Origin: Phycisphaerae bacterium
GTDB taxonomy: Bacteria > Planctomycetota > Phycisphaerae > UBA1845
NCBI GenBank assembly: GCA_046754265.1
Contig: JBHHVM010000001.1
Coordinates: 1 to 41,798 of the forward strand
Length of the DNA stretch: 41,798 bases
Direction: 5' to 3'
Shown: positions 1 to 41,798 of the stretch, piece by piece
How the letters are laid out: every line of letters starts with the position of its first letter
How positions within the stretch are numbered: the first letter of the stretch is position 1
Made by a program: the position numbers and the translations under genes
Notes under the pieces: model-generated
Seen by the model: only the letters and a program-made list of their open reading frames with translations
Told to the model about the DNA's origin: nothing
Databases searched by the model: none

Positions 1-792
1 GTTGACCAGGCATCCGATGTTTCCGTCCAGGGGGATGTAGGAGAGGTTGTGTTCTTGGGCCCGCACCTCGGCGGGGTCGTCGTCGGCTGGGTCGTGCATC
101 TCCTGGAGTTTTGGCTGACGGAACAGGGCACTGTCGTCGAAATTCATCTTGGCGTCGATGGCCAGGATTCGGCCGTCGGTGGTGCGCACCAGCGGGTTGA
201 TCTCCGCCAGGCTGCAATCGTGGGCGTGAAAGGCCCGCACCAACCCATTGATGACCTTGCCGGTCTGTTTGGCTTGATCCTTATCGGTGATGCCCAGCGC
301 AGAAATCAGGCGGGCGCACTTGAAACTGAGCAACCCCAGATGAGGATGGACCCATTCCTTGTGGATGGCGTCGGGGTTCTTGGCGGCCACTTCTTCGATT
401 TCGACGCCGCCTTCGCGTGAAACCATCACGACGCTTCGGCGCTTGGTTCGATCCAAGACGACGGCGACATAGAACTCCTGCTCGATGTCGACCGCCTCGG
501 CCACCAGCAGCTTCTTGACCGCGATACCCTCCGGGCCGGTCTGCTTGGAGACCATGCGGTTGGACAACATGAACTGAGCTGCCTCGCGGGTCTGCTCGGG
601 CGTCTCGCACAACTTGACGAAACCGGCCTTGCCCCGCCCACCGGCGAAGACCTGGGCTTTGACCACCACGGTGCCGTTCATGGATTGATGGGCAGCCACA
701 GCCTGCTCAACCGTTTCGGCCACTTTAGAGTCCGGCACGGGCACACCCGCAGCGACCAGAAGTTCTCGAGCCTGATATTCGTGGACTTTCAT
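1..792 (-). CDS. sucC: succinate--CoA ligase (ADP-forming) beta subunit, N-terminal 264 codons; 3' end runs off the left edge
   Basis: Absent from the ORF track because it is open to the window edge. Manual minus-strand translation from ATG (complement of 790-792) reads MKVHEYQARELLVAAGVPVP...VVKAQVFAGGRGKAGFVKL...AEINPLV...LDGNIGCLVN with no stop down to position 1. It aligns by eye with E. coli SucC (MNLHEYQAK...LDGNIGCMVN). Confidence 0.9.
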   Translation of the reverse strand, partial: MKVHEYQARELLVAAGVPVPDSKVAETVEQAVAAHQSMNGTVVVKAQVFAGGRGKAGFVKLCETPEQTREAAQFMLSNRMVSKQTGPEGIAVKKLLVAEAVDIEQEFYVAVVLDRTKRRSVVMVSREGGVEIEEVAAKNPDAIHKEWVHPHLGLLSFKCARLISALGITDKDQAKQTGKVINGLVRAFHAHDCSLAEINPLVRTTDGRILAIDAKMNFDDSALFRQPKLQEMHDPADDDPAEVRAQEHNLSYIPLDGNIGCLVN

Positions 793-1032
793 AGTTTCCG
801 GCTTCCGATATTAGGGGACCGTACTTGGCCGAGGGCGGCACCCGCCCCACGGCGACGGGGCCATTGTGCGGTCGAGGTCAGCCGGATGCAAACGGCGGCC
901 ACCTGGTTTGGGGACTCGGGTGTTTATGGGGCGAAGGGGCAGGTGTACCGCCGAGCTTGGATGGTCGATATCAATGGTGCCGGCAAAGCCCGGCTGCGCC
1001 GACGGGCGTCTTGCCGTTTTGGAGTAATCGCG

Positions 1033-1341
1033 ATGTTCGGGATGATTCTTGCCCAACTGGTGGGTCCAGCCGAGCGGCTCGACGCCGTGCAGGGCCATTT
1101 CATGCAGCGGACCATGTCCGACGGCATGCAGGTAATCTACGTCACGCTGATCATCGCCGTCGTGCTGTGTGGAGTCCTGCTGCTGGTGGGCCGGTTGGAC
1201 CGAGGCCGGCATGCGCGTGAGGAGCGGGCCCGAGAGCAGCGCCGGCAACAGATGGCCCGCCCCAGTCACCTGGCAGCCGCCAAAAACCGCCAATTCTCCC
1301 TAATCGGACAGAAACCACCGCGTCAGCGGACCAGCCTCTAG
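1033..1341 (+). CDS. small hypothetical membrane protein (about 102 aa)
   Basis: In-frame part of track ORF 685-1341. ATG at 1033 is preceded by GGAG (1021-1024). Third codon positions become GC-rich from 1033 onward but not upstream. One hydrophobic helix (VIYVTLIIAVVLCGVLLLVG) is followed by an Arg/Glu/Gln-rich tail. No family recognised. Confidence 0.4.
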   Translation: MFGMILAQLVGPAERLDAVQGHFMQRTMSDGMQVIYVTLIIAVVLCGVLLLVGRLDRGRHAREERAREQRRQQMARPSHLAAAKNRQFSLIGQKPPRQRTSL

Positions 1342-1377
1342 CCTCCGTCCATTCGATTCCACGGCATCATTCAGCCA

Positions 1378-2511
1378 TCAAGGTTTGGCGAACGGATCGG
1401 CGTCGGCTTTCGAGAGGCTGACCTTGACCCGGGGTAGCATCCGGGCGAGCCGTTGAGCCAATGGGACCAAGCCGGGCCGTTCGCTGGCCCAGTGGCTCAG
1501 GGCGATGGCACAACAGCCGCTGCGGCGTAGGGTCAGAGCATCGTGATGGCGGATTTCGCCGGTGACGATGACGTCGCCGGCCTGAAGCGGCCAGGAAAAC
1601 GGCAAGCTGCCAGCCGATCCGACGCAGATCAGGGCCCGTTCGACGCGGATGTCGGGCTGACCCACGACCAAGGTGCAAGGGGCTGGCAGGACCCGGCGCA
1701 ACTTGCGGGCCAGGGCAGCCAGCGTAATGGACCTGGGCAACCGCCCCACCCGGCCAATGCCGCGGACCGGCTCGGCCTCGAGTGGATACACGTCAAACGC
1801 GGGCTCTTCGTAGGGATGGGCCCGTCGAAGGGCCTGGATCACCTGCGGCAGGCGCGACTTGGGGGTGACCGTCTCGAGTCGCAGTTCCTCAACCGTTTCA
1901 TAGCGCCCCGCCCGACCCACCGCTGGGCGCGTGGACTGGCCACCTTTGAACGTGCCACAACCAGCCACGCTATAGCTGCACATTTCATAGTCGCCGATAT
2001 GACCCGCCCCGGCCGAGAAACACGCCTGGGCCACGGCGTCGGCCTGGTCGGGCGGCACGAAGGTGACCAGCTTGCACCGATCCGGACCCACGGCTGCGTA
2101 CACCATCGGCTCGGTTTGTTCGATCCCGCACAGCCTGGCCAGCGTGTCATTGGTGCCACCCTCTGCCGCGTCCAAGGCGGTATGCATGGAATAGACGGCG
2201 ACACCGGCTGCAACGCAACGAAAAACATGGGCGTCGGCGCCGCCGCCCTGGGCGACCAGGCGATCGACGGGCTTGAAGATCGGAGGGTGATAGGCCATCA
2301 CCAAATCGATCTTGGCCCGCAGGGCTTCGGTCACCACCGCCCCGGTCAGGTCGATGCACAACAACATTCGTCGAACCGGGGCGCGATTATCGCCTGCCAA
2401 CAGGCCGACGTTGTCCCATTCCTGTGCCAGGTGAAGCGGAGCAATTCGTTCCAGGGCCCGGCAGACATCCCCAACCTGGACGGTCCGGTTCACGGCGTCG
2501 CGCTTAGCCAT
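1378..2511 (-). CDS. NIF3-family (YbgI/YqfO, DUF34) dinuclear metal centre protein, long form with inserted cap domain
   Basis: Track ORF 1378-2592. I place the start at the internal ATG 2511 (MAKRDAVNRTVQVGDV...), which overlaps the pabC stop by 8 nt. The blocks EWDNVGLL, CIDLT, AYHPPIF, MHTALDAA and GEIRHHD are typical of NIF3 proteins. A roughly 100-aa insert (KLVTFVP...AFDVYPLE) resembles the YqfO/SA1388-type cap. Confidence 0.85.
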   Translation of the reverse strand: MAKRDAVNRTVQVGDVCRALERIAPLHLAQEWDNVGLLAGDNRAPVRRMLLCIDLTGAVVTEALRAKIDLVMAYHPPIFKPVDRLVAQGGGADAHVFRCVAAGVAVYSMHTALDAAEGGTNDTLARLCGIEQTEPMVYAAVGPDRCKLVTFVPPDQADAVAQACFSAGAGHIGDYEMCSYSVAGCGTFKGGQSTRPAVGRAGRYETVEELRLETVTPKSRLPQVIQALRRAHPYEEPAFDVYPLEAEPVRGIGRVGRLPRSITLAALARKLRRVLPAPCTLVVGQPDIRVERALICVGSAGSLPFSWPLQAGDVIVTGEIRHHDALTLRRSGCCAIALSHWASERPGLVPLAQRLARMLPRVKVSLSKADADPFAKP

Positions 2512-3385
2512 CCGACGGGCACTCCTTTTCCAGCACGCCCAAGTAGGCCGCCTGCAACGCGGCGGCGATGGGCCCGGGCTTGCCGCTTCCAATCTCGCGT
2601 TTTTCCACCCGACACACGGGCATAATCTCCATGATCGAATTGGTCAGAAAAACCTCATCCGCATCAAGCAGGGCGTCGATGGTCAGCGGTTTTTGCTCGA
2701 CGGCCAGGCCTTGATCCCCGGCCAATTCCAACACGATCGACCGGGTGATGCCCGGCAGGACCGGCGTCTCCACTGGAGGCGTGAACAGGGTTGCATCTTT
2801 GACCAGAAAAACGTTGCTGACGCAGGATTCAGCCAGCAGGTTGGCGGTGGTGAACCAAAGGGCTTCGTTGCAGCCTCGGGCGTGGGCGTCGCGCAGGGCC
2901 AACAACCGGGGCAGAAAGCAGGTCGTCTTGTGACCGGCTGTGTCGTCGTCCGGGGAAGTCTTGGTGCGATGGATGCAGACGGTCATGCCGCCTCGGCGGT
3001 GACTCTCTGGATAGGGGACGAATGGGGTCGTGGTGACACAGACCGTCAGTTTGGGGCGGTGGCCGGTTTCATCGCCGACCGATTCACCCAACACCGGTCC
3101 CGCCGAGACGGTCAGCCGCACCCGGGCTTGCGGCGTGTCGTTGACCTTCAGCAACTCAGCGAAATCACCGGCTGAAGGCAGGTCGGATCGATCGATGGGA
3201 AACAGGAGCTTCTGGGCCGATGCCATCAAACGACTCAGGTGGGCCTCCAACCGAAACACCCGCCCGCCACGGGCCCGCAGAGTCTCGAACAACCCCGCCC
3301 CGTGCAGCCACCCGCCGTCCCACACGCTGAGCTTGGCCTGATCGGCCTCGATGAATTCGCCGTTGAACAGGATCGTGTCGCTCAT
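2504..3385 (-). CDS. pabC: fold-type IV PLP enzyme, probable aminodeoxychorismate lyase
   Basis: 293 aa with a class IV aminotransferase-like pattern (GLFETLRA, RLEAHLSRL, PVLPGITR). ATGA start/stop overlap (3382-3385) with the upstream chorismate-binding enzyme favours ADC lyase over BCAT/D-AAT. The specific function is assigned by context only. Confidence 0.7.
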   Translation of the reverse strand: MSDTILFNGEFIEADQAKLSVWDGGWLHGAGLFETLRARGGRVFRLEAHLSRLMASAQKLLFPIDRSDLPSAGDFAELLKVNDTPQARVRLTVSAGPVLGESVGDETGHRPKLTVCVTTTPFVPYPESHRRGGMTVCIHRTKTSPDDDTAGHKTTCFLPRLLALRDAHARGCNEALWFTTANLLAESCVSNVFLVKDATLFTPPVETPVLPGITRSIVLELAGDQGLAVEQKPLTIDALLDADEVFLTNSIMEIMPVCRVEKREIGSGKPGPIAAALQAAYLGVLEKECPSDG

Positions 3386-4830
3386 GGTTGGGCCTCCACT
3401 TGGCGTAGCTGGGCCAGCGACGACGTCTCGTGCCCCAGGGCCCGCATCATGCCAGCCGCTTTGGCCAGGGACTCGTCGTACTCGTCGGCCGGGTCGCTGT
3501 CCGCCACAATGCCGCCCCCGGCAAACAGGTGCAAATGCTCACCTTGCTGGATCATGGTGCGGATGGCCAGGTTCAAGGCCATGGATCCATCCAGGCCCAG
3601 ATAACCGATGACGCCGCAATAGGCACTGCGACAGGTGGGCTCCAACGCATCAATGATCTGCATGGCCCTAATTTTTGGGGCCCCGGTGATCGAGCCCCCC
3701 GGCAAAGTTGCTTTGAGCAGATCCATCCGATCGCACCGGGCCCGCAACAGACCGGTCACCGTGCCGACCAGATGATACACCGTCGGATGGGTCTCCAACT
3801 CGGCCGAGGCCAACACTTCGACGGAGCCGTATCGGCAGACTCGCCCCAGGTCGTTGCGCAGCAGATCCACGATCATGGCCAGTTCGGCCCGGTCCTTGTC
3901 ACTGGCGGGCAGTTCGCGGCGACGAATCGCGTCCAGGCCCGGGTCGCCGGTGCGAGGCCTGGTGCCTTTGATCGGCCGGGTTATCACGCGGTGCCCGCGC
4001 AAATCCAGGAACAGTTCGGGCGAAGCGCTCAGGATCGCCCGGTCGTCCCATTGCAGCAGGGCTGCGAACGGGGCGGGGTTGGCGCGTCGAAGTCGCCGGT
4101 AAAGGTCCCACGGATTGGTTGTGGTGCTCGTTGAGAACCGTTGCGTGAAGTTGACCTGATAGACATCGCCGGTCCGGATGAAGGCCTGGACCCGGTCCAC
4201 GGCTTGGAGGTATTCCCGCCGGGTCACGTTGGGGGTCGGCGCCGGGCCGATCGGATCGGTGAAATCCGGTTCCGGGGCCGGTTGGGCCGACGCGATCAGG
4301 TCGGACAGGTCGTCGAGCCGCTCGTCAAGGGCCGGTCGATCGATCCCGCTGTCACCCGGCCAATCGACACCCACGACCTGCCAGCGACCGGCTGCGTGAT
4401 CGAAGACCCCAGCCGTGTCGTACAGGGTAAACCGCAAGGCGGGCAGGTCGATGTCATTTCGTGTGGTCGGACGCAATCCTTCGACGGATAGGCCCGTTTC
4501 GTAGCTGATATAGCCGATCCAGCCTCCGCAAAACGGTCCCGTGGCTGGGCCCGCCACAACCGGAAAGCGGGCCAACTCCGCCGCCAGTGCATCCAGCGGC
4601 GCGGGGTGATCTGTGGGGACGCTAAGAGTGTGAACAGGATCGCATGCCAGGATGGAGAAACGCCCGTCAAGCTGATGCGGGGCGGAACTTTCCAGCACGG
4701 CTGCACCGGATCGCCGGGACAAACTCACAAGCACGTCGGCTACCGTGGCGGAACTATCGACGGGGCGGGTCCGGCAACGGGCAAAAGCTGGGTTCGACCG
4801 GGCGTTCATGGTGGGCGGAGTATACCGCAT
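3382..4830 (-). CDS. pabB: aminodeoxychorismate synthase component I (chorismate-binding enzyme family)
   Basis: 482 aa with the C-terminal chorismate-binding signature LPGGSITGAPKIRAMQIIDALE...RSAYCGVIGYLGLDGSMALNLAIRT...GGGIVADS. It is coupled to a class IV lyase gene. No amidotransferase partner is in the window. The alternative start MNARSN at 4809 is possible. Confidence 0.8.
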   Translation of the reverse strand: MRYTPPTMNARSNPAFARCRTRPVDSSATVADVLVSLSRRSGAAVLESSAPHQLDGRFSILACDPVHTLSVPTDHPAPLDALAAELARFPVVAGPATGPFCGGWIGYISYETGLSVEGLRPTTRNDIDLPALRFTLYDTAGVFDHAAGRWQVVGVDWPGDSGIDRPALDERLDDLSDLIASAQPAPEPDFTDPIGPAPTPNVTRREYLQAVDRVQAFIRTGDVYQVNFTQRFSTSTTTNPWDLYRRLRRANPAPFAALLQWDDRAILSASPELFLDLRGHRVITRPIKGTRPRTGDPGLDAIRRRELPASDKDRAELAMIVDLLRNDLGRVCRYGSVEVLASAELETHPTVYHLVGTVTGLLRARCDRMDLLKATLPGGSITGAPKIRAMQIIDALEPTCRSAYCGVIGYLGLDGSMALNLAIRTMIQQGEHLHLFAGGGIVADSDPADEYDESLAKAAGMMRALGHETSSLAQLRQVEAQP

Positions 4831-4833
4831 CGT

Positions 4834-4862
4834 TTGACAGTTTTGACCTGCACGGCTATCTT
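4834..4862 (+). promoter_or_regulatory. candidate sigma70-like promoter for the SH3b gene (TTGACA-N17-TATCTT)
   Basis: TTGACA at 4834-4839, a 17-nt spacer, then TATCTT at 4857-4862. It lies about 55 nt upstream of ATG 4917, in the 86-nt divergent gap between pabB and the SH3b gene. Applying the E. coli consensus to this phylum is an assumption. Confidence 0.3.
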
Positions 4863-4916
4863 GGGGCGAAAGTTGAATCCGCGACGGACCGCCCTATCGT
4901 TCAAAGGATTGGACTC

Positions 4917-6194
4917 ATGTCCCCCATCCATCTGCTGACGGTTTTGGTTTTCGTGTTCACGCAGGCTGAGCCGGTGGCCGAATCGGTCGCTCCCGCCCAG
5001 GCTGACGCATCCTCGCAGGAGCAGGCTGCCCTCACGCCGCCGCCCGTCAGGGCGGGTTACGTGGGTGAGGTGACCACCGACAGGGTCTACGTCCGAAGTG
5101 GGCCCAGCGCCAACTACTATCCGGTGACCAAGCTGCAAGCGGGCGACCGCGTGTGGGTCATTGGAAGCGAGGGCACCTGGCTGGCCATCGAACCCCCCAG
5201 CGGTTGTCACAGCCTGGTGGCTGACACCTACGTGGATACCGGCGACGGCAACTTGGGGGTGATCAACGGCGACAACGTTCGCGTGCGGGCAGCATCGCTG
5301 CTGTCGGAAAAAATGTACGCCATCCAAACCAAGCTATCCAAAGGGGCTGAGGTCCGCATCGTGGGCGATAACGGCAACGGATACTACCTCATCGCCCCCC
5401 CGGCTGGGTGCAAGCTGTGGATGGCTGGCCAATACGTGCTGCGCGTCCCCGATGAGCGTCTGGCCCTTGAAGCCGCCGAGCGTAAAAAGGGACAGAAGGT
5501 GGCACTCAAGGCTCCGGACGGCGCTGCGTCGTTGACGGACGCCCAAGCGGAGGCCAACCCCGCCGCCAAATCCGCGGAGCCGCCGGGCAAGCCCAGCCAA
5601 CCCAAAGACCTGCGGGCCCAGGTCGAGCAAATCGACGCCGACTTGAAGCTGGAAATGAAAAAGCCTCTGCTAAAGCGAGAGTTGGCCCGATTTTTGGATG
5701 CGTTTGGGCCCCTGGCCGATCAAGACGCCGATACTTTTGCCCGACTCTATGCCACCAATCGCCTGGCCCAGGTGCGCGACATGATGGAGCGCATCGACGC
5801 GGTTCGATCGATTCGGGAGCTGCGCGAGCAAGTCAGCGCAGACCGCACAGCCGCCCTGGCCGGCCGGGCTTCGATTCGGCCCCGAACGTTGAACCTCGAC
5901 ACGGGTTTCGACATTCAAGGTCAATTGCGACGCAGCGCCGTCTACGCCGCGCCCACCGGACCTCGTCGCTACCGGTTGGTGGATCCCACCAAGACGCCCG
6001 TCCGAACGCTGGGCTACGTGGAAATCCCGCCCAATTCCGACATTGATGCCGAAGCCCTGCTGGGGCGCAAGGTCGGAGTCCGAGCTCTGGACGTGGTCCT
6101 CCAAACCGGCGACGTGGACCCCATCTCCATCTACATCGCGGCCGAGATCGTCGTCCTGGACGGCGCCGATTCGGTCCAGGTCAGTGCGGATTGA
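4917..6194 (+). CDS. secreted protein with two bacterial SH3-like domains and a helical C-terminal region
   Basis: Track ORF 4644-6194. The start is moved to ATG 4917, giving a signal-peptide-like MSPIHLLTVLVFVFTQAEP. There are two SH3b-like blocks (VYVRSGPSANYYPVTKLQAGDRVWVIGSEGTWLAIE and VRVRAASLLSEKMYAIQTKLSKGAEVRIVGDNGNGYYLI). Confidence 0.7.
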   Translation: MSPIHLLTVLVFVFTQAEPVAESVAPAQADASSQEQAALTPPPVRAGYVGEVTTDRVYVRSGPSANYYPVTKLQAGDRVWVIGSEGTWLAIEPPSGCHSLVADTYVDTGDGNLGVINGDNVRVRAASLLSEKMYAIQTKLSKGAEVRIVGDNGNGYYLIAPPAGCKLWMAGQYVLRVPDERLALEAAERKKGQKVALKAPDGAASLTDAQAEANPAAKSAEPPGKPSQPKDLRAQVEQIDADLKLEMKKPLLKRELARFLDAFGPLADQDADTFARLYATNRLAQVRDMMERIDAVRSIRELREQVSADRTAALAGRASIRPRTLNLDTGFDIQGQLRRSAVYAAPTGPRRYRLVDPTKTPVRTLGYVEIPPNSDIDAEALLGRKVGVRALDVVLQTGDVDPISIYIAAEIVVLDGADSVQVSAD

Positions 6195-6246
6195 CCGTGG
6201 CGGGTGGGCGAAGTGGCGCCACGCTCCGCGATATGAAACACACGAT

Positions 6247-6906
6247 CTAAAGGCTCTCGACGAAGACGGATTTCTTTCGCAGCGACCGAACCGCCTCCCG
6301 GATCGACTCTGCCACCCAGTCACATCCTGAAATGCCAACCACGGTCAGTGAGCGGTCGCTCATATCGGTGCTCATAACCTCCACCGTTCCCAAACCAAAG
6401 ACGCGATCCATGGCCGACTTGCAGACGCGCACGTCATCCACGCGAATGAGCTCGGTTTGATCGATGACCTGGCTGAGGATGCCGCGTTCGATGAACAACC
6501 GTTCGGTGGTCAAGCGGTAACGGGTTCCGTAAACCCGAATCAAGACTCGCCCCAGCACAAAAAGCCCTGACAAGACGATGGGCACCGCCGCGATCCAGAA
6601 AGCGACCGATCCGGACAAACTCTCACTGCCCGAGGCCCAGGAGCCCATCAGCCAGGCCAGCAGCACGGTGCCGACGAACCACAGGCTGATTGAGCCGGCG
6701 AAGTGCTTCCAAGAGGTCCGCCCCACCCAGACAATGGCCTCGGCACCCGGTGCCTCAGCCTGGGGTGGCGACCCGGGGAATGGGGCTTGAGGGTCGCCCG
6801 GGGATGGAGTGCTATCGGGATGGGCGGCTTCACCGCCCGCGACTTCCGCCCCAACCTCGGCGTGTTGGCCGTCCTGGGGTCCGTTGCTCGAAAGGGCGTC
6901 GTTCAT
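6247..6906 (-). CDS. membrane protein with bacterial PH (bPH_2/YdbS-YdbT-like) domain
   Basis: 219 aa. It has a Pro/Ala-rich N-terminus, two TM helices (SLWFVGTVLLAWLMG, AFWIAAVPIVLSGLFVLG), then YRLTTERLFIERGILSQVIDQTELIRVDDV...GLGTVEV, which is typical of bPH_2 domains. Confidence 0.7.
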   Translation of the reverse strand: MNDALSSNGPQDGQHAEVGAEVAGGEAAHPDSTPSPGDPQAPFPGSPPQAEAPGAEAIVWVGRTSWKHFAGSISLWFVGTVLLAWLMGSWASGSESLSGSVAFWIAAVPIVLSGLFVLGRVLIRVYGTRYRLTTERLFIERGILSQVIDQTELIRVDDVRVCKSAMDRVFGLGTVEVMSTDMSDRSLTVVGISGCDWVAESIREAVRSLRKKSVFVESL

Positions 6907-6991
6907 GGCTCCTCCGTCCCACGTGAAGGGGGCTGCCTTGGGCCCCTGATTCTATAGGCCCGGCGCCATTTTGGGGCAGTGATTTTTCCAC

Positions 6992-7019
6992 TTGACAGGC
7001 CCACGGCCGATCATTAAAT
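6992..7019 (+). promoter_or_regulatory. candidate sigma70-like promoter (TTGACA-N16-TTAAAT) upstream of the acidic-protein gene
   Basis: TTGACA at 6992-6997 and TTAAAT at 7014-7019, about 85 nt upstream of ATG 7104. Consensus match only. Confidence 0.25.
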
Positions 7020-7103
7020 CTTCTGCCGATTTGGCAATCGCCTCCCCGGCGTCCTGCTGTCCAGCACCCATCCGGGCCATGGAGACCTTGGAAAAAGGGG
7101 GCG

Positions 7104-7445
7104 ATGGCGCCAACGAGGCAAATGGCCATGATCGACGAACAGCCAACGGATAACTGGCAAGACCCCTCAGATTTCAGATCGAGGGAATCCGACTTCCCGG
7201 TCCAAGGCGGCCGAATGCTCCTTGGCATCGAGCCAGAGGAATGGCCCAGCCCCTCGGGCGATGACCCGTCGGCAGACCCCGCCTGGGGCGCCAACCCGAC
7301 CATCCCATCGTGCTGGCTGATCGATGATGACGACTTGGGCGACGGGGATCTGATTGAAGACGACGAGGATGACCCGGACGAGGACGAGGATTCGGACGAC
7401 GATTTCCCGGATGATGATGAGGAGGAGGAAGACGACTTCCTTTAG
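7104..7445 (+). CDS. hypothetical protein with hyper-acidic C-terminal tail
   Basis: 113 aa. By my hand count, about two thirds of the last 42 residues are Asp/Glu (LIDDDDLGDGDLIEDDEDDPDEDEDSDDDFPDDDEEEEDDFL). Codon third positions are GC-rich. The competing minus-strand ORFs are Pro/Arg-rich mirror frames. Confidence 0.5.
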   Translation: MAPTRQMAMIDEQPTDNWQDPSDFRSRESDFPVQGGRMLLGIEPEEWPSPSGDDPSADPAWGANPTIPSCWLIDDDDLGDGDLIEDDEDDPDEDEDSDDDFPDDDEEEEDDFL

Positions 7446-7696
7446 GCGTTGCAGGCCCCGGGGTAGGGCGGTCCGCACCAGCAGGTCCAGGCAACACAGG
7501 CCGACGGCGGACCGGGACCACGGTTTCCCCGGTGACAGGTCCACTTCGGCCGCTCATTTGACCGATAAGCCTATAAGCCTGGTGACCTGGCGCAACCGAC
7601 GGAGGCGGGCTACCTGGCGGCAAGACGAAGCCATGATGCCGGTTGGGCCCGACGCGTCGGCCGGCCGAACGCATCGAACCGGTAAGGGTCCTCCCA

Positions 7697-8023
7697 ATGT
7701 CCGAGTCCCAACAGAATCCCGAACGCCGCCAATCTCCCGAAAAGCGCCGCCAGTCCACCGACCGGCGTCGGGGCCTGGACCGCCGCCGAGGCCCGGGCCG
7801 ACGCCGCGGGGATATCCGCCGCGACGCCGAAGAGGGGGAGATGACCGGCGAACTCTATGAGTTCGTCATGGCCATCGACGAGTACAAGCGGGTCAACAAC
7901 CGGCCTTTCCCCTCCTTTTCCGAGATCTTCGAGCTGGTCAAATACCTGGGCTACCGCAAGGTGGCCGAAAAGGCCGACCACATCAACGAACCCGAACAGG
8001 GCGATCTAAAAAGCGAAAACTGA
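7697..8023 (+). CDS. small conserved hypothetical protein, Arg-rich N-terminus with compact C-terminal domain
   Basis: Track ORF 7643-8023. The start is placed at ATG 7697 (MSESQQNPERRQSPEKRRQSTDRRRGLDRRRGPGRRRGDIRRD...). The C-terminal block ELYEFVMAIDEYKRVNNRPFPSFSEIFELVKYLGYRK looks like a folded domain. GC3 is strong. Confidence 0.6.
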   Translation: MSESQQNPERRQSPEKRRQSTDRRRGLDRRRGPGRRRGDIRRDAEEGEMTGELYEFVMAIDEYKRVNNRPFPSFSEIFELVKYLGYRKVAEKADHINEPEQGDLKSEN

Positions 8024-8092
8024 CCGATCCCGCTTGTGCCCCTGATGCCGTGGTGACGGGCAGAGCAAACCCAGGTCAATCGATAACGTCCC

Positions 8093-9295
8093 ATGCCTGA
8101 TTTCGCATCCGCCATCGACGAGCTGCGTGCCGATTTGGTCGCCCTGCGTCACGATTTACACGCCCACCCGGAACTGGCCTATGACGAACATCGCACAGCC
8201 GAGCGCGTGCTGCGCGAAATCCAAGGCCTCAAGAACCTGCACATCCGCCACGGATTGGCCGGCACCGGCATCGTGGCCACAATCAACCCCGATCGGCCCG
8301 GGCCCTGCGTCGCCCTGCGCGCCGATATGGACGCCCTGCCCCTACAAGAAGAAAACCCCTACCTGCCCTATGCCTCGACCTGTCCGGGCAAGATGCACGC
8401 CTGCGGCCATGACGGGCACACCACCTGCCTGGTCGGGGCGGTCAAGGTCCTCTCGCGCTTCGCCGAGGAACTGCCCGGCACCGTCAAGTGCATTTTTCAA
8501 CCGGCTGAGGAGTCCGGCGCGGGGGGCCAAAAGCTGGTGGAGGACGAAGGGGTATTGTCCGACCCGACGGTCGACGCCGCCTTCGCCCTGCACGGCTGGC
8601 CCCAGGCCGATGTCGGGCAGGTCATCGTCGGCACCGGGCCGGTCCTGGCCGCGGCGGCGGAATTTGATGTGACCTTACGTGGCACCGGCGCTCACGCCGC
8701 CTATCCCCACACGGGCAACGATCTGGTCGTCGCCGCCGCCCAGATGGTGACCGCCCTGCAAACCGTCTCTTCCCGTTGGGACCCGGTGGACCCGGTGGTG
8801 GTTTCGATCTGTCATCTGGCGGCTGGGCATACCTACAACGTGTTGCCCGACACCTGCCGCCTCAAAGGCACGGTTCGGGCGCTAAACCAGGATTCGCACG
8901 CCAAGGTGTTGGACCGAGTCCGGCAGGTGATGACCCACGTCGCCGGGGCGTTCGAGTGCCAGGCCCAACTGGAGGTCCACCCGGGCTACCCCGCCCTGGA
9001 AAACGACGCGACCTGTGCCGACCTGGTAGCCCGGGTCGCCACGGACCTGTTGGGAACCGACGCGGTGACCACTGACCCACCGTCGGGCATGGGCGGGGAG
9101 GATTTCGCCTTCTTCGCCCGCCAGGTGCCAGCCGCGTGGTACCGCATCGGGGTCTGCCCGACGGATCAGCCCTCCTATCCAGCCCTGCACAGCCCCCAGT
9201 TCGACTTTGCCGATCAGGCCATCGAGGTTGGCGTCCAGATGCACTGCCGAATCGCCCAACGCTTTCTGACGGAAACGGCTTCGAGCCCCTCGTAG
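8093..9295 (+). CDS. M20D-family amidohydrolase (N-acyl-amino-acid / hippurate hydrolase type)
   Basis: 400 aa with HAHPELAYDEHRT, MHACGHDGH and FQPAEE metal-binding blocks typical of M20 peptidase/amidohydrolases. Confidence 0.85.
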   Translation: MPDFASAIDELRADLVALRHDLHAHPELAYDEHRTAERVLREIQGLKNLHIRHGLAGTGIVATINPDRPGPCVALRADMDALPLQEENPYLPYASTCPGKMHACGHDGHTTCLVGAVKVLSRFAEELPGTVKCIFQPAEESGAGGQKLVEDEGVLSDPTVDAAFALHGWPQADVGQVIVGTGPVLAAAAEFDVTLRGTGAHAAYPHTGNDLVVAAAQMVTALQTVSSRWDPVDPVVVSICHLAAGHTYNVLPDTCRLKGTVRALNQDSHAKVLDRVRQVMTHVAGAFECQAQLEVHPGYPALENDATCADLVARVATDLLGTDAVTTDPPSGMGGEDFAFFARQVPAAWYRIGVCPTDQPSYPALHSPQFDFADQAIEVGVQMHCRIAQRFLTETASSPS

Positions 9296-9532
9296 AGCCT
9301 TGGCGGAACGTTGGGGCCACACGCGCTGCCCGTGATCGGCGGCCAGATAAACTTTCACTGGAATAATTATGCGCTTATACGGGACACCAAGCCCGTCGAT
9401 GGTCAAGAACGGCGGGCCCCTGTTGAGTCATCGGCACCGAAAACCGGCGCAGGATTCGAGGCCCCACATCGAGGTGACCCGTCGGAAGCGGCCTCTCAGG
9501 GCCCGGATGAACCCGGATGTTGCCAAGGAGCC

Positions 9533-11056
9533 ATGCGGTTGACCACGGTCTGCGCTGAACACCTACCCGAAGCGGTAACTCAGTTCAATGAGATGTTGGA
9601 CCGGGCTGCCCGAGAGCTTTACCACCAGATCAACTACGTGGGCGACATTGCCGCGTCGGTAGAAGCCGTGGCCAGTTGCCTCAAGCCCGTCGAGGACGAC
9701 GGGCTCGATGCCGCTTTTGCAGACGTCAACAACGAGTTGATCCGGGTGGCCGGCACCGTGGTAGAGGGGTGCCGGGCGTCGTTGCAAGCGTGTCAGCGCA
9801 CCCATGGAATCCTGGCGGAGTCCATTGCCTCATTCGCTCAACTGCACTCAACGTTCGACCGTTTGACGCAAAGCAGCGAGAAGATCGAAGCGGTGGCTGA
9901 CACGATTGAGGAGTTCGCCGCCCAGACGAGTCTGTTGGCGCTCAACGCCCGGATCGAAGCCGCCCGGGCCGGCCAACACGGGCGCGGGTTTGCGGTGGTC
10001 AGCGAAGAGGTGGGCAAGTTGGCCCACCGCATCAAGACCGAATCGGACTCGATCCAGACGGCCGTGGAAGAGATTACGGGCTGCGTCTCCCAGGCCGGTG
10101 AGATGATCGCCGCAGAGGTCGACAGAAGTCACGAGCAGGAATCGGCCGTCGCGGCCATGATCGAAACCAACGAGCGACTGTTGGCTGATGGACGTTGCGT
10201 CCCGCAGATGGTCGAACGTCTGGACCAGTTCCTCGAACCGCTCGAGCGAGCCCGGGAAGCCATCAGTCACAACCAGATGGCCCGCGTGGCAGCGGCCAAC
10301 GTGGACCGCAACATCAAGAGCATCCATCGGGCCATCCGCCGGGCAGCACCCCAAGGTGCCGACCGTGGCAGTGGGGGTGGGCTCGTTTCGTTGGAGCAAT
10401 TCGTCGATCGATTTGCCGAGCAGCTTACCGAAGGGGTGGATCCTCCTATCGAGTCCATGCTCCAGGAACTCCTCGATACCGGTGCCTCCGGCGTGGAGTG
10501 CCTGGACGCCGTGGGCAAAGCCGTTCAAGCCGCCAACATGCGGCAGAAGCGCCGGCACGTCTCGGTGGGCGACTATTACCTGAACTATCTGGCTGTGGAG
10601 CGGGCGATTAGCCGGCTCAAAGACCGCCTCCCTTCAGCGCCGCAATCCGACATGAAAGTGGTCCTGGGCAACGCCCGGGGCGACTACCACAGCCTGGGTC
10701 GAGAGATGGTCGGGCTGTTTTTGCAGTCTTCGGGGATCGGGGTGATCGACGTCGGCCTGGGGGCCGAGGTGCCCACGTTCGTCGATGCCGTCGCCCGAAG
10801 TGGGGCCAAGGTGGTCGGAGTCTCGTCCTTGCTGGTGGAGTCCGCCAAGCAGATCACCGTCCTGCGCAGCGCCCTGAACCGGCGCGGGCTCGGTTCGGTC
10901 AAGATCGTGGCTGGTGGCGCCTGCTTCACGGTGGACCGCGAGTTCGCCTTTGAGGTCGGGGCCGATCACGTGGCCAGCGCCGCCAGCGACATCATCAACC
11001 TTGTCCAACGGGTTTACGGACACAGCCCATTGGTCTCGGGGGAGGCGTCGCGATGA
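9533..11056 (+). CDS. soluble methyl-accepting chemotaxis signalling domain fused to a C-terminal B12-binding (corrinoid) module
   Basis: Track ORF 9311-11056. The start is placed at ATG 9533, preceded by AAGGAG (9525-9530). The MCP hairpin-tip signature [41 protein letters not shown] lies at 9908-10030. The C-terminal Rossmann-like block [16 protein letters not shown]...VVGVSSLL...KIVAGGA carries a DxHxxG motif (10682-10699) and is preceded by a helical cap region. No TM, HAMP or PAS segment is visible. Confidence 0.8.
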
Positions 11057-12162
11057 ATTCCATTGAACGGGTCCTGGCGGCGCTAACCTTCGGCAAAGCA
11101 GCGCACGGTCCGCCCGATCGGGTGCCGGTTCTGCCGGTTCCGCTGATGCAGGGAGCGCTGGTCTGCGACTGCACGGTGGCTGAGTATTTCGCCATGCCCG
11201 CCGGGCGTATCGCGGAGGCCCAGACCCGCATCAACGAAATGTTCGACGGCATTCCCGACGGGGTGGCGGGTTTTCCACACGTTATCGAGGACGTGACCGC
11301 CTTCGGCGTGGAGTTGGTGCAACACTACCCCAACAGCACGCCAGCCATCGAAGGCATGAGGATCACCGACTTCGAGCAGATCGACGGCTTGAAATGCCCA
11401 TCACCGAAATCGTCCCCCACGCTCCGCAAGACGCTGGAGATCATCGCCCAGCTGGCCGGCGGCATCGGCGAGGAAAAACTGGTCATCGGGGCGGCCATCG
11501 CGCCGTTCAGCCTGCCCAGCATGTTGATGGGTACCTCCAAGTGGATGCGCCTGCTGTTTACCCCCGCGCTGCGAAACCGGTATTTCGAGCGGATCATGGA
11601 CACCTGCCAACGCTTTGTGGTCGATTGGGCCACGCTGCAGCTTCAGGCGGGGGCCCACGTGGTGGTGCTGGCCGACGGCATGGCCTCTGCCACCATGCTG
11701 CCCCGCAACACCTTCCAAGAATTCGCCTTCCCGGTGATCCGCAACACCATCGAGCAAATACAAGGGATGGTGGCTTATGAGGCGGTAGGTCGGATCGAAC
11801 CCCACGTCGATTTATGCGCCAACATCGGCGCAGTGGGCCTGCTGATCGGCCAAGAGGACGACATTGCCAACTGCAAGAAGAAACTGAACGGCCGAGCCGG
11901 CCTGATCGGCAACGTCAACAACTTGAAGATGCGCCGCTGGTCGCCCGCCCGAATCGAAATGCAGGCCAAGACCGCCCTAAAAGCCGGTGCCCCCGGGTTT
12001 GGTTTCGCCCTGGCAAATCAAGGCCCCGAGATTCCGTTCGACACGTCGCTGGACGGTATCGGAGCCCTGATCCGCGCCGTCGAAAAGTACGGCCGATACG
12101 ATCGCAACGTGGACGCAGACTCTGCCGCCCCGCCGCCGCGGCACCAAACCGTAGGCTGCTGA
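11053..12162 (+). CDS. uroporphyrinogen decarboxylase (URO-D) family protein, MtaA/CmuA-like methyltransferase fold
   Basis: 369 aa with ATGA overlap onto the preceding gene. The N-terminal [22 protein letters not shown], the central [14 protein letters not shown]...[12 protein letters not shown] and the C-terminal [19 protein letters not shown] blocks resemble URO-D/MtaA-family TIM barrels. Confidence 0.75.
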
Positions 12163-12258
12163 GAAGAACGTCGGGCGATCGAAGCTGGACGAGTCGGCCA
12201 ACGCCAAGCACCTCACGTCGAATCCATCGCTGGACAACCCAAGCGAGAATCGAACAGA

Positions 12259-14586
12259 ATGCACGCCATGTCCGCAAGGAAGCAGGCTCGAAGTTTGGCA
12301 ACCGCCTTGGCGCTCCTGGCCATCATCTGGGGTTGTCCGGGAGTGGGATGTCGCCGACACAACGCCCAGGATGACGGTGCGAACGTTAGACCGGTGGACC
12401 CGCCCCCCCCCTCGTCGAACGCCGGACCCTCCTCGGCCGCAAGAACCGGCCCGGCGCGGTCGGGCCATCAAAGAATGGTCGATCTTTTGGCTGGAGTCGC
12501 CGAACGGATGCGCGACAAGAGCGAGGTTCTGGGCACCGCCCGCGCCCGGGAGTTGGGCGAAAGGTTGGCCCGGCTCGATCCGGCAGCCGGCGCCAAGGAG
12601 CGGTGGGAATTGCACGTGGAGGCGGCCACCGCCGAACTGATTCTGGGCCACGAGGCCAAGGCCGTTGAACATTTCACCGCCGCTTATCGGCTCAAGGATG
12701 AGGCCGATCTGGTTGATGCCGTCCGGGCCCGGACGACGCTCGAACTGGGCATGGCCTACATGCGGTTGGGCGAAACTCAGAATTGCTGCCAAAAAAACGT
12801 GCCCGACAGTTGCATTCTGCCCATCCGCAAGGGCGGAGTGCATACGCAACGCCGGGGATCGACCCAGGCCATCCGATACTTCACGGAGGTTCTGGAGACC
12901 ACGCCGGACGGCGCCCTGCGCCAGACAGCCGAGTGGTTGCTCAACATCGCCTACATGACTCTGGGGGATTATCCCGGCAAGGTCCCGCCCGAATTCCGCG
13001 TGGACCCCGCAAACTTCAAGAGCCGGGTCGAGTTTCCCCGATTCACGAACATCGCCCCCAGCTTGCACCTGGAGACTTTTAACCTGTGCGGGTGCGCCGT
13101 CGTCGATGACTTCGACGGCGACGGCTACCTCGACATCCTGACGTCGTCGTGGGACACCTCGCAGCAGATGCGCTTTTTCCACAGCGAAGGCGACGGCACC
13201 TTCAGCGACAAAACCGACGACGCGGGCCTGATCGGGCTGCTGGGCGGCTTCAACATGAAACAGGCCGACTTCGACAACGACGGCGATCTGGATGTGGTGA
13301 TCCTGCGCGGGGGTTGGTTGTGGGGCGAAGGGCGGCTTCCCAATTCCCTGCTGCGCAACAATGGAGACGCGACCTTCACCGACGTGACGTTCGAGGCGGG
13401 GCTGGGGCGGGTTCATTATCCTACCCAAACCGCCGGCTGGGCGGACTATGACAACGACGGCGACCTGGACCTGTTCATCGGAAACGAAACCGGCGACACG
13501 GTCAAAGCCCCCTGCCAGCTCTTTAGAAACCGCGGAGACGGGACCTTCATCGACGTGGCCAAGAAGGCGGGCGTGCAAAACTGGGGTTATGCCAAAGCCG
13601 TGACCTGGGGCGACTACGACAACGACGATTGGCCGGACCTCTACGTCTCCAACTACCTGGGGCCTAATCAACTCTACCACAACAAACACGATGGGACCTT
13701 TGAAAGCGTCGGAGCCGAGTGCGACGTCTCGGTGCCGTACAACAGTTTTCCGGTGTGGTTCTGGGACTTTGACAACGACGGCGCTTTGGACCTTTTTGTG
13801 ACCAGTTACGAATACTATGACGGGGTCGGTAAGGTGGCTGCCCACATGCTGGCGGGCAGCGCGATGTTCGAGCATCCCCGCCTGTACCGCGGAGACGGGC
13901 GAGGCGGCTTTAAGGACGTGGCCGTGGAGTTAGGCCTGGATCGCCCCATGTACCCCATGGGTTCCAATTACGGCGACTTGAACAACGATGGCTTCTTGGA
14001 CTTCTACTTGGGCACCGGCGACCCCGATTTCAAGAGCCTGATGCCCAACTTGATGTTTCTCAATCTCCAGGGAAAGAAGTTTGCCGACGTGACCATGGCT
14101 GGGGGGTTTGGACACTTACAAAAGGGGCATGGTGTCGCCTTTGCCGATCTGGACAACGACGGCGATCTGGACGTCTATGAGCAGATGGGCGGGTGGTTTC
14201 CAGGCGACAAGTTCAACGATTGTCTCTACGAGAACCCCGGATTCGGTCATCACTGGATCGGCGTCAAACTCGAGGGCGTCAAATCCAATCGGTCCGCCAT
14301 CGGGGCCCGCATCGTGGCCCACATCACCGAGAACGGCCAATCCCGATCCATTCACCGCCGGGTCAACAGCGGCGGCAGCTTCGGCGCCAACCCGCTGCGT
14401 CAGACTATCGGATTGGGAAAGGCCAACCGCGTCGACCGACTGGAAATCTACTGGCCCACCAGTGGTATCAGGCAAATCTTCCGCGACGTGGCCGCCGACC
14501 AGATCATCCACATCGTGGAGGACACCAACGCCTACACGGTGATCCAACTCGATCGGCTGCGCCTGCACGCCCGAACGGACGGCTGA
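12259..14586 (+). CDS. CRTAC1-family lipoprotein: helical/TPR-like N-region, seven FG-GAP/VCBS repeats, ASPIC/UnbV C-terminal domain
   Basis: 775 aa with a lipobox-like LALLAIIWGC. There are seven Ca-binding-type loops (DFDGDGYLD, DFDNDGDLD, DYDNDGDLD, DYDNDDWPD, DFDNDGALD, DLNNDGFLD, DLDNDGDLD). The C-terminal block is HHWIGVKLEGVKSNRSAIGARI...GGSFGANPL. Confidence 0.85.
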   Translation: MHAMSARKQARSLATALALLAIIWGCPGVGCRRHNAQDDGANVRPVDPPPPSSNAGPSSAARTGPARSGHQRMVDLLAGVAERMRDKSEVLGTARARELGERLARLDPAAGAKERWELHVEAATAELILGHEAKAVEHFTAAYRLKDEADLVDAVRARTTLELGMAYMRLGETQNCCQKNVPDSCILPIRKGGVHTQRRGSTQAIRYFTEVLETTPDGALRQTAEWLLNIAYMTLGDYPGKVPPEFRVDPANFKSRVEFPRFTNIAPSLHLETFNLCGCAVVDDFDGDGYLDILTSSWDTSQQMRFFHSEGDGTFSDKTDDAGLIGLLGGFNMKQADFDNDGDLDVVILRGGWLWGEGRLPNSLLRNNGDATFTDVTFEAGLGRVHYPTQTAGWADYDNDGDLDLFIGNETGDTVKAPCQLFRNRGDGTFIDVAKKAGVQNWGYAKAVTWGDYDNDDWPDLYVSNYLGPNQLYHNKHDGTFESVGAECDVSVPYNSFPVWFWDFDNDGALDLFVTSYEYYDGVGKVAAHMLAGSAMFEHPRLYRGDGRGGFKDVAVELGLDRPMYPMGSNYGDLNNDGFLDFYLGTGDPDFKSLMPNLMFLNLQGKKFADVTMAGGFGHLQKGHGVAFADLDNDGDLDVYEQMGGWFPGDKFNDCLYENPGFGHHWIGVKLEGVKSNRSAIGARIVAHITENGQSRSIHRRVNSGGSFGANPLRQTIGLGKANRVDRLEIYWPTSGIRQIFRDVAADQIIHIVEDTNAYTVIQLDRLRLHARTDG

Positions 14587-14592
14587 GTTGCA

Positions 14593-14618
14593 GCGTCATT
14601 GACATGAGACCATGACGC
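14593..14618. terminator. hairpin between convergent genes (7-bp stem GCGTCAT/ATGACGC, 12-nt loop)
   Basis: Inverted repeat seen at 14593-14599 and 14612-14618, in the 65-nt gap between the CRTAC1-like gene and the 14652-15407 gene. There is no U-tract. Confidence 0.25.
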
Positions 14619-14651
14619 CACCTGGCACGCACAGCCAAAGACATTCAACGG

Positions 14652-15407
14652 TTAACGGCGCCGAGCCATGCGCCCTTGCAGGGGCTCGACGATCAGCTTG
14701 GTCCAGCCGTCATCAACCTGCACGCTGCGGATGAAGTAAGGCCGATCGCCGTTTTTCCAGATGAGCGGGCCGGGGACGCGTTGACCCTGACTGAGAAAGG
14801 ACAGGGCTGGGCCGTCGCGCATCTTTTGCACCGCCCTGGCCAGTTCGTCCGGCAAGCTGTCGGGATCGAGTCGCTGACTATGAATGAGCTGTTCCACCGG
14901 GCCCGCCAGCGAAGCCAGGGGAATGGGCAATGCCCCAGCCGTCACTTCTTCGAGCCGCAGGATGAGATCGTCGCCTAGCGTTTCGATCGAGAAATGGGCC
15001 CCCACGATGGACTGCCAGGCCCCGCGATCCAACCTGGCCCCCAAGACAATTCGCCCGGGCGTAAAGGCCACCATCGGGTCTTTGAGCCATTCGGGCAACC
15101 ACTCGTCAGCGTCGGGCCAGATTTGTCCGCGGGCGGCGCACCATTCGGTCACCATCTGATCGGTCAGGGATATCTCGAAACGGTCGCCCTTGACGATGCG
15201 GTCACTGATGTCTCGGAAGGTGTTGGTCAAACTGTCGCGAACGCGCTGCAGCTCACCATCGGCCACGCGGACAGGTCGATACCAGTCGGGAATGTGCCGC
15301 AGGCCCAGCCAACCGGCACCTGCGACCAGCGACACTCCGCCCAATAACAGCAGCAGAATGCGCCGCAGCCAGCGCCGCCGCTTGCGCCGTCTCGTGCTTG
15401 AGTTCAC
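14652..15407 (-). CDS. hypothetical membrane-anchored protein
   Basis: 251 aa with a GTG start. It has an Arg-rich N-terminus (RRRKRRRWLRR), one TM helix (ILLLLLGGVSLVAGAGWLGL) and a soluble domain without recognisable motifs. It sits 74 nt downstream of rho on the same strand. Confidence 0.6.
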   Translation of the reverse strand: MNSSTRRRKRRRWLRRILLLLLGGVSLVAGAGWLGLRHIPDWYRPVRVADGELQRVRDSLTNTFRDISDRIVKGDRFEISLTDQMVTEWCAARGQIWPDADEWLPEWLKDPMVAFTPGRIVLGARLDRGAWQSIVGAHFSIETLGDDLILRLEEVTAGALPIPLASLAGPVEQLIHSQRLDPDSLPDELARAVQKMRDGPALSFLSQGQRVPGPLIWKNGDRPYFIRSVQVDDGWTKLIVEPLQGRMARRR

Positions 15408-15481
15408 CCGGGGGCCCTTGTCACCGGTTCATGCTCGACGCGCCCAGCGCGCCTGCGGGTATGCATTCCGACCCGTAAGAA

Positions 15482-16978
15482 TCAGGCCAGGTTCATGGTC
15501 ATCAGGAACTCGGCGTTGGTTTTGGTCTTGGCCAATCGCCCGCTGAGCAGTTCCATGGCTTCGACCACGTTCATGTCGCTCAGCACGCGACGCAGGCGGT
15601 AGACCAGTTCCAACTCCTTGGGGTCCAGCAACCATTCCTCTTTGCGGGTGCCGCTGGCCGCCACGTCGATCGCCGGCCAAACTCGTTTTTCCACCAGACG
15701 GCGGTCCAGGTGCAACTCGCTGTTGCCGGTTCCTTTGAACTCCTCAAAGATGACCTCGTCCATCTTGGAGCCGGTGTCCACCAGGGCGGTGCCGATGATG
15801 GTCAGCGAGCCCCCTTCCTCCAACTTGCGGGCCGCCCCGAAGAACCGCTTGGGTTTTTGCAGGGCGTTGGCATCGACACCACCGGACAGGATTTTGCCCG
15901 AGTGGGGCACCTCGGTGTTGTAGGCCCGCGCCAAACGGGTGATGGAGTCCAGCAGGATGACCACGTCCTTGCCGTACTCGACCATGCGGCGGGCCTTTTC
16001 AATGACCATCTCGGTCACTTGAATGTGCCGCGCCGTCGGCTCGTCGAACGTGGAACTGACCACCTCGGCCATCGTGCTCCGCTCCATTTCGGTCACTTCC
16101 TCGGGCCGTTCGTCGATCAGCAGCACAAAGACGTAGGTCTCCGGATGGTTGCGAGCGATGGAATTGGCCATCTTGCGCAATAGCACGGTCTTGCCGGTAC
16201 GCGGCGGGGCCACGATCAGCATGCGCTGACCCTTGCCGATAGGCGTGACCAGGTCCACCACGCGCATGTTCAACTCGCCGGGCCCGGACTCCAGCAAGAG
16301 TCGGCCCTGCCCGGGATTGTCCTCATCGCCCGGGTGCAGCGGAGTGAGGTCCTCGAAGTTGGTCTTCTCGGTGACGCACTCGGGGTCCTCCAGGTTGATG
16401 GCCTCGACGCGCAGCAACGCGAAGTAGCGCTCGGATTCTTTGGGCGGGCGGATTTGGCCGGCCACCACGTGTCCGGTGCGCAACCCGAAGCGGCGAATTT
16501 GTGACGGCGACACATAGATGTCATCCGGACAAGGCAGGTAGTTGTACTCGGGTGAGCGCAGAAACCCGAAGCCGTCCGGCAGGATTTCCAACACGCCCTC
16601 GCCGTACATCAGCCCGTTCTTGTTGATCCGCTCTTTGAGGATCTTGAAGACCAGGTCCTGCTTTTTCAGGCCGGTGTATTCCTCCAAACCTTCGCCCTTG
16701 GCCACTTCGTGCAGCTCGGCGACGGTCATCTTCTGCAGTTCGGTGATGTGCGTGTCGCCGCGCTTGATCTCTTCATACTTGGCGTGGGTCTCGGCATCGA
16801 TGGCGGTGTCGCCGCTGCCGTCGCTCCCCCCGGGAGCACCGACCATTTGATCGAGGTCGACGCCGAAGTCATCGTCGGCCACTGCCACGTCACTCTTGGA
16901 AGCTTTGCTCTTGGTATCGACGGACGACTTGGCGGTCCGTTTCTTGGTGCCGGCCTTGCGTGTACTGGCCTTGGCCAT
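15482..16978 (-). CDS. rho: transcription termination factor Rho with about 75-aa N-terminal low-complexity extension
   Basis: Track ORF 15482-17164. The start is placed at ATG 16978 (MAKASTRK...) with AGGAGG 9 nt upstream. It aligns by eye with E. coli Rho: [37 protein letters not shown], Walker [29 protein letters not shown]. Confidence 0.95.
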
Positions 16979-17096
16979 GGAATGAATCCTCCTGCTGTTC
17001 TGCTGTTGGGGCCCCAACCTTCCAGGTCGGGTGTTCTGATTGCTTTGGGAAGGTCCCGATGGTCTTTCCAAACCCGGCTGAATCAAATCGGAAACG

Positions 17097-17723
17097 TTAG
17101 GTACCGGATGTTTCAGCGAGCAGAGTGGAAAGGAGACTTTTAACTTGGGAGCGTAGCTCGTCAAGCCCCGAATTGTTGACCACTATATGATCGGCCCTTG
17201 ACCTCTTGTTGTCCAGCGCTTCTTGCGACTTTTCTCGCTGCCGCCATTGGTGGGGCGTCCAGCCCCGCACCGCCTGGACCCGCCGGCAGCGATCCTCCTT
17301 AGAAGCCTCTACGAATATCACCACGTCGCACCGCCGGTCCAGACCCGTCTCAAACAGCAAAGGGCTGTCCAGCGCAACCGCCCGAATCTCGGGGTCGGCC
17401 TGGTACGCCTCGATCAAATCCTCGCGGCGTGCGGCTATCCGGGGATGGAGCAACCCCTCCACCCGATCTCGGGCTTCCGCGTCAGAGAAGATCACCCGGG
17501 CCAGGGCCCGGCGATCGATACAACCTGGCCGATCGCGAACAGATTCCCCAAACCACTCGACCAGCTTGGCCACAACTTCCGGACAGGCCAACGCCTCGCG
17601 GTTGAGCGCGTCGGAATCGATCACCCCAAGACCGCTCTCGGCGAGAATACTCGCCACGGTGGACTTGCCTGATCCGATCCCGCCAGCCAAGCCCAACACC
17701 AGCTTTCGCCGGCCTGTGGTCAC
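17097..17723 (-). CDS. coaE: dephospho-CoA kinase
   Basis: 208 aa with a GTG start. It has an N-terminal P-loop [13 protein letters not shown] followed by VIDSDAL, and the typical CoaE length and layout. Confidence 0.9.
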
Positions 17724-18075
17724 GCTTTGGGCGCCCTCAAGGTCCGATTCGGCCCGGAGATGCCTTCGGGCCTCACCCGGCCGCCGAAGTCTCCAGCCCG
17801 CAATTCACCAGGGTTTGACCCGACCAAGACGACACACCCCGGCCCGGTACTCGCTTCATGAACGCGGGATTCGATCATCCCAGCAGCCCCAGTTCCAGCG
17901 GCGGAAGCACGACCGGTGTGGATGCTACTGGCCCGAAGACTACAAACGCTCGGGCCGACAGGAAACCCCGCACCACCTGACATACGGTCCAGCGCTGGAC
18001 ACGATCTATAATAGGATCGCCGGTGGGCTGTTCGTCTAGGCCGCCCCGAATCGGAGCAACCGCAATATACCACTT

Positions 18076-18552
18076 TCAGAAGATGCTGTCTGCGCCTTTT
18101 TGAGGAAATTTATCGCCCGCGGCGTTTGGCCTCCCTTGCCCCGAGTCAGGCCAAAATGCGGCCGGGCCCGAGAATACCCCCGCCCGCCACTCCTGTTTCA
18201 ACTCCACGCGGTTCTCGGCTGGGTCCAGCAGGGTGATCCGGCGGTCCGTGGCCGACATGCCCGAGACCCGCTGGTGAGGCATTGCCTCAGCCTCCAGCAA
18301 CTCGGCGACAGCCTCCAGCGACTGGACTGAGAGCAACGCCCGCCGGCGTACTTTTTCCACCACGGCTTGATGGACGAGGTTGATTCTCAGCACTCTGCGG
18401 GCCGACGAAAACAACAGCAACCCTTGATGGCCCAGTTTCTCCTCCAGGTCCAGGCCCACGAGATCGGCGTAGAACCAGATCAGGCGGTCTCGGCAGCCCG
18501 GTTCAGCCTCCATGTCTACGGTGTCAATCGCCAGAATCTGGCTGGGCCTCAT
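18076..18552 (-). CDS. hypothetical protein, possibly glyoxalase/VOC-like fold
   Basis: 158 aa. The N-terminal pattern ILAIDTVDMEAEPGCRDRLIWFYADLVGLDL resembles the first beta-alpha-beta unit of VOC proteins. This is weak, by-eye evidence only. Confidence 0.5.
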   Translation of the reverse strand: MRPSQILAIDTVDMEAEPGCRDRLIWFYADLVGLDLEEKLGHQGLLLFSSARRVLRINLVHQAVVEKVRRRALLSVQSLEAVAELLEAEAMPHQRVSGMSATDRRITLLDPAENRVELKQEWRAGVFSGPAAFWPDSGQGRPNAAGDKFPQKGADSIF

Positions 18553-18589
18553 GGGCGGGTTCCCATTTGACCACCCGGGCCGGGGCGGT

Positions 18590-19141
18590 TCAATCCGGTT
18601 CGCAAATGATGTGAGCCCCGAACAAGTAGATCTGGGTGTTGGCGTCTTTCCAGGCCAGGGGCGGCAGGCCTGCCTTGAGAACGCAGCACTGCTTCAAAAA
18701 CTCCTCCGGACCCCACCGCCGCTCCACGGCCACCTGTGGCAGCAAGACGCCCGAGGCCGGACCCTGCCGAATCCACACGCCGTGCTTGCCGACTTCCAGC
18801 GTGGCGGCTGGATCGTCGGTCAAATACGGCGTCTCCAGCACCGAGACCTCGACGCGAATGTCGCCCAACTGGGCCGGGGTGATGCGATTATCGGCAAAGC
18901 GGGGATCGTCCTGACACGACATGCGGGCCACTCGGGCGACGGTTTCAGCCAAGGAGCCGGTCGGTGCGAACGTGCCCATGCAGCCACGCAGCCGCCCCCC
19001 CTGCCTAAGGGTCACAAAGACGCCGCCGAAATCCGCGGGTAGGTCCAGCCCTTCCGGCGGAGTGTAGCCCTGGCCACGGGCAGCCCGCTCCATCGCCTCC
19101 CGGGCAATGGACAACACGGTCTGTTCTTGGTGGGGAGTCAT
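18590..19141 (-). CDS. AMMECR1 domain protein
   Basis: Track ORF 18590-19186. The start is placed at ATG 19141 (MTPHQEQTVLSIAREAMERA...). The AMMECR1 signature is FVTLRQGGRLRGCMGTF. The upstream 45 nt of the track ORF is an 8-mer tandem repeat rather than plausible coding sequence. Confidence 0.85.
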   Translation of the reverse strand: MTPHQEQTVLSIAREAMERAARGQGYTPPEGLDLPADFGGVFVTLRQGGRLRGCMGTFAPTGSLAETVARVARMSCQDDPRFADNRITPAQLGDIRVEVSVLETPYLTDDPAATLEVGKHGVWIRQGPASGVLLPQVAVERRWGPEEFLKQCCVLKAGLPPLAWKDANTQIYLFGAHIICEPD

Positions 19142-19147
19142 GGTGAC

Positions 19148-19187
19148 AAGGCAACTAGGCAACGAGGCAACAAGGCACGAAGGCAAC
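19148..19187 (-). repeat. five tandem 8-nt repeats, (GTTGCCTN)5 on the minus strand, filling the gap between the DedA stop and the AMMECR1 start
   Basis: The plus strand reads aaggcaac taggcaac gaggcaac aaggcacg aaggcaac at 19148-19187. The flanks are the DedA stop (19190-19192) and the AMMECR1 ATG (19139-19141). Confidence 0.85.
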
Positions 19188-19189
19188 GG

Positions 19190-19906
19190 CTACAGAACAT
19201 ACCTGATGGCTGCGAACCCGCCAATGAGCAGGACCATGAAGATGAGGCAGGCCCAGTTAAAGTACTTGTCCAGCAGGGGGACGATCTTGGGGCCCAGCAC
19301 GCCCATCAATCCGGCCACCAGGAAAAACCGGGCCGACCGACCGACCGCCGACGCCAACAGGAATATGCAAAACGGGCCCCAGCCGCCGTCCTTGAAAAAC
19401 ACCCCGGCCGATATGGTGATGACCTTGTACGGTAGCGGCGTAAAACCCGCTGCAAAGACAATCCAGAAATTGTATTGATCGTACCAATTGGTGGCCTTGC
19501 CGAAGTTGATTGGGTTCACACCGGGCAGATGCCAGCTATAGACCATCTGGTCGATCTGTTCCCAGACGGTCATCCCGACGGCGTAGCCCAACATCCCGCC
19601 CAGAATCGACGCCAGTGAGCAGGCCAGGGCGAAGCGTATCCATTTCTTGCGATTGCCCAACACCAGCGGGGCCAACAGCACGTCCGGCGGGATGGGGAAG
19701 AAGCTCGACTCGGCAAAGGCCAGGACGAACAGGGCAGGCCCGCCGTAGGGGGTCTGGGCCCAGTGCAGCACCCAATCGTAGACCCGCCGATGAAGGTGCC
19801 AGCGCGGCACACGTGTGGAGGTACTCTGACCGGTAGAAGATGGCCCAGCCGGGGTCAACGCCCCACCGGCGGCAACGTCTCGTGATTCGGCTTCGATGAT
19901 CCTCAC
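19190..19906 (-). CDS. DedA/YqaA (SNARE-associated) family membrane protein
   Basis: 238 aa with a GTG start; the N-terminus is uncertain. It has SSFFPIPPDVLLAPLVLGNRKKWIRFALACSLASILGGMLGYAVG and multiple TM helices typical of YqaA/DedA. Confidence 0.8.
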   Translation of the reverse strand: MRIIEAESRDVAAGGALTPAGPSSTGQSTSTRVPRWHLHRRVYDWVLHWAQTPYGGPALFVLAFAESSFFPIPPDVLLAPLVLGNRKKWIRFALACSLASILGGMLGYAVGMTVWEQIDQMVYSWHLPGVNPINFGKATNWYDQYNFWIVFAAGFTPLPYKVITISAGVFFKDGGWGPFCIFLLASAVGRSARFFLVAGLMGVLGPKIVPLLDKYFNWACLIFMVLLIGGFAAIRYVL

Positions 19907-20027
19907 TCCGTTTTACTGGCCGGGCTGAGTGGAACCGGGTTGCAGACCCGCGGACAAGCTAACAGAATCCCGTCGGGCCGTCAGCCAGGACACCAAGGCG
20001 GTACCCTCGTGACGCCGAGAGGATTCT

Positions 20028-20540
20028 TTGATGGTGAATGATCCAGACGACGATCACCAGGCCACACCCGCAGATGGGCCTGTCTTCGCCAAGGTTGCCG
20101 ATCGCTTGCGACAGGCGAGCATCGACTTCGAGGTGTCCCGCCACGCCCCGGTCTACACCAGTGCCGAAGCGGCGGCGATTCGTGGCGTGGATTTGCACTC
20201 CGGGGCCAAGGCCCTGATTATCAAGGCTGGCGACCGGTTCGTCATGATCGTCCTGCCGGCCGATCTGTCTCTGAACGGTAAAGCGGTCAAGAAGGCGCTG
20301 GCCTGCAAATCGACCCGTTTTGCCAACCAAGACGAAGTCCTGCGGATGACCGGCCTGACGCCCGGGGCCATCCCACCGTTCGGCAGCCTGTTTGATTTGG
20401 GGACTTTCTGCGACGAGCGACTGGCCGACAACGAGTGGATCAACTTCAACGCCGGGGCACACACCGTTTCGATCGGCATGTCCTACGCCGATTACCTGGC
20501 CGTGGAACAACCCACTCTGGGCCGTTTCGCAGCACCATGA
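20028..20540 (+). CDS. YbaK/prolyl-tRNA synthetase-associated (aminoacyl-tRNA deacylase) domain protein
   Basis: 170 aa with GAKALIIKAGDRFVMIVLPADLSLNGKAVKKAL...TGLTPGAIPPFGSLF...INFNAG, typical of YbaK/EbsC editing domains. Confidence 0.8.
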   Translation: MMVNDPDDDHQATPADGPVFAKVADRLRQASIDFEVSRHAPVYTSAEAAAIRGVDLHSGAKALIIKAGDRFVMIVLPADLSLNGKAVKKALACKSTRFANQDEVLRMTGLTPGAIPPFGSLFDLGTFCDERLADNEWINFNAGAHTVSIGMSYADYLAVEQPTLGRFAAP

Positions 20541-20562
20541 GCGGGTAACACCGGCCCGTCGC

Positions 20563-21075
20563 TTACTTGGCCCCCGCCAGGGCTGGGGCGGGCTGACTGA
20601 CGGCGCCGCCGGCCTCGGCGAAGTATTTGATGAACCGATCCAGGGAGGATTGGAACTGGGCTTCGGTCCAGGCTTTGCCGGCGTCGCACAGGTTGGCCGA
20701 TTGATTGTGCGGGGCGATGTTGGCCATGCCCGGCACGAAATACTCGCTGGACACTTCAATCTCTTCGAGCCCGACCATGTGGAAGGTGATCAGCGCGTAG
20801 CCGTTCTCGGTCAACGCGAACTTGAAGATGCGATGACTCGATTCGGACCTCGGATGCGTCACCTGGAACCCACATTCAATGGCGAACTCTTCGAAGCTCG
20901 AAAAGACCGGATCGATGGATTCGGCGGTAAATTTCTCGAACCGGTGGAGCCATTGCTGCTTGGCGGACTCGAGCTTCTTCAGGAATGATCGTTGCCACTC
21001 GTTCACGGACTTGTCCCCCAGTCTCGAAATAGGCTCACTCACGGCCGCCGGTCCCCGGCGGCGAACCCAACCCAT
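20563..21075 (-). CDS. hypothetical protein
   Basis: 170 aa with a balanced, protein-like composition (WQRSFLKKLESAKQQWLHRFEKFTAESIDPVFSSFEEFAIECGF...). The overlapping plus-strand ORF 20392-20988 looks like a mirror frame. No family recognised. Confidence 0.55.
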   Translation of the reverse strand: MGWVRRRGPAAVSEPISRLGDKSVNEWQRSFLKKLESAKQQWLHRFEKFTAESIDPVFSSFEEFAIECGFQVTHPRSESSHRIFKFALTENGYALITFHMVGLEEIEVSSEYFVPGMANIAPHNQSANLCDAGKAWTEAQFQSSLDRFIKYFAEAGGAVSQPAPALAGAK

Positions 21076-21290
21076 CCCGACGGCACCGCGTCAGGAAGCA
21101 CTCTACGATATGTGTCGGCCAGCCAGTCCACCTGCTTGGGCCCGCGAAGGCTGACCCACAAAGAATGTCAGTTATGGGGCGGTCGGCCTGGACGCTGCCC
21201 TCAGCCTTCGTACAATCCACCTTGGGCTGGACCCGGGGCCTAGTCCGAATAACGCCGCACCCTGCCAATCCATCGAAGGGAGGCTGCACC

Positions 21291-22328
21291 GTGAACCACC
21301 GCAACTTGGGAATGACCGGCCTGCGGGTCAGCGACCTGTGCCTGGGGGCCATGAACTTCGGTCAGCCCGACTTCGGCGTCGACGCCGAGCAAAGTCAGGC
21401 GGTCATCGATCGATACCTCGAGGCCGGCGGAAACTTCATCGACACGGCTGACACCTACGGTGGCGGGGCCAGCGAGACCATCCTCGGCCAAGCCTTAAAA
21501 GGCAAGCGCGACCAGATCATCCTGGCTTCCAAGGCGTTCTTCCCCGTCGTGCAAAGCTTCGGCCAGCCACCCGCCCATATCAACGCCCAGGGTGCCACAC
21601 GTCGTCATCTAATCCAAGCCATGGAGGATAGCCTGACCCGCCTCAAAACCGACTACCTGGACCTCTATCAAGTCCACCTCTGGGACTTGGCCACCCCTCT
21701 CGAAGAAACGCTCGGCGCCCTGAACGACCTGGTCCACCAGGGCAAGACCCGCTACGTGGGCCTGAGCAATTACAGCGCCTGGCAGATCGCCGAGGCCCGC
21801 CAGCTTTGCAAGCAGCACGGCTGGGAACCCTTCGTCACCGCCCAGATGCAATACAGCCTGATTTGCCGCCATATCGAGCACGACGTCATCAAGGTCACCC
21901 AACGCTACGGCATGGGCATCTTGGCCTGGAGTCCCCTGGGCATGGGGGTGCTGACCGGCAAGTACGCCCGCGGAACCAACCGCCTGGACGGGGCCCGGTT
22001 CCGTACGCAGGCTGAGAGTGAGTCGGATATCGCCTGGCGGGCCCAGTTCTTCAACGACCGGGCCTTCGACATTGTCGAGGGGCTCAAACAGGTCGCCTCA
22101 CAACTGGACACCACCCCCAGCGCCTTGGCCATCCATTGGGTCATGCAGCGCCCCGGCGTATCCAGCGTCATCATCGGGCCCAAAAACACCGACCAACTGG
22201 CCGATAACCTGTCGGCCTGCACGTTGGAGCCCACCGGCGAGCACATCTGCCAACTCGATCGGATTAGCGACGCCCCACCCAGATACCCTGAGTCGATGGT
22301 CTTTCGCAGCAGCCGACTAAACGACTGA
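21291..22328 (+). CDS. aldo/keto reductase
   Basis: Track ORF 21165-22328. I place the start at GTG 21291 (VNHRNLGMTGLRVSDLCLGAMNFG), preceded by GGGAGG. AKR blocks are FIDTADTYGGGASE, LDLYQVHLWD and VIIGPKNTDQLADNL. Confidence 0.85.
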   Translation: MNHRNLGMTGLRVSDLCLGAMNFGQPDFGVDAEQSQAVIDRYLEAGGNFIDTADTYGGGASETILGQALKGKRDQIILASKAFFPVVQSFGQPPAHINAQGATRRHLIQAMEDSLTRLKTDYLDLYQVHLWDLATPLEETLGALNDLVHQGKTRYVGLSNYSAWQIAEARQLCKQHGWEPFVTAQMQYSLICRHIEHDVIKVTQRYGMGILAWSPLGMGVLTGKYARGTNRLDGARFRTQAESESDIAWRAQFFNDRAFDIVEGLKQVASQLDTTPSALAIHWVMQRPGVSSVIIGPKNTDQLADNLSACTLEPTGEHICQLDRISDAPPRYPESMVFRSSRLND

Positions 22329-22518
22329 GCGCCACCGCCAGTTGAGGCCGATATGCCCCCATGAGGGTCCGTGCCGCTGGGGGATTGGAAGCAGGTATCG
22401 CTGACCCCACCCCATGCCATGGCCGTAACCGACTCTTGGTGTGGAGGTACAATCGCAGTGCCGGCGGCGGAGGGGCCGAGGGGTCCAATCCTCCCCTGCC
22501 GGCGCGGTAGTAGCTGGC

Positions 22519-23844
22519 ATGTTGCATATCAAAGAACAACAGGCCCAAGGCGCAGCGGGCCACGCTTGGATCGGCCCAGCCCCCTGGATCAACGTGCCCC
22601 CACCCGGGCCCCGGGCCCAGAACCTGCTCGAGCTGGACCGACGTCTGGGGTCACCCTCTTACTTGCGCGACTATCCTCTTGTGGTGCGGCGGGGGCACGG
22701 CTCGGTGGTCGAGGACGTCGACGGAAACCGCTACCTCGACTTTGCAGCCAGCCTGGCGGTGTGCAGTACGGGCCATACCCATCCCAAGGTCGTCGCGGCG
22801 ATTCAACATCAAGCCTCCGAGCTGATCCACACTAGCGGAGCCACATTTTGTCACCAACCCATGGTGGCCCTGACGGAAAAGCTTGCCGCCCTGGCCCCGG
22901 GTAAATCACCCAAGGGCGTGCTGCTGACCAACAGCGGGTCCGAAGCGGCCGAGGCGGCCTTCAAACTGGTTCGGTACCACACCGGCAGGCCCTGGGTCAT
23001 CGCCTTCCACGGCGCCTCGCACGGGCGGACCATGGGGGCGCTCTCTCTCAGTTTTGACCAGGCATCCCAGCGCGACCGGGTCGGGCCGTTGGTGCCCATG
23101 GTGGCCCACGTGCCATTCGGCGACCTGGAGGCGATCAAAGAGCGGGTGTTCGAACAATTGGCCGCTCCCGAACAGGTGGCTGCTATCTTCGTCGAACCGA
23201 TTCAAGGGCAGGCGGGCTGCGTCGTACCGTCCAAGAGCTTTCTGTCCGGGCTGCGCTCGATGTGCGACCGCCACGGGATGCTTTTGGTCGCCGACGAGGT
23301 GCAGAGCGGCATGGGCCGAACCGGCAAGATGTTCGCCTGCCAGCATTTTGCCCTGGTGCCCGACGTCATTCTCTGCGCCAAGGGCCTGGCCAGCGGATTG
23401 CCGCTGGGGGCGGTGGTGGCCAACGAATCGGTCATGGATTGGCCTGCGGGGGCCCAGGCCAGCTCCTTCGGCGGCAACCCGATCTGCTGCGCCGCCGCCC
23501 TAGCCACGCTGCAAGCGCTCGAATCGGGCATGATCGCCAACGCCGCCCAACTGGGGGAGGTGCTGCTGGCCGGCCTGGTGCGTTTGGTGGCCAGACGCAA
23601 GGGCCTGGCCAACGCCCGCGGGCTGGGGCTGATGGCCGCCCTGGACGTGGTACACCGCAAGAGCGGCCGACCTGACCCGCAGAAGCGCCGGCGAATTCTG
23701 GACCAAGCCTTTCGCAGCGGCTTGATCCTGCTGCCCTGCGGCCCGTGCGGCATCCGATTCTGTCCGCCGCTGTGTATCAACCGCACGCAACTGACCGTGG
23801 GCCTGGACGTTCTCGATGAGGTCGTGGCCACGCTGTCTGCCTAA
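22519..23844 (+). CDS. class III (omega) aminotransferase, GabT/ArgD-like
   Basis: Track ORF 22441-23844. The start is placed at ATG 22519. Blocks are DVDGNRYLDF, LTNSGSEAAEAAFKL, DEVQSGMGRTGKMFA and the PLP-Lys region PDVILCAKGLASGLPLGA. Confidence 0.85.
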   Translation: MLHIKEQQAQGAAGHAWIGPAPWINVPPPGPRAQNLLELDRRLGSPSYLRDYPLVVRRGHGSVVEDVDGNRYLDFAASLAVCSTGHTHPKVVAAIQHQASELIHTSGATFCHQPMVALTEKLAALAPGKSPKGVLLTNSGSEAAEAAFKLVRYHTGRPWVIAFHGASHGRTMGALSLSFDQASQRDRVGPLVPMVAHVPFGDLEAIKERVFEQLAAPEQVAAIFVEPIQGQAGCVVPSKSFLSGLRSMCDRHGMLLVADEVQSGMGRTGKMFACQHFALVPDVILCAKGLASGLPLGAVVANESVMDWPAGAQASSFGGNPICCAAALATLQALESGMIANAAQLGEVLLAGLVRLVARRKGLANARGLGLMAALDVVHRKSGRPDPQKRRRILDQAFRSGLILLPCGPCGIRFCPPLCINRTQLTVGLDVLDEVVATLSA

Positions 23845-23859
23845 GTCGATCGCAGTTCC

Positions 23860-24474
23860 ATGAAGGCCCTCATTCTGGTTGACATTCAGAACGATTTCCT
23901 GCCCGGCGGCGCCTTGGCGGTCCCCAACGGGGACCAAGTTATTGCCGTGGCCAACCGTGTCGGCTCCGGTTTCGACCTGGTCCTGGCCACGCAGGATTGG
24001 CACCCGCCCGACCACGGTAGCTTTGCAGCCAATCATCCCGGGACCAAGCCCGGCGACGTGATCGACTTGGCTGGGCTGAAGCAGGTTCTCTGGCCGATCC
24101 ACTGCGTGCAGGACACGCCCGGGGCTGACCTGGCTGCGGACCTGAACACCGACATCGTCGAGAGCGTCATTCAGAAAGGGACCGACCCGGACATCGACAG
24201 TTACAGCGGCTTTTTCGACAATGGTCATCGCAAGGCGACGGGCCTGGCTGACCACCTCCGACTGCGCGGTGTCGCCCGTGTCTACGTGATGGGCCTGGCC
24301 ACCGACTATTGCGTCCAATACACCGTGCTGGACGCTTGCCGGCTGGGGTTTGACACGCACCTGATCGTCGATGGTTGCCGGGGCGTGGAACTGACCCCCG
24401 GTGACACCGACCGGGCCGTTCAACAAATGCAACAGGCTGGGGCCCGGATCATTCGTAGCGAGCAAATCGGATAA
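23860..24474 (+). CDS. pncA: nicotinamidase/pyrazinamidase (isochorismatase family)
   Basis: 204 aa with MKALILVDIQNDFLPGGALAV, DWHPPDHGSF and the catalytic Cys context YVMGLATDYCV. Confidence 0.85.
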   Translation: MKALILVDIQNDFLPGGALAVPNGDQVIAVANRVGSGFDLVLATQDWHPPDHGSFAANHPGTKPGDVIDLAGLKQVLWPIHCVQDTPGADLAADLNTDIVESVIQKGTDPDIDSYSGFFDNGHRKATGLADHLRLRGVARVYVMGLATDYCVQYTVLDACRLGFDTHLIVDGCRGVELTPGDTDRAVQQMQQAGARIIRSEQIG

Positions 24475-24492
24475 GGCCCGGGGCTGCGCTAC

Positions 24493-25065
24493 CTACGGGC
24501 GCCGCTTGTACTGGCCTTTCATTTCCATCTTGCTGACGCAGCGGAAGGCGTCGGCCCATTCCTGCATGTGCCAGTCGATGGTATCGTCGTCCACCACCGT
24601 GACCTCGTAGCAACCAAAACTCTTGGTCCCATCCAGGCCCGTACCAGTGTACTCCATGGACCATTCTTTCTCGTCGGCGTCGTAATCGGCTGGACCGTGC
24701 TGGACAAAACCCCAGTCGTTGAACATCCACCAAACATACTTCCCGCGGGATTTATCCCAACCCCAGGCGCCGGCGGACTCGAACTCCGCTTGAGCACTCT
24801 TGGCCGACAACACGCCGTGCAGGAAGCGCTCGTTTAGCGCCCATTGCCAACTGGCGGTTCCGGACCATTCCTTGTCCTGCCCCTCGGCATTGAGCATTTC
24901 GGCCTTGAAATCCCAATTCCCCACAAAAACGTCGTACGCCCGAAGTTCGGGCGCCCGCTCGGGCCTTTGAATCTGACTGAAATCCACCTTGGGGGCGGCA
25001 CAGCCTGCCAACGCCGCCCCCAGAAACACCCAACCCGCCGTCACATTGAATCCGCGCCTGGACAT
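24493..25065 (-). CDS. lipoprotein, DUF1579-like (tentative)
   Basis: 190 aa with a signal peptide and lipobox (WVFLGAALAGC). The Trp/Gly-rich beta-type sequence is FVGNWDFKAEM...GTASWQWALNERFLHG...WWMFNDWG. The family call is from memory of similar planctomycete proteins. Confidence 0.65.
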   Translation of the reverse strand: MSRRGFNVTAGWVFLGAALAGCAAPKVDFSQIQRPERAPELRAYDVFVGNWDFKAEMLNAEGQDKEWSGTASWQWALNERFLHGVLSAKSAQAEFESAGAWGWDKSRGKYVWWMFNDWGFVQHGPADYDADEKEWSMEYTGTGLDGTKSFGCYEVTVVDDDTIDWHMQEWADAFRCVSKMEMKGQYKRRP

Positions 25066-25272
25066 GATATCGACTCCTGTTGAATCCGATGGGTATCAAC
25101 CGCACCACGGGTCGCCATCATAGACATCCGCCCCGCGGTTGACCAGGACCCTTTTTTGTGCGGGGGGGCACCCTCGTTCGGCGCCTGGGCGCAGGCAGCC
25201 ACGCGGTCCACATCACCGATGTGAACCGCAGAGACTATCGGGACGCCAAGACAACGTTCTCAGGCGGAAGTC

Positions 25273-25473
25273 CTAGTCGTCGACGTCGAAGATTTCGTTG
25301 GCGATATCGCCGGACGTTATATTAAACACGCCGGTCAATCCGGTCCGCAGGCCGTTGGCCAGTTGCGTCTTGACCGATTGACTGGTGCAACTGCCCGCCT
25401 GGAACGTATAGAATCCGGTGAGCACGGCAATGGCAGTCGCCTTGATCTTCAACGCAAATGAGGGCTTGGTCAT
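25273..25473 (-). CDS. small hypothetical protein (66 aa) downstream of the porin gene
   Basis: ATG with GGGAG about 8 nt upstream, 32 nt after the porin stop. A hydrophobic N-region ends in QAGSC (weak lipobox). The C-terminus is acidic (FDVDD). GC3 is moderately high. Confidence 0.45.
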   Translation of the reverse strand: MTKPSFALKIKATAIAVLTGFYTFQAGSCTSQSVKTQLANGLRTGLTGVFNITSGDIANEIFDVDD

Positions 25474-25505
25474 GGTCTAGCTCCCTGATGAACAGGTTGA
25501 TCTCC

Positions 25506-26975
25506 CTAAAACTTGAACGAGTATTGCACGTAAAACAGGTCCGGGTCCTCGCTCTTGCCCGAATTGATGATGAAATTGCTGTCCCAGAAGTGAGAATACC
25601 CCAGCAGCAGGGCCTGGTGTAGGTCGATCTTCCACACGACCGTCACGTCCACCTCGTGCCCGACCTCGGAGCCGCTGTTGCCGAAGGGATCGCGCCGCCC
25701 GGGTTTCCCCCCCGCGTTATACAGTGCGTCCCGATCGGCGTTAAGCCAAAACGCGTGGTAGGCCACGGCTGCCTTGACCTTTTTCTCCACGGGCCAGGCC
25801 GACAGATTGACGTTGACGGCCGTGATGTTCTGCCGCCCGATCAAATCCAGGAACCCCAAATACTTGTGCCCCAGGGGGAACAACTGATCGAACGTGCCCA
25901 CCTTGCCGTCCCGGGGGTCTTCATCGCCGCTGGCCCAGTCGAACCCCGCCCCCAGCCTCGGTTTCCAAGGCACCTGCTTGAAGGTGTAGCCGCCGTCAAC
26001 CGTCCAGCTCCACGCCTGGATGGTATGGCCCGCCCATCGGCCCCATTGACCGGCCAGTTCAGCCTCATAGTCCCACGGGCCCGTCTTGCCCCAGAATCGC
26101 GAGCCCAGCGTAAAGCGAGATTCGTCACCGACCTTCCCATTCGGGTTGCGGCGGCTGCCCGTCCGGTCGGTCGCGAAGAAATACACGTCGATGCCGTGCC
26201 GGGGAATGCCCTTGAATGTGAAATACGCCCCCCAGAAGTCGAACTGCTCGTCAAAGTCGTCCAGCTCCTCCCGCTTGACCACCACCGGCTTGACGTACCA
26301 GACGTCCAGCCTCCAGTCCTTGTCGGTCCAGAAAACTTTAACGCCATCGAACCGCCGGCGGACGTTGGCCCAATCCAGGGGCGACACCAACCGCTCGGTG
26401 CCGTACTGCAGCTCCTGCCGGCCAATCCGAACCGTCAGGTTGGTGTCGTTGCCGAACGGTTTGACGTCCAGGAAGAGCTGATGGATGTCGTAGCGGTTCT
26501 CGTCGATGCCACGCTTGGGCAGGCTGCGCTTCTCGTCCCAGGCGGCCACGCCCTGAAAAAAGACCCGCACAAAATCCTGGTACTTGAAATCGAAGTGCAC
26601 GAAGGAACGGTAAAGCTGAAACGTGTCCTGGGTGCGGGGGTTGGTGTCGAACGATTTGTTCGACTCGGCTTCCAGCCGGAAGCGGAGTTCCCCGCCGAGG
26701 CTCAGAATCAAATCATCGCCCAAGTGGATCCGTTTAATGGGATCAAAAAGGTCCTCTTTATACGAGCCGGGCGGACCGTCCAGATAGCTGAAATCATCGT
26801 CGTACCGCAGATTAAAGTATTTGGGGCCCGGCAACGGCTTTTCCGGTGCCGAGGCCTCCTTTCCAGAAGGTGGAGGAGCCCCATCCGGTGACGCCGGTTG
26901 GGCAAAAACCGGCTGACTGAGCCAGACAGCCAGCACGCCCACGGTCAAGACCCGTCGAATGCTTCGTGCAAACAT
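25506..26975 (-). CDS. alginate export (AlgE-like) family outer-membrane beta-barrel porin
   Basis: Track ORF 25506-27215. The start is placed at ATG 26975 (MFARSIRRVLTVGVLAVWLSQPVFAQP, a signal peptide). The family-typical block is RIGRQELQYGTERLVSPLDWANVRRRFDGVKVFW. The sequence is aromatic-rich with alternating beta strands and a terminal F. Confidence 0.8.
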   Translation of the reverse strand: MFARSIRRVLTVGVLAVWLSQPVFAQPASPDGAPPPSGKEASAPEKPLPGPKYFNLRYDDDFSYLDGPPGSYKEDLFDPIKRIHLGDDLILSLGGELRFRLEAESNKSFDTNPRTQDTFQLYRSFVHFDFKYQDFVRVFFQGVAAWDEKRSLPKRGIDENRYDIHQLFLDVKPFGNDTNLTVRIGRQELQYGTERLVSPLDWANVRRRFDGVKVFWTDKDWRLDVWYVKPVVVKREELDDFDEQFDFWGAYFTFKGIPRHGIDVYFFATDRTGSRRNPNGKVGDESRFTLGSRFWGKTGPWDYEAELAGQWGRWAGHTIQAWSWTVDGGYTFKQVPWKPRLGAGFDWASGDEDPRDGKVGTFDQLFPLGHKYLGFLDLIGRQNITAVNVNLSAWPVEKKVKAAVAYHAFWLNADRDALYNAGGKPGRRDPFGNSGSEVGHEVDVTVVWKIDLHQALLLGYSHFWDSNFIINSGKSEDPDLFYVQYSFKF

Positions 26976-27217
26976 GGTTGTGCTCTCTTGTGGGTTGGAA
27001 ACTGTCACCGCCTCAACCCGGCTGGCTCGAACCGCTCGGGCAACGCCGGGCCGCCGCCAAGGCGGCGCAACCTGGTTTCTATCTTCGGGCAAACCGGGCG
27101 AAATGCTCCACTTTTGGGACACCCTCGCGCCCTGATTCGACCGGAATCCCTCTGCCGATCGGCCTCCTTCAGCCAAATCGGCTTGGGTTTCTTGATAAGC
27201 CCTTACTCCCAACACTG

Positions 27218-28042
27218 TCAGCCTCCGCTGGATCGCTTGGCGGCCACCATGACAACGGCTGACAGGTGATCGTGATAGGCTTGAAGCACCCGCCGCATGG
27301 CCAGCACGCGCCGCCGGGCATCGCCGTGCGTCAGCACGTTGAACAGGAACCGCGCCGTTCCCGCCAACCCTTCGTCGCGCAAAATCCGCCCCGGCTCCAA
27401 CAGGTGCATCGGCGCCGTAGACTGGGCGCTCACTTCAAGATCGTGGGCTTCGAGCAACGCTCGCCAGCCCGAAGGCGTCAACGGCTGGACTGCGTGCCGA
27501 ATCTGGCCGGTCAATTCCCGAGCGATTTCCGCCTGGAGCGACTCGGCTGCGTCATCCGGCGTCACCGCCATCTCGTGAATCGCGTACCGCCCGCCCGATT
27601 TCAGCAGCCGGGCTGCCTCGGCCACGATCCGGTGCTTGATCGAGGCGGCGTGCATGGTCAGCATGGCTTCGCCGTAGACCACCGTGGCGCAGGCGGCCTC
27701 CAGGCCGCTGGCCTGGGCTCGGCCCACTACGCACCGGCAGTTCCCTTCTCTCAACAAGCGCCCCATTCGCTGGGCAGCCTCTGGATCGCCTTCCACAGCC
27801 GTGTACTGGGCCGGGTGCCGCTGGAGGGTCATTCGGGCAGTCGCCCCCATCCCCGGGGCAAACTCCACCACCTGGTCATCCCGGCCGATGTCCAGCGTCT
27901 CCAGCATCCGGCGGGTCAGCTCGATCCCTCCCGGGCGCAACACTTTCTTGCCCAACCGGGCCAGCACCCAATGGCCCGGCGCTTTGTCGGTCGGCGCCCC
28001 GTGACCAAAGTCCGGCGGTTTGTGCTCAGTTTGAGCGTGCAT
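27218..28042 (-). CDS. class I SAM-dependent methyltransferase
   Basis: Track ORF 27218-28072. I prefer ATG 28042, which lies 5 nt after the octahaem stop and has AGGA upstream. Motif I is VVEFAPGMGATA, and the post-I/II blocks resemble Methyltransf_11/25 proteins. The substrate is unknown. Confidence 0.7.
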   Translation of the reverse strand: MHAQTEHKPPDFGHGAPTDKAPGHWVLARLGKKVLRPGGIELTRRMLETLDIGRDDQVVEFAPGMGATARMTLQRHPAQYTAVEGDPEAAQRMGRLLREGNCRCVVGRAQASGLEAACATVVYGEAMLTMHAASIKHRIVAEAARLLKSGGRYAIHEMAVTPDDAAESLQAEIARELTGQIRHAVQPLTPSGWRALLEAHDLEVSAQSTAPMHLLEPGRILRDEGLAGTARFLFNVLTHGDARRRVLAMRRVLQAYHDHLSAVVMVAAKRSSGG

Positions 28043-28047
28043 GAATC

Positions 28048-29640
28048 CTATTCCGAAGCTTCGCCCTGCCATTTATGCTCGGGCCGGGCCAGGATCCCGT
28101 CAATGACCGCTTCCACCGCGTCGGCCTGGGCGGTCTGACCCGCCTGGCGGGCGTGCTCGGCAATCTCGCGGGCCTCGGGGATCAACTCCTGATAAAAGCG
28201 CTCCGCCACTTCGTACATCCCGTGCCAATGGGCATAGTCCGGCGCCATCATCGACGCTCCGTGTCGGGCCCGCCGACCTTCGTGATGCCACAGATAGAAC
28301 CAGGTCCACTCGATCTTCTCGTCGAAGCTGGCCTTGGTGATCAGACCCTGTCTTCGCAGGGCGCCCATGATCAATTGGCCGGGCTTGGCGAATTTCTCGT
28401 TGTAGAGCACGACCAGATCGTCGTACTGCTGGTAGAACGACGTGATGTAATCCGGCGTGTGGCAGTGCATGCACACGTCACTCATCCGGCTGCGCTTGTC
28501 CTGCCAGGTGTCGGTCACCAGGGCCCGGCGCTTGGCGGGGTCGGTTTCCTTGATGACGTGGTGATCCTTGTCGGTGTCCATCGCCAGGCTGACGGGGGGC
28601 CTGTTGGTCCAACTGATCCGCGTGCCGGGGTTGTGCGTGATTTGACCGCCGTTGCGCATGTGCCCCGACATGTGGCAGGTCGCGCAGGTGGGGGCTTGCG
28701 AATAGTCCTGCCCGAGGATCCAGGTTTCGCCGTCCAAGTGCATTTGATCCTTGAGGTCGCGGTAGGCCACGCCGTGCTTGGACTCTTCGTAGATTTCCTT
28801 CTGCGGGTGGTCGGGCCCCAGGTGGCACTTGCCGCAGTTTTCCGGGCGGCGGGCCCGCCGCGGCGAAAAGTCGTGCCGGCTGTGACAGGCCGAGCACGAT
28901 CCCCGCGACCCGTCCAGGTTCAGTCGGCCGATCCCGGTGTTGGGCCAGGTGCCGGGGTGATACTTGGGCTTGCCCTGGCCGTCTTTGAGTACTCGGTCCA
29001 CCGCCTCGGCGTTGGTCGGTCGGCCATCGCCGTCGGGCTTGAGATCGTCCACGCTGATCATGCCGCCGTCGGTGCCTTGCAGGGCCACCTTGCTACCGTG
29101 ACATTGCTTGCAACCGACCGTTGCGCTGGCCCGTCCGTTGACTTGCTTGACGCCCGGTCTGCCCGGCGTGGGCGAATGCGGCGCAAAGGGCTCTCGAGCG
29201 CCCTCCACCACCTCAGCCAGGAAATTGTCCAGCGATGCCAGAATGTTGCCGGCGGCTGCGTGGTGGCTGGCCTCGAACTCCTGGGCCTCGCGAGGATGGC
29301 ACCCGGAGCAATCCCTGGGCGTGACCACCGTGGCGATATGGACGCCGTAGTGCTCAAACCCATCCACGTCCCCTTTTTTGGCCTGGTGACATTCCACACA
29401 GGCGACGCCCTTGCGGGCGTGGGTGCTGGCCTTCCAGTGATCCACGATGCCGGGGCTTGACTGGGCGTGGCACTCGATGCAATCCCGGCTCGCTTCGGGC
29501 ACCATGGCCAACACCGTGGAGAGCGGTCTCTCGGCCGGCGGCAGGTGTTTGCGGGACTCCATCTCAGCCACCATGATCAGGGCCACGCACAGGGCGATGC
29601 CCAGGATGAAGACGACGATACGTTTAGTGTTCAAGGACAT
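28048..29640 (-). CDS. membrane-anchored octahaem cytochrome c, hydroxylamine oxidoreductase (HAO)-like family
   Basis: 530 aa with an N-terminal TM helix (IVVFILGIALCVALIMVA). There are exactly eight CxxCH motifs (CIECH, CVECH, CSGCH, CKQCH, CSACH, CGKCH, CATCH, CMHCH). The blocks CSACHSRHDFS...CGKCHLGPDHPQKEIYEESKHG and WHHEGRRARHGASMMAPDY are ones I recognise as HAO/epsilon-HAO-like. Confidence 0.85.
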   Translation of the reverse strand: MSLNTKRIVVFILGIALCVALIMVAEMESRKHLPPAERPLSTVLAMVPEASRDCIECHAQSSPGIVDHWKASTHARKGVACVECHQAKKGDVDGFEHYGVHIATVVTPRDCSGCHPREAQEFEASHHAAAGNILASLDNFLAEVVEGAREPFAPHSPTPGRPGVKQVNGRASATVGCKQCHGSKVALQGTDGGMISVDDLKPDGDGRPTNAEAVDRVLKDGQGKPKYHPGTWPNTGIGRLNLDGSRGSCSACHSRHDFSPRRARRPENCGKCHLGPDHPQKEIYEESKHGVAYRDLKDQMHLDGETWILGQDYSQAPTCATCHMSGHMRNGGQITHNPGTRISWTNRPPVSLAMDTDKDHHVIKETDPAKRRALVTDTWQDKRSRMSDVCMHCHTPDYITSFYQQYDDLVVLYNEKFAKPGQLIMGALRRQGLITKASFDEKIEWTWFYLWHHEGRRARHGASMMAPDYAHWHGMYEVAERFYQELIPEAREIAEHARQAGQTAQADAVEAVIDGILARPEHKWQGEASE

Positions 29641-29652
29641 CGATGCATACCC

Positions 29653-31128
29653 TCACACCATCGCCTCCCAGACCGTAAAGGCCAGGAAGGTCACAAAGGT
29701 CACGATTCCGACATAGACTCCCAGGTCCTTGCCCGGGGCGATTTTTTCCAAGAGGGCATCAGCCCAGGGCCAGGCCACGATCAAAGCCAGCATCAACCCG
29801 CTCAGCAGCACAGCCGTTTTCAAGCCCATCAGCTTCAGCAGGCGGAACTGGAAGAAGAAATACCACTCCGGCTTGATGTGTTCGGGGGTCAGCAGCGGGT
29901 TGGCTTTCTCACCCATCTCGGCGGGGAAGACCAGCGACAGCAAGGTCAGCAGGAACAGCAGCAGCGTTCCGATCATCACCTCGGTCAGAAGATGATCCGG
30001 GAAGAAGTTGAAGGGCCGATCTTCACCCCGCCCTTCGTGAAATCGGTGGTGACGGGCCGCTCCATAGACCACCGTCAACGCCAGCACCACGGCCGCCACC
30101 ATCCACAACACCGTGTTGGCCGCCTCGTGATGGACCAGGTCGAAGATCAGCTTGCCCAATGCCAGAATGCTGACGAACAGCCAGATCAACAACCCGTAGT
30201 AATGCCCCTTAAACAGCAGCACCGAACCGGTAGCGATCACCACGGCTGCGATGGCCCAGAATATCCGGCTGCCCTCCAGCGTCAGGTCGTGGCCGATCAC
30301 GTTGACAGGTTGGAGGTTCAGGGCAGCCATTAACGCACAGCCCAGGGCGACTACCGCAGCCAGCAGTGCCATTATCCTGACACCGGGCAACCGATGGGCG
30401 GGCCTGCGCTGACCGGGCTCGGTGCCGGTGGGCGTATGCACGAAGGAAAGCTCCGACACGCCGTGGATACGCAGCACGGCAATATGCATGCCGATCAGCA
30501 GAATGATCAGCACCGGCAAGATGCCCACGTGCAGATTGAACATTCGCGTCAGCGTGTTGGGGCCTATCTCGCTGCCGCCGCGCATGAAGGTGGCCAGCGC
30601 CTCGCCAACAACCGGGACCGACGCGGTCAGCTCCGTGGCGACGGTGATGCCCCAATAGCTGAGCTGCTCGTAGATCAGCGAATACCCCGTAAAGCCCATG
30701 GTCAGCGTGACCAGCAACAGGCACACGCCGAGGATCCAGTTCAGTTGCCGCGGGTGCCGAAACGCGCACGAGAAGAAGACTCGGGACATGTGCAGGATGA
30801 CCGTGATGATCATCAAGTTGCCGGCCCATTTGTGGACGCTACGCAGGAACCAGCCGAAAGGCACGACCCGCGTGATGGCATCGACGCTCTCGTAGGCCCG
30901 ATCGGCCGAGGGCACGTAATAGAACGCCAGCAGGATGCCGGTCGTGATTTGAATCAAGAATAGATAGGCCGGCGTTCCCCCCAGGGCGAACCACCACCGC
31001 TTGATGTGCCCCGGGACCGGTTCGTTGGTGACCTCCTCGACCTTGCCCCAATCGACCGGCAGCAACTGCCAAAGCCGGCCGCCGGAGCTTCGGGTAGACG
31101 ACGGGCCCGGCCTGGCGGGTTCAACCAT
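29653..31128 (-). CDS. cytochrome b (b6-type) fused to subunit IV, with an internal multi-helix insertion
   Basis: 491 aa that aligns by eye with cytochrome b6 (WFALGG...FGWFLRSVHKWAGNLMIITVILH...GYSL...YWG...RGG...TLTR). The His pairs are H99/H113 and H200/H215. The PEWY Qo motif lies at residues 419-422 (29860-29871). About 110 extra residues with four hydrophobic helices lie between the two parts. Confidence 0.9.
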   Translation of the reverse strand: MVEPARPGPSSTRSSGGRLWQLLPVDWGKVEEVTNEPVPGHIKRWWFALGGTPAYLFLIQITTGILLAFYYVPSADRAYESVDAITRVVPFGWFLRSVHKWAGNLMIITVILHMSRVFFSCAFRHPRQLNWILGVCLLLVTLTMGFTGYSLIYEQLSYWGITVATELTASVPVVGEALATFMRGGSEIGPNTLTRMFNLHVGILPVLIILLIGMHIAVLRIHGVSELSFVHTPTGTEPGQRRPAHRLPGVRIMALLAAVVALGCALMAALNLQPVNVIGHDLTLEGSRIFWAIAAVVIATGSVLLFKGHYYGLLIWLFVSILALGKLIFDLVHHEAANTVLWMVAAVVLALTVVYGAARHHRFHEGRGEDRPFNFFPDHLLTEVMIGTLLLFLLTLLSLVFPAEMGEKANPLLTPEHIKPEWYFFFQFRLLKLMGLKTAVLLSGLMLALIVAWPWADALLEKIAPGKDLGVYVGIVTFVTFLAFTVWEAMV

Positions 31129-31624
31129 GATAAGCAGCCTCCGCCGACACCATCACGAACACGCAGCCGGTCGCCGGGTTTACCTTCACGTCGTAGGTCA
31201 GCAGGTTCTTGTTCTCCTTGGCTGGGGGGCCCGAAACCGCCTTGCCGTTCTTGTCAAACACGCCCTGGTGGCACGGACAGAGGAATTGCTGGTCTCCGGG
31301 CGAGAAATGCACCTTGCAGCCCAGGTGCGGGCACTTGCTGGACAGCGCTTTGAAGCCCCGGGCTGGGTCCTGGGCATCGGTGCCCGTTCGGGCAATGGCG
31401 ATTTCCTGGCCTGCTGGGTCCTTCACCGTCAAAGATGCTCCCACCGGGATGGATTTCAAGGTGCCTACGAACATTTCTCGCCGCGTGCGAGTCGCCTTCA
31501 ATGGAACCAAGTAGCGCAAGAAATGCCACGCCCCAAGGCCATACCCCGCCAAAAGCCCCGCACCCATCAACAGGCTGACCACAAAGCCGCGTCGTCCGTC
31601 GGATTGGGGCGGGTTCGCTGCCAT
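31121..31624 (-). CDS. Rieske 2Fe-2S protein of a Rieske/cytochrome b complex
   Basis: 167 aa with a twin-arginine-like GRRGFVVSLL plus a TM helix. Cluster-binding boxes are CPHLGC (31315-31332) and CPCH (31267-31278). It overlaps the cytochrome b start by 8 nt. Confidence 0.9.
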   Translation of the reverse strand: MAANPPQSDGRRGFVVSLLMGAGLLAGYGLGAWHFLRYLVPLKATRTRREMFVGTLKSIPVGASLTVKDPAGQEIAIARTGTDAQDPARGFKALSSKCPHLGCKVHFSPGDQQFLCPCHQGVFDKNGKAVSGPPAKENKNLLTYDVKVNPATGCVFVMVSAEAAYHG

Positions 31625-31833
31625 GGAGCGCAGAACTCATACGCCCGCCTTACCAGTCGGGCAGAAGACAACCCTGGGGATCCTGGGCGCGCCATGAGGG
31701 CGTCGCCGCAACGATCGGGATTATCGACCACCCGACGCGCCAAGGCCTTGACGGTCGTCAAGCCGGGTGCGTTTTACCTGTGAAATGCCGCCCGGGGCTG
31801 CATGGTCTTGGCCGTTCGGCTAGAATGTGCGTC

Positions 31834-32454
31834 ATGAAGATTCCCGACGTGGACATTCCGGTGACTGCGGTCCGTGTCCCAATGGAGTGGATCATGCGCG
31901 CAGAACGAGCGGTGGAAAAGGTTCGTGAGCGGTTGCTTCGTACCTGCCGGGCGCTGGAAGGGGCGAGCGTGCCCTACGTCGTGATTGGCGGCAATGCCGT
32001 GGCGATCTGGGTCGGCAGCAAAGACGAGGGGGCCATCCGCAACACCAAGGACGTGGACGTGCTTCTGAATCGCGCCGACCTGCCCCGCGCCGCCGAAGCG
32101 ATGTCGGCCGCCGGTTTCGATATGGCCGAGGTTAACGGCATAACCATGTTCCTCGATCAGGCTGATCCGATGCCCAGCCGCGGCGTCCATGTCCTCTTCG
32201 CGGGCGAACCGATCAAGCCACACGATCTCCATCCCGCCCCGCCTGTGGTCAAGGGCATCCGCAGCCCCGAGGGCGTGGACGCCATCGAACTGCGCGAACT
32301 GTTGATCTTGAAGCTCATCGCCTTCCGTCGAATCGATCAAGTACACATCGCCGACATGATCCGCGTCGACCTGATCGACGACGCCGTGGCCGAGCAGATC
32401 CCCGCGGAACTGCGCCCACGCCTGGAAGAAATCCGGGCGGACCCGGATGGGTAA
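31834..32454 (+). CDS. nucleotidyltransferase-fold protein (minimal NTase / AbiEii-like pattern), solitary
   Basis: Track ORF 31780-32454; the start is possibly ATG 31834. The pattern VVIGGNAVAIWVGSKDEGAIRNTKDVDVLL is G-G-x(n)-D-x-D, followed by VHVLF and a helical LILKLIAFRRIDQVHIADMI tail. The mirror minus-strand ORF was rejected. Confidence 0.55.
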   Translation: MKIPDVDIPVTAVRVPMEWIMRAERAVEKVRERLLRTCRALEGASVPYVVIGGNAVAIWVGSKDEGAIRNTKDVDVLLNRADLPRAAEAMSAAGFDMAEVNGITMFLDQADPMPSRGVHVLFAGEPIKPHDLHPAPPVVKGIRSPEGVDAIELRELLILKLIAFRRIDQVHIADMIRVDLIDDAVAEQIPAELRPRLEEIRADPDG

Positions 32455-32476
32455 ACAGGGCACCCGCGCCGTGCCA

Positions 32477-32503
32477 AGCTGTCGATGACATCGGCAGCTT
32501 TAT
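32477..32503 (+). terminator. candidate intrinsic terminator after the NTase gene
   Basis: A 9-bp stem (agctgtcga / tcggcagct, with one G-U pair) and a 5-nt loop at 32477-32499, followed by ttta. It starts 22 nt after the stop codon. The U-tract is short. Confidence 0.35.
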
Positions 32504-32773
32504 CGGGCGATGTGTCATTCGACGCCCCGAAGTGTCCAGAGTGTCTCGCCACCAATTCCGACTCTGAATGGGTCGATCCCCCCCGATAGCCCTTTGGACC
32601 TCGGAAATAACCGACCCAGGTCCCCGGCTGTTACCCAGGCGTGACCGTGACGGCTTGACGCTCGATGCGCCGAACGGGTAGCTTCAGTGGATTAGCCAGC
32701 GGTCCCCTTTTCCAGCGACCTGCGCCTGGGGACTCAGCCGATAGCGTGGATGTCCTTACTGAATAGGTAGACC

Positions 32774-34438
32774 ATGACCGCCCAAAAACGTGCTGCCGCC
32801 ACCTCCGCCGCTTGCGCCCTGATTCTGGTGCCCTCGAGCCTGCTTTGGGGGATGGCCACCGACACCCCGGCCGGGGACAAGCCCGGTCCAACGTCTCCGG
32901 CAACCGCCCAGGCCAGCCCCAAAGTTCCGGCCGGGCCTCAGGCAGACAAAAGCGCCAAGGAAGCCCTGGCCAAAGGGCCTGCCAATCCACCCACCGTCAT
33001 CGAGGTCTTCCCCGCCCTGGGGACCGAGGAGGTCGAGCCCTACACAGAAGTGCGCATTCGCTTCGATCAGCCCATGAACCCGCGATGTACCGACCTGCGC
33101 TGGGAACAGAGCTTCTTTAGGCCCACTGGCAATTGGCGCTACGATCCAGCCCGATATGAACTCATCTTTCCCCTCGAGCTCAAACCCTATGAACTGCAGC
33201 AACCGCTCGTCAACGCGTCGGTGAACACCAACCCCAATCGCGGGTTCAAGTCCGCCAGTGGAAAACTGGCGGAGCCCTTCCAATGGACGTTTCACACTCG
33301 CCGAGATTTCGACGACAAAGACGCCCCCTTACCGCGTGTCATTGACATCTTTCCCCCGTCCGGAACCGAAGTGGGTCGCCTGATCAAGCTGGGCATTGTC
33401 TTTGACCAGCCGATGTCGCCCACGCACTTTCACCAGTTGGTCGTCGAAGAAGAAGGCAAAGAATCATTCGGCATCCCTTATTATCACCTTCGATACGACG
33501 ATAAAGAAAACCGTTTTGAGATGCCGGTGGAATTGCCCCCCAACTGGAGCGGCATCTTGAAATTCACCGGCTTCCGCAGCGAATTGAATCGTCACGCCAT
33601 CACCTTCCAGGCCCAGTACACAGCCGGAAGCGAATCGCTGACTCAATCTCATAAAGAACAATTGGGTCAGGCGTCGCAATCCCGGGACTTGATGGTCCTG
33701 CTGCAAGACCTGGCCCAATTCCGTCGAAGCCTAAAGACGCTTTCAGAAAAGACCCGCACAACCCAATATGCTCCTGGCGAGCATGGCATCTTCACCGCGA
33801 TGCGATCGGCCGGCGCGGAATTCCACCTCGACGGGCCACAGAAATTCTATGCCGACGTCTCCGACATGATGGAATACCCCTTCATCATCGCCAGCGACGG
33901 GACCACCTGCTGGTGGTACACTCAAGATAACATGGGCAAGCAACTGGCCCAACTTCCCTACCTTCATCTGGACCACATCAACCTGGTCCTGTGTGATCCG
34001 TTCAGTTTATCGCGGATTCCACCCGGGCACGCCATCGCCAGATTGAATCTCGAATTCATCGGCGCCGAAAAATTCGAGGGCAAAGACACCTTTGTGGTCC
34101 AGGCCTGGAACCTCAATCTCGATTCGCCGAGCGCCCACCCCAACATCACCCGCTGGTGGATCGACGCCAACAGCTACCTGGTCCTCCAGGCCATTCGCGA
34201 ATGGGGCTCAGGCATGCGGGTCGTCCATCGATTTACCTACGAGCAGATCAATCAACCGATACCGGACTCCCAGTTCGCCATGCCCCAGGGGCCCGATGTC
34301 CGCAAGCGACCTCTAGAGGCCCTGGGCAATGGCTACAACATGCGCTACGTCAATATCGGAGACCCCAGCTCCGGCGTGATGAGCGTCGAATGGGGACGCT
34401 ACGGCTCGTCCGGCCAAAAGGGCATCGGCATCAAGTAG
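32774..34438 (+). CDS. secreted hypothetical protein with two Ig-like (SbsA_Ig-type, tentative) N-terminal modules and a large C-terminal beta domain
   Basis: 554 aa with a signal-like N-terminus and a Pro/Ala-rich linker. The pattern V-I-[ED]-[VI]-F-P...V...I.I.FDQPM occurs twice (VIEVFPALGTEEVEPYTEVRIRFDQPM and VIDIFPPSGTEVGRLIKLGIVFDQPM). The C-terminal part has no motif I can name with confidence. Confidence 0.65.
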   Translation: MTAQKRAAATSAACALILVPSSLLWGMATDTPAGDKPGPTSPATAQASPKVPAGPQADKSAKEALAKGPANPPTVIEVFPALGTEEVEPYTEVRIRFDQPMNPRCTDLRWEQSFFRPTGNWRYDPARYELIFPLELKPYELQQPLVNASVNTNPNRGFKSASGKLAEPFQWTFHTRRDFDDKDAPLPRVIDIFPPSGTEVGRLIKLGIVFDQPMSPTHFHQLVVEEEGKESFGIPYYHLRYDDKENRFEMPVELPPNWSGILKFTGFRSELNRHAITFQAQYTAGSESLTQSHKEQLGQASQSRDLMVLLQDLAQFRRSLKTLSEKTRTTQYAPGEHGIFTAMRSAGAEFHLDGPQKFYADVSDMMEYPFIIASDGTTCWWYTQDNMGKQLAQLPYLHLDHINLVLCDPFSLSRIPPGHAIARLNLEFIGAEKFEGKDTFVVQAWNLNLDSPSAHPNITRWWIDANSYLVLQAIREWGSGMRVVHRFTYEQINQPIPDSQFAMPQGPDVRKRPLEALGNGYNMRYVNIGDPSSGVMSVEWGRYGSSGQKGIGIK

Positions 34439-35570
34439 ACCGTATCGCGTTTCGCCGCGCCGACCAAAGGGCCGCGGGCTCATCCGTCCGGCCGGCCACC
34501 GCCAGGTCCGCCAACACCGAACCCACCACCGGCGCAAACTTGAACCCGTGCCCGCTGAAACCGGCCGCCAGTAAAACCCGGGCATGGTCCCGGTGCCGAT
34601 CGACAATGAAGTGCTCGTCCGGCGTCACGGTGTACAGGCAAACACTGTGATCCAAGACCTGCCCTCCCAATCCCGGCAGATGCCGTTCGACGAATCGCTG
34701 CACCGGCTCAACGTCGGCTGGGTGAAGCGCCCGGTCCACAAGGCTCGCATCGTCTGTCACCAGGCCACCGCTGTGGTTGCCGGTTTTGACCCGCCCATCG
34801 TCCCCGGCTGGGAACCCGTAGAAGAACCCCTCGGGCGTGTCGAACCCAAAAACCGGACACCCCCGGCTCACCCGGAATCCGGCTGCTTGGTCTTGAAACC
34901 ACAGCACGACCTTGCGGCGCACTTCCAACGGCCAGCCCAACTCCGCCGCCAGTTGGCCGGTCCATGCGCCCGCACAGAGCACCAGCCGATCGGCTAGGAA
35001 CCGCTGCCGGTCCGTGGTCACCGCCACCCCCGCCCCCTCGACGCACCAACCCCGCACCGCTTGCCCCAAGACCAACTCCGCCCCACAGGCAACCGCCCGA
35101 TCCACGTGGGCCTCGATGCAGGCTTCAACCCTCAAATACCCCGCGTCTTGCTCGAACAAGACGTCCATCGACTCGGGCACGGCAAACGCCCCGAATCGCC
35201 GGGCCACCTCCGGCGCCGGTACGTCGTCTATCCGCAACTCATGTGCAGCCCCCGCCCGGCGCACTCCCGAAATGATGGCCCCTTCGGCAGGTCCAGCCAA
35301 CATTAACCCGGTTCTAACAAACAAGTCCCGCCCGGTGTCAGCCTCTAGCTCGCGCCACATCGGGTAGACGCGGTCGAGCAACGGCACATAGTCGGGATGC
35401 TCGAAATAGGCCCGGCGTATGATCCGTGATTGACCGTGGGAGCTTCCCCGATCGTGGGCCACGTCGAATTGCTCGATGCCCAACACCTTCAAACCTCGGC
35501 GGGCCAGGTGATAAAGGGCGGCACTGCCCATCCCCCCCACACCGATCACAATGGCATCGTAACCCGCCAT
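34431..35570 (-). CDS. monomeric sarcosine oxidase / N-methyltryptophan oxidase / pipecolate oxidase family flavoenzyme
   Basis: 379 aa. It has the N-terminal FAD fingerprint YDAIVIGVGGMGSAALYHLARRG, then SSHGQSRIIRRAY, SVCLYTVTPDEHF (the position of the covalent-FAD Cys in this family) and GFSGHGFKF. Confidence 0.85.
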   Translation of the reverse strand: MAGYDAIVIGVGGMGSAALYHLARRGLKVLGIEQFDVAHDRGSSHGQSRIIRRAYFEHPDYVPLLDRVYPMWRELEADTGRDLFVRTGLMLAGPAEGAIISGVRRAGAAHELRIDDVPAPEVARRFGAFAVPESMDVLFEQDAGYLRVEACIEAHVDRAVACGAELVLGQAVRGWCVEGAGVAVTTDRQRFLADRLVLCAGAWTGQLAAELGWPLEVRRKVVLWFQDQAAGFRVSRGCPVFGFDTPEGFFYGFPAGDDGRVKTGNHSGGLVTDDASLVDRALHPADVEPVQRFVERHLPGLGGQVLDHSVCLYTVTPDEHFIVDRHRDHARVLLAAGFSGHGFKFAPVVGSVLADLAVAGRTDEPAALWSARRNAIRST

Positions 35571-35811
35571 GCCGGCAGTCTAGCACCGCACCCACCCCCC
35601 AGGTAGCGGGCCGGGGCTCCGGCAAACCCAACCCACGACCGATAACCCACAATCGGCGCGCCAGGCACGACGGTTGGGCGCCGAACCAGCCGCCCTGGCT
35701 GTCTGAACTCAAAACTGTTTAACCGCGCTATCCGGTCCGCCGATGGTCCTGACAGGGATACCCCCGCCAACGTGGTTATCAGACATCCACGGCCAACCTA
35801 GGAGTCGTGCC

Positions 35812-36357
35812 ATGACCAAGGTCGCAGCCAACCAAGTCGCCGATACCGTCCAGGCCCTCAAAGACGCCGCCGACCAGGCCGTGGCAGACCAGTGCCCGGA
35901 TCGCTTCGGGCTTTTCGAAGCCAAGCTCAACCAGTTGGACGCCGCCTGCCGCGAAATCCAACAGGAACAGTGGCAACATGAAGCCCAGGAAGCAATCGAT
36001 CATTTGCAGGCTGGGTCGCCGCTGACCGAGCAAGACACCGAAGTCATCCGCACGTTCCTCATAGCCGACGCCGAACACTACCTGGCTGTGGAAAACAATT
36101 TTCAAGATTGGGTGGACGAAATCCGGCGACTGCTCGACGAGATGGCCAACACATCCGACAACCTGGACCGCGACAGCATCGGCCGGTTCCGCGGCGTCCT
36201 CAAAGATGCCATCCGCCTGGTCCCAGATATCCGCAACTTCCTTGAAGAACGCCGCCGAGTCGAAAAGTTCGAGGCAGGCCTGCACACCTTCGACGCCGAC
36301 TCGCGCCAAGCATTGGCCCACCTGCTAGCCGAGCAATTGCGCCGCAACACCCGATAG
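35812..36357 (+). CDS. hypothetical all-helical protein
   Basis: Track ORF 35743-36357. The start is placed at ATG 35812, preceded by AGGAG. Composition is helical and acidic. No family recognised. Confidence 0.55.
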   Translation: MTKVAANQVADTVQALKDAADQAVADQCPDRFGLFEAKLNQLDAACREIQQEQWQHEAQEAIDHLQAGSPLTEQDTEVIRTFLIADAEHYLAVENNFQDWVDEIRRLLDEMANTSDNLDRDSIGRFRGVLKDAIRLVPDIRNFLEERRRVEKFEAGLHTFDADSRQALAHLLAEQLRRNTR

Positions 36358-36624
36358 GCCCCTGCCAGGAACGGTCGACGGCATTGACCGGGCCCCGGGC
36401 TGCGCCGATCGCAACCGGCGGCCCGTTCCGGCATCCTCGAAGCCCGGGCTGTGCATCGGGCCCCCTTACCATTTGTTCCCAGACCGCACCAAGAGACTGG
36501 GTTTTCTCCCGGGTTCAATGGAAGCGATGTCCAGAAGTTCTCACCCCCCCCTAACCTCTGGGCCGATGCCGGGTCTAGTTCCAAGAGATTCACGTTCATT
36601 CTCTCAGAAGAGGAGCAGGAATTG

Positions 36625-36837
36625 ATGAAACGCTCGATTCTGGCCGTGCTGACTCTGCTTGCTGCCCCGCTGACCGGCTGCGTCGCGGCATCGGTCCATG
36701 ACAATCAGTTCAGACACTCCAGGCAGGCAGTCTCGCACGAAGGGCGAGTGTATCTCATCGATACCGACACCGGCGCCGCACAGATCATCGACATCAGCGC
36801 CGCCAAACCCTTTGTGCCTCGAGAAGCGCAACAGTAA
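36625..36837 (+). CDS. small lipoprotein (70 aa)
   Basis: Internal ATG 36625 of track ORF 36451-36837, preceded by GAGGAG. It has a signal peptide with the lipobox MKRSILAVLTLLAAPLTGC. Confidence 0.5.
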   Translation: MKRSILAVLTLLAAPLTGCVAASVHDNQFRHSRQAVSHEGRVYLIDTDTGAAQIIDISAAKPFVPREAQQ

Positions 36838-36969
36838 CGGGTCGTCGTTTGCTTTTGATGCCCGTGCATACGCCGTCAACGCGATGCGCGCGGTGACTCG
36901 ACCGGGCGCCGCGCGAACGGCGGGGCCATTCAGGCGGACCGACGGCTCTCTATGACCGCACCTGGCCAA

Positions 36970-38247
36970 CTACTTCCTCAGCAATTTGGCCAGGGTCATC
37001 CGAACCGGCTCGAAGCGGGTGGCCGGCTGACCCGATTGAGTCAGGCTGATCAGCATTTCCTTGCGGTTGGGCAAATAGTACACGGTGTGCAGGGTGAGCA
37101 CGTCACCTTGGGTGGCCACCTTGGCCAGGTTGCTTCGGGCCCAGGCTGGGTCGATCTTGCCCTGCGAGCGGCCTGCGTCGGCCAACGCCGTCGCCAGGGT
37201 GGTGAAGCGCCGCACCGTGCTGAAGGGATGGTCCTGGACCGGGGGCGGATCGGCCCGGCGGCAATAGTGATTCGTGCAAGTCAGCCAGGAAGTGCCTTTC
37301 GAGGACGATGCGACGCGTTGAGTCACCCCGCCGTCCTTGGAGAGTTGGCCGTCGTACTCGAACACCGCAGCCGGCGTGGCTTGACCGGTGTAGGGCGAAC
37401 TGACGTGGATGTTGTTGCCAAACATCGTCGGGCATTTGAGCAGCACCCGTTTGACGTCGGCCACCGCGCTACCGGCCCGGGCTGATTCGATCGCATCGCG
37501 CAGGGCCAAGGACCGCGGCACGAACGCCCCCCGGTGCGTGGGCTCCAGCGGTGAGGCATCGTGCATGGACACGGTCACGCCTCCGGCGTTCATGGCAGAA
37601 TAGGCCCCGATCAAACCAGGCCAGGCCAACGACACCCAGGGCAGTTTGCCGGAACCCGGCTCCAGATAGGCGATCAACACGTGGTCGGTTTCCAAACCCG
37701 GCAGCGGAATGAAATCCAAATTACGGGCGGTGATCATCTGGCCGTCGGCCGTGGCTGGGCCCCAGGCGCTGAAACTCGAACACGCAAAGGGATACCAATC
37801 AGCCATACAGTTCAGGGCCATCAAGTCCCGCACGTCCAGGTGACGCCCCAGCTTTTCCAGCCGCGTGCCCTCCAAACCCACGGCTTCGACGATCCCGCGT
37901 AACATGCCCTCCAGCTCGGCCCGATAGTCCGGGTCGAAACGAAACCGGCCCAAGAGCTGCCGTCGCACTTTCGATTCATAAACCGGGAGACTGTCCACGA
38001 TCCGCGGGTCCAACACGATGCCTTCAAAGACCTTCATCAAGTCCGCGCCCAGCAGAACGCCGTGAGCATGGCCTCGCTGATCGGGTGTGCCCCAAAGCTT
38101 GAGCACCCGGACGCCTTGGCCGGTTTGCAGTGAACCGGTGACGTCGGATGGCCCAGCCAAAACGGGCATCGACCAAGAACAGGCCACGAAAACACTTATA
38201 CAACACATCCTCAGACCCGTTATCATGGTGCGCTTCTGCTGCGACAT
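36970..38247 (-). CDS. secreted C45-family peptidase / acyl-CoA:6-APA acyltransferase-like Ntn hydrolase
   Basis: Track ORF 36970-38268. The start is placed at ATG 38247 (MSQQKRTMITGLRMCCISVFVACSWSMPVLAG, a signal peptide). The candidate self-processing/nucleophile context is FACSSFSAWGPATADGQMITARNLDF. Confidence 0.7.
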   Translation of the reverse strand: MSQQKRTMITGLRMCCISVFVACSWSMPVLAGPSDVTGSLQTGQGVRVLKLWGTPDQRGHAHGVLLGADLMKVFEGIVLDPRIVDSLPVYESKVRRQLLGRFRFDPDYRAELEGMLRGIVEAVGLEGTRLEKLGRHLDVRDLMALNCMADWYPFACSSFSAWGPATADGQMITARNLDFIPLPGLETDHVLIAYLEPGSGKLPWVSLAWPGLIGAYSAMNAGGVTVSMHDASPLEPTHRGAFVPRSLALRDAIESARAGSAVADVKRVLLKCPTMFGNNIHVSSPYTGQATPAAVFEYDGQLSKDGGVTQRVASSSKGTSWLTCTNHYCRRADPPPVQDHPFSTVRRFTTLATALADAGRSQGKIDPAWARSNLAKVATQGDVLTLHTVYYLPNRKEMLISLTQSGQPATRFEPVRMTLAKLLRK

Positions 38248-38268
38248 TCGGCTACCTTTCAATACCAA

Positions 38269-38844
38269 CTAAAGGATGGTTGGCCGATGAGCTTTTATGT
38301 CGGCCAGGATCCCTTTGGCCTTTTCCACTTCATCTGCGTAGGGTCCGACCAAGAAACGCACAAACGCCCCTTCATCAAACTCCGGACACAGGACCAAGGC
38401 GGTTAGATCCGCGGCATCCTGTTGTTTGCGTTCATAGGATCGCGTCGGGCTAATGGCAGCCACGTATTTGAGGGCGGCGACCGCTTCCAGGGAAGGCACG
38501 CCTCGCTGTTGTTCGAGCACCTCTTGTATCACCTCGTTGCGGCTGGCGTCGATCACGTCCACCCGCAACTCCGAACACAGGATAGCCTCGCCCTCGGACG
38601 TAAAAGACACGCCCGCTTGGCCAAGCCATCGAATTGTTTTTCCGTACTGTTTGCGACCGACGGCGTAATCGATATCCGCGGTATAGCGGGGCCGGGTGTA
38701 GAACATGGTGGCCCGGGCACCCACGATAATGTGCCGGTCGGACTCGATCATAGCCACCAACTCATCCTGGAGCTTCTGGAGGCGATCCTCCAGCGGTTGC
38801 TCAAAACTCGCCGCCATGGCCAATACCCTGGAAAAAGAGGACAT
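38269..38844 (-). CDS. nucleotidyltransferase-fold protein (minimal NTase pattern), solitary
   Basis: 191 aa with HIIVGARATMFYTRPRYTADIDYAV (G-x-x-A...D-I-D), then RVDVID and a helical LKYVAAISPTRSYERKQQDAADL tail. This is the same layout as the 31834-32454 product. Its stop codon directly abuts the C45 peptidase track ORF. Confidence 0.5.
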   Translation of the reverse strand: MSSFSRVLAMAASFEQPLEDRLQKLQDELVAMIESDRHIIVGARATMFYTRPRYTADIDYAVGRKQYGKTIRWLGQAGVSFTSEGEAILCSELRVDVIDASRNEVIQEVLEQQRGVPSLEAVAALKYVAAISPTRSYERKQQDAADLTALVLCPEFDEGAFVRFLVGPYADEVEKAKGILADIKAHRPTIL

Positions 38845-39136
38845 CGCTCACCCGTGGACCCAAGAAAACTCACCGCCCGCCCCACGCCTGCCATTGTACC
38901 TGACCAGGGACCAAACTTCGACTTTCCCCACCTGCTTGTGGCCCCACGCGGATCGCGGCATGGGCTCGCCCCACCCTTGACCGCCGGGCCCGATCTCCGT
39001 CACAATCCCAAGATTGGGGCGGCACTAACGGCCCGGCGGGCCGGCTGTCCAACCCGTAGCTTGCCGATGGGAAACGTCCACGGCCCCTCGCGAATGGGCC
39101 GGCAGTGTTCCGCTCAAAACGGACAGGAGAAACGCC

Positions 39137-40270
39137 ATGAAGTTTCGTTGCCTCACCCCGCTTATCGCGCTGATCGCAGCCGCCGCCTGGATGGCCCCCG
39201 CCCGGGCCGACGACATCGTCGAGGTTCCAGCTACCGGCCAGGGCATCAGCGCCGACGCCGCCAGGCAGGACGCCCTGCGCAAAGCCCTCGAACAAGGCGG
39301 CAAGCAGGAGATTTCCAGCTTCAGCCAAGTGGAGAGTTTTGAGCTCATCCGCGACACGATTTACTCCCGGGCTGAGGGCATCATCAGCGACTACAAAATC
39401 ATCCAAGAGGGAGCGGGTGCCGGCGGAATCTTCTTCTGCAAGATCAAAGCCAAGGTCAACAAGACCGCCATCGCCACCAGTTGGGGCGAAGTGCAAAACG
39501 TCCTGGACCAGATAGGCCGACCCGGCGTGATGGTCATGATCGATGAATACATCGACAACGTCCTGGACGACAGCAGCATCCTGGAGTCCAAGATCGAGGA
39601 GCGCCTGCTCAAGAGCGGTTTCGATGTTTACGCCGGTGCCCAGGTCCGCGAGATCGCCAAGCGCGAGTCCGCCGACGCGGCTGTGGAAGACAACATCGCC
39701 AAGATGCAGGCCATCGCCAAGGATTTCGGCACCCAGATCTTCGTGACCGGCAGCGCCCACGCCAACGCCGCGGGGGTGGAAAACCTCTACGGCACGCGCA
39801 CGGCGATGTACAACGGCGACGCGGTGGTCAAGATGTTCTACACCGACACCGGGCGTCTGCTGGCCAGCGAGTCGCTGCCCAACTGGCGCGGCGGTGCCCG
39901 CGGTCATTTCACCGCCAACAAGCAGGCCGGCAAAATGGCCCTGTCCAACGCCGGGGCCCAGATCATCGACCAGGTGTACAACACCTGTATGAAGCAATGG
40001 GCCACGCAAATCTCGGCCGGCGGCGAAATCAAAATCGAAATCGAGGGTCTCAAGACCTCCGTGGCCATCAAACTCAAAAAGAAGTTCCGGGCTATCCCCG
40101 GCATCGAGAAGGTCCACTACAAGCTGACCAAGGGCATCGCCACCTATCGCATCGTCGGCAAGATGACGGCCGAGGCCCTCACCGAGATCATCGTCGAGAC
40201 GGAGTGGGAAGCGATCTTCGAGATCGTGGACGTCAAGCTAAACCGAATCCAAGCCAAAGCGGCGGACTAA
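39137..40270 (+). CDS. secreted hypothetical protein (N-terminal region possibly LPP20/FlgT-N-like; tentative)
   Basis: 377 aa with the signal peptide MKFRCLTPLIALIAAAAWMAPARA. The N-terminal block GQGISADAARQDALRKALEQGG...GIISDYKIIQE is reminiscent of LPP20-type domains. The rest is unassigned. Confidence 0.65.
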   Translation: MKFRCLTPLIALIAAAAWMAPARADDIVEVPATGQGISADAARQDALRKALEQGGKQEISSFSQVESFELIRDTIYSRAEGIISDYKIIQEGAGAGGIFFCKIKAKVNKTAIATSWGEVQNVLDQIGRPGVMVMIDEYIDNVLDDSSILESKIEERLLKSGFDVYAGAQVREIAKRESADAAVEDNIAKMQAIAKDFGTQIFVTGSAHANAAGVENLYGTRTAMYNGDAVVKMFYTDTGRLLASESLPNWRGGARGHFTANKQAGKMALSNAGAQIIDQVYNTCMKQWATQISAGGEIKIEIEGLKTSVAIKLKKKFRAIPGIEKVHYKLTKGIATYRIVGKMTAEALTEIIVETEWEAIFEIVDVKLNRIQAKAAD

Positions 40271-40305
40271 AGAGTTCAGAGTTGCGAGTAGCGAGTTTCG
40301 AGTTA
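40271..40305 (+). repeat. five tandem heptamers (agagttc agagttg cgagtag cgagttt cgagtta), i.e. GAG every 7 nt
   Basis: Read directly at 40271-40305, starting immediately after the stop codon of the 39137-40270 gene. Confidence 0.85.
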
Positions 40306-40371
40306 AAGGCATAATGTGGCACCGGTTTGTAACCGGTGAGCGAAGTGCCGAGCCGTTCAACTCGAAACTCG
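40292..40371 (+). other. 80-nt nested stem-loop element: 13-bp perfect outer stem enclosing an inner hairpin
   Basis: cgagtttcgagtt (40292-40304) is the exact reverse complement of aactcgaaactcg (40359-40371). The inner hairpin is accgg-tttgtaa-ccggt (40321-40337). An alternative ggcac/gtgcc pairing exists (40318-40322 with 40345-40349). The element ends 30 nt before ATG 40402 and no U-tract follows. Confidence 0.6.
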
Positions 40372-40401
40372 ATCTCATTCACTACAGCAAGGACCCCGAT
40401 C

Positions 40402-41798
40402 ATGCAGGATATTCTCAACAAGCTGGGCATCGAGAAGAGCAACCCCGGCGGCTTTGCCGGTGAATGGACCGGCGGCGGCGATACGCTTGAATCCATCTCG
40501 CCGATCGATGGCCGACCTATCGCTTCGGTCAAACAGGTTACCGAATCCGAGTACGACACGATCGTCGCGCGGGCGGCCCAGGCCTTTGAGACCTGGCGGC
40601 TGGTGCCCGCCCCGCAGCGCGGCGAGGTCGTCCGCCGACTTGGCGTGGCCCTGCGCGATTACAAGGCTGAGCTTGGCGCCCTGGTCACCATGGAGATGGG
40701 CAAGATCCGAGCTGAAGGCGAGGGCGAGGTGCAGGAGATGATCGACATCTGCGACTTCGCCACCGGTCTGTCCCGCCAACTCTATGGCCTGACCATGCAC
40801 TCCGAGCGACCGGGCCATCGCATGTACGAACAGTGGCATCCGCTCGGCGTGATCGGCGTAATTAGCGCCTTTAACTTCCCGGTGGCGGTTTGGAGTTGGA
40901 ATGGGGCCATCGCTGCCGCTTGCGGCGACGTGACCTTGTGGAAACCTTCGTCCAAGACACCGCTGACCGCCATCGCCTGCACGAAGATCGCCGAGCAGGT
41001 CTGCAAGGACTCCGACGTCGATCCCGCCATCTTCAGCTTGGTCATCGGGCGCGGTTCAACCATCGGTGAACGGCTCATCGGTGACCGGCGCATCCCGCTG
41101 GTCTCCGCCACCGGCTCCTGCCGCATGGGCCATCGCATCGGCGAAGTCGTCGGCAAGCGCCTCGGCCGGACGATTCTCGAACTGGGCGGCAACAATGCCA
41201 TCATCGTGACACCCGAAGCCGACCTGGACCTGGCCGCCCGGGCCATCGTCTTCGGTGCCGTGGGCACCGCGGGTCAGCGCTGCACCAGCACGCGCCGCGT
41301 CATCGTCCACGAATCCATCAAGAAGACGCTGACCGAGAAGGTGGTCGCCGCCTACGGGCAGATCAAAATCGGCGACCCGCTGGCTGAAGACACGCTAATG
41401 GGCCCATTGATCGACACCGGGGCCGTCGATGACATGTTCAACGCCCTGGAGCGGGTCCAAAAGGAAGGGGGCCAAGTCCTCCGTGGCGGCGAAAAACTGA
41501 CCGGCCAACAGTATCCCGGCGGCGGCTACGTCACGCCCTGCATCGTCGAAGCCAAGAACGAATTCGACATCGTCCAGGAGGAGACCTTCGCCCCCATCCT
41601 GTACGTCATCGGTTATGCCGACATCGACGAGGCGGTCGCCCTGCACAACGGCGTCCCGCAGGGTCTGTCCAGTGCCATCTTCACGCGCAACTTGCTTGAA
41701 GCCGAGCGATTCTTGGGCCACGCCGGCAGCGATTGCGGGATCGCCAACGTCAACATCGGCACCAGCGGCGCGGAAATCGGCGGGGCCTTCGGCGGCGA
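40402..41798 (+). CDS. ALDH7-type aldehyde dehydrogenase (alpha-aminoadipic semialdehyde / piperideine-6-carboxylate dehydrogenase), 3' end runs off the right edge
   Basis: Not in the ORF track because it is open to the edge. Manual translation from ATG 40402 gives MQDILNKLGIEKSNPGGFAGEWTG...WKPSSKTPL...ELGGNNAIIV...GTAGQRCTSTRR...EETFAPILYV...NVNIGTSGAEIGGAFGG. The last block matches the ALDH7A1/AmaB-type C-terminal region. Confidence 0.9.
   Translation, partial: MQDILNKLGIEKSNPGGFAGEWTGGGDTLESISPIDGRPIASVKQVTESEYDTIVARAAQAFETWRLVPAPQRGEVVRRLGVALRDYKAELGALVTMEMGKIRAEGEGEVQEMIDICDFATGLSRQLYGLTMHSERPGHRMYEQWHPLGVIGVISAFNFPVAVWSWNGAIAAACGDVTLWKPSSKTPLTAIACTKIAEQVCKDSDVDPAIFSLVIGRGSTIGERLIGDRRIPLVSATGSCRMGHRIGEVVGKRLGRTILELGGNNAIIVTPEADLDLAARAIVFGAVGTAGQRCTSTRRVIVHESIKKTLTEKVVAAYGQIKIGDPLAEDTLMGPLIDTGAVDDMFNALERVQKEGGQVLRGGEKLTGQQYPGGGYVTPCIVEAKNEFDIVQEETFAPILYVIGYADIDEAVALHNGVPQGLSSAIFTRNLLEAERFLGHAGSDCGIANVNIGTSGAEIGGAFGG

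Follow-up and report, generated by a model that had tools for sequence, protein, structure and literature searches.

Two adjacent genes in a Phycisphaerae contig may form a sensory cassette. A soluble protein of 507 amino acids, in which a chemoreceptor (MCP) hairpin is joined to a C-terminal B12-binding corrinoid module, is the product of the first (9533–11056). The second encodes a URO-D-fold protein resembling MtaA. There is about an even chance that the two work together as a sensor, i.e., that the partner writes the state of the corrinoid and the receptor reports either the ratio of methyl donor to methyl acceptor or redox. The likely signal is the methylation or redox state of the corrinoid, as set by the partner. 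Together with the operons of its relatives, the cassette suggests that bacteria monitor their own chemistry by a B12-based route that has not been described before.

Cytoplasmic chemoreceptors are common, and the signals of few of them are known. To our knowledge, B12 domains serve as light sensors in transcription factors and have not been known as inputs for chemotaxis. Full-text literature searches, which extended to DUF1638 and to corrinoid proteins with histidine kinases, found no published account of such a system, in agreement with the first-pass annotation of this DNA, which knew of no characterised example.

The receptor gene and its product

The window, i.e., the whole stretch of DNA that was analysed, is 41,798 nucleotides long; the features of the two genes are collected in Table 1. 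The reading frame of the receptor is open from a TTG codon at 9311 to 11056. The TTG was rejected as the start codon: it would add an extension of 74 amino acids that is absent from orthologues, whereas the ATG at 9533 agrees with the N-termini of orthologues and has AAGGAG upstream. The ATGA shared by the two genes had been recorded in the first-pass annotation and was seen again, together with a GGAGG within the end of the receptor gene. The overlap suggests translational coupling, and an overlap of 4 bp or 1 bp is found in most orthologous loci. A scan for promoters and terminators was uninformative, and Rfam models detected no riboswitch in the window or in five loci. The window had been described as having no che genes, and none was found among the approximately 50 ORFs scanned there, nor in the 6–10 kb flanks of homologous loci.

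Table 1. Features of the receptor–partner cassette, with nucleotide positions in the window
Feature	Position	Strand	Basis and remarks
AAGGAG, Shine-Dalgarno-like	9525..9530	+	Direct sequence reading; precedes ATG at 9533
MCP–corrinoid fusion gene	9533..11056	+	ORF list, PF00015 + PF02310, orthologues, AF2; stop codon included
N-terminal hairpin arm	9554..9967	+	Residues 8–145; AF2 helices 8–54 and 57–145
Hairpin tip, signalling subdomain	9908..10030	+	Residues 126–166 (41 residues)
C-terminal hairpin arm	9971..10345	+	Residues 147–271; AF2 helices 147–231 and 234–271
Variable linker	10346..10390	+	Residues 272–286; pLDDT <50 at 276–281; probably disordered
Four-helix cap, B12-binding_2-like	10391..10627	+	Residues 287–365; AF2, TIGR02370 alignment, motif Q338...Y349-x-N351
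B12-binding Rossmann domain	10652..11014	+	Residues 374–494; PF02310; DxHxxG, SxL, GG
GGAGG, ribosome-binding site of URO-D-like gene	11041..11045	+	Direct sequence reading; within end of receptor gene
ATGA stop/start overlap of receptor and URO-D-like genes	11053..11056	+	ORF list, direct sequence reading
URO-D-fold, MtaA-like gene	11053..12162	+	369 amino acids; without zinc ligands; PF01208; MtaA 4AY7 match

That a single ORF unites an MCP signature with a C-terminal B12 module was borne out by Pfam, with MCPsignal (PF00015) at residues 100–246 (89.7 bits, cut-off 34.6) and B12-binding (PF02310) at residues 374–480 (60.3 bits, cut-off 32.1). Thus, the N-terminal part scores well above the MCPsignal threshold. 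In the AF2 model (pLDDT 88.5), the order of the parts is hairpin, linker, cap and Rossmann fold. The arms of the hairpin are helical, as had been proposed, but their lengths are 138 and 125 amino acids rather than approximately 125 and 150. From arm length only, the heptad class is estimated to be approximately 36H. The hairpin matches TM1143 and Tsr in the PDB, both by sequence and by Foldseek. Within the tip, N138, E142, G150 and F153 do not vary across 68 sequences from two clades that share 21–26% identity; per-segment comparison showed that the distal N-terminal arm (residues 20–50) is as conserved as the tip. The tip appears to be canonical and of the kind that binds CheA and CheW. The protein was correctly described as lacking transmembrane, HAMP and PAS regions: the maximum Kyte-Doolittle value for a 19-residue window is 1.43, and Pfam gave no HAMP or PAS match. 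In a search for canonical CheR/CheB methylation sites, no column of the 68 sequences had more than one instance of the consensus [ASTG][ASTG]xx[EQ][EQ]xx[ASTG][ASTG].

The segment around the linker (residues 272–290) has the lowest conservation of all segments. Since the linker varies between orthologues and its predicted state is disordered, rigid helical coupling between hairpin and sensor is not expected. The helical cap that had been placed before the B12 domain is formed by four AF2 helices (287–299, 306–315, 320–341 and 345–365). The domain architecture that had been suggested was PF00015 with PF02607 and PF02310; the first and last of these were found, whereas PF02607 had no match in the receptor at E ≤ 1, and it is the TIGR02370 alignment (residues 309–486) and the AF2 model that show the cap. 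Q338 and Y349 of the cap are invariant in the 68 sequences.

The DxHxxG motif is DYHSLG (residues 384–389; 10682–10699). Its histidine, H386, on whose conservation in orthologues the earlier proposal depended, is invariant, as are D384, G389, S431, L433, G461 and G462, both in the orthologue alignment and in the 68 sequences. These residues indicate that the receptor has the Asp-His-Ser triad of base-off/His-on corrinoid proteins. The top Foldseek matches of the B12 domain are 4JGI, MttC and the cobalamin domain of MetH. In NCBIfam, the receptor scored 58.4 bits against TIGR02370 (cut-off 215.3), 68.6 against MtgC_2 (370) and 59.5 against MtbC (350). Judged by sequence, its B12 module resembles the corrinoid proteins of methyltransferase systems more closely than it resembles CarH.

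The URO-D-like partner

The partner matches PF01208 with 127.9 bits, and MtaA (4AY7) was the sole match in a PDB sequence search. The His/Cys/Cys zinc ligands of MtaA are E/V/F in the partner: in the alignment, the HxC of MtaA lies opposite E-A-V, and the CG of APGCG opposite FG. The zinc site is conserved in no tier of the partner's relatives. The partner falls below all NCBIfam cut-offs, with 79.6 bits against TIGR01463 (cut-off 235.4) and 93.1 against PRK06252 (cut-off 244). Identity as HemE was rejected, as TIGR01464 gave only 40.1 bits against a cut-off of 302.95. Identity as a canonical MtaA or MtbA was also rejected, because the three zinc ligands are missing, and the scores are far under the MtaA/CmuA cut-offs. 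Thus, the part of the first-pass annotation that called this protein URO-D/MtaA-like holds for the fold and for MtaA as the closest known protein, and does not extend to a canonical MtaA/MtbA.

Natural fusions of cap, B12 domain and URO-D domain were found among relatives. One such fusion was modelled with a pTM of 0.84, the only measure of the docking geometry in the model; the best match of its barrel is MtaA 4AY7 (TM 0.86).

Conservation and spread of the cassette

The query was aligned with 31 full-length receptor orthologues of 49–99% identity. An exhaustive search of 1.84 billion representatives gave 32 clusters of the full-length receptor family at 50% clustering, and the Bacillota-type clade of the receptor comprises 46 clusters. 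The cassette occurs in Planctomycetota, cultured Bacillaceae, KSB1 and Eubacteriales. The earlier suggestion to test conservation of the PF01208 neighbour had a clear outcome: a URO-D gene is immediately 3′ of the receptor gene in 36/36 distinct loci, whose flanks are unrelated and vary from locus to locus. An assembly or frameshift artefact was rejected as the origin of the fusion, which is collinear in all 36 of these loci as well as in the 32 clusters formed at 50% identity. When all loci scanned are considered, a corrinoid gene is followed directly by a zinc-less URO-D-like gene in 78 of 80, including every MCP fusion. Pairwise identities of the B12 module and of the partner are correlated (r = 0.91 in a Mantel test, a value reached by none of 500 permutations); such co-divergence of adjacent genes is also expected from plain co-inheritance.

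When all neighbouring ORFs of 87 loci were clustered, no conserved neighbour other than the pair and antisense ORFs emerged in the MCP-fused tier, and no che, RamA or MT1 genes emerged. Likewise, MT1 and a RamA-type activase were absent from the scanned ORFs of the window and from the annotated neighbours of homologous loci. Nor is a riboswitch for cobalamin, or a gene for its transport or biosynthesis, found with the cassette. Genes connected with terminal oxidases lie near some cassettes: cydAB (L009), cytochrome bd with cytochrome c (L010) and cbb3 maturation genes (L002).

Relatives with other signalling outputs

The closest stand-alone relatives of the pair are corrinoid and URO-D genes in operons, and in 37/49 of these loci they are followed by a gene for a DUF1638–histidine kinase or a DUF1638–GGDEF protein. 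All 38 loci of the MCP-fused and intermediate kinds lack a DUF1638-like ORF, and clustering of neighbouring ORFs showed DUF1638 proteins to recur in the stand-alone tier only. DUF1638 operons are present in Methylobacter, Geobacter, Desulfobacterales, Clostridium, Anaerolineae, Methanolobus and Thermosipho; relatives of the corrinoid/URO-D pair also occur in Syntrophomonadaceae. These operons resemble the cassette in having a homologous corrinoid module (approximately 35% identity) and a URO-D-like protein (approximately 30%) in the same gene order, and in tying the pair to a signalling output. They differ in that the output is a separate protein starting with DUF1638, whereas in the receptor the MCP is fused and DUF1638 is lacking, and in the residue at cap position 338, which is W in the operons but Q in the receptor.

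The DUF1638 of the stand-alone operons has conserved cysteines. DUF1638 is also genetically linked to a cap–B12 protein in split MetH (Price et al. 2018, PMC5764234). A role in the reductive recharging of B12 has been presumed for it (PMC12478193). Because the stand-alone relatives precede DUF1638–kinase or DUF1638–GGDEF genes, the corrinoid/URO-D pair can be read as a general sensory input, which in the window would be wired to chemotaxis. The idea that the state of the corrinoid is the signal, put forward when the DNA was first annotated, gains independent support from these operons.

A possible mechanism

Given its DxHxxG motif, the receptor would bind a cobamide via H386. The URO-D-like protein would dock on the cobalt face and displace the cap, as the methyltransferase modules do in MtaABC and MetH, and may then load or strip the upper (methyl) ligand, with a small molecule as the donor or acceptor. 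Docking and ligand exchange are supported by the strict co-occurrence of the two genes, by their co-divergence and by the natural cap–B12–URO-D fusion. The relative amounts of six-coordinate methyl-Co(III) and of Co(I)/Co(II), demethylated or oxidised, would reflect the ratio of methyl donor to acceptor, or redox. The accompanying change in cap and Rossmann fold would shift the packing of the sensor on the conserved distal end of the hairpin, and altered packing could in turn bias the control of CheA at the tip. Since there is a single linked methyltransferase, with no enzyme for a second half-reaction and no annotated activase nearby, the corrinoid would be a reporter and not a shuttle. The MCP fusion would be the chemotaxis version of the input that feeds DUF1638–histidine kinase and DUF1638–GGDEF outputs elsewhere. 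Some features count against the cassette being a sensor of this kind: the variable linker, the lack of a conserved CheR/CheB consensus and of linked RamA, MT1 and che genes, and, from its sequence, a partner without the zinc ligands of MtaA that scores under all NCBIfam cut-offs.

A broader proposal is more tentative, and is somewhat more probably wrong than right: an enzyme that writes the state of a cobamide would be a widespread and unrecognised input, with MCP, DUF1638–histidine kinase and DUF1638–GGDEF proteins as its outputs. If so, the three outputs would be chemotaxis, a two-component phosphorelay and the synthesis of c-di-GMP. The chemoreceptor would be methyl-accepting on its cofactor instead of on glutamates, and cells would swim up or down gradients of methyl donor or acceptor, or of redox potential.

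Comparison with known systems

Soluble chemoreceptors with cofactor or metal sensors include TlpD of H. pylori (C-terminal CZB), Aer2 (PAS-haem) and HemAT (globin). Like these, the receptor is a cytoplasmic MCP without transmembrane segments, has a prosthetic-group domain as its input and keeps the tip consensus; with TlpD it also shares the placement of the sensor, behind the C-terminal hairpin arm. Unlike these, it has a cap and Rossmann corrinoid sensor and no HAMP or PAS, no domain precedes the hairpin at its N-terminus, and a gene for a dedicated enzyme is always attached.

The best sequence and structure matches come from the methyltransferase corrinoid systems, i.e., MtaC/MtaA, MtbC/MtbA, MtgC and MttC (4AY7, 7XCN, 4JGI, 1Y80). 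The four-helix cap and the His-on Rossmann fold with DxHxxG, SxL and GG are shared with them, and the partner has the fold of MtaA. However, receptor and partner miss every family-specific cut-off, the His/Cys/Cys zinc site is absent, MT1 and a RamA activase are missing from the linked genes, the module forms one protein with an MCP, and Q338, Y349 and N351 replace the customary aromatic or aliphatic residues of the cap. The cobalamin domain of MetH has the same Asp-His-Ser triad, and its cap must shift before other modules reach the cobalt; the cassette differs in lacking the homocysteine, folate and reactivation modules and in its context, which is signalling and not biosynthesis. CarH, AerR/PpaA and the photocobilins (8J2W–8J2Y) also use a B12 module of this fold as the input of a signalling protein, whereas the receptor has neither a DNA-binding nor a photoglobin domain and has an obligatory partner.

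Genes for a histidine kinase, for a corrinoid protein and for proteins of the URO-D fold also occur together in the mec dichloromethane cluster (PMC9768040). It was rejected as the same system, because it is catabolic and has several methyltransferases and a PocR kinase.

Alternative explanations

It is unlikely, though by no means negligibly so, that the cassette is a redox or oxygen sensor for energy taxis. The signal would then arise when Co(I)/Co(II) is oxidised or when oxidants remove the methyl group, and the URO-D-like protein would merely restore the methylated resting state; this explanation overlaps with the cassette reading and differs in the stimulus. The oxygen sensitivity of Co(I)/Co(II) is established chemistry of MetH and corrinoid proteins, and the carriers include Bacillaceae and Planctomycetota, groups known as aerobes or facultative anaerobes. 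The oxidase genes near three cassettes are in keeping with such a sensor, but these neighbours vary between loci. The conserved cysteines of DUF1638 and its presumed role in recharging B12 (PMC12478193) are also in keeping with it, although the genes linked to the cassette include no reductive activase.

Light had been offered as another stimulus in the first-pass annotation, and phototaxis is now quite improbable. Light would photolyse the upper Co–C bond of AdoCbl or MeCbl, as it does in CarH, AerR and photocobilins, after which the URO-D-like enzyme would bring back the dark state. B12 domains fused to further outputs have been anticipated (PMC10979010), and the cap and Rossmann fold are those of B12 photoreceptors, with photocobilin 8J2Y as a sequence match (46 bits) and CarH, AerR and 8JBS as Foldseek matches. 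However, the W-x9-E-H of CarH and photocobilins is replaced by Q338...Y348-Y349, a substitution that is invariant in the family (the W of 8J2Y aligns opposite Q338 and its E-H opposite Y348-Y349), and the CarH NCBIfam model gives the receptor 16 bits, compared with 58–69 for MtgC, MtbC and TIGR02370. Phototaxis would also leave the obligatory MtaA-like partner unexplained, and relatives of the pair are found in Methanolobus, Thermosipho, Syntrophomonadaceae and Desulfobacterales, which are taken to dwell in dark anoxic habitats.

It is very doubtful that the pair is a metabolic corrinoid methyltransferase, with the MCP coiled coil as a scaffold for dimerisation or localisation, or as a relic. 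A cap–B12 protein and a URO-D-fold enzyme are indeed parts of catabolic methyltransferase systems, and the flexible linker and the lack of nearby che genes and of methylation sites would suit a receptor that does not signal. However, a mere scaffold needs no tip that is invariant between clades at 21–26% identity, the one linked methyltransferase is not joined by the MT1, MT2 and activase that would complete a pathway, and relatives of the pair have histidine kinases and GGDEF proteins as their outputs.

A sensor of cobalamin availability, in which the apo or holo state of the B12 domain would steer cells toward B12 or cobamide producers, is highly improbable: the domain does occupy the sensor position and many Planctomycetota and Bacillaceae rely on external cobamides, but a cytoplasmic receptor would sense internal rather than external B12, the strictly conserved enzyme would have no role, and no cobalamin riboswitch, transporter or biosynthesis gene accompanies the cassette.

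Implications and cultured carriers

In the cassette reading, the sensor probably has a dedicated enzyme that modifies its cofactor, a logic distinct from that of a ligand which binds reversibly. In many anaerobes, in methanotrophs and in one methanogen, histidine kinases and diguanylate cyclases are attached to homologues of the pair; the cassette could thus explain a class of unannotated signalling operons, and solving it could assign a function to DUF1638. As cultured carriers are available, the question is open to direct test. They include Bacillus marasmi (WP_147535426.1), Calidifontibacillus erzurumensis (WP_173730160.1) and Anaerobacillus sp. MEB173 (WP_441421630.1), as well as species of Niallia and Neobacillus. 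The public labels of the receptors are "cobalamin-dependent protein" or "methylmalonyl-CoA mutase cobalamin-binding chain", in which the receptor part has been overlooked.

The chemoreceptor and its domain layout

The open reading frame of the receptor could begin as far upstream as a TTG codon (see table); however, AAGGAG precedes the ATG at 9533 and the orthologous proteins begin at the equivalent of this ATG, so the protein is taken to be 507 amino acids long. In Pfam, residues 100–246 match MCPsignal with 89.7 bits, well above the cut-off of 34.6, and residues 374–480 match B12-binding with 60.3 bits (cut-off 32.1). These scores, and an AlphaFold2 model built on a 68-sequence alignment (mean pLDDT 88.5), confirm what the first-pass annotation had read from the DNA, i.e., an MCP hairpin and a C-terminal B12 module in a single open reading frame.

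In the model, the hairpin comprises helices 8–54 and 57–145 and, after a turn at residue 146, helices 147–231 and 234–271, followed by a linker of low confidence (residues 272–286) and by four cap helices (residues 287–365) ahead of the Rossmann fold. Both helical arms of the annotation are present, at lengths of 138 and 125 residues rather than the approximately 125 and 150 first noted. The annotated tip string corresponds to residues 126–166 and the DYHSLG motif to residues 384–389. The expected helical cap before the B12 domain is borne out by the cap helices and by TIGR02370, which aligns to residues 309–486, although PF02607 gives no score in Pfam. The annotation had also seen no TM, HAMP or PAS region, and this holds: the Pfam scan yielded neither HAMP nor PAS nor any further sensor domain, and the highest 19-residue Kyte–Doolittle mean (1.43) lies within the Rossmann domain, so that the receptor has no membrane segment.

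Features of the receptor cassette and of homologous loci (L-numbers, loci compared; P-number, homologous protein)
Feature	Location	Strand	Evidence or remark
Receptor ORF, open frame	9311 (TTG)–11056	+	ORF list
AAGGAG before ATG 9533	9525–9530	+	Sequence read
URO-D-like gene	11053–12162	+	URO-D 127.9 bits
Single-chain cap-B12-URO-D fusion P0235	L009 8001–9734		AF2 pTM 0.84
cydAB	L009 10270–12715		0.5 kb 3′ of single-chain fusion
cbb3 maturation genes (FixG, FixH, FixS, FixP domains and P-type ATPase)	L002 15351–21500		Pfam
Cytochrome bd with cytochrome c	L010 11745–14122		
Intermediate form, cap-B12 without MCP, then URO-D-like gene	L039 4028–7657; L038 14–2792		Planctomycetota
Corrinoid + URO-D-like + DUF1638-HK/GGDEF operons	L043 5929–10862; L079 5752–9429; L090 284–3392		34 more among L042–L090

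The hairpin and its conservation

Judged by sequence, the tip is a canonical chemoreceptor tip: across 68 sequences drawn from two clades with 21–26% mutual identity, N138, E142, G150 and F153 do not vary. The best solved matches of the receptor half are TM1143 and Tsr. With about 125 paired residues in each arm, the hairpin would suit a receptor of the 36-heptad type, which is our estimate and not a formal classification. No conserved CheR/CheB consensus site was detected in the receptor family.

Within the planctomycete clade, the distal N-terminal stretch (residues 20–50) and the distal C-arm (residues 229–271) match the tip in conservation, the commonest-residue fractions for residues 20–50, the tip and the C-arm being 0.65, 0.67 and 0.67, respectively. 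Conservation drops in mid-arm (0.47–0.53) and is lowest of all in the linker (0.30). Thus, the sensor-side end of the hairpin appears to be a functional surface, and the tether no rigid signal wire. In line with the annotation, no che gene was found among the approximately 50 window ORFs scanned, nor in flanks of 6–10 kb at the homologous loci. Motility and chemotaxis are known in Bacillaceae and in many Planctomycetota.

The corrinoid module

Residues D384, H386, G389, S431, L433, G461 and G462 are invariant in the family, including the His of the DxHxxG motif on which the annotation had relied; with D384, H386 and S431, the Asp-His-Ser triad of base-off/His-on proteins is complete. Although under each curated cut-off, the module is by profile closer to the methyltransferase corrinoid proteins (MtgC 68.6, MtbC 59.5, TIGR02370 58.4 bits) than to MetH (42.8 bits), the mutases (methylaspartate mutase subunit S, 41.6 bits) or CarH (16.1 bits). 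The best solved sequence matches are the Moorella corrinoid protein 1Y80, MttC (7XCN) and the Desulfitobacterium protein 4JGI, with photocobilin 8J2Y fourth, and Foldseek ranks the structure matches in the same order.

When aligned to 8J2Y, the photoreceptor motif W-x9-E-H of the CarH-type cap falls on Q338 and Y348-Y349 of the receptor family, whereas the usual methyl-carrier cap has F at position 338 (in 1Y80). Since Q338 and Y349 are invariant and N351 nearly so in the 68 fusion proteins, the cap has its own signature, neither that of CarH nor that of the usual methyl carriers.

The URO-D-fold partner

The receptor and partner genes overlap by ATGA, with GGAGG eight bases 5′ of the partner start, which upholds the translational coupling first noted. 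The only solved sequence relative of the partner is MtaA of Methanosarcina mazei (4AY7, E = 4e-12), and among NCBIfam models it lies nearest to MtaA/CmuA and distant from HemE, with no cut-off reached. The MtaA zinc ligands, His-x-Cys and Cys, align to E-A-V and F in the partner, and no branch of the subfamily conserves these ligands. Invariant in the subfamily are R6, D22-R23-x-P25, Y45, Q57, D69, PFSLPxMxxG (151–160), W192, D208, S212, GNxN (286–289), W296 and E326-I-P328. As the zinc ligands are absent throughout, the partner is predicted to be an MtaA-like barrel that is unable to activate a thiol in the manner of MtaA. The MtaA-like label of the annotation is therefore right as to nearest relative, but the ligands are replaced and the cut-offs missed.

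Several homologues are natural single-chain cap-B12-URO-D fusions of 577–586 amino acids (P0235, P0169, P0185, P0223). The tabulated AF2 model reached its pTM even though some 30 residues of linker are disordered, and its barrel superposes on MtaA with TM 0.86. Across 63 loci, pairwise identities of module and partner correlate with r = 0.91, a value reached by none of 500 label permutations; this shows, at the level of sequence, that the two are inherited as a unit, the correlation alone being no proof of physical contact.

Recurrence of the fusion

A word-indexed search returned 31 full-length orthologues (49–99% identity), all with PF00015 and PF02310, the named ones belonging to Phycisphaerales, Planctomycetales and Pirellulales. 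On six long contigs the URO-D gene lies directly 3′, mostly with the identical 4-bp overlap, and the flanks differ in each. With the URO-D protein as query, a second tier (39–47% identity) was found in Bacillota, Anaerolineae and Omnitrophica; on two of its contigs, a gene for MCPsignal plus B12-binding (506–516 aa) is directly upstream of URO-D, and these fusions are 23–24% identical to the window protein and collinear with it end to end.

This second, Bacillota-type fusion clade comprises 46 clusters at 90% identity. From a scan of one genome per species, further named carriers of the fusion are Bacillus marasmi, B. rubiinfantis, B. dakarensis, Bacillus sp. DNRA2, Neobacillus paridis, Niallia oryzisoli, N. 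endozanthoxylica, Calidifontibacillus erzurumensis, Anaerobacillus sp. MEB173, one KSB1 MAG and one Eubacteriales MAG. When a profile was run against the complete set of 1.84 billion 50%-identity representatives, 32 full-length members were obtained (at least 284 bits, 492–556 aa), below which scores fall to 239 bits or less, i.e., to stand-alone corrinoid proteins and generic MCPs. The URO-D gene, overlapping by 4 bp, is likewise present in a member of a further clade, of high GC content. In total, the URO-D gene is immediately 3′ of the fusion in 36 of 36 distinct loci, which settles the conservation of this neighbour and excludes an assembly or frameshift artefact.

The receptors are named "cobalamin-dependent protein" at NCBI (as is the Bacillota-type clade) and "methylmalonyl-CoA mutase cobalamin-binding domain/chain" at JGI, so that name-based censuses of chemoreceptors would miss the family. 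Homologues whose public names hide the receptor part include P0241, P0260, P0272, P0006 and P0257.

Relatives with other outputs

A genome scan with two B12-domain peptide motifs also picked up stand-alone corrinoid proteins of approximately 210 amino acids, encoded at 49 loci in Methylobacter, Geobacter, Desulfobacterales, Clostridium, Anaerolineae, Nitrospirae, Methanolobus and Thermosipho, among other carriers. Directly 3′ of the corrinoid gene, 47 of these loci have a URO-D-like gene (approximately 30% identical). Among 20 large genes flanking such pairs, 15 encode an N-terminal DUF1638 followed by an output: HisKA/HATPase_c in ten, frequently with PAS and receiver domains, and GGDEF in five. 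A further GGDEF protein, that of locus L087, lacks DUF1638 in Pfam, yet matches the locally built DUF1638 model. With a profile made from these N-terminal domains, a DUF1638-type gene was found right after URO-D in 37 of the 49 loci (21 kinases, nine cyclases, seven short or untyped) and in none of the 38 loci with an MCP fusion or intermediate form.

The intermediate proteins (282–286 aa) come from two planctomycete loci. Just upstream of the L039 pair is a Ser/Thr kinase gene (Pfam), with which the upstream ORF of L038 clusters; Ser/Thr kinases may be a fourth kind of output. By neighbour-joining, the MCP-fused modules, the intermediates and the URO-D fusion form a single clade, apart from the stand-alone tier.

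We know of no function for DUF1638. In the kinases and cyclases, C12 is invariant and C40 and C90 are nearly so (14 domains, including L043 7617–8276; alignment A5), and these cysteines hint at a metal or Fe-S site. In Phaeobacter, where methionine synthase is split, methionine synthesis requires a DUF1638 gene that adjoins the cap-B12 gene of this enzyme, and DUF1638 co-occurs with a RamA-like activase (PMC5764234); it is presumed to aid cobalamin recharging (PMC12478193). The pattern is complementary, in that an output protein either carries DUF1638 or is itself fused to the corrinoid module. On this pattern, DUF1638 appears to be an adaptor which reads the corrinoid protein, and in the window protein the fusion appears to take its place.

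Proposed mechanism and alternatives

Relatives of the pair are thus attached to three kinds of output: chemoreceptor, histidine kinase and GGDEF cyclase. The window protein belongs to a real, conserved family of chemoreceptors that have a corrinoid sensor and an MtaA-like partner of their own, best filed among the cofactor-based cytoplasmic chemoreceptors. A search of open-access papers and bioRxiv found no earlier description of this architecture or of the DUF1638 operons, so far as those sources go. There is a substantial chance that the family is part of a widespread and new class of systems which sense the state of a corrinoid.

In MetH and corrinoid proteins, state-dependent movement of cap and Rossmann domains is established. 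In the receptor, the partner barrel would dock on the cobalt face and add or remove the upper methyl ligand, and the two domains would be moved as the cobalt switches between methyl-Co(III) and Co(I)/Co(II). The movement would alter packing of the sensor on the conserved distal hairpin and hence the control of CheA. With only a single linked methyltransferase, and no nearby enzyme found for the other half-reaction, the corrinoid would act as a reporter rather than a shuttle. What the receptor responds to could be a methyl donor or acceptor; alternatively, redox state or oxygen could act on the cobalt. We regard the chances of this model as a whole as evenly balanced.

That redox or oxygen is the stimulus is unlikely. 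Terminal-oxidase genes near some cassettes (see table) hint weakly at a tie to respiration or oxygen, being unconserved across loci. The light sensor offered by the first-pass annotation is improbable and is disfavoured by the missing W-x9-E-H motif, the low CarH score, the obligatory enzyme partner and the occurrence of relatives in Methanolobus, Thermosipho and Syntrophomonadaceae, regarded here as anaerobes of dark habitats. A purely metabolic role for the pair, in which the MCP serves as scaffold, is very unlikely, leaving unexplained both the invariant tip and the kinase and cyclase relatives. Least credible is a sensor of B12 availability, in which the enzyme would be without a role; Rfam detected no riboswitch near the cassette.

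Other features of the window

At 25506–31128 (−), genes for an Alginate_exp-type outer-membrane porin, a SAM methyltransferase, a multihaem cytochrome c and a cytochrome b follow one another; they probably form a respiratory module and have no connection with the receptor. Two small ORFs 5′ of an M20 peptidase gene, 7104–7445 (+) and 7643–8023 (+), have no Pfam match and are uncertain as genes; the former ends in a D/E-rich tail of about 45 residues and the latter has an Arg-rich start. The Rho termination factor encoded at 15482–17164 (−; 560 aa) carries an extension of about 140 residues ahead of its Rho_N domain.

Follow-up and report, generated by a model that had tools for sequence, protein, structure and literature searches.

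An HAO-family octahaem cytochrome encoded with a Rieske protein and a cytochrome b in a Phycisphaerae bacterium: a candidate menaquinol:N-oxide oxidoreductase

The gene module and its immediate neighbours

What is the role of an octahaem cytochrome of the hydroxylamine oxidoreductase (HAO) family when its gene directly follows those of a Rieske protein and a cytochrome b? This question is raised by a window of 41,798 nt from a Phycisphaerae bacterium (contig JBHHVM010000001.1 of GCA_046754265.1, positions 1 to 41,798). A sequence-only reading had listed four open reading frames and had proposed a quinol-oxidising module joined to an HAO-like catalytic subunit. Its observations on the genes were confirmed: the four frames are found where it had placed them, all on the minus strand (Table 1), and the first three (Rieske, cytochrome b, octahaem) form a module with junctions of -8 nt (an overlap) and +12 nt. 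The claimed motifs are present in the Rieske protein, in the cytochrome b (two His pairs, PEWY) and in the octahaem (exactly eight CxxCH and an N-terminal hydrophobic stretch). The junction of +5 nt given for the methyltransferase holds only from its second ATG (28042), whereas a start at the first ATG (28072) gives a 25-nt overlap with the octahaem stop. Synteny was studied in 80 related loci, each with an octahaem displaying 66-77% identity, and the octahaem motifs were counted in 120 homologues.

Table 1. Features of the module and of its neighbours in the window.
Feature	Position	Strand	Basis and remarks
Rieske [2Fe-2S] subunit, 167 aa	31121..31624	-	ORF; Pfam Rieske 2.9e-10, 40.3 bits
Cytochrome b, 491 aa, b6-like part fused to subunit IV	29653..31128	-	ORF; Pfam Cytochrome_B 176.6 bits
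HAO-family octahaem cytochrome c, 530 aa	28048..29640	-	Eight CxxCH; PF13447 1.1e-21
N-terminal hydrophobic helix of the octahaem, residues 8-26	29563..29619	-	Translation, 19 residues: IVVFILGIALCVALIMVAE
Fourth CxxCH, CKQCH (C177-H181), position of the catalytic haem 4 of the HAO family	29098..29112	-	Aligned with the fourth IhOCC motif
Asp277-His278, counterpart of the distal Asp267-His268 of N. europaea HAO	28807..28812	-	HMMER alignment to 4fas/1fgj
Arg347 in W(T/S/N)NRPP	28600..28602	-	Aligned with a pocket residue of the N. europaea HAO active site, Tyr334
Class I SAM methyltransferase, 284 aa	27218..28072	-	Pfam Methyltransf_11/25; Methyltransf_11 29.4 bits; alternative start 28042
Alginate_exp-family outer-membrane beta-barrel	25506..27215	-	PF13372 8e-96
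Intergenic region, 155 nt, Rieske to divergent gene (31780-32454, +)	31625..31779	.	Presumed operon promoter region

The Rieske protein combines a twin-arginine (Tat-type) N-terminus (GRRGF), a membrane anchor and the cluster boxes CPHLGC and CPCH. Its best solved relative is 9rk4 (2.5e-10), which is Kuste4569, the Rieske protein of the Kuenenia R/b-3 complex. The RR motif is present in 74 of the 80 Rieske ORFs of the family. Gly and Phe occupy the Ser and Tyr potential-tuning positions in all 80 of them, which predicts a low-potential, menaquinol-type cluster (effect sizes of these tuning residues are quoted in PMC12954380).

The cytochrome b displays a b6-like N-terminal part with four helices (residues about 31-225) and an insert of ~140 residues, in which four additional hydrophobic helices are read from the sequence only. 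Its C-terminal part resembles subunit IV and carries PEWY (residues about 381-459, all covered by the PDB subunit IV match). The best PDB matches are cytochrome b6 chains (1.5e-50), with the four haem-ligand His aligned. At the site of the b6 haem-cn Cys (CxGG, a motif noted for Planctomycetes; PMC5600118) the window protein has FALGG. The long form with AxGG and PEWY is common to the loci L001-L006, L009 and L020, and CxGG is found in 42 and AxGG in 38 of the 80 cytochrome b ORFs, about half of the family keeping the haem-cn motif.

The methyltransferase, taken for a cluster member by the sequence-only reading, is adjacent and co-directional but lies outside the conserved module: a homologue is found beside the octahaem in one locus of 80 (L002), and its score for the DVU_1556 family is low (51.8 bits for a cut-off of 155). 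The Alginate_exp gene probably starts at 26975, with the signal peptide MFARSIRRVLTVGVLAVWLSQPVFA. Its homologues occur near the cluster in 12 of the 80 loci; in L001 and L002, the closest relatives, they immediately follow napAB. The protein is possibly an anion (nitrate/nitrite) channel, loosely associated with the module. Upstream of the Rieske gene, a sigma-70 scan of the intergenic region, uninformative for this phylum, detected nothing. When the larger ORFs of the window were scanned with Pfam, no other N-cycle genes were detected, and tblastn gave no napA, napB or Rrf2. The window holds no nap, nir, nor or hcp, and the N-oxide context discussed below is borrowed from related loci.

The octahaem cytochrome: family, presumed active site and anchor

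According to the profile searches, the octahaem is a true member of the catalytic HAO family and not of a carrier family (PF13447, 77.8 bits for a cut-off of 21.9). It contains no CxxCK, and its eight CxxCH are not a chance occurrence because they are kept in 120 of 120 homologues. The PDB matches are IhOCC (4qo5, 4e-38), Kustc0458 (6h5l, 3e-24) and NeHAO (4e-17), with 2e-50, 3e-31 and 3e-20, respectively, when the family profile is used; the PDB gave no strong relative beyond IhOCC, HAOr and HAO. The family named by the sequence-only reading was right, but the archaeal IhOCC is closer than N. europaea HAO and the anammox HAOs and is the nearest characterised protein. In the module, the octahaem is presumed to be both the c-type subunit and the catalytic subunit.

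The fourth CxxCH takes the place of the catalytic haem 4 included in the definition of the family (PMC8042395, PMC9250108). The pair Asp277-His278 is invariant in the homologue alignment A1 and the D-H-P motif is matched in 117 of 120 homologues (3 unmatched); Kustc0458 shares GPDHP, and IhOCC has Asp-Val at this place. The motif of Arg347 is found in all 120 homologues, and this residue may line the active-site pocket. Outside the CxxCH motifs, 14 His are invariant in the alignment, enough for seven distal ligands. The AF2 model of the octahaem is poor (pLDDT 61.6 overall, below 50 across residues 233-354).

The residue Tyr469 raises the question of an oxidative HAO, in which it would cross-link haem 4 of the neighbouring subunit (P460) and hydroxylamine or NO would be oxidised, the electrons going to the quinone pool or to a periplasmic acceptor. 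Tyr469 lies in the loop that holds the cross-linking Tyr of oxidative HAOs, a position that also counts against the N-oxide reading. Among close homologues, 113 of the 114 motif matches have a Tyr at this place. The spacing of Tyr469, counted from the start of the last helix (5 residues to Gly), equals that of Tyr467 of N. europaea HAO, and one alignment register places it on the cross-linking residue. However, a MAFFT alignment of 60 family tails sets the cross-link Tyr of HAO and KsHOX on the invariant Trp472. The Tyr469 position is a Phe in the full-length orthologue P0034 (loci L005/L083), whose operon is intact, and is Tyr, Phe or Trp across the wider family, with Trp in IhOCC, reported without P460 (PMC9250108). 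Moreover, the reverse running of a Rieske/b complex would cost energy and the neighbours NapA and Hcp are reductases, all of which makes an oxidative enzyme extremely improbable. HAO homologues without the Tyr cross-link are described as reductases (PMC8042395).

The N-terminal hydrophobic stretch is found in nearly all 120 homologues (mean Kyte-Doolittle 2.44 over 19 residues), and K6, L21, V24 and E28 are invariant in the N-terminal alignment. AF2 gives one helix over residues 3-31 (pLDDT 86-92 for residues 1-20), and no typical AxA cleavage site follows the helix in the N-termini read by eye (8 printed, 28 aligned). We read this helix as an uncleaved signal anchor. In L070, the sole orthologue locus devoid of Rieske and cytochrome b genes, the octahaem is 71% identical and a cleavable-type signal peptide replaces the anchor; the anchor is lost exactly where the Rieske/cytochrome b pair is lost.

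Distribution, neighbours and possible role

An octahaem orthologue with 66-77% identity is present in at least 594 species genomes. The module occurs in at least ten phyla, including Planctomycetota, Acidobacteriota, Gemmatimonadota, Myxococcota and Chloroflexota, and is widespread rather than a Planctomycetota oddity. The order Rieske-cytochrome b-octahaem is kept in 73 of the 80 loci, with both genes directly upstream of the octahaem, and six of the seven exceptions are contig truncations. This co-conservation bears on whether the genes are mere neighbours, the octahaem being an independent membrane-tethered periplasmic enzyme fed by other donors. The complex is itself putative, and the L070 octahaem exists apart from Rieske and cytochrome b. 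Nevertheless, the same order and tight junctions recur in many phyla amid otherwise unrelated surroundings, the octahaem holds the operon slot of the c-type subunit, any other gene for a c-type cytochrome that could accept electrons from the Rieske protein being absent, and the loss of the anchor in L070 coincides with that of the two other genes. An independent enzyme is on these grounds very improbable.

The survey of neighbours covered the genes that were specifically probed for. Directly downstream of the octahaem, napA is found in 33 of the 80 loci, followed by napB in 27; the NapA copy of L081 is a NapA equivalog (1003.7 bits for a cut-off of 904). Four loci have an adjacent hcp (807 bits as a hydroxylamine reductase equivalog) and seven an adjacent gene for an Rrf2-family regulator; both neighbour the soluble octahaem of L070. 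Neither napC nor napGH was detected in the four napAB clusters with genes listed or scanned (L081, L082, L001, L002). In about half of the loci the three genes form a bare operon amid housekeeping genes, in otherwise unrelated neighbourhoods. The nap and hcp neighbours strengthen the guess of an N-oxide substrate made from the sequence of the window.

The reading that we favour, as a moderately probable one, is a Q-cycle-coupled menaquinol:nitrite (or NO/hydroxylamine) oxidoreductase that would also feed NapAB where present. The products of the three genes would form one membrane complex, in which the low-potential Rieske protein and the b6-like cytochrome b would oxidise menaquinol at the PEWY Qo site. 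One electron would return through the two b haems to the quinone pool (a proton-motive Q-cycle) and the other would pass by the Rieske cluster to the octahaem, which would replace cytochrome c1/f and be tethered to the complex through a transmembrane helix at its own N-terminus. Its bis-His haems would transfer electrons to a five-coordinate haem 4, in a pocket with the Asp-His pair and the invariant Arg, where nitrite and/or NO or hydroxylamine would be reduced to ammonium or NO. Where napAB follow, the octahaem could also give electrons to NapB, so that periplasmic nitrate reduction would be Q-cycle-coupled too; since napAB are missing in the window, only the quinol:N-oxide reductase part would remain there. 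The main proposal of the sequence-only reading, a quinol module with an HAO-like catalytic subunit, is in this respect supported, the catalysis being what we infer. HAO-family proteins are trimers whereas Rieske/b complexes are dimers, and the docking geometry is for this reason a difficulty for the complex; with the Kuenenia octahaem Kuste4574, too, AlphaFold3 was unsuccessful (PMC12954380).

The octahaem could alternatively be mainly a wire, the c1/f-equivalent of a general menaquinol:periplasmic-acceptor oxidoreductase serving soluble partners such as NapB, cytochromes c or oxidases, its HAO site being of secondary or no physiological importance. The inspected clusters with napAB after the octahaem and devoid of napC/napGH need a transfer to NapB in any case, many loci are bare operons among housekeeping genes, and the very high cross-phylum conservation suits a core respiratory component. 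The bare operons and the identity of about 70% across phyla could fit a general respiratory role equally well, and to that extent count against the N-oxide reading. A survey reports Phycisphaerales genomes without bc1 complex (PMC11266412), so the module could be a main complex III; but the Phycisphaerales encode the alternative complex III (same survey, PMC11266412), so a second general one is not required. The invariant distal Asp-His pair and the Arg motif would be needless for a pure wire, and the soluble L070 orthologue, beside hcp and Rrf2 in a locus without Rieske/cytochrome b, points to a catalytic role of its own. A wire is on balance rather unlikely.

That the octahaem is a catalytic reductase for another substrate, e.g. 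sulfite, tetrathionate, a peroxide-type or a metal acceptor, we consider distinctly improbable. The superfamily is promiscuous, as in vitro multiple oxyanions of N and S are reduced by MccA, OTR, NrfA and IhOCC alike (PMC9250108, PMC8042395), and the host of IhOCC is a sulfur-reducing archaeon without known N-oxide respiration (PMC4429474). The window itself is also without N-cycle neighbour. However, among the genes specifically probed for, the recurrent neighbours in related loci are those of NapA, NapB, Hcp and Rrf2; sulfur-cycle neighbours may have escaped these probes. The pocket moreover keeps the Asp-His pair of HAO, presumably in place of an MccA-type copper site or an OTR-type Lys ligation.

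Comparison with known systems

The module shares with cytochrome b6f and the Firmicute-type menaquinol:cytochrome c reductases the b6-type His spacing, the subunit-IV part with PEWY and the Tat-type Rieske protein. Unlike them, it has as c-type subunit an HAO-family octahaem, in the place of cytochrome f or of a mono-/dihaem c, and the cytochrome b of the window is a single chain of 491 aa that lacks the haem-cn Cys and seems to contain about four additional helices.

IhOCC (Igni_0955, PDB 4QO5, Ignicoccus hospitalis) is the best solved octahaem relative, with an alignment that extends over all four blocks and takes in the C-terminal helices. It displays eight CxxCH in the HAO arrangement and falls in the clade of HAO and HDH. 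No P460 is present, and the protein has been described as a nitrite reductase (PMC9250108). In contrast to the window protein, it is archaeal, occurs in soluble and membrane fractions (PMC4429474), has Asp-Val for Asp-His, and carries Trp and Phe at the Tyr469 and Trp472 positions; no link to Rieske/cytochrome b is reported in the literature found (PMC4429474). Kustc0458/7 HAOr (PDB 6H5L) and the epsilonproteobacterial epsilonHao are likewise HAO-family octahaems devoid of the Tyr cross-link; in vitro they reduce both hydroxylamine and nitrite, the latter to NO in the case of HAOr (PMC8042395). The active site of HAOr carries the same GPDHP, but the Arg of the R347 position is missing, and these enzymes are soluble, with partners of their own (the dihaem Kustc0457), and are not encoded with Rieske/cytochrome b.

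In the R/b-3 complex of Kuenenia stuttgartiensis (Kuste4569-4574), a Rieske protein, a b6-like cytochrome b and subunit IV are combined with the HAO-like octahaem Kuste4574, proposed to reduce nitrite (PMC12485887, PMC12954380). The best solved relative of the window Rieske protein belongs to this complex (Kuste4569), but R/b-3 comprises two components absent from the window module, an NAD(P) oxidoreductase subunit and an additional c-type subunit with six or eight haems. Its Rieske protein keeps Ser and Tyr (+303 mV) where the window family has Gly and Phe, Kuste4574 is a close HAOr homologue whereas the window octahaem is nearer to IhOCC, and R/b-3 comes from an anammox bacterium, where its location is the anammoxosome membrane.

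The suggestion of an uncharacterised non-anammox version holds for biochemistry, no prior biochemical characterisation of this module having been found in the literature searched; the gene neighbourhood, though, was drawn for Caldithrix abyssi in 2017 (Cabys_2564-2556; PMC5317091). This cluster, likened here by gene order, has Rieske, cytochrome b and Hao-like octahaem adjoining nap. According to its authors, the Rieske/cytochrome b oxidises quinol and passes electrons to NapM and/or directly to the octahaem; C. abyssi reduces nitrate, and its epsilonHao is predicted to reduce nitrite to ammonium, NrfA being absent (PMC5317091). In Caldithrix, Hao is described as periplasmic, NapM is the likely mediator, and the nap set is of the napM/G/H type and upstream, whereas in the window family the octahaem possesses a conserved anchor of its own, and napAB, in the loci that have them, lie downstream. 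The module can be regarded as a minimal relative of both the Kuenenia R/b-3 idea and the Caldithrix nap-Rieske/b-Hao cluster.

Organization of the gene cluster and of its surroundings

The sequence-only reading had described four ORFs of the same direction on the minus strand between 27218 and 31624, and our annotation finds them at the same positions (see the table). The distance of +5 nt proposed between the octahaem and methyltransferase genes holds when the methyltransferase starts at the ATG at 28042, but not when it starts at the ATG at 28072, which lies 25 nt inside the octahaem gene. The octahaem of the hydroxylamine oxidoreductase (HAO) family is the sole c-type cytochrome gene of this cluster: neither a canonical cytochrome c1 or f nor a small mono- or dihaem cytochrome c is encoded there, and with junctions of -8 and +12 nt no further gene would fit between the three.

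Positions of the genes in the window and of neighbouring genes in related loci (L numbers designate loci on GTDB species contigs that encode a related octahaem)
Locus	Feature	Position	Strand	Remarks
Window	MCP signalling domain and C-terminal B12-binding domain in one protein	9311-11056	+
Window	URO-D-family protein	11053-12162	+	corrinoid methyltransferase fold; 4-nt overlap with the preceding gene
Window	Alginate_exp-family outer-membrane barrel	25506-27215	-	probable start 26975; PF13372, 8e-96; next gene downstream of the cluster
Window	class I methyltransferase	27218-28072	-	alternative ATG 28042; Pfam/NCBIfam
Window	octahaem, 530 aa	28048-29640	-	PF13447; start 12 nt past cytochrome b
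Window	cytochrome b, 491 aa	29653-31128	-	Pfam Cytochrome_B and Cytochrom_B_C; 8-nt overlap with the Rieske gene
Window	Rieske protein	31121-31624	-	GRRGF, CPHLGC, CPCH; Pfam Rieske
L014 (Haliangium MAG)	hcp beside full module	2856-4124		divergent, upstream
L015	hcp beside full module	7703-8971		directly downstream
L040	hcp beside full module	7715-8974		directly downstream
L070	Rrf2 regulator, Hcp (hydroxylamine reductase), octahaem	440-4260		operon

According to Pfam scans, the larger ORFs of the 41.8-kb window encode housekeeping proteins only (e.g. NIF3, aminotransferases, a chorismate-binding enzyme, Rho and an aldo-keto reductase), and no further N-cycle genes were detected among them. 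The scan of the window with a sigma-70 model, which is uninformative for this phylum, found no promoter-like site, and terminator-like sites are at chance level. The public record is that of a Phycisphaerae MAG and annotates the octahaem only as "multiheme c-type cytochrome". Long antisense ORFs of 290-461 aa (28075-29460, 29467-30333 and 27266-28138, all on the plus strand) lie opposite the genes for the octahaem, cytochrome b and the methyltransferase; reverse frames poor in stop codons are common in DNA of 63 % G+C, and these ORFs are probably of this kind. Elsewhere in the window, the overlapping genes for the MCP/B12-binding protein and the URO-D-family protein form an unusual pair that might represent a cobalamin-linked chemoreceptor.

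The octahaem protein and its active site

The assignment of the 530-aa protein to the HAO family was borne out by the profile PF13447 (77.8 bits for a cut-off of 21.9), and strong matches in the PDB come from the HAO clade only, KsHOX and HDH included. The matches are 4qo5 (4e-38), 6h5l (3e-24), 4fas (4e-17), 4n4j (7e-16) and 6hif (3e-15). The search with the family profile gave the same first three proteins, namely the octahaem IhOCC from Ignicoccus hospitalis (4qo5; 2e-50), the reductive HAO Kustc0458 from Kuenenia (6h5l; 3e-31) and the HAO from N. europaea (4fas; 3e-20). The window octahaem and all 120 close homologues contain eight CxxCH motifs and no CxxCK motif. Membership in the NrfA or ONR families was rejected because CxxCK is absent and the matches with these families are marginal (E between 0.002 and 0.06).

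Enzymes of the HAO family form homotrimers through C-terminal helices, and contain a five-coordinate haem 4 next to seven haems with bis-His ligation. In the window octahaem the C-terminal helices are present and conserved. An alignment of 28 octahaem sequences shows 14 invariant His outside the haem motifs, a number sufficient for seven distal ligands, and His74, His97, His256, His289 and His336 align with His of the N. europaea HAO. In the HMMER alignments, the residues Asp277 and His278 align with Asp267 and His268 of this enzyme, its distal Asp-His pair over the catalytic haem 4. The pair is invariant in the 28 sequences, and the motif D-H-P was recovered in 117 of the 120 homologues, the three others being unmatched. 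Kustc0458 displays the identical sequence GPDHP at its active site, whereas IhOCC has Asp-Val at the place of Asp-His. Arg347 is included in the invariant motif W(T/S/N)NRPP; its counterpart in the alignment with HAO is Tyr334, a residue of the pocket, and we infer that Arg347 would line the haem 4 pocket. Ammonifying enzymes have a Tyr/His/Arg triad (PMC8042395). The invariant His278 and Arg347 may mimic two members of this triad; speculatively, this likeness would favour ammonium over NO as the product. The AlphaFold2 model, obtained with the 28-sequence alignment and devoid of haems, has a mean pLDDT of only 61.6, and values under 50 in the region where conservation is highest (residues 233-354); searched against the PDB with Foldseek, this poor model returned no match at E <= 0.001.

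A further diagnostic position is Tyr467 of the N. europaea HAO, which forms a cross-link with haem 4 of the adjacent subunit. It is located in the sequence GGWTYTEGWG, and the counterpart in KsHOX is NQTYGNG; the C-terminus used for HAO matched 4fas at 100 % over chain residues 356-546. Since the hhalign comparison of the family profile with HAO ends at residue 438, short of the cross-link loop, 60 family tails were aligned with MAFFT. In this alignment, the register of which is uncertain, the cross-link Tyr of HAO and KsHOX falls on the invariant Trp472 of the window octahaem and on a Phe of IhOCC, and Tyr469 stands three columns before. The rival explanation of an oxidative P460 enzyme has to be considered here: if residues are counted from where the last helix begins, an alternative register places Tyr469 on Tyr467, and among the motif matches of the close homologues this position is a Tyr in 113 of 114. 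The orthologue P0034, encoded in an intact operon (L005/L083), has a Phe; in the wider family the position is held by Tyr, Phe or Trp, and by Trp in IhOCC, an enzyme devoid of P460 (PMC9250108). Furthermore, the NCBIfam equivalog for HDH gave 75.9 bits for a cut-off of 900. We lean towards the absence of a P460-type cross-link in the window octahaem. The cross-link Tyr distinguishes the oxidative from the reductive HAOs (PMC8042395) and, by this rule, the protein would be a reductase if the cross-link is indeed absent.

The Rieske/cytochrome b/octahaem module in related genomes

The search at the level of 90 % clusters detected at least 8000 candidates, all at E <= 1e-10, of which the best 120 are 68-100 % identical to the window octahaem. 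An exhaustive search of the 50 % clusters recovered 1936 clusters at E <= 1e-3 and 267 at E <= 1e-30. In the GTDB contigs, with one genome per species, at least 594 loci encode a relative of the octahaem. The window octahaem itself is absent from the contig index, and the gene context was taken from its relatives. The best 80 loci are distributed among Planctomycetota, Acidobacteriota/Thermoanaerobaculia, Gemmatimonadota, Myxococcota (Haliangium), Anaerolineales, Binatia, Krumholzibacteriota, Eiseniibacteriota and others. Conservation in these 80 loci is highest for the octahaem (66-77 % identity), ahead of cytochrome b (47-73 %) and the Rieske protein (36-63 %). Genes for a Rieske protein and a cytochrome b are found in the same order directly upstream of the octahaem in 73 of these loci. 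This synteny has to be set against the rival explanation that the genes are mere neighbours; of the remaining loci, six are cut short, three of them within the cytochrome b gene and the other three about 210 nt or less from the octahaem gene, and only L070, from a Planctomycetota MAG, has ample upstream DNA yet no Rieske and cytochrome b genes. The methyltransferase, which recurs in a single locus of the 80 (L002), was rejected as a maturation or accessory member of the module.

The exception L070 also concerns the membrane anchor. Residues 8-26 of the octahaem are hydrophobic, a feature that almost all of the 120 homologues share. The N-termini inspected by eye (eight printed and 28 aligned) show behind it a conserved acidic and basic segment without an AxA cleavage site, and the residues Lys6, Leu21, Val24 and Glu28 of the anchor region are invariant. 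Ordinary signal peptides are found in most of the more distant HAO-like representatives. The octahaem of L070 is 71 % identical, and a signal peptide of the cleavable type (…LLLAQAAAAQEAG…) replaces the anchor; we read this octahaem as a soluble form of the enzyme in a context resembling nitrosative stress, with an Rrf2 regulator and Hcp ahead of it in the operon. From this single case, the anchor appears to go with the Rieske and cytochrome b genes, and the company of N-oxide genes to be kept when the octahaem is uncoupled from them.

In the window cytochrome b, residues 31-225 correspond to cytochrome b6 (1.5e-50), each of the four His that bind the haems being matched, and residues 381-459 align with subunit IV, including PEWY. 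The two parts are separated by an insert of about 140 residues (about 233-373) in which some four extra transmembrane helices are predicted. This long form, of the Phycisphaerae type, is common to the closest relatives; in most of the family the fusion is shorter, at about 349 aa. The Cys for haem cn is found in 42 of the 80 cytochrome b ORFs (WWFCLGG), as opposed to an Ala in the 38 others, the window (WWFALGG) included; a CxGG haem-cn motif has been noted for Planctomycetes (PMC5600118). The two Rieske boxes CxHxGC and CxCH (CPHLGC and CPCH in the window) were found in 80 Rieske ORFs of the family, 74 of which have an RR motif upstream. The best solved relative of the window Rieske protein is Kuste4569 (9rk4), from the Kuenenia Rieske/b complex R/b-3, ahead of the Rieske proteins of b6f complexes. 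Kuste4569 (+303 mV) has Ser and Tyr at the potential-tuning positions, whereas Gly and Phe occupy them in the window and in all 80 family Rieske proteins. By analogy with the mutant data quoted in PMC12954380, this difference predicts a cluster about 200 mV lower, of the menaquinol type.

Regarding the neighbouring genes, napA is located directly downstream of the octahaem in 33 of the 80 loci, followed by napB in 27; the napA of L081 scores 1003.7 bits on the NapA equivalog (cut-off 904). No napC or napGH was detected in the relatives' clusters whose genes were inspected. The adjacent genes also include hcp (807 bits with the equivalog for hydroxylamine reductase) in four loci of the 80 and an Rrf2-family regulator in seven. 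At other loci the three-gene module stands alone among unrelated genes. This setting bears on the main rival explanation, that the octahaem is chiefly the wire of a general complex III; the conserved Asp-His pair speaks against it. For a further rival, that the substrate is not a nitrogen compound, the nap and hcp neighbours found in relatives are the counter-argument.

The window itself contains neither napA nor napB anywhere in its 41.8 kb, so that hao and nap are not co-located there. In its nearest relatives, the order octahaem-napA-napB-porin in L001 (7572-11361) and octahaem-methyltransferase-napA-napB-porin in L002 (4695-9467) corresponds to octahaem-methyltransferase-porin in the window (compared over 27218-28048). 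As napAB lie between the octahaem or methyltransferase gene and the porin in L001 and L002, the window arrangement looks like a lineage-specific loss of napAB; no napAB remnant was detected in the window. The porin of this comparison belongs to the Alginate_exp family, homologues of which are encoded near the module in 12 of the 80 loci, directly after napAB in L001 and L002. Possibly this porin is an anion channel that admits nitrate or nitrite to the periplasm.

A putative menaquinol:nitrite oxidoreductase and its relation to known systems

Family membership, motifs and synteny of the three proteins are shown by the sequences; a single complex of Rieske protein, cytochrome b and octahaem, with its electron path, substrate and product, is inferred and is the best-supported reading. 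In such a complex, menaquinol would be oxidized at the Qo site carrying PEWY; one electron would return through the b haems and the second would pass from the low-potential Rieske cluster to the anchored octahaem, which would substitute for cytochrome c1 or f. Haem 4 would then reduce nitrite and/or NO or hydroxylamine and, where napAB follow, the octahaem could also be the electron source for NapB. We tentatively propose, with somewhat less than even confidence, that the module is an overlooked and widespread Q-cycle-coupled menaquinol:nitrite oxidoreductase with an HAO-family enzyme as its c subunit, forming together with NapAB a chain from menaquinol and nitrate to ammonium or NO.

Periplasmic reduction of nitrate and nitrite via quinol dehydrogenases of the NapC or NrfH type is considered not to be electrogenic. 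With Rieske/cytochrome b as its front end it would become proton-motive, and many soil, sediment and wastewater bacteria would draw a different amount of energy from nitrate ammonification or from the formation of NO. If the proposal is true, nitrite reduction would be proton-motive in many Planctomycetota, Acidobacteriota, Gemmatimonadota, Myxococcota and Chloroflexota, and it would be invisible to surveys of nrfA, onr, nirK and nirS. The complex would also have to solve the docking of a trimer on a dimer.

In public databases the octahaem gene is labelled "multiheme c-type cytochrome", "hypothetical protein" or "hydroxylamine oxidoreductase". A survey of Phycisphaerae described a Hao-like gene as "putative Onr", unlinked to Rieske/cytochrome b, and reported no bc1 complex (PMC11266412), and a global screen for ammonifiers used nrfA and onr only (PMC10716430). 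A guild carrying the module has therefore probably been overlooked.

That an HAO-like octahaem may be attached to a Rieske/cytochrome b complex has been proposed before. In Caldithrix abyssi a string Rieske-cytochrome b-epsilonHao is located beside nap, and direct transfer from Rieske to Hao was considered as one option (PMC5317091). HAO-like genes have been reported in Poriferisphaera corsica and Aquisphaera giovannonii (PMC11266412, PMC12758564), which are possible cultivable carriers. In the literature searched, with subscription journals mostly outside, we found no description of the three-gene anchor-bearing module, of its breadth or of its biochemistry, and it appears to be unstudied despite its presence in hundreds of public genomes. 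A counterpart is the complex R/b-3 of Kuenenia (Kuste4569-4574), for which an HAO-like octahaem (Kuste4574) on Rieske/cytochrome b was proposed; activity is unproven there, modelling failed, and the HAO-like subunit resisted assay (PMC12485887, PMC12954380). Unlike the module described here, R/b-3 has additional multihaem c and NAD(P) oxidoreductase subunits, none of which is encoded in the window cluster, its flanks or the relatives' clusters. An anammox affiliation of the window was rejected on this ground, on the HDH score far below the cut-off and on the public record of a Phycisphaerae MAG. As some of the carriers may be cultivable, their minimal complex could stand in for R/b-3 as a simple model of the anammox complex.
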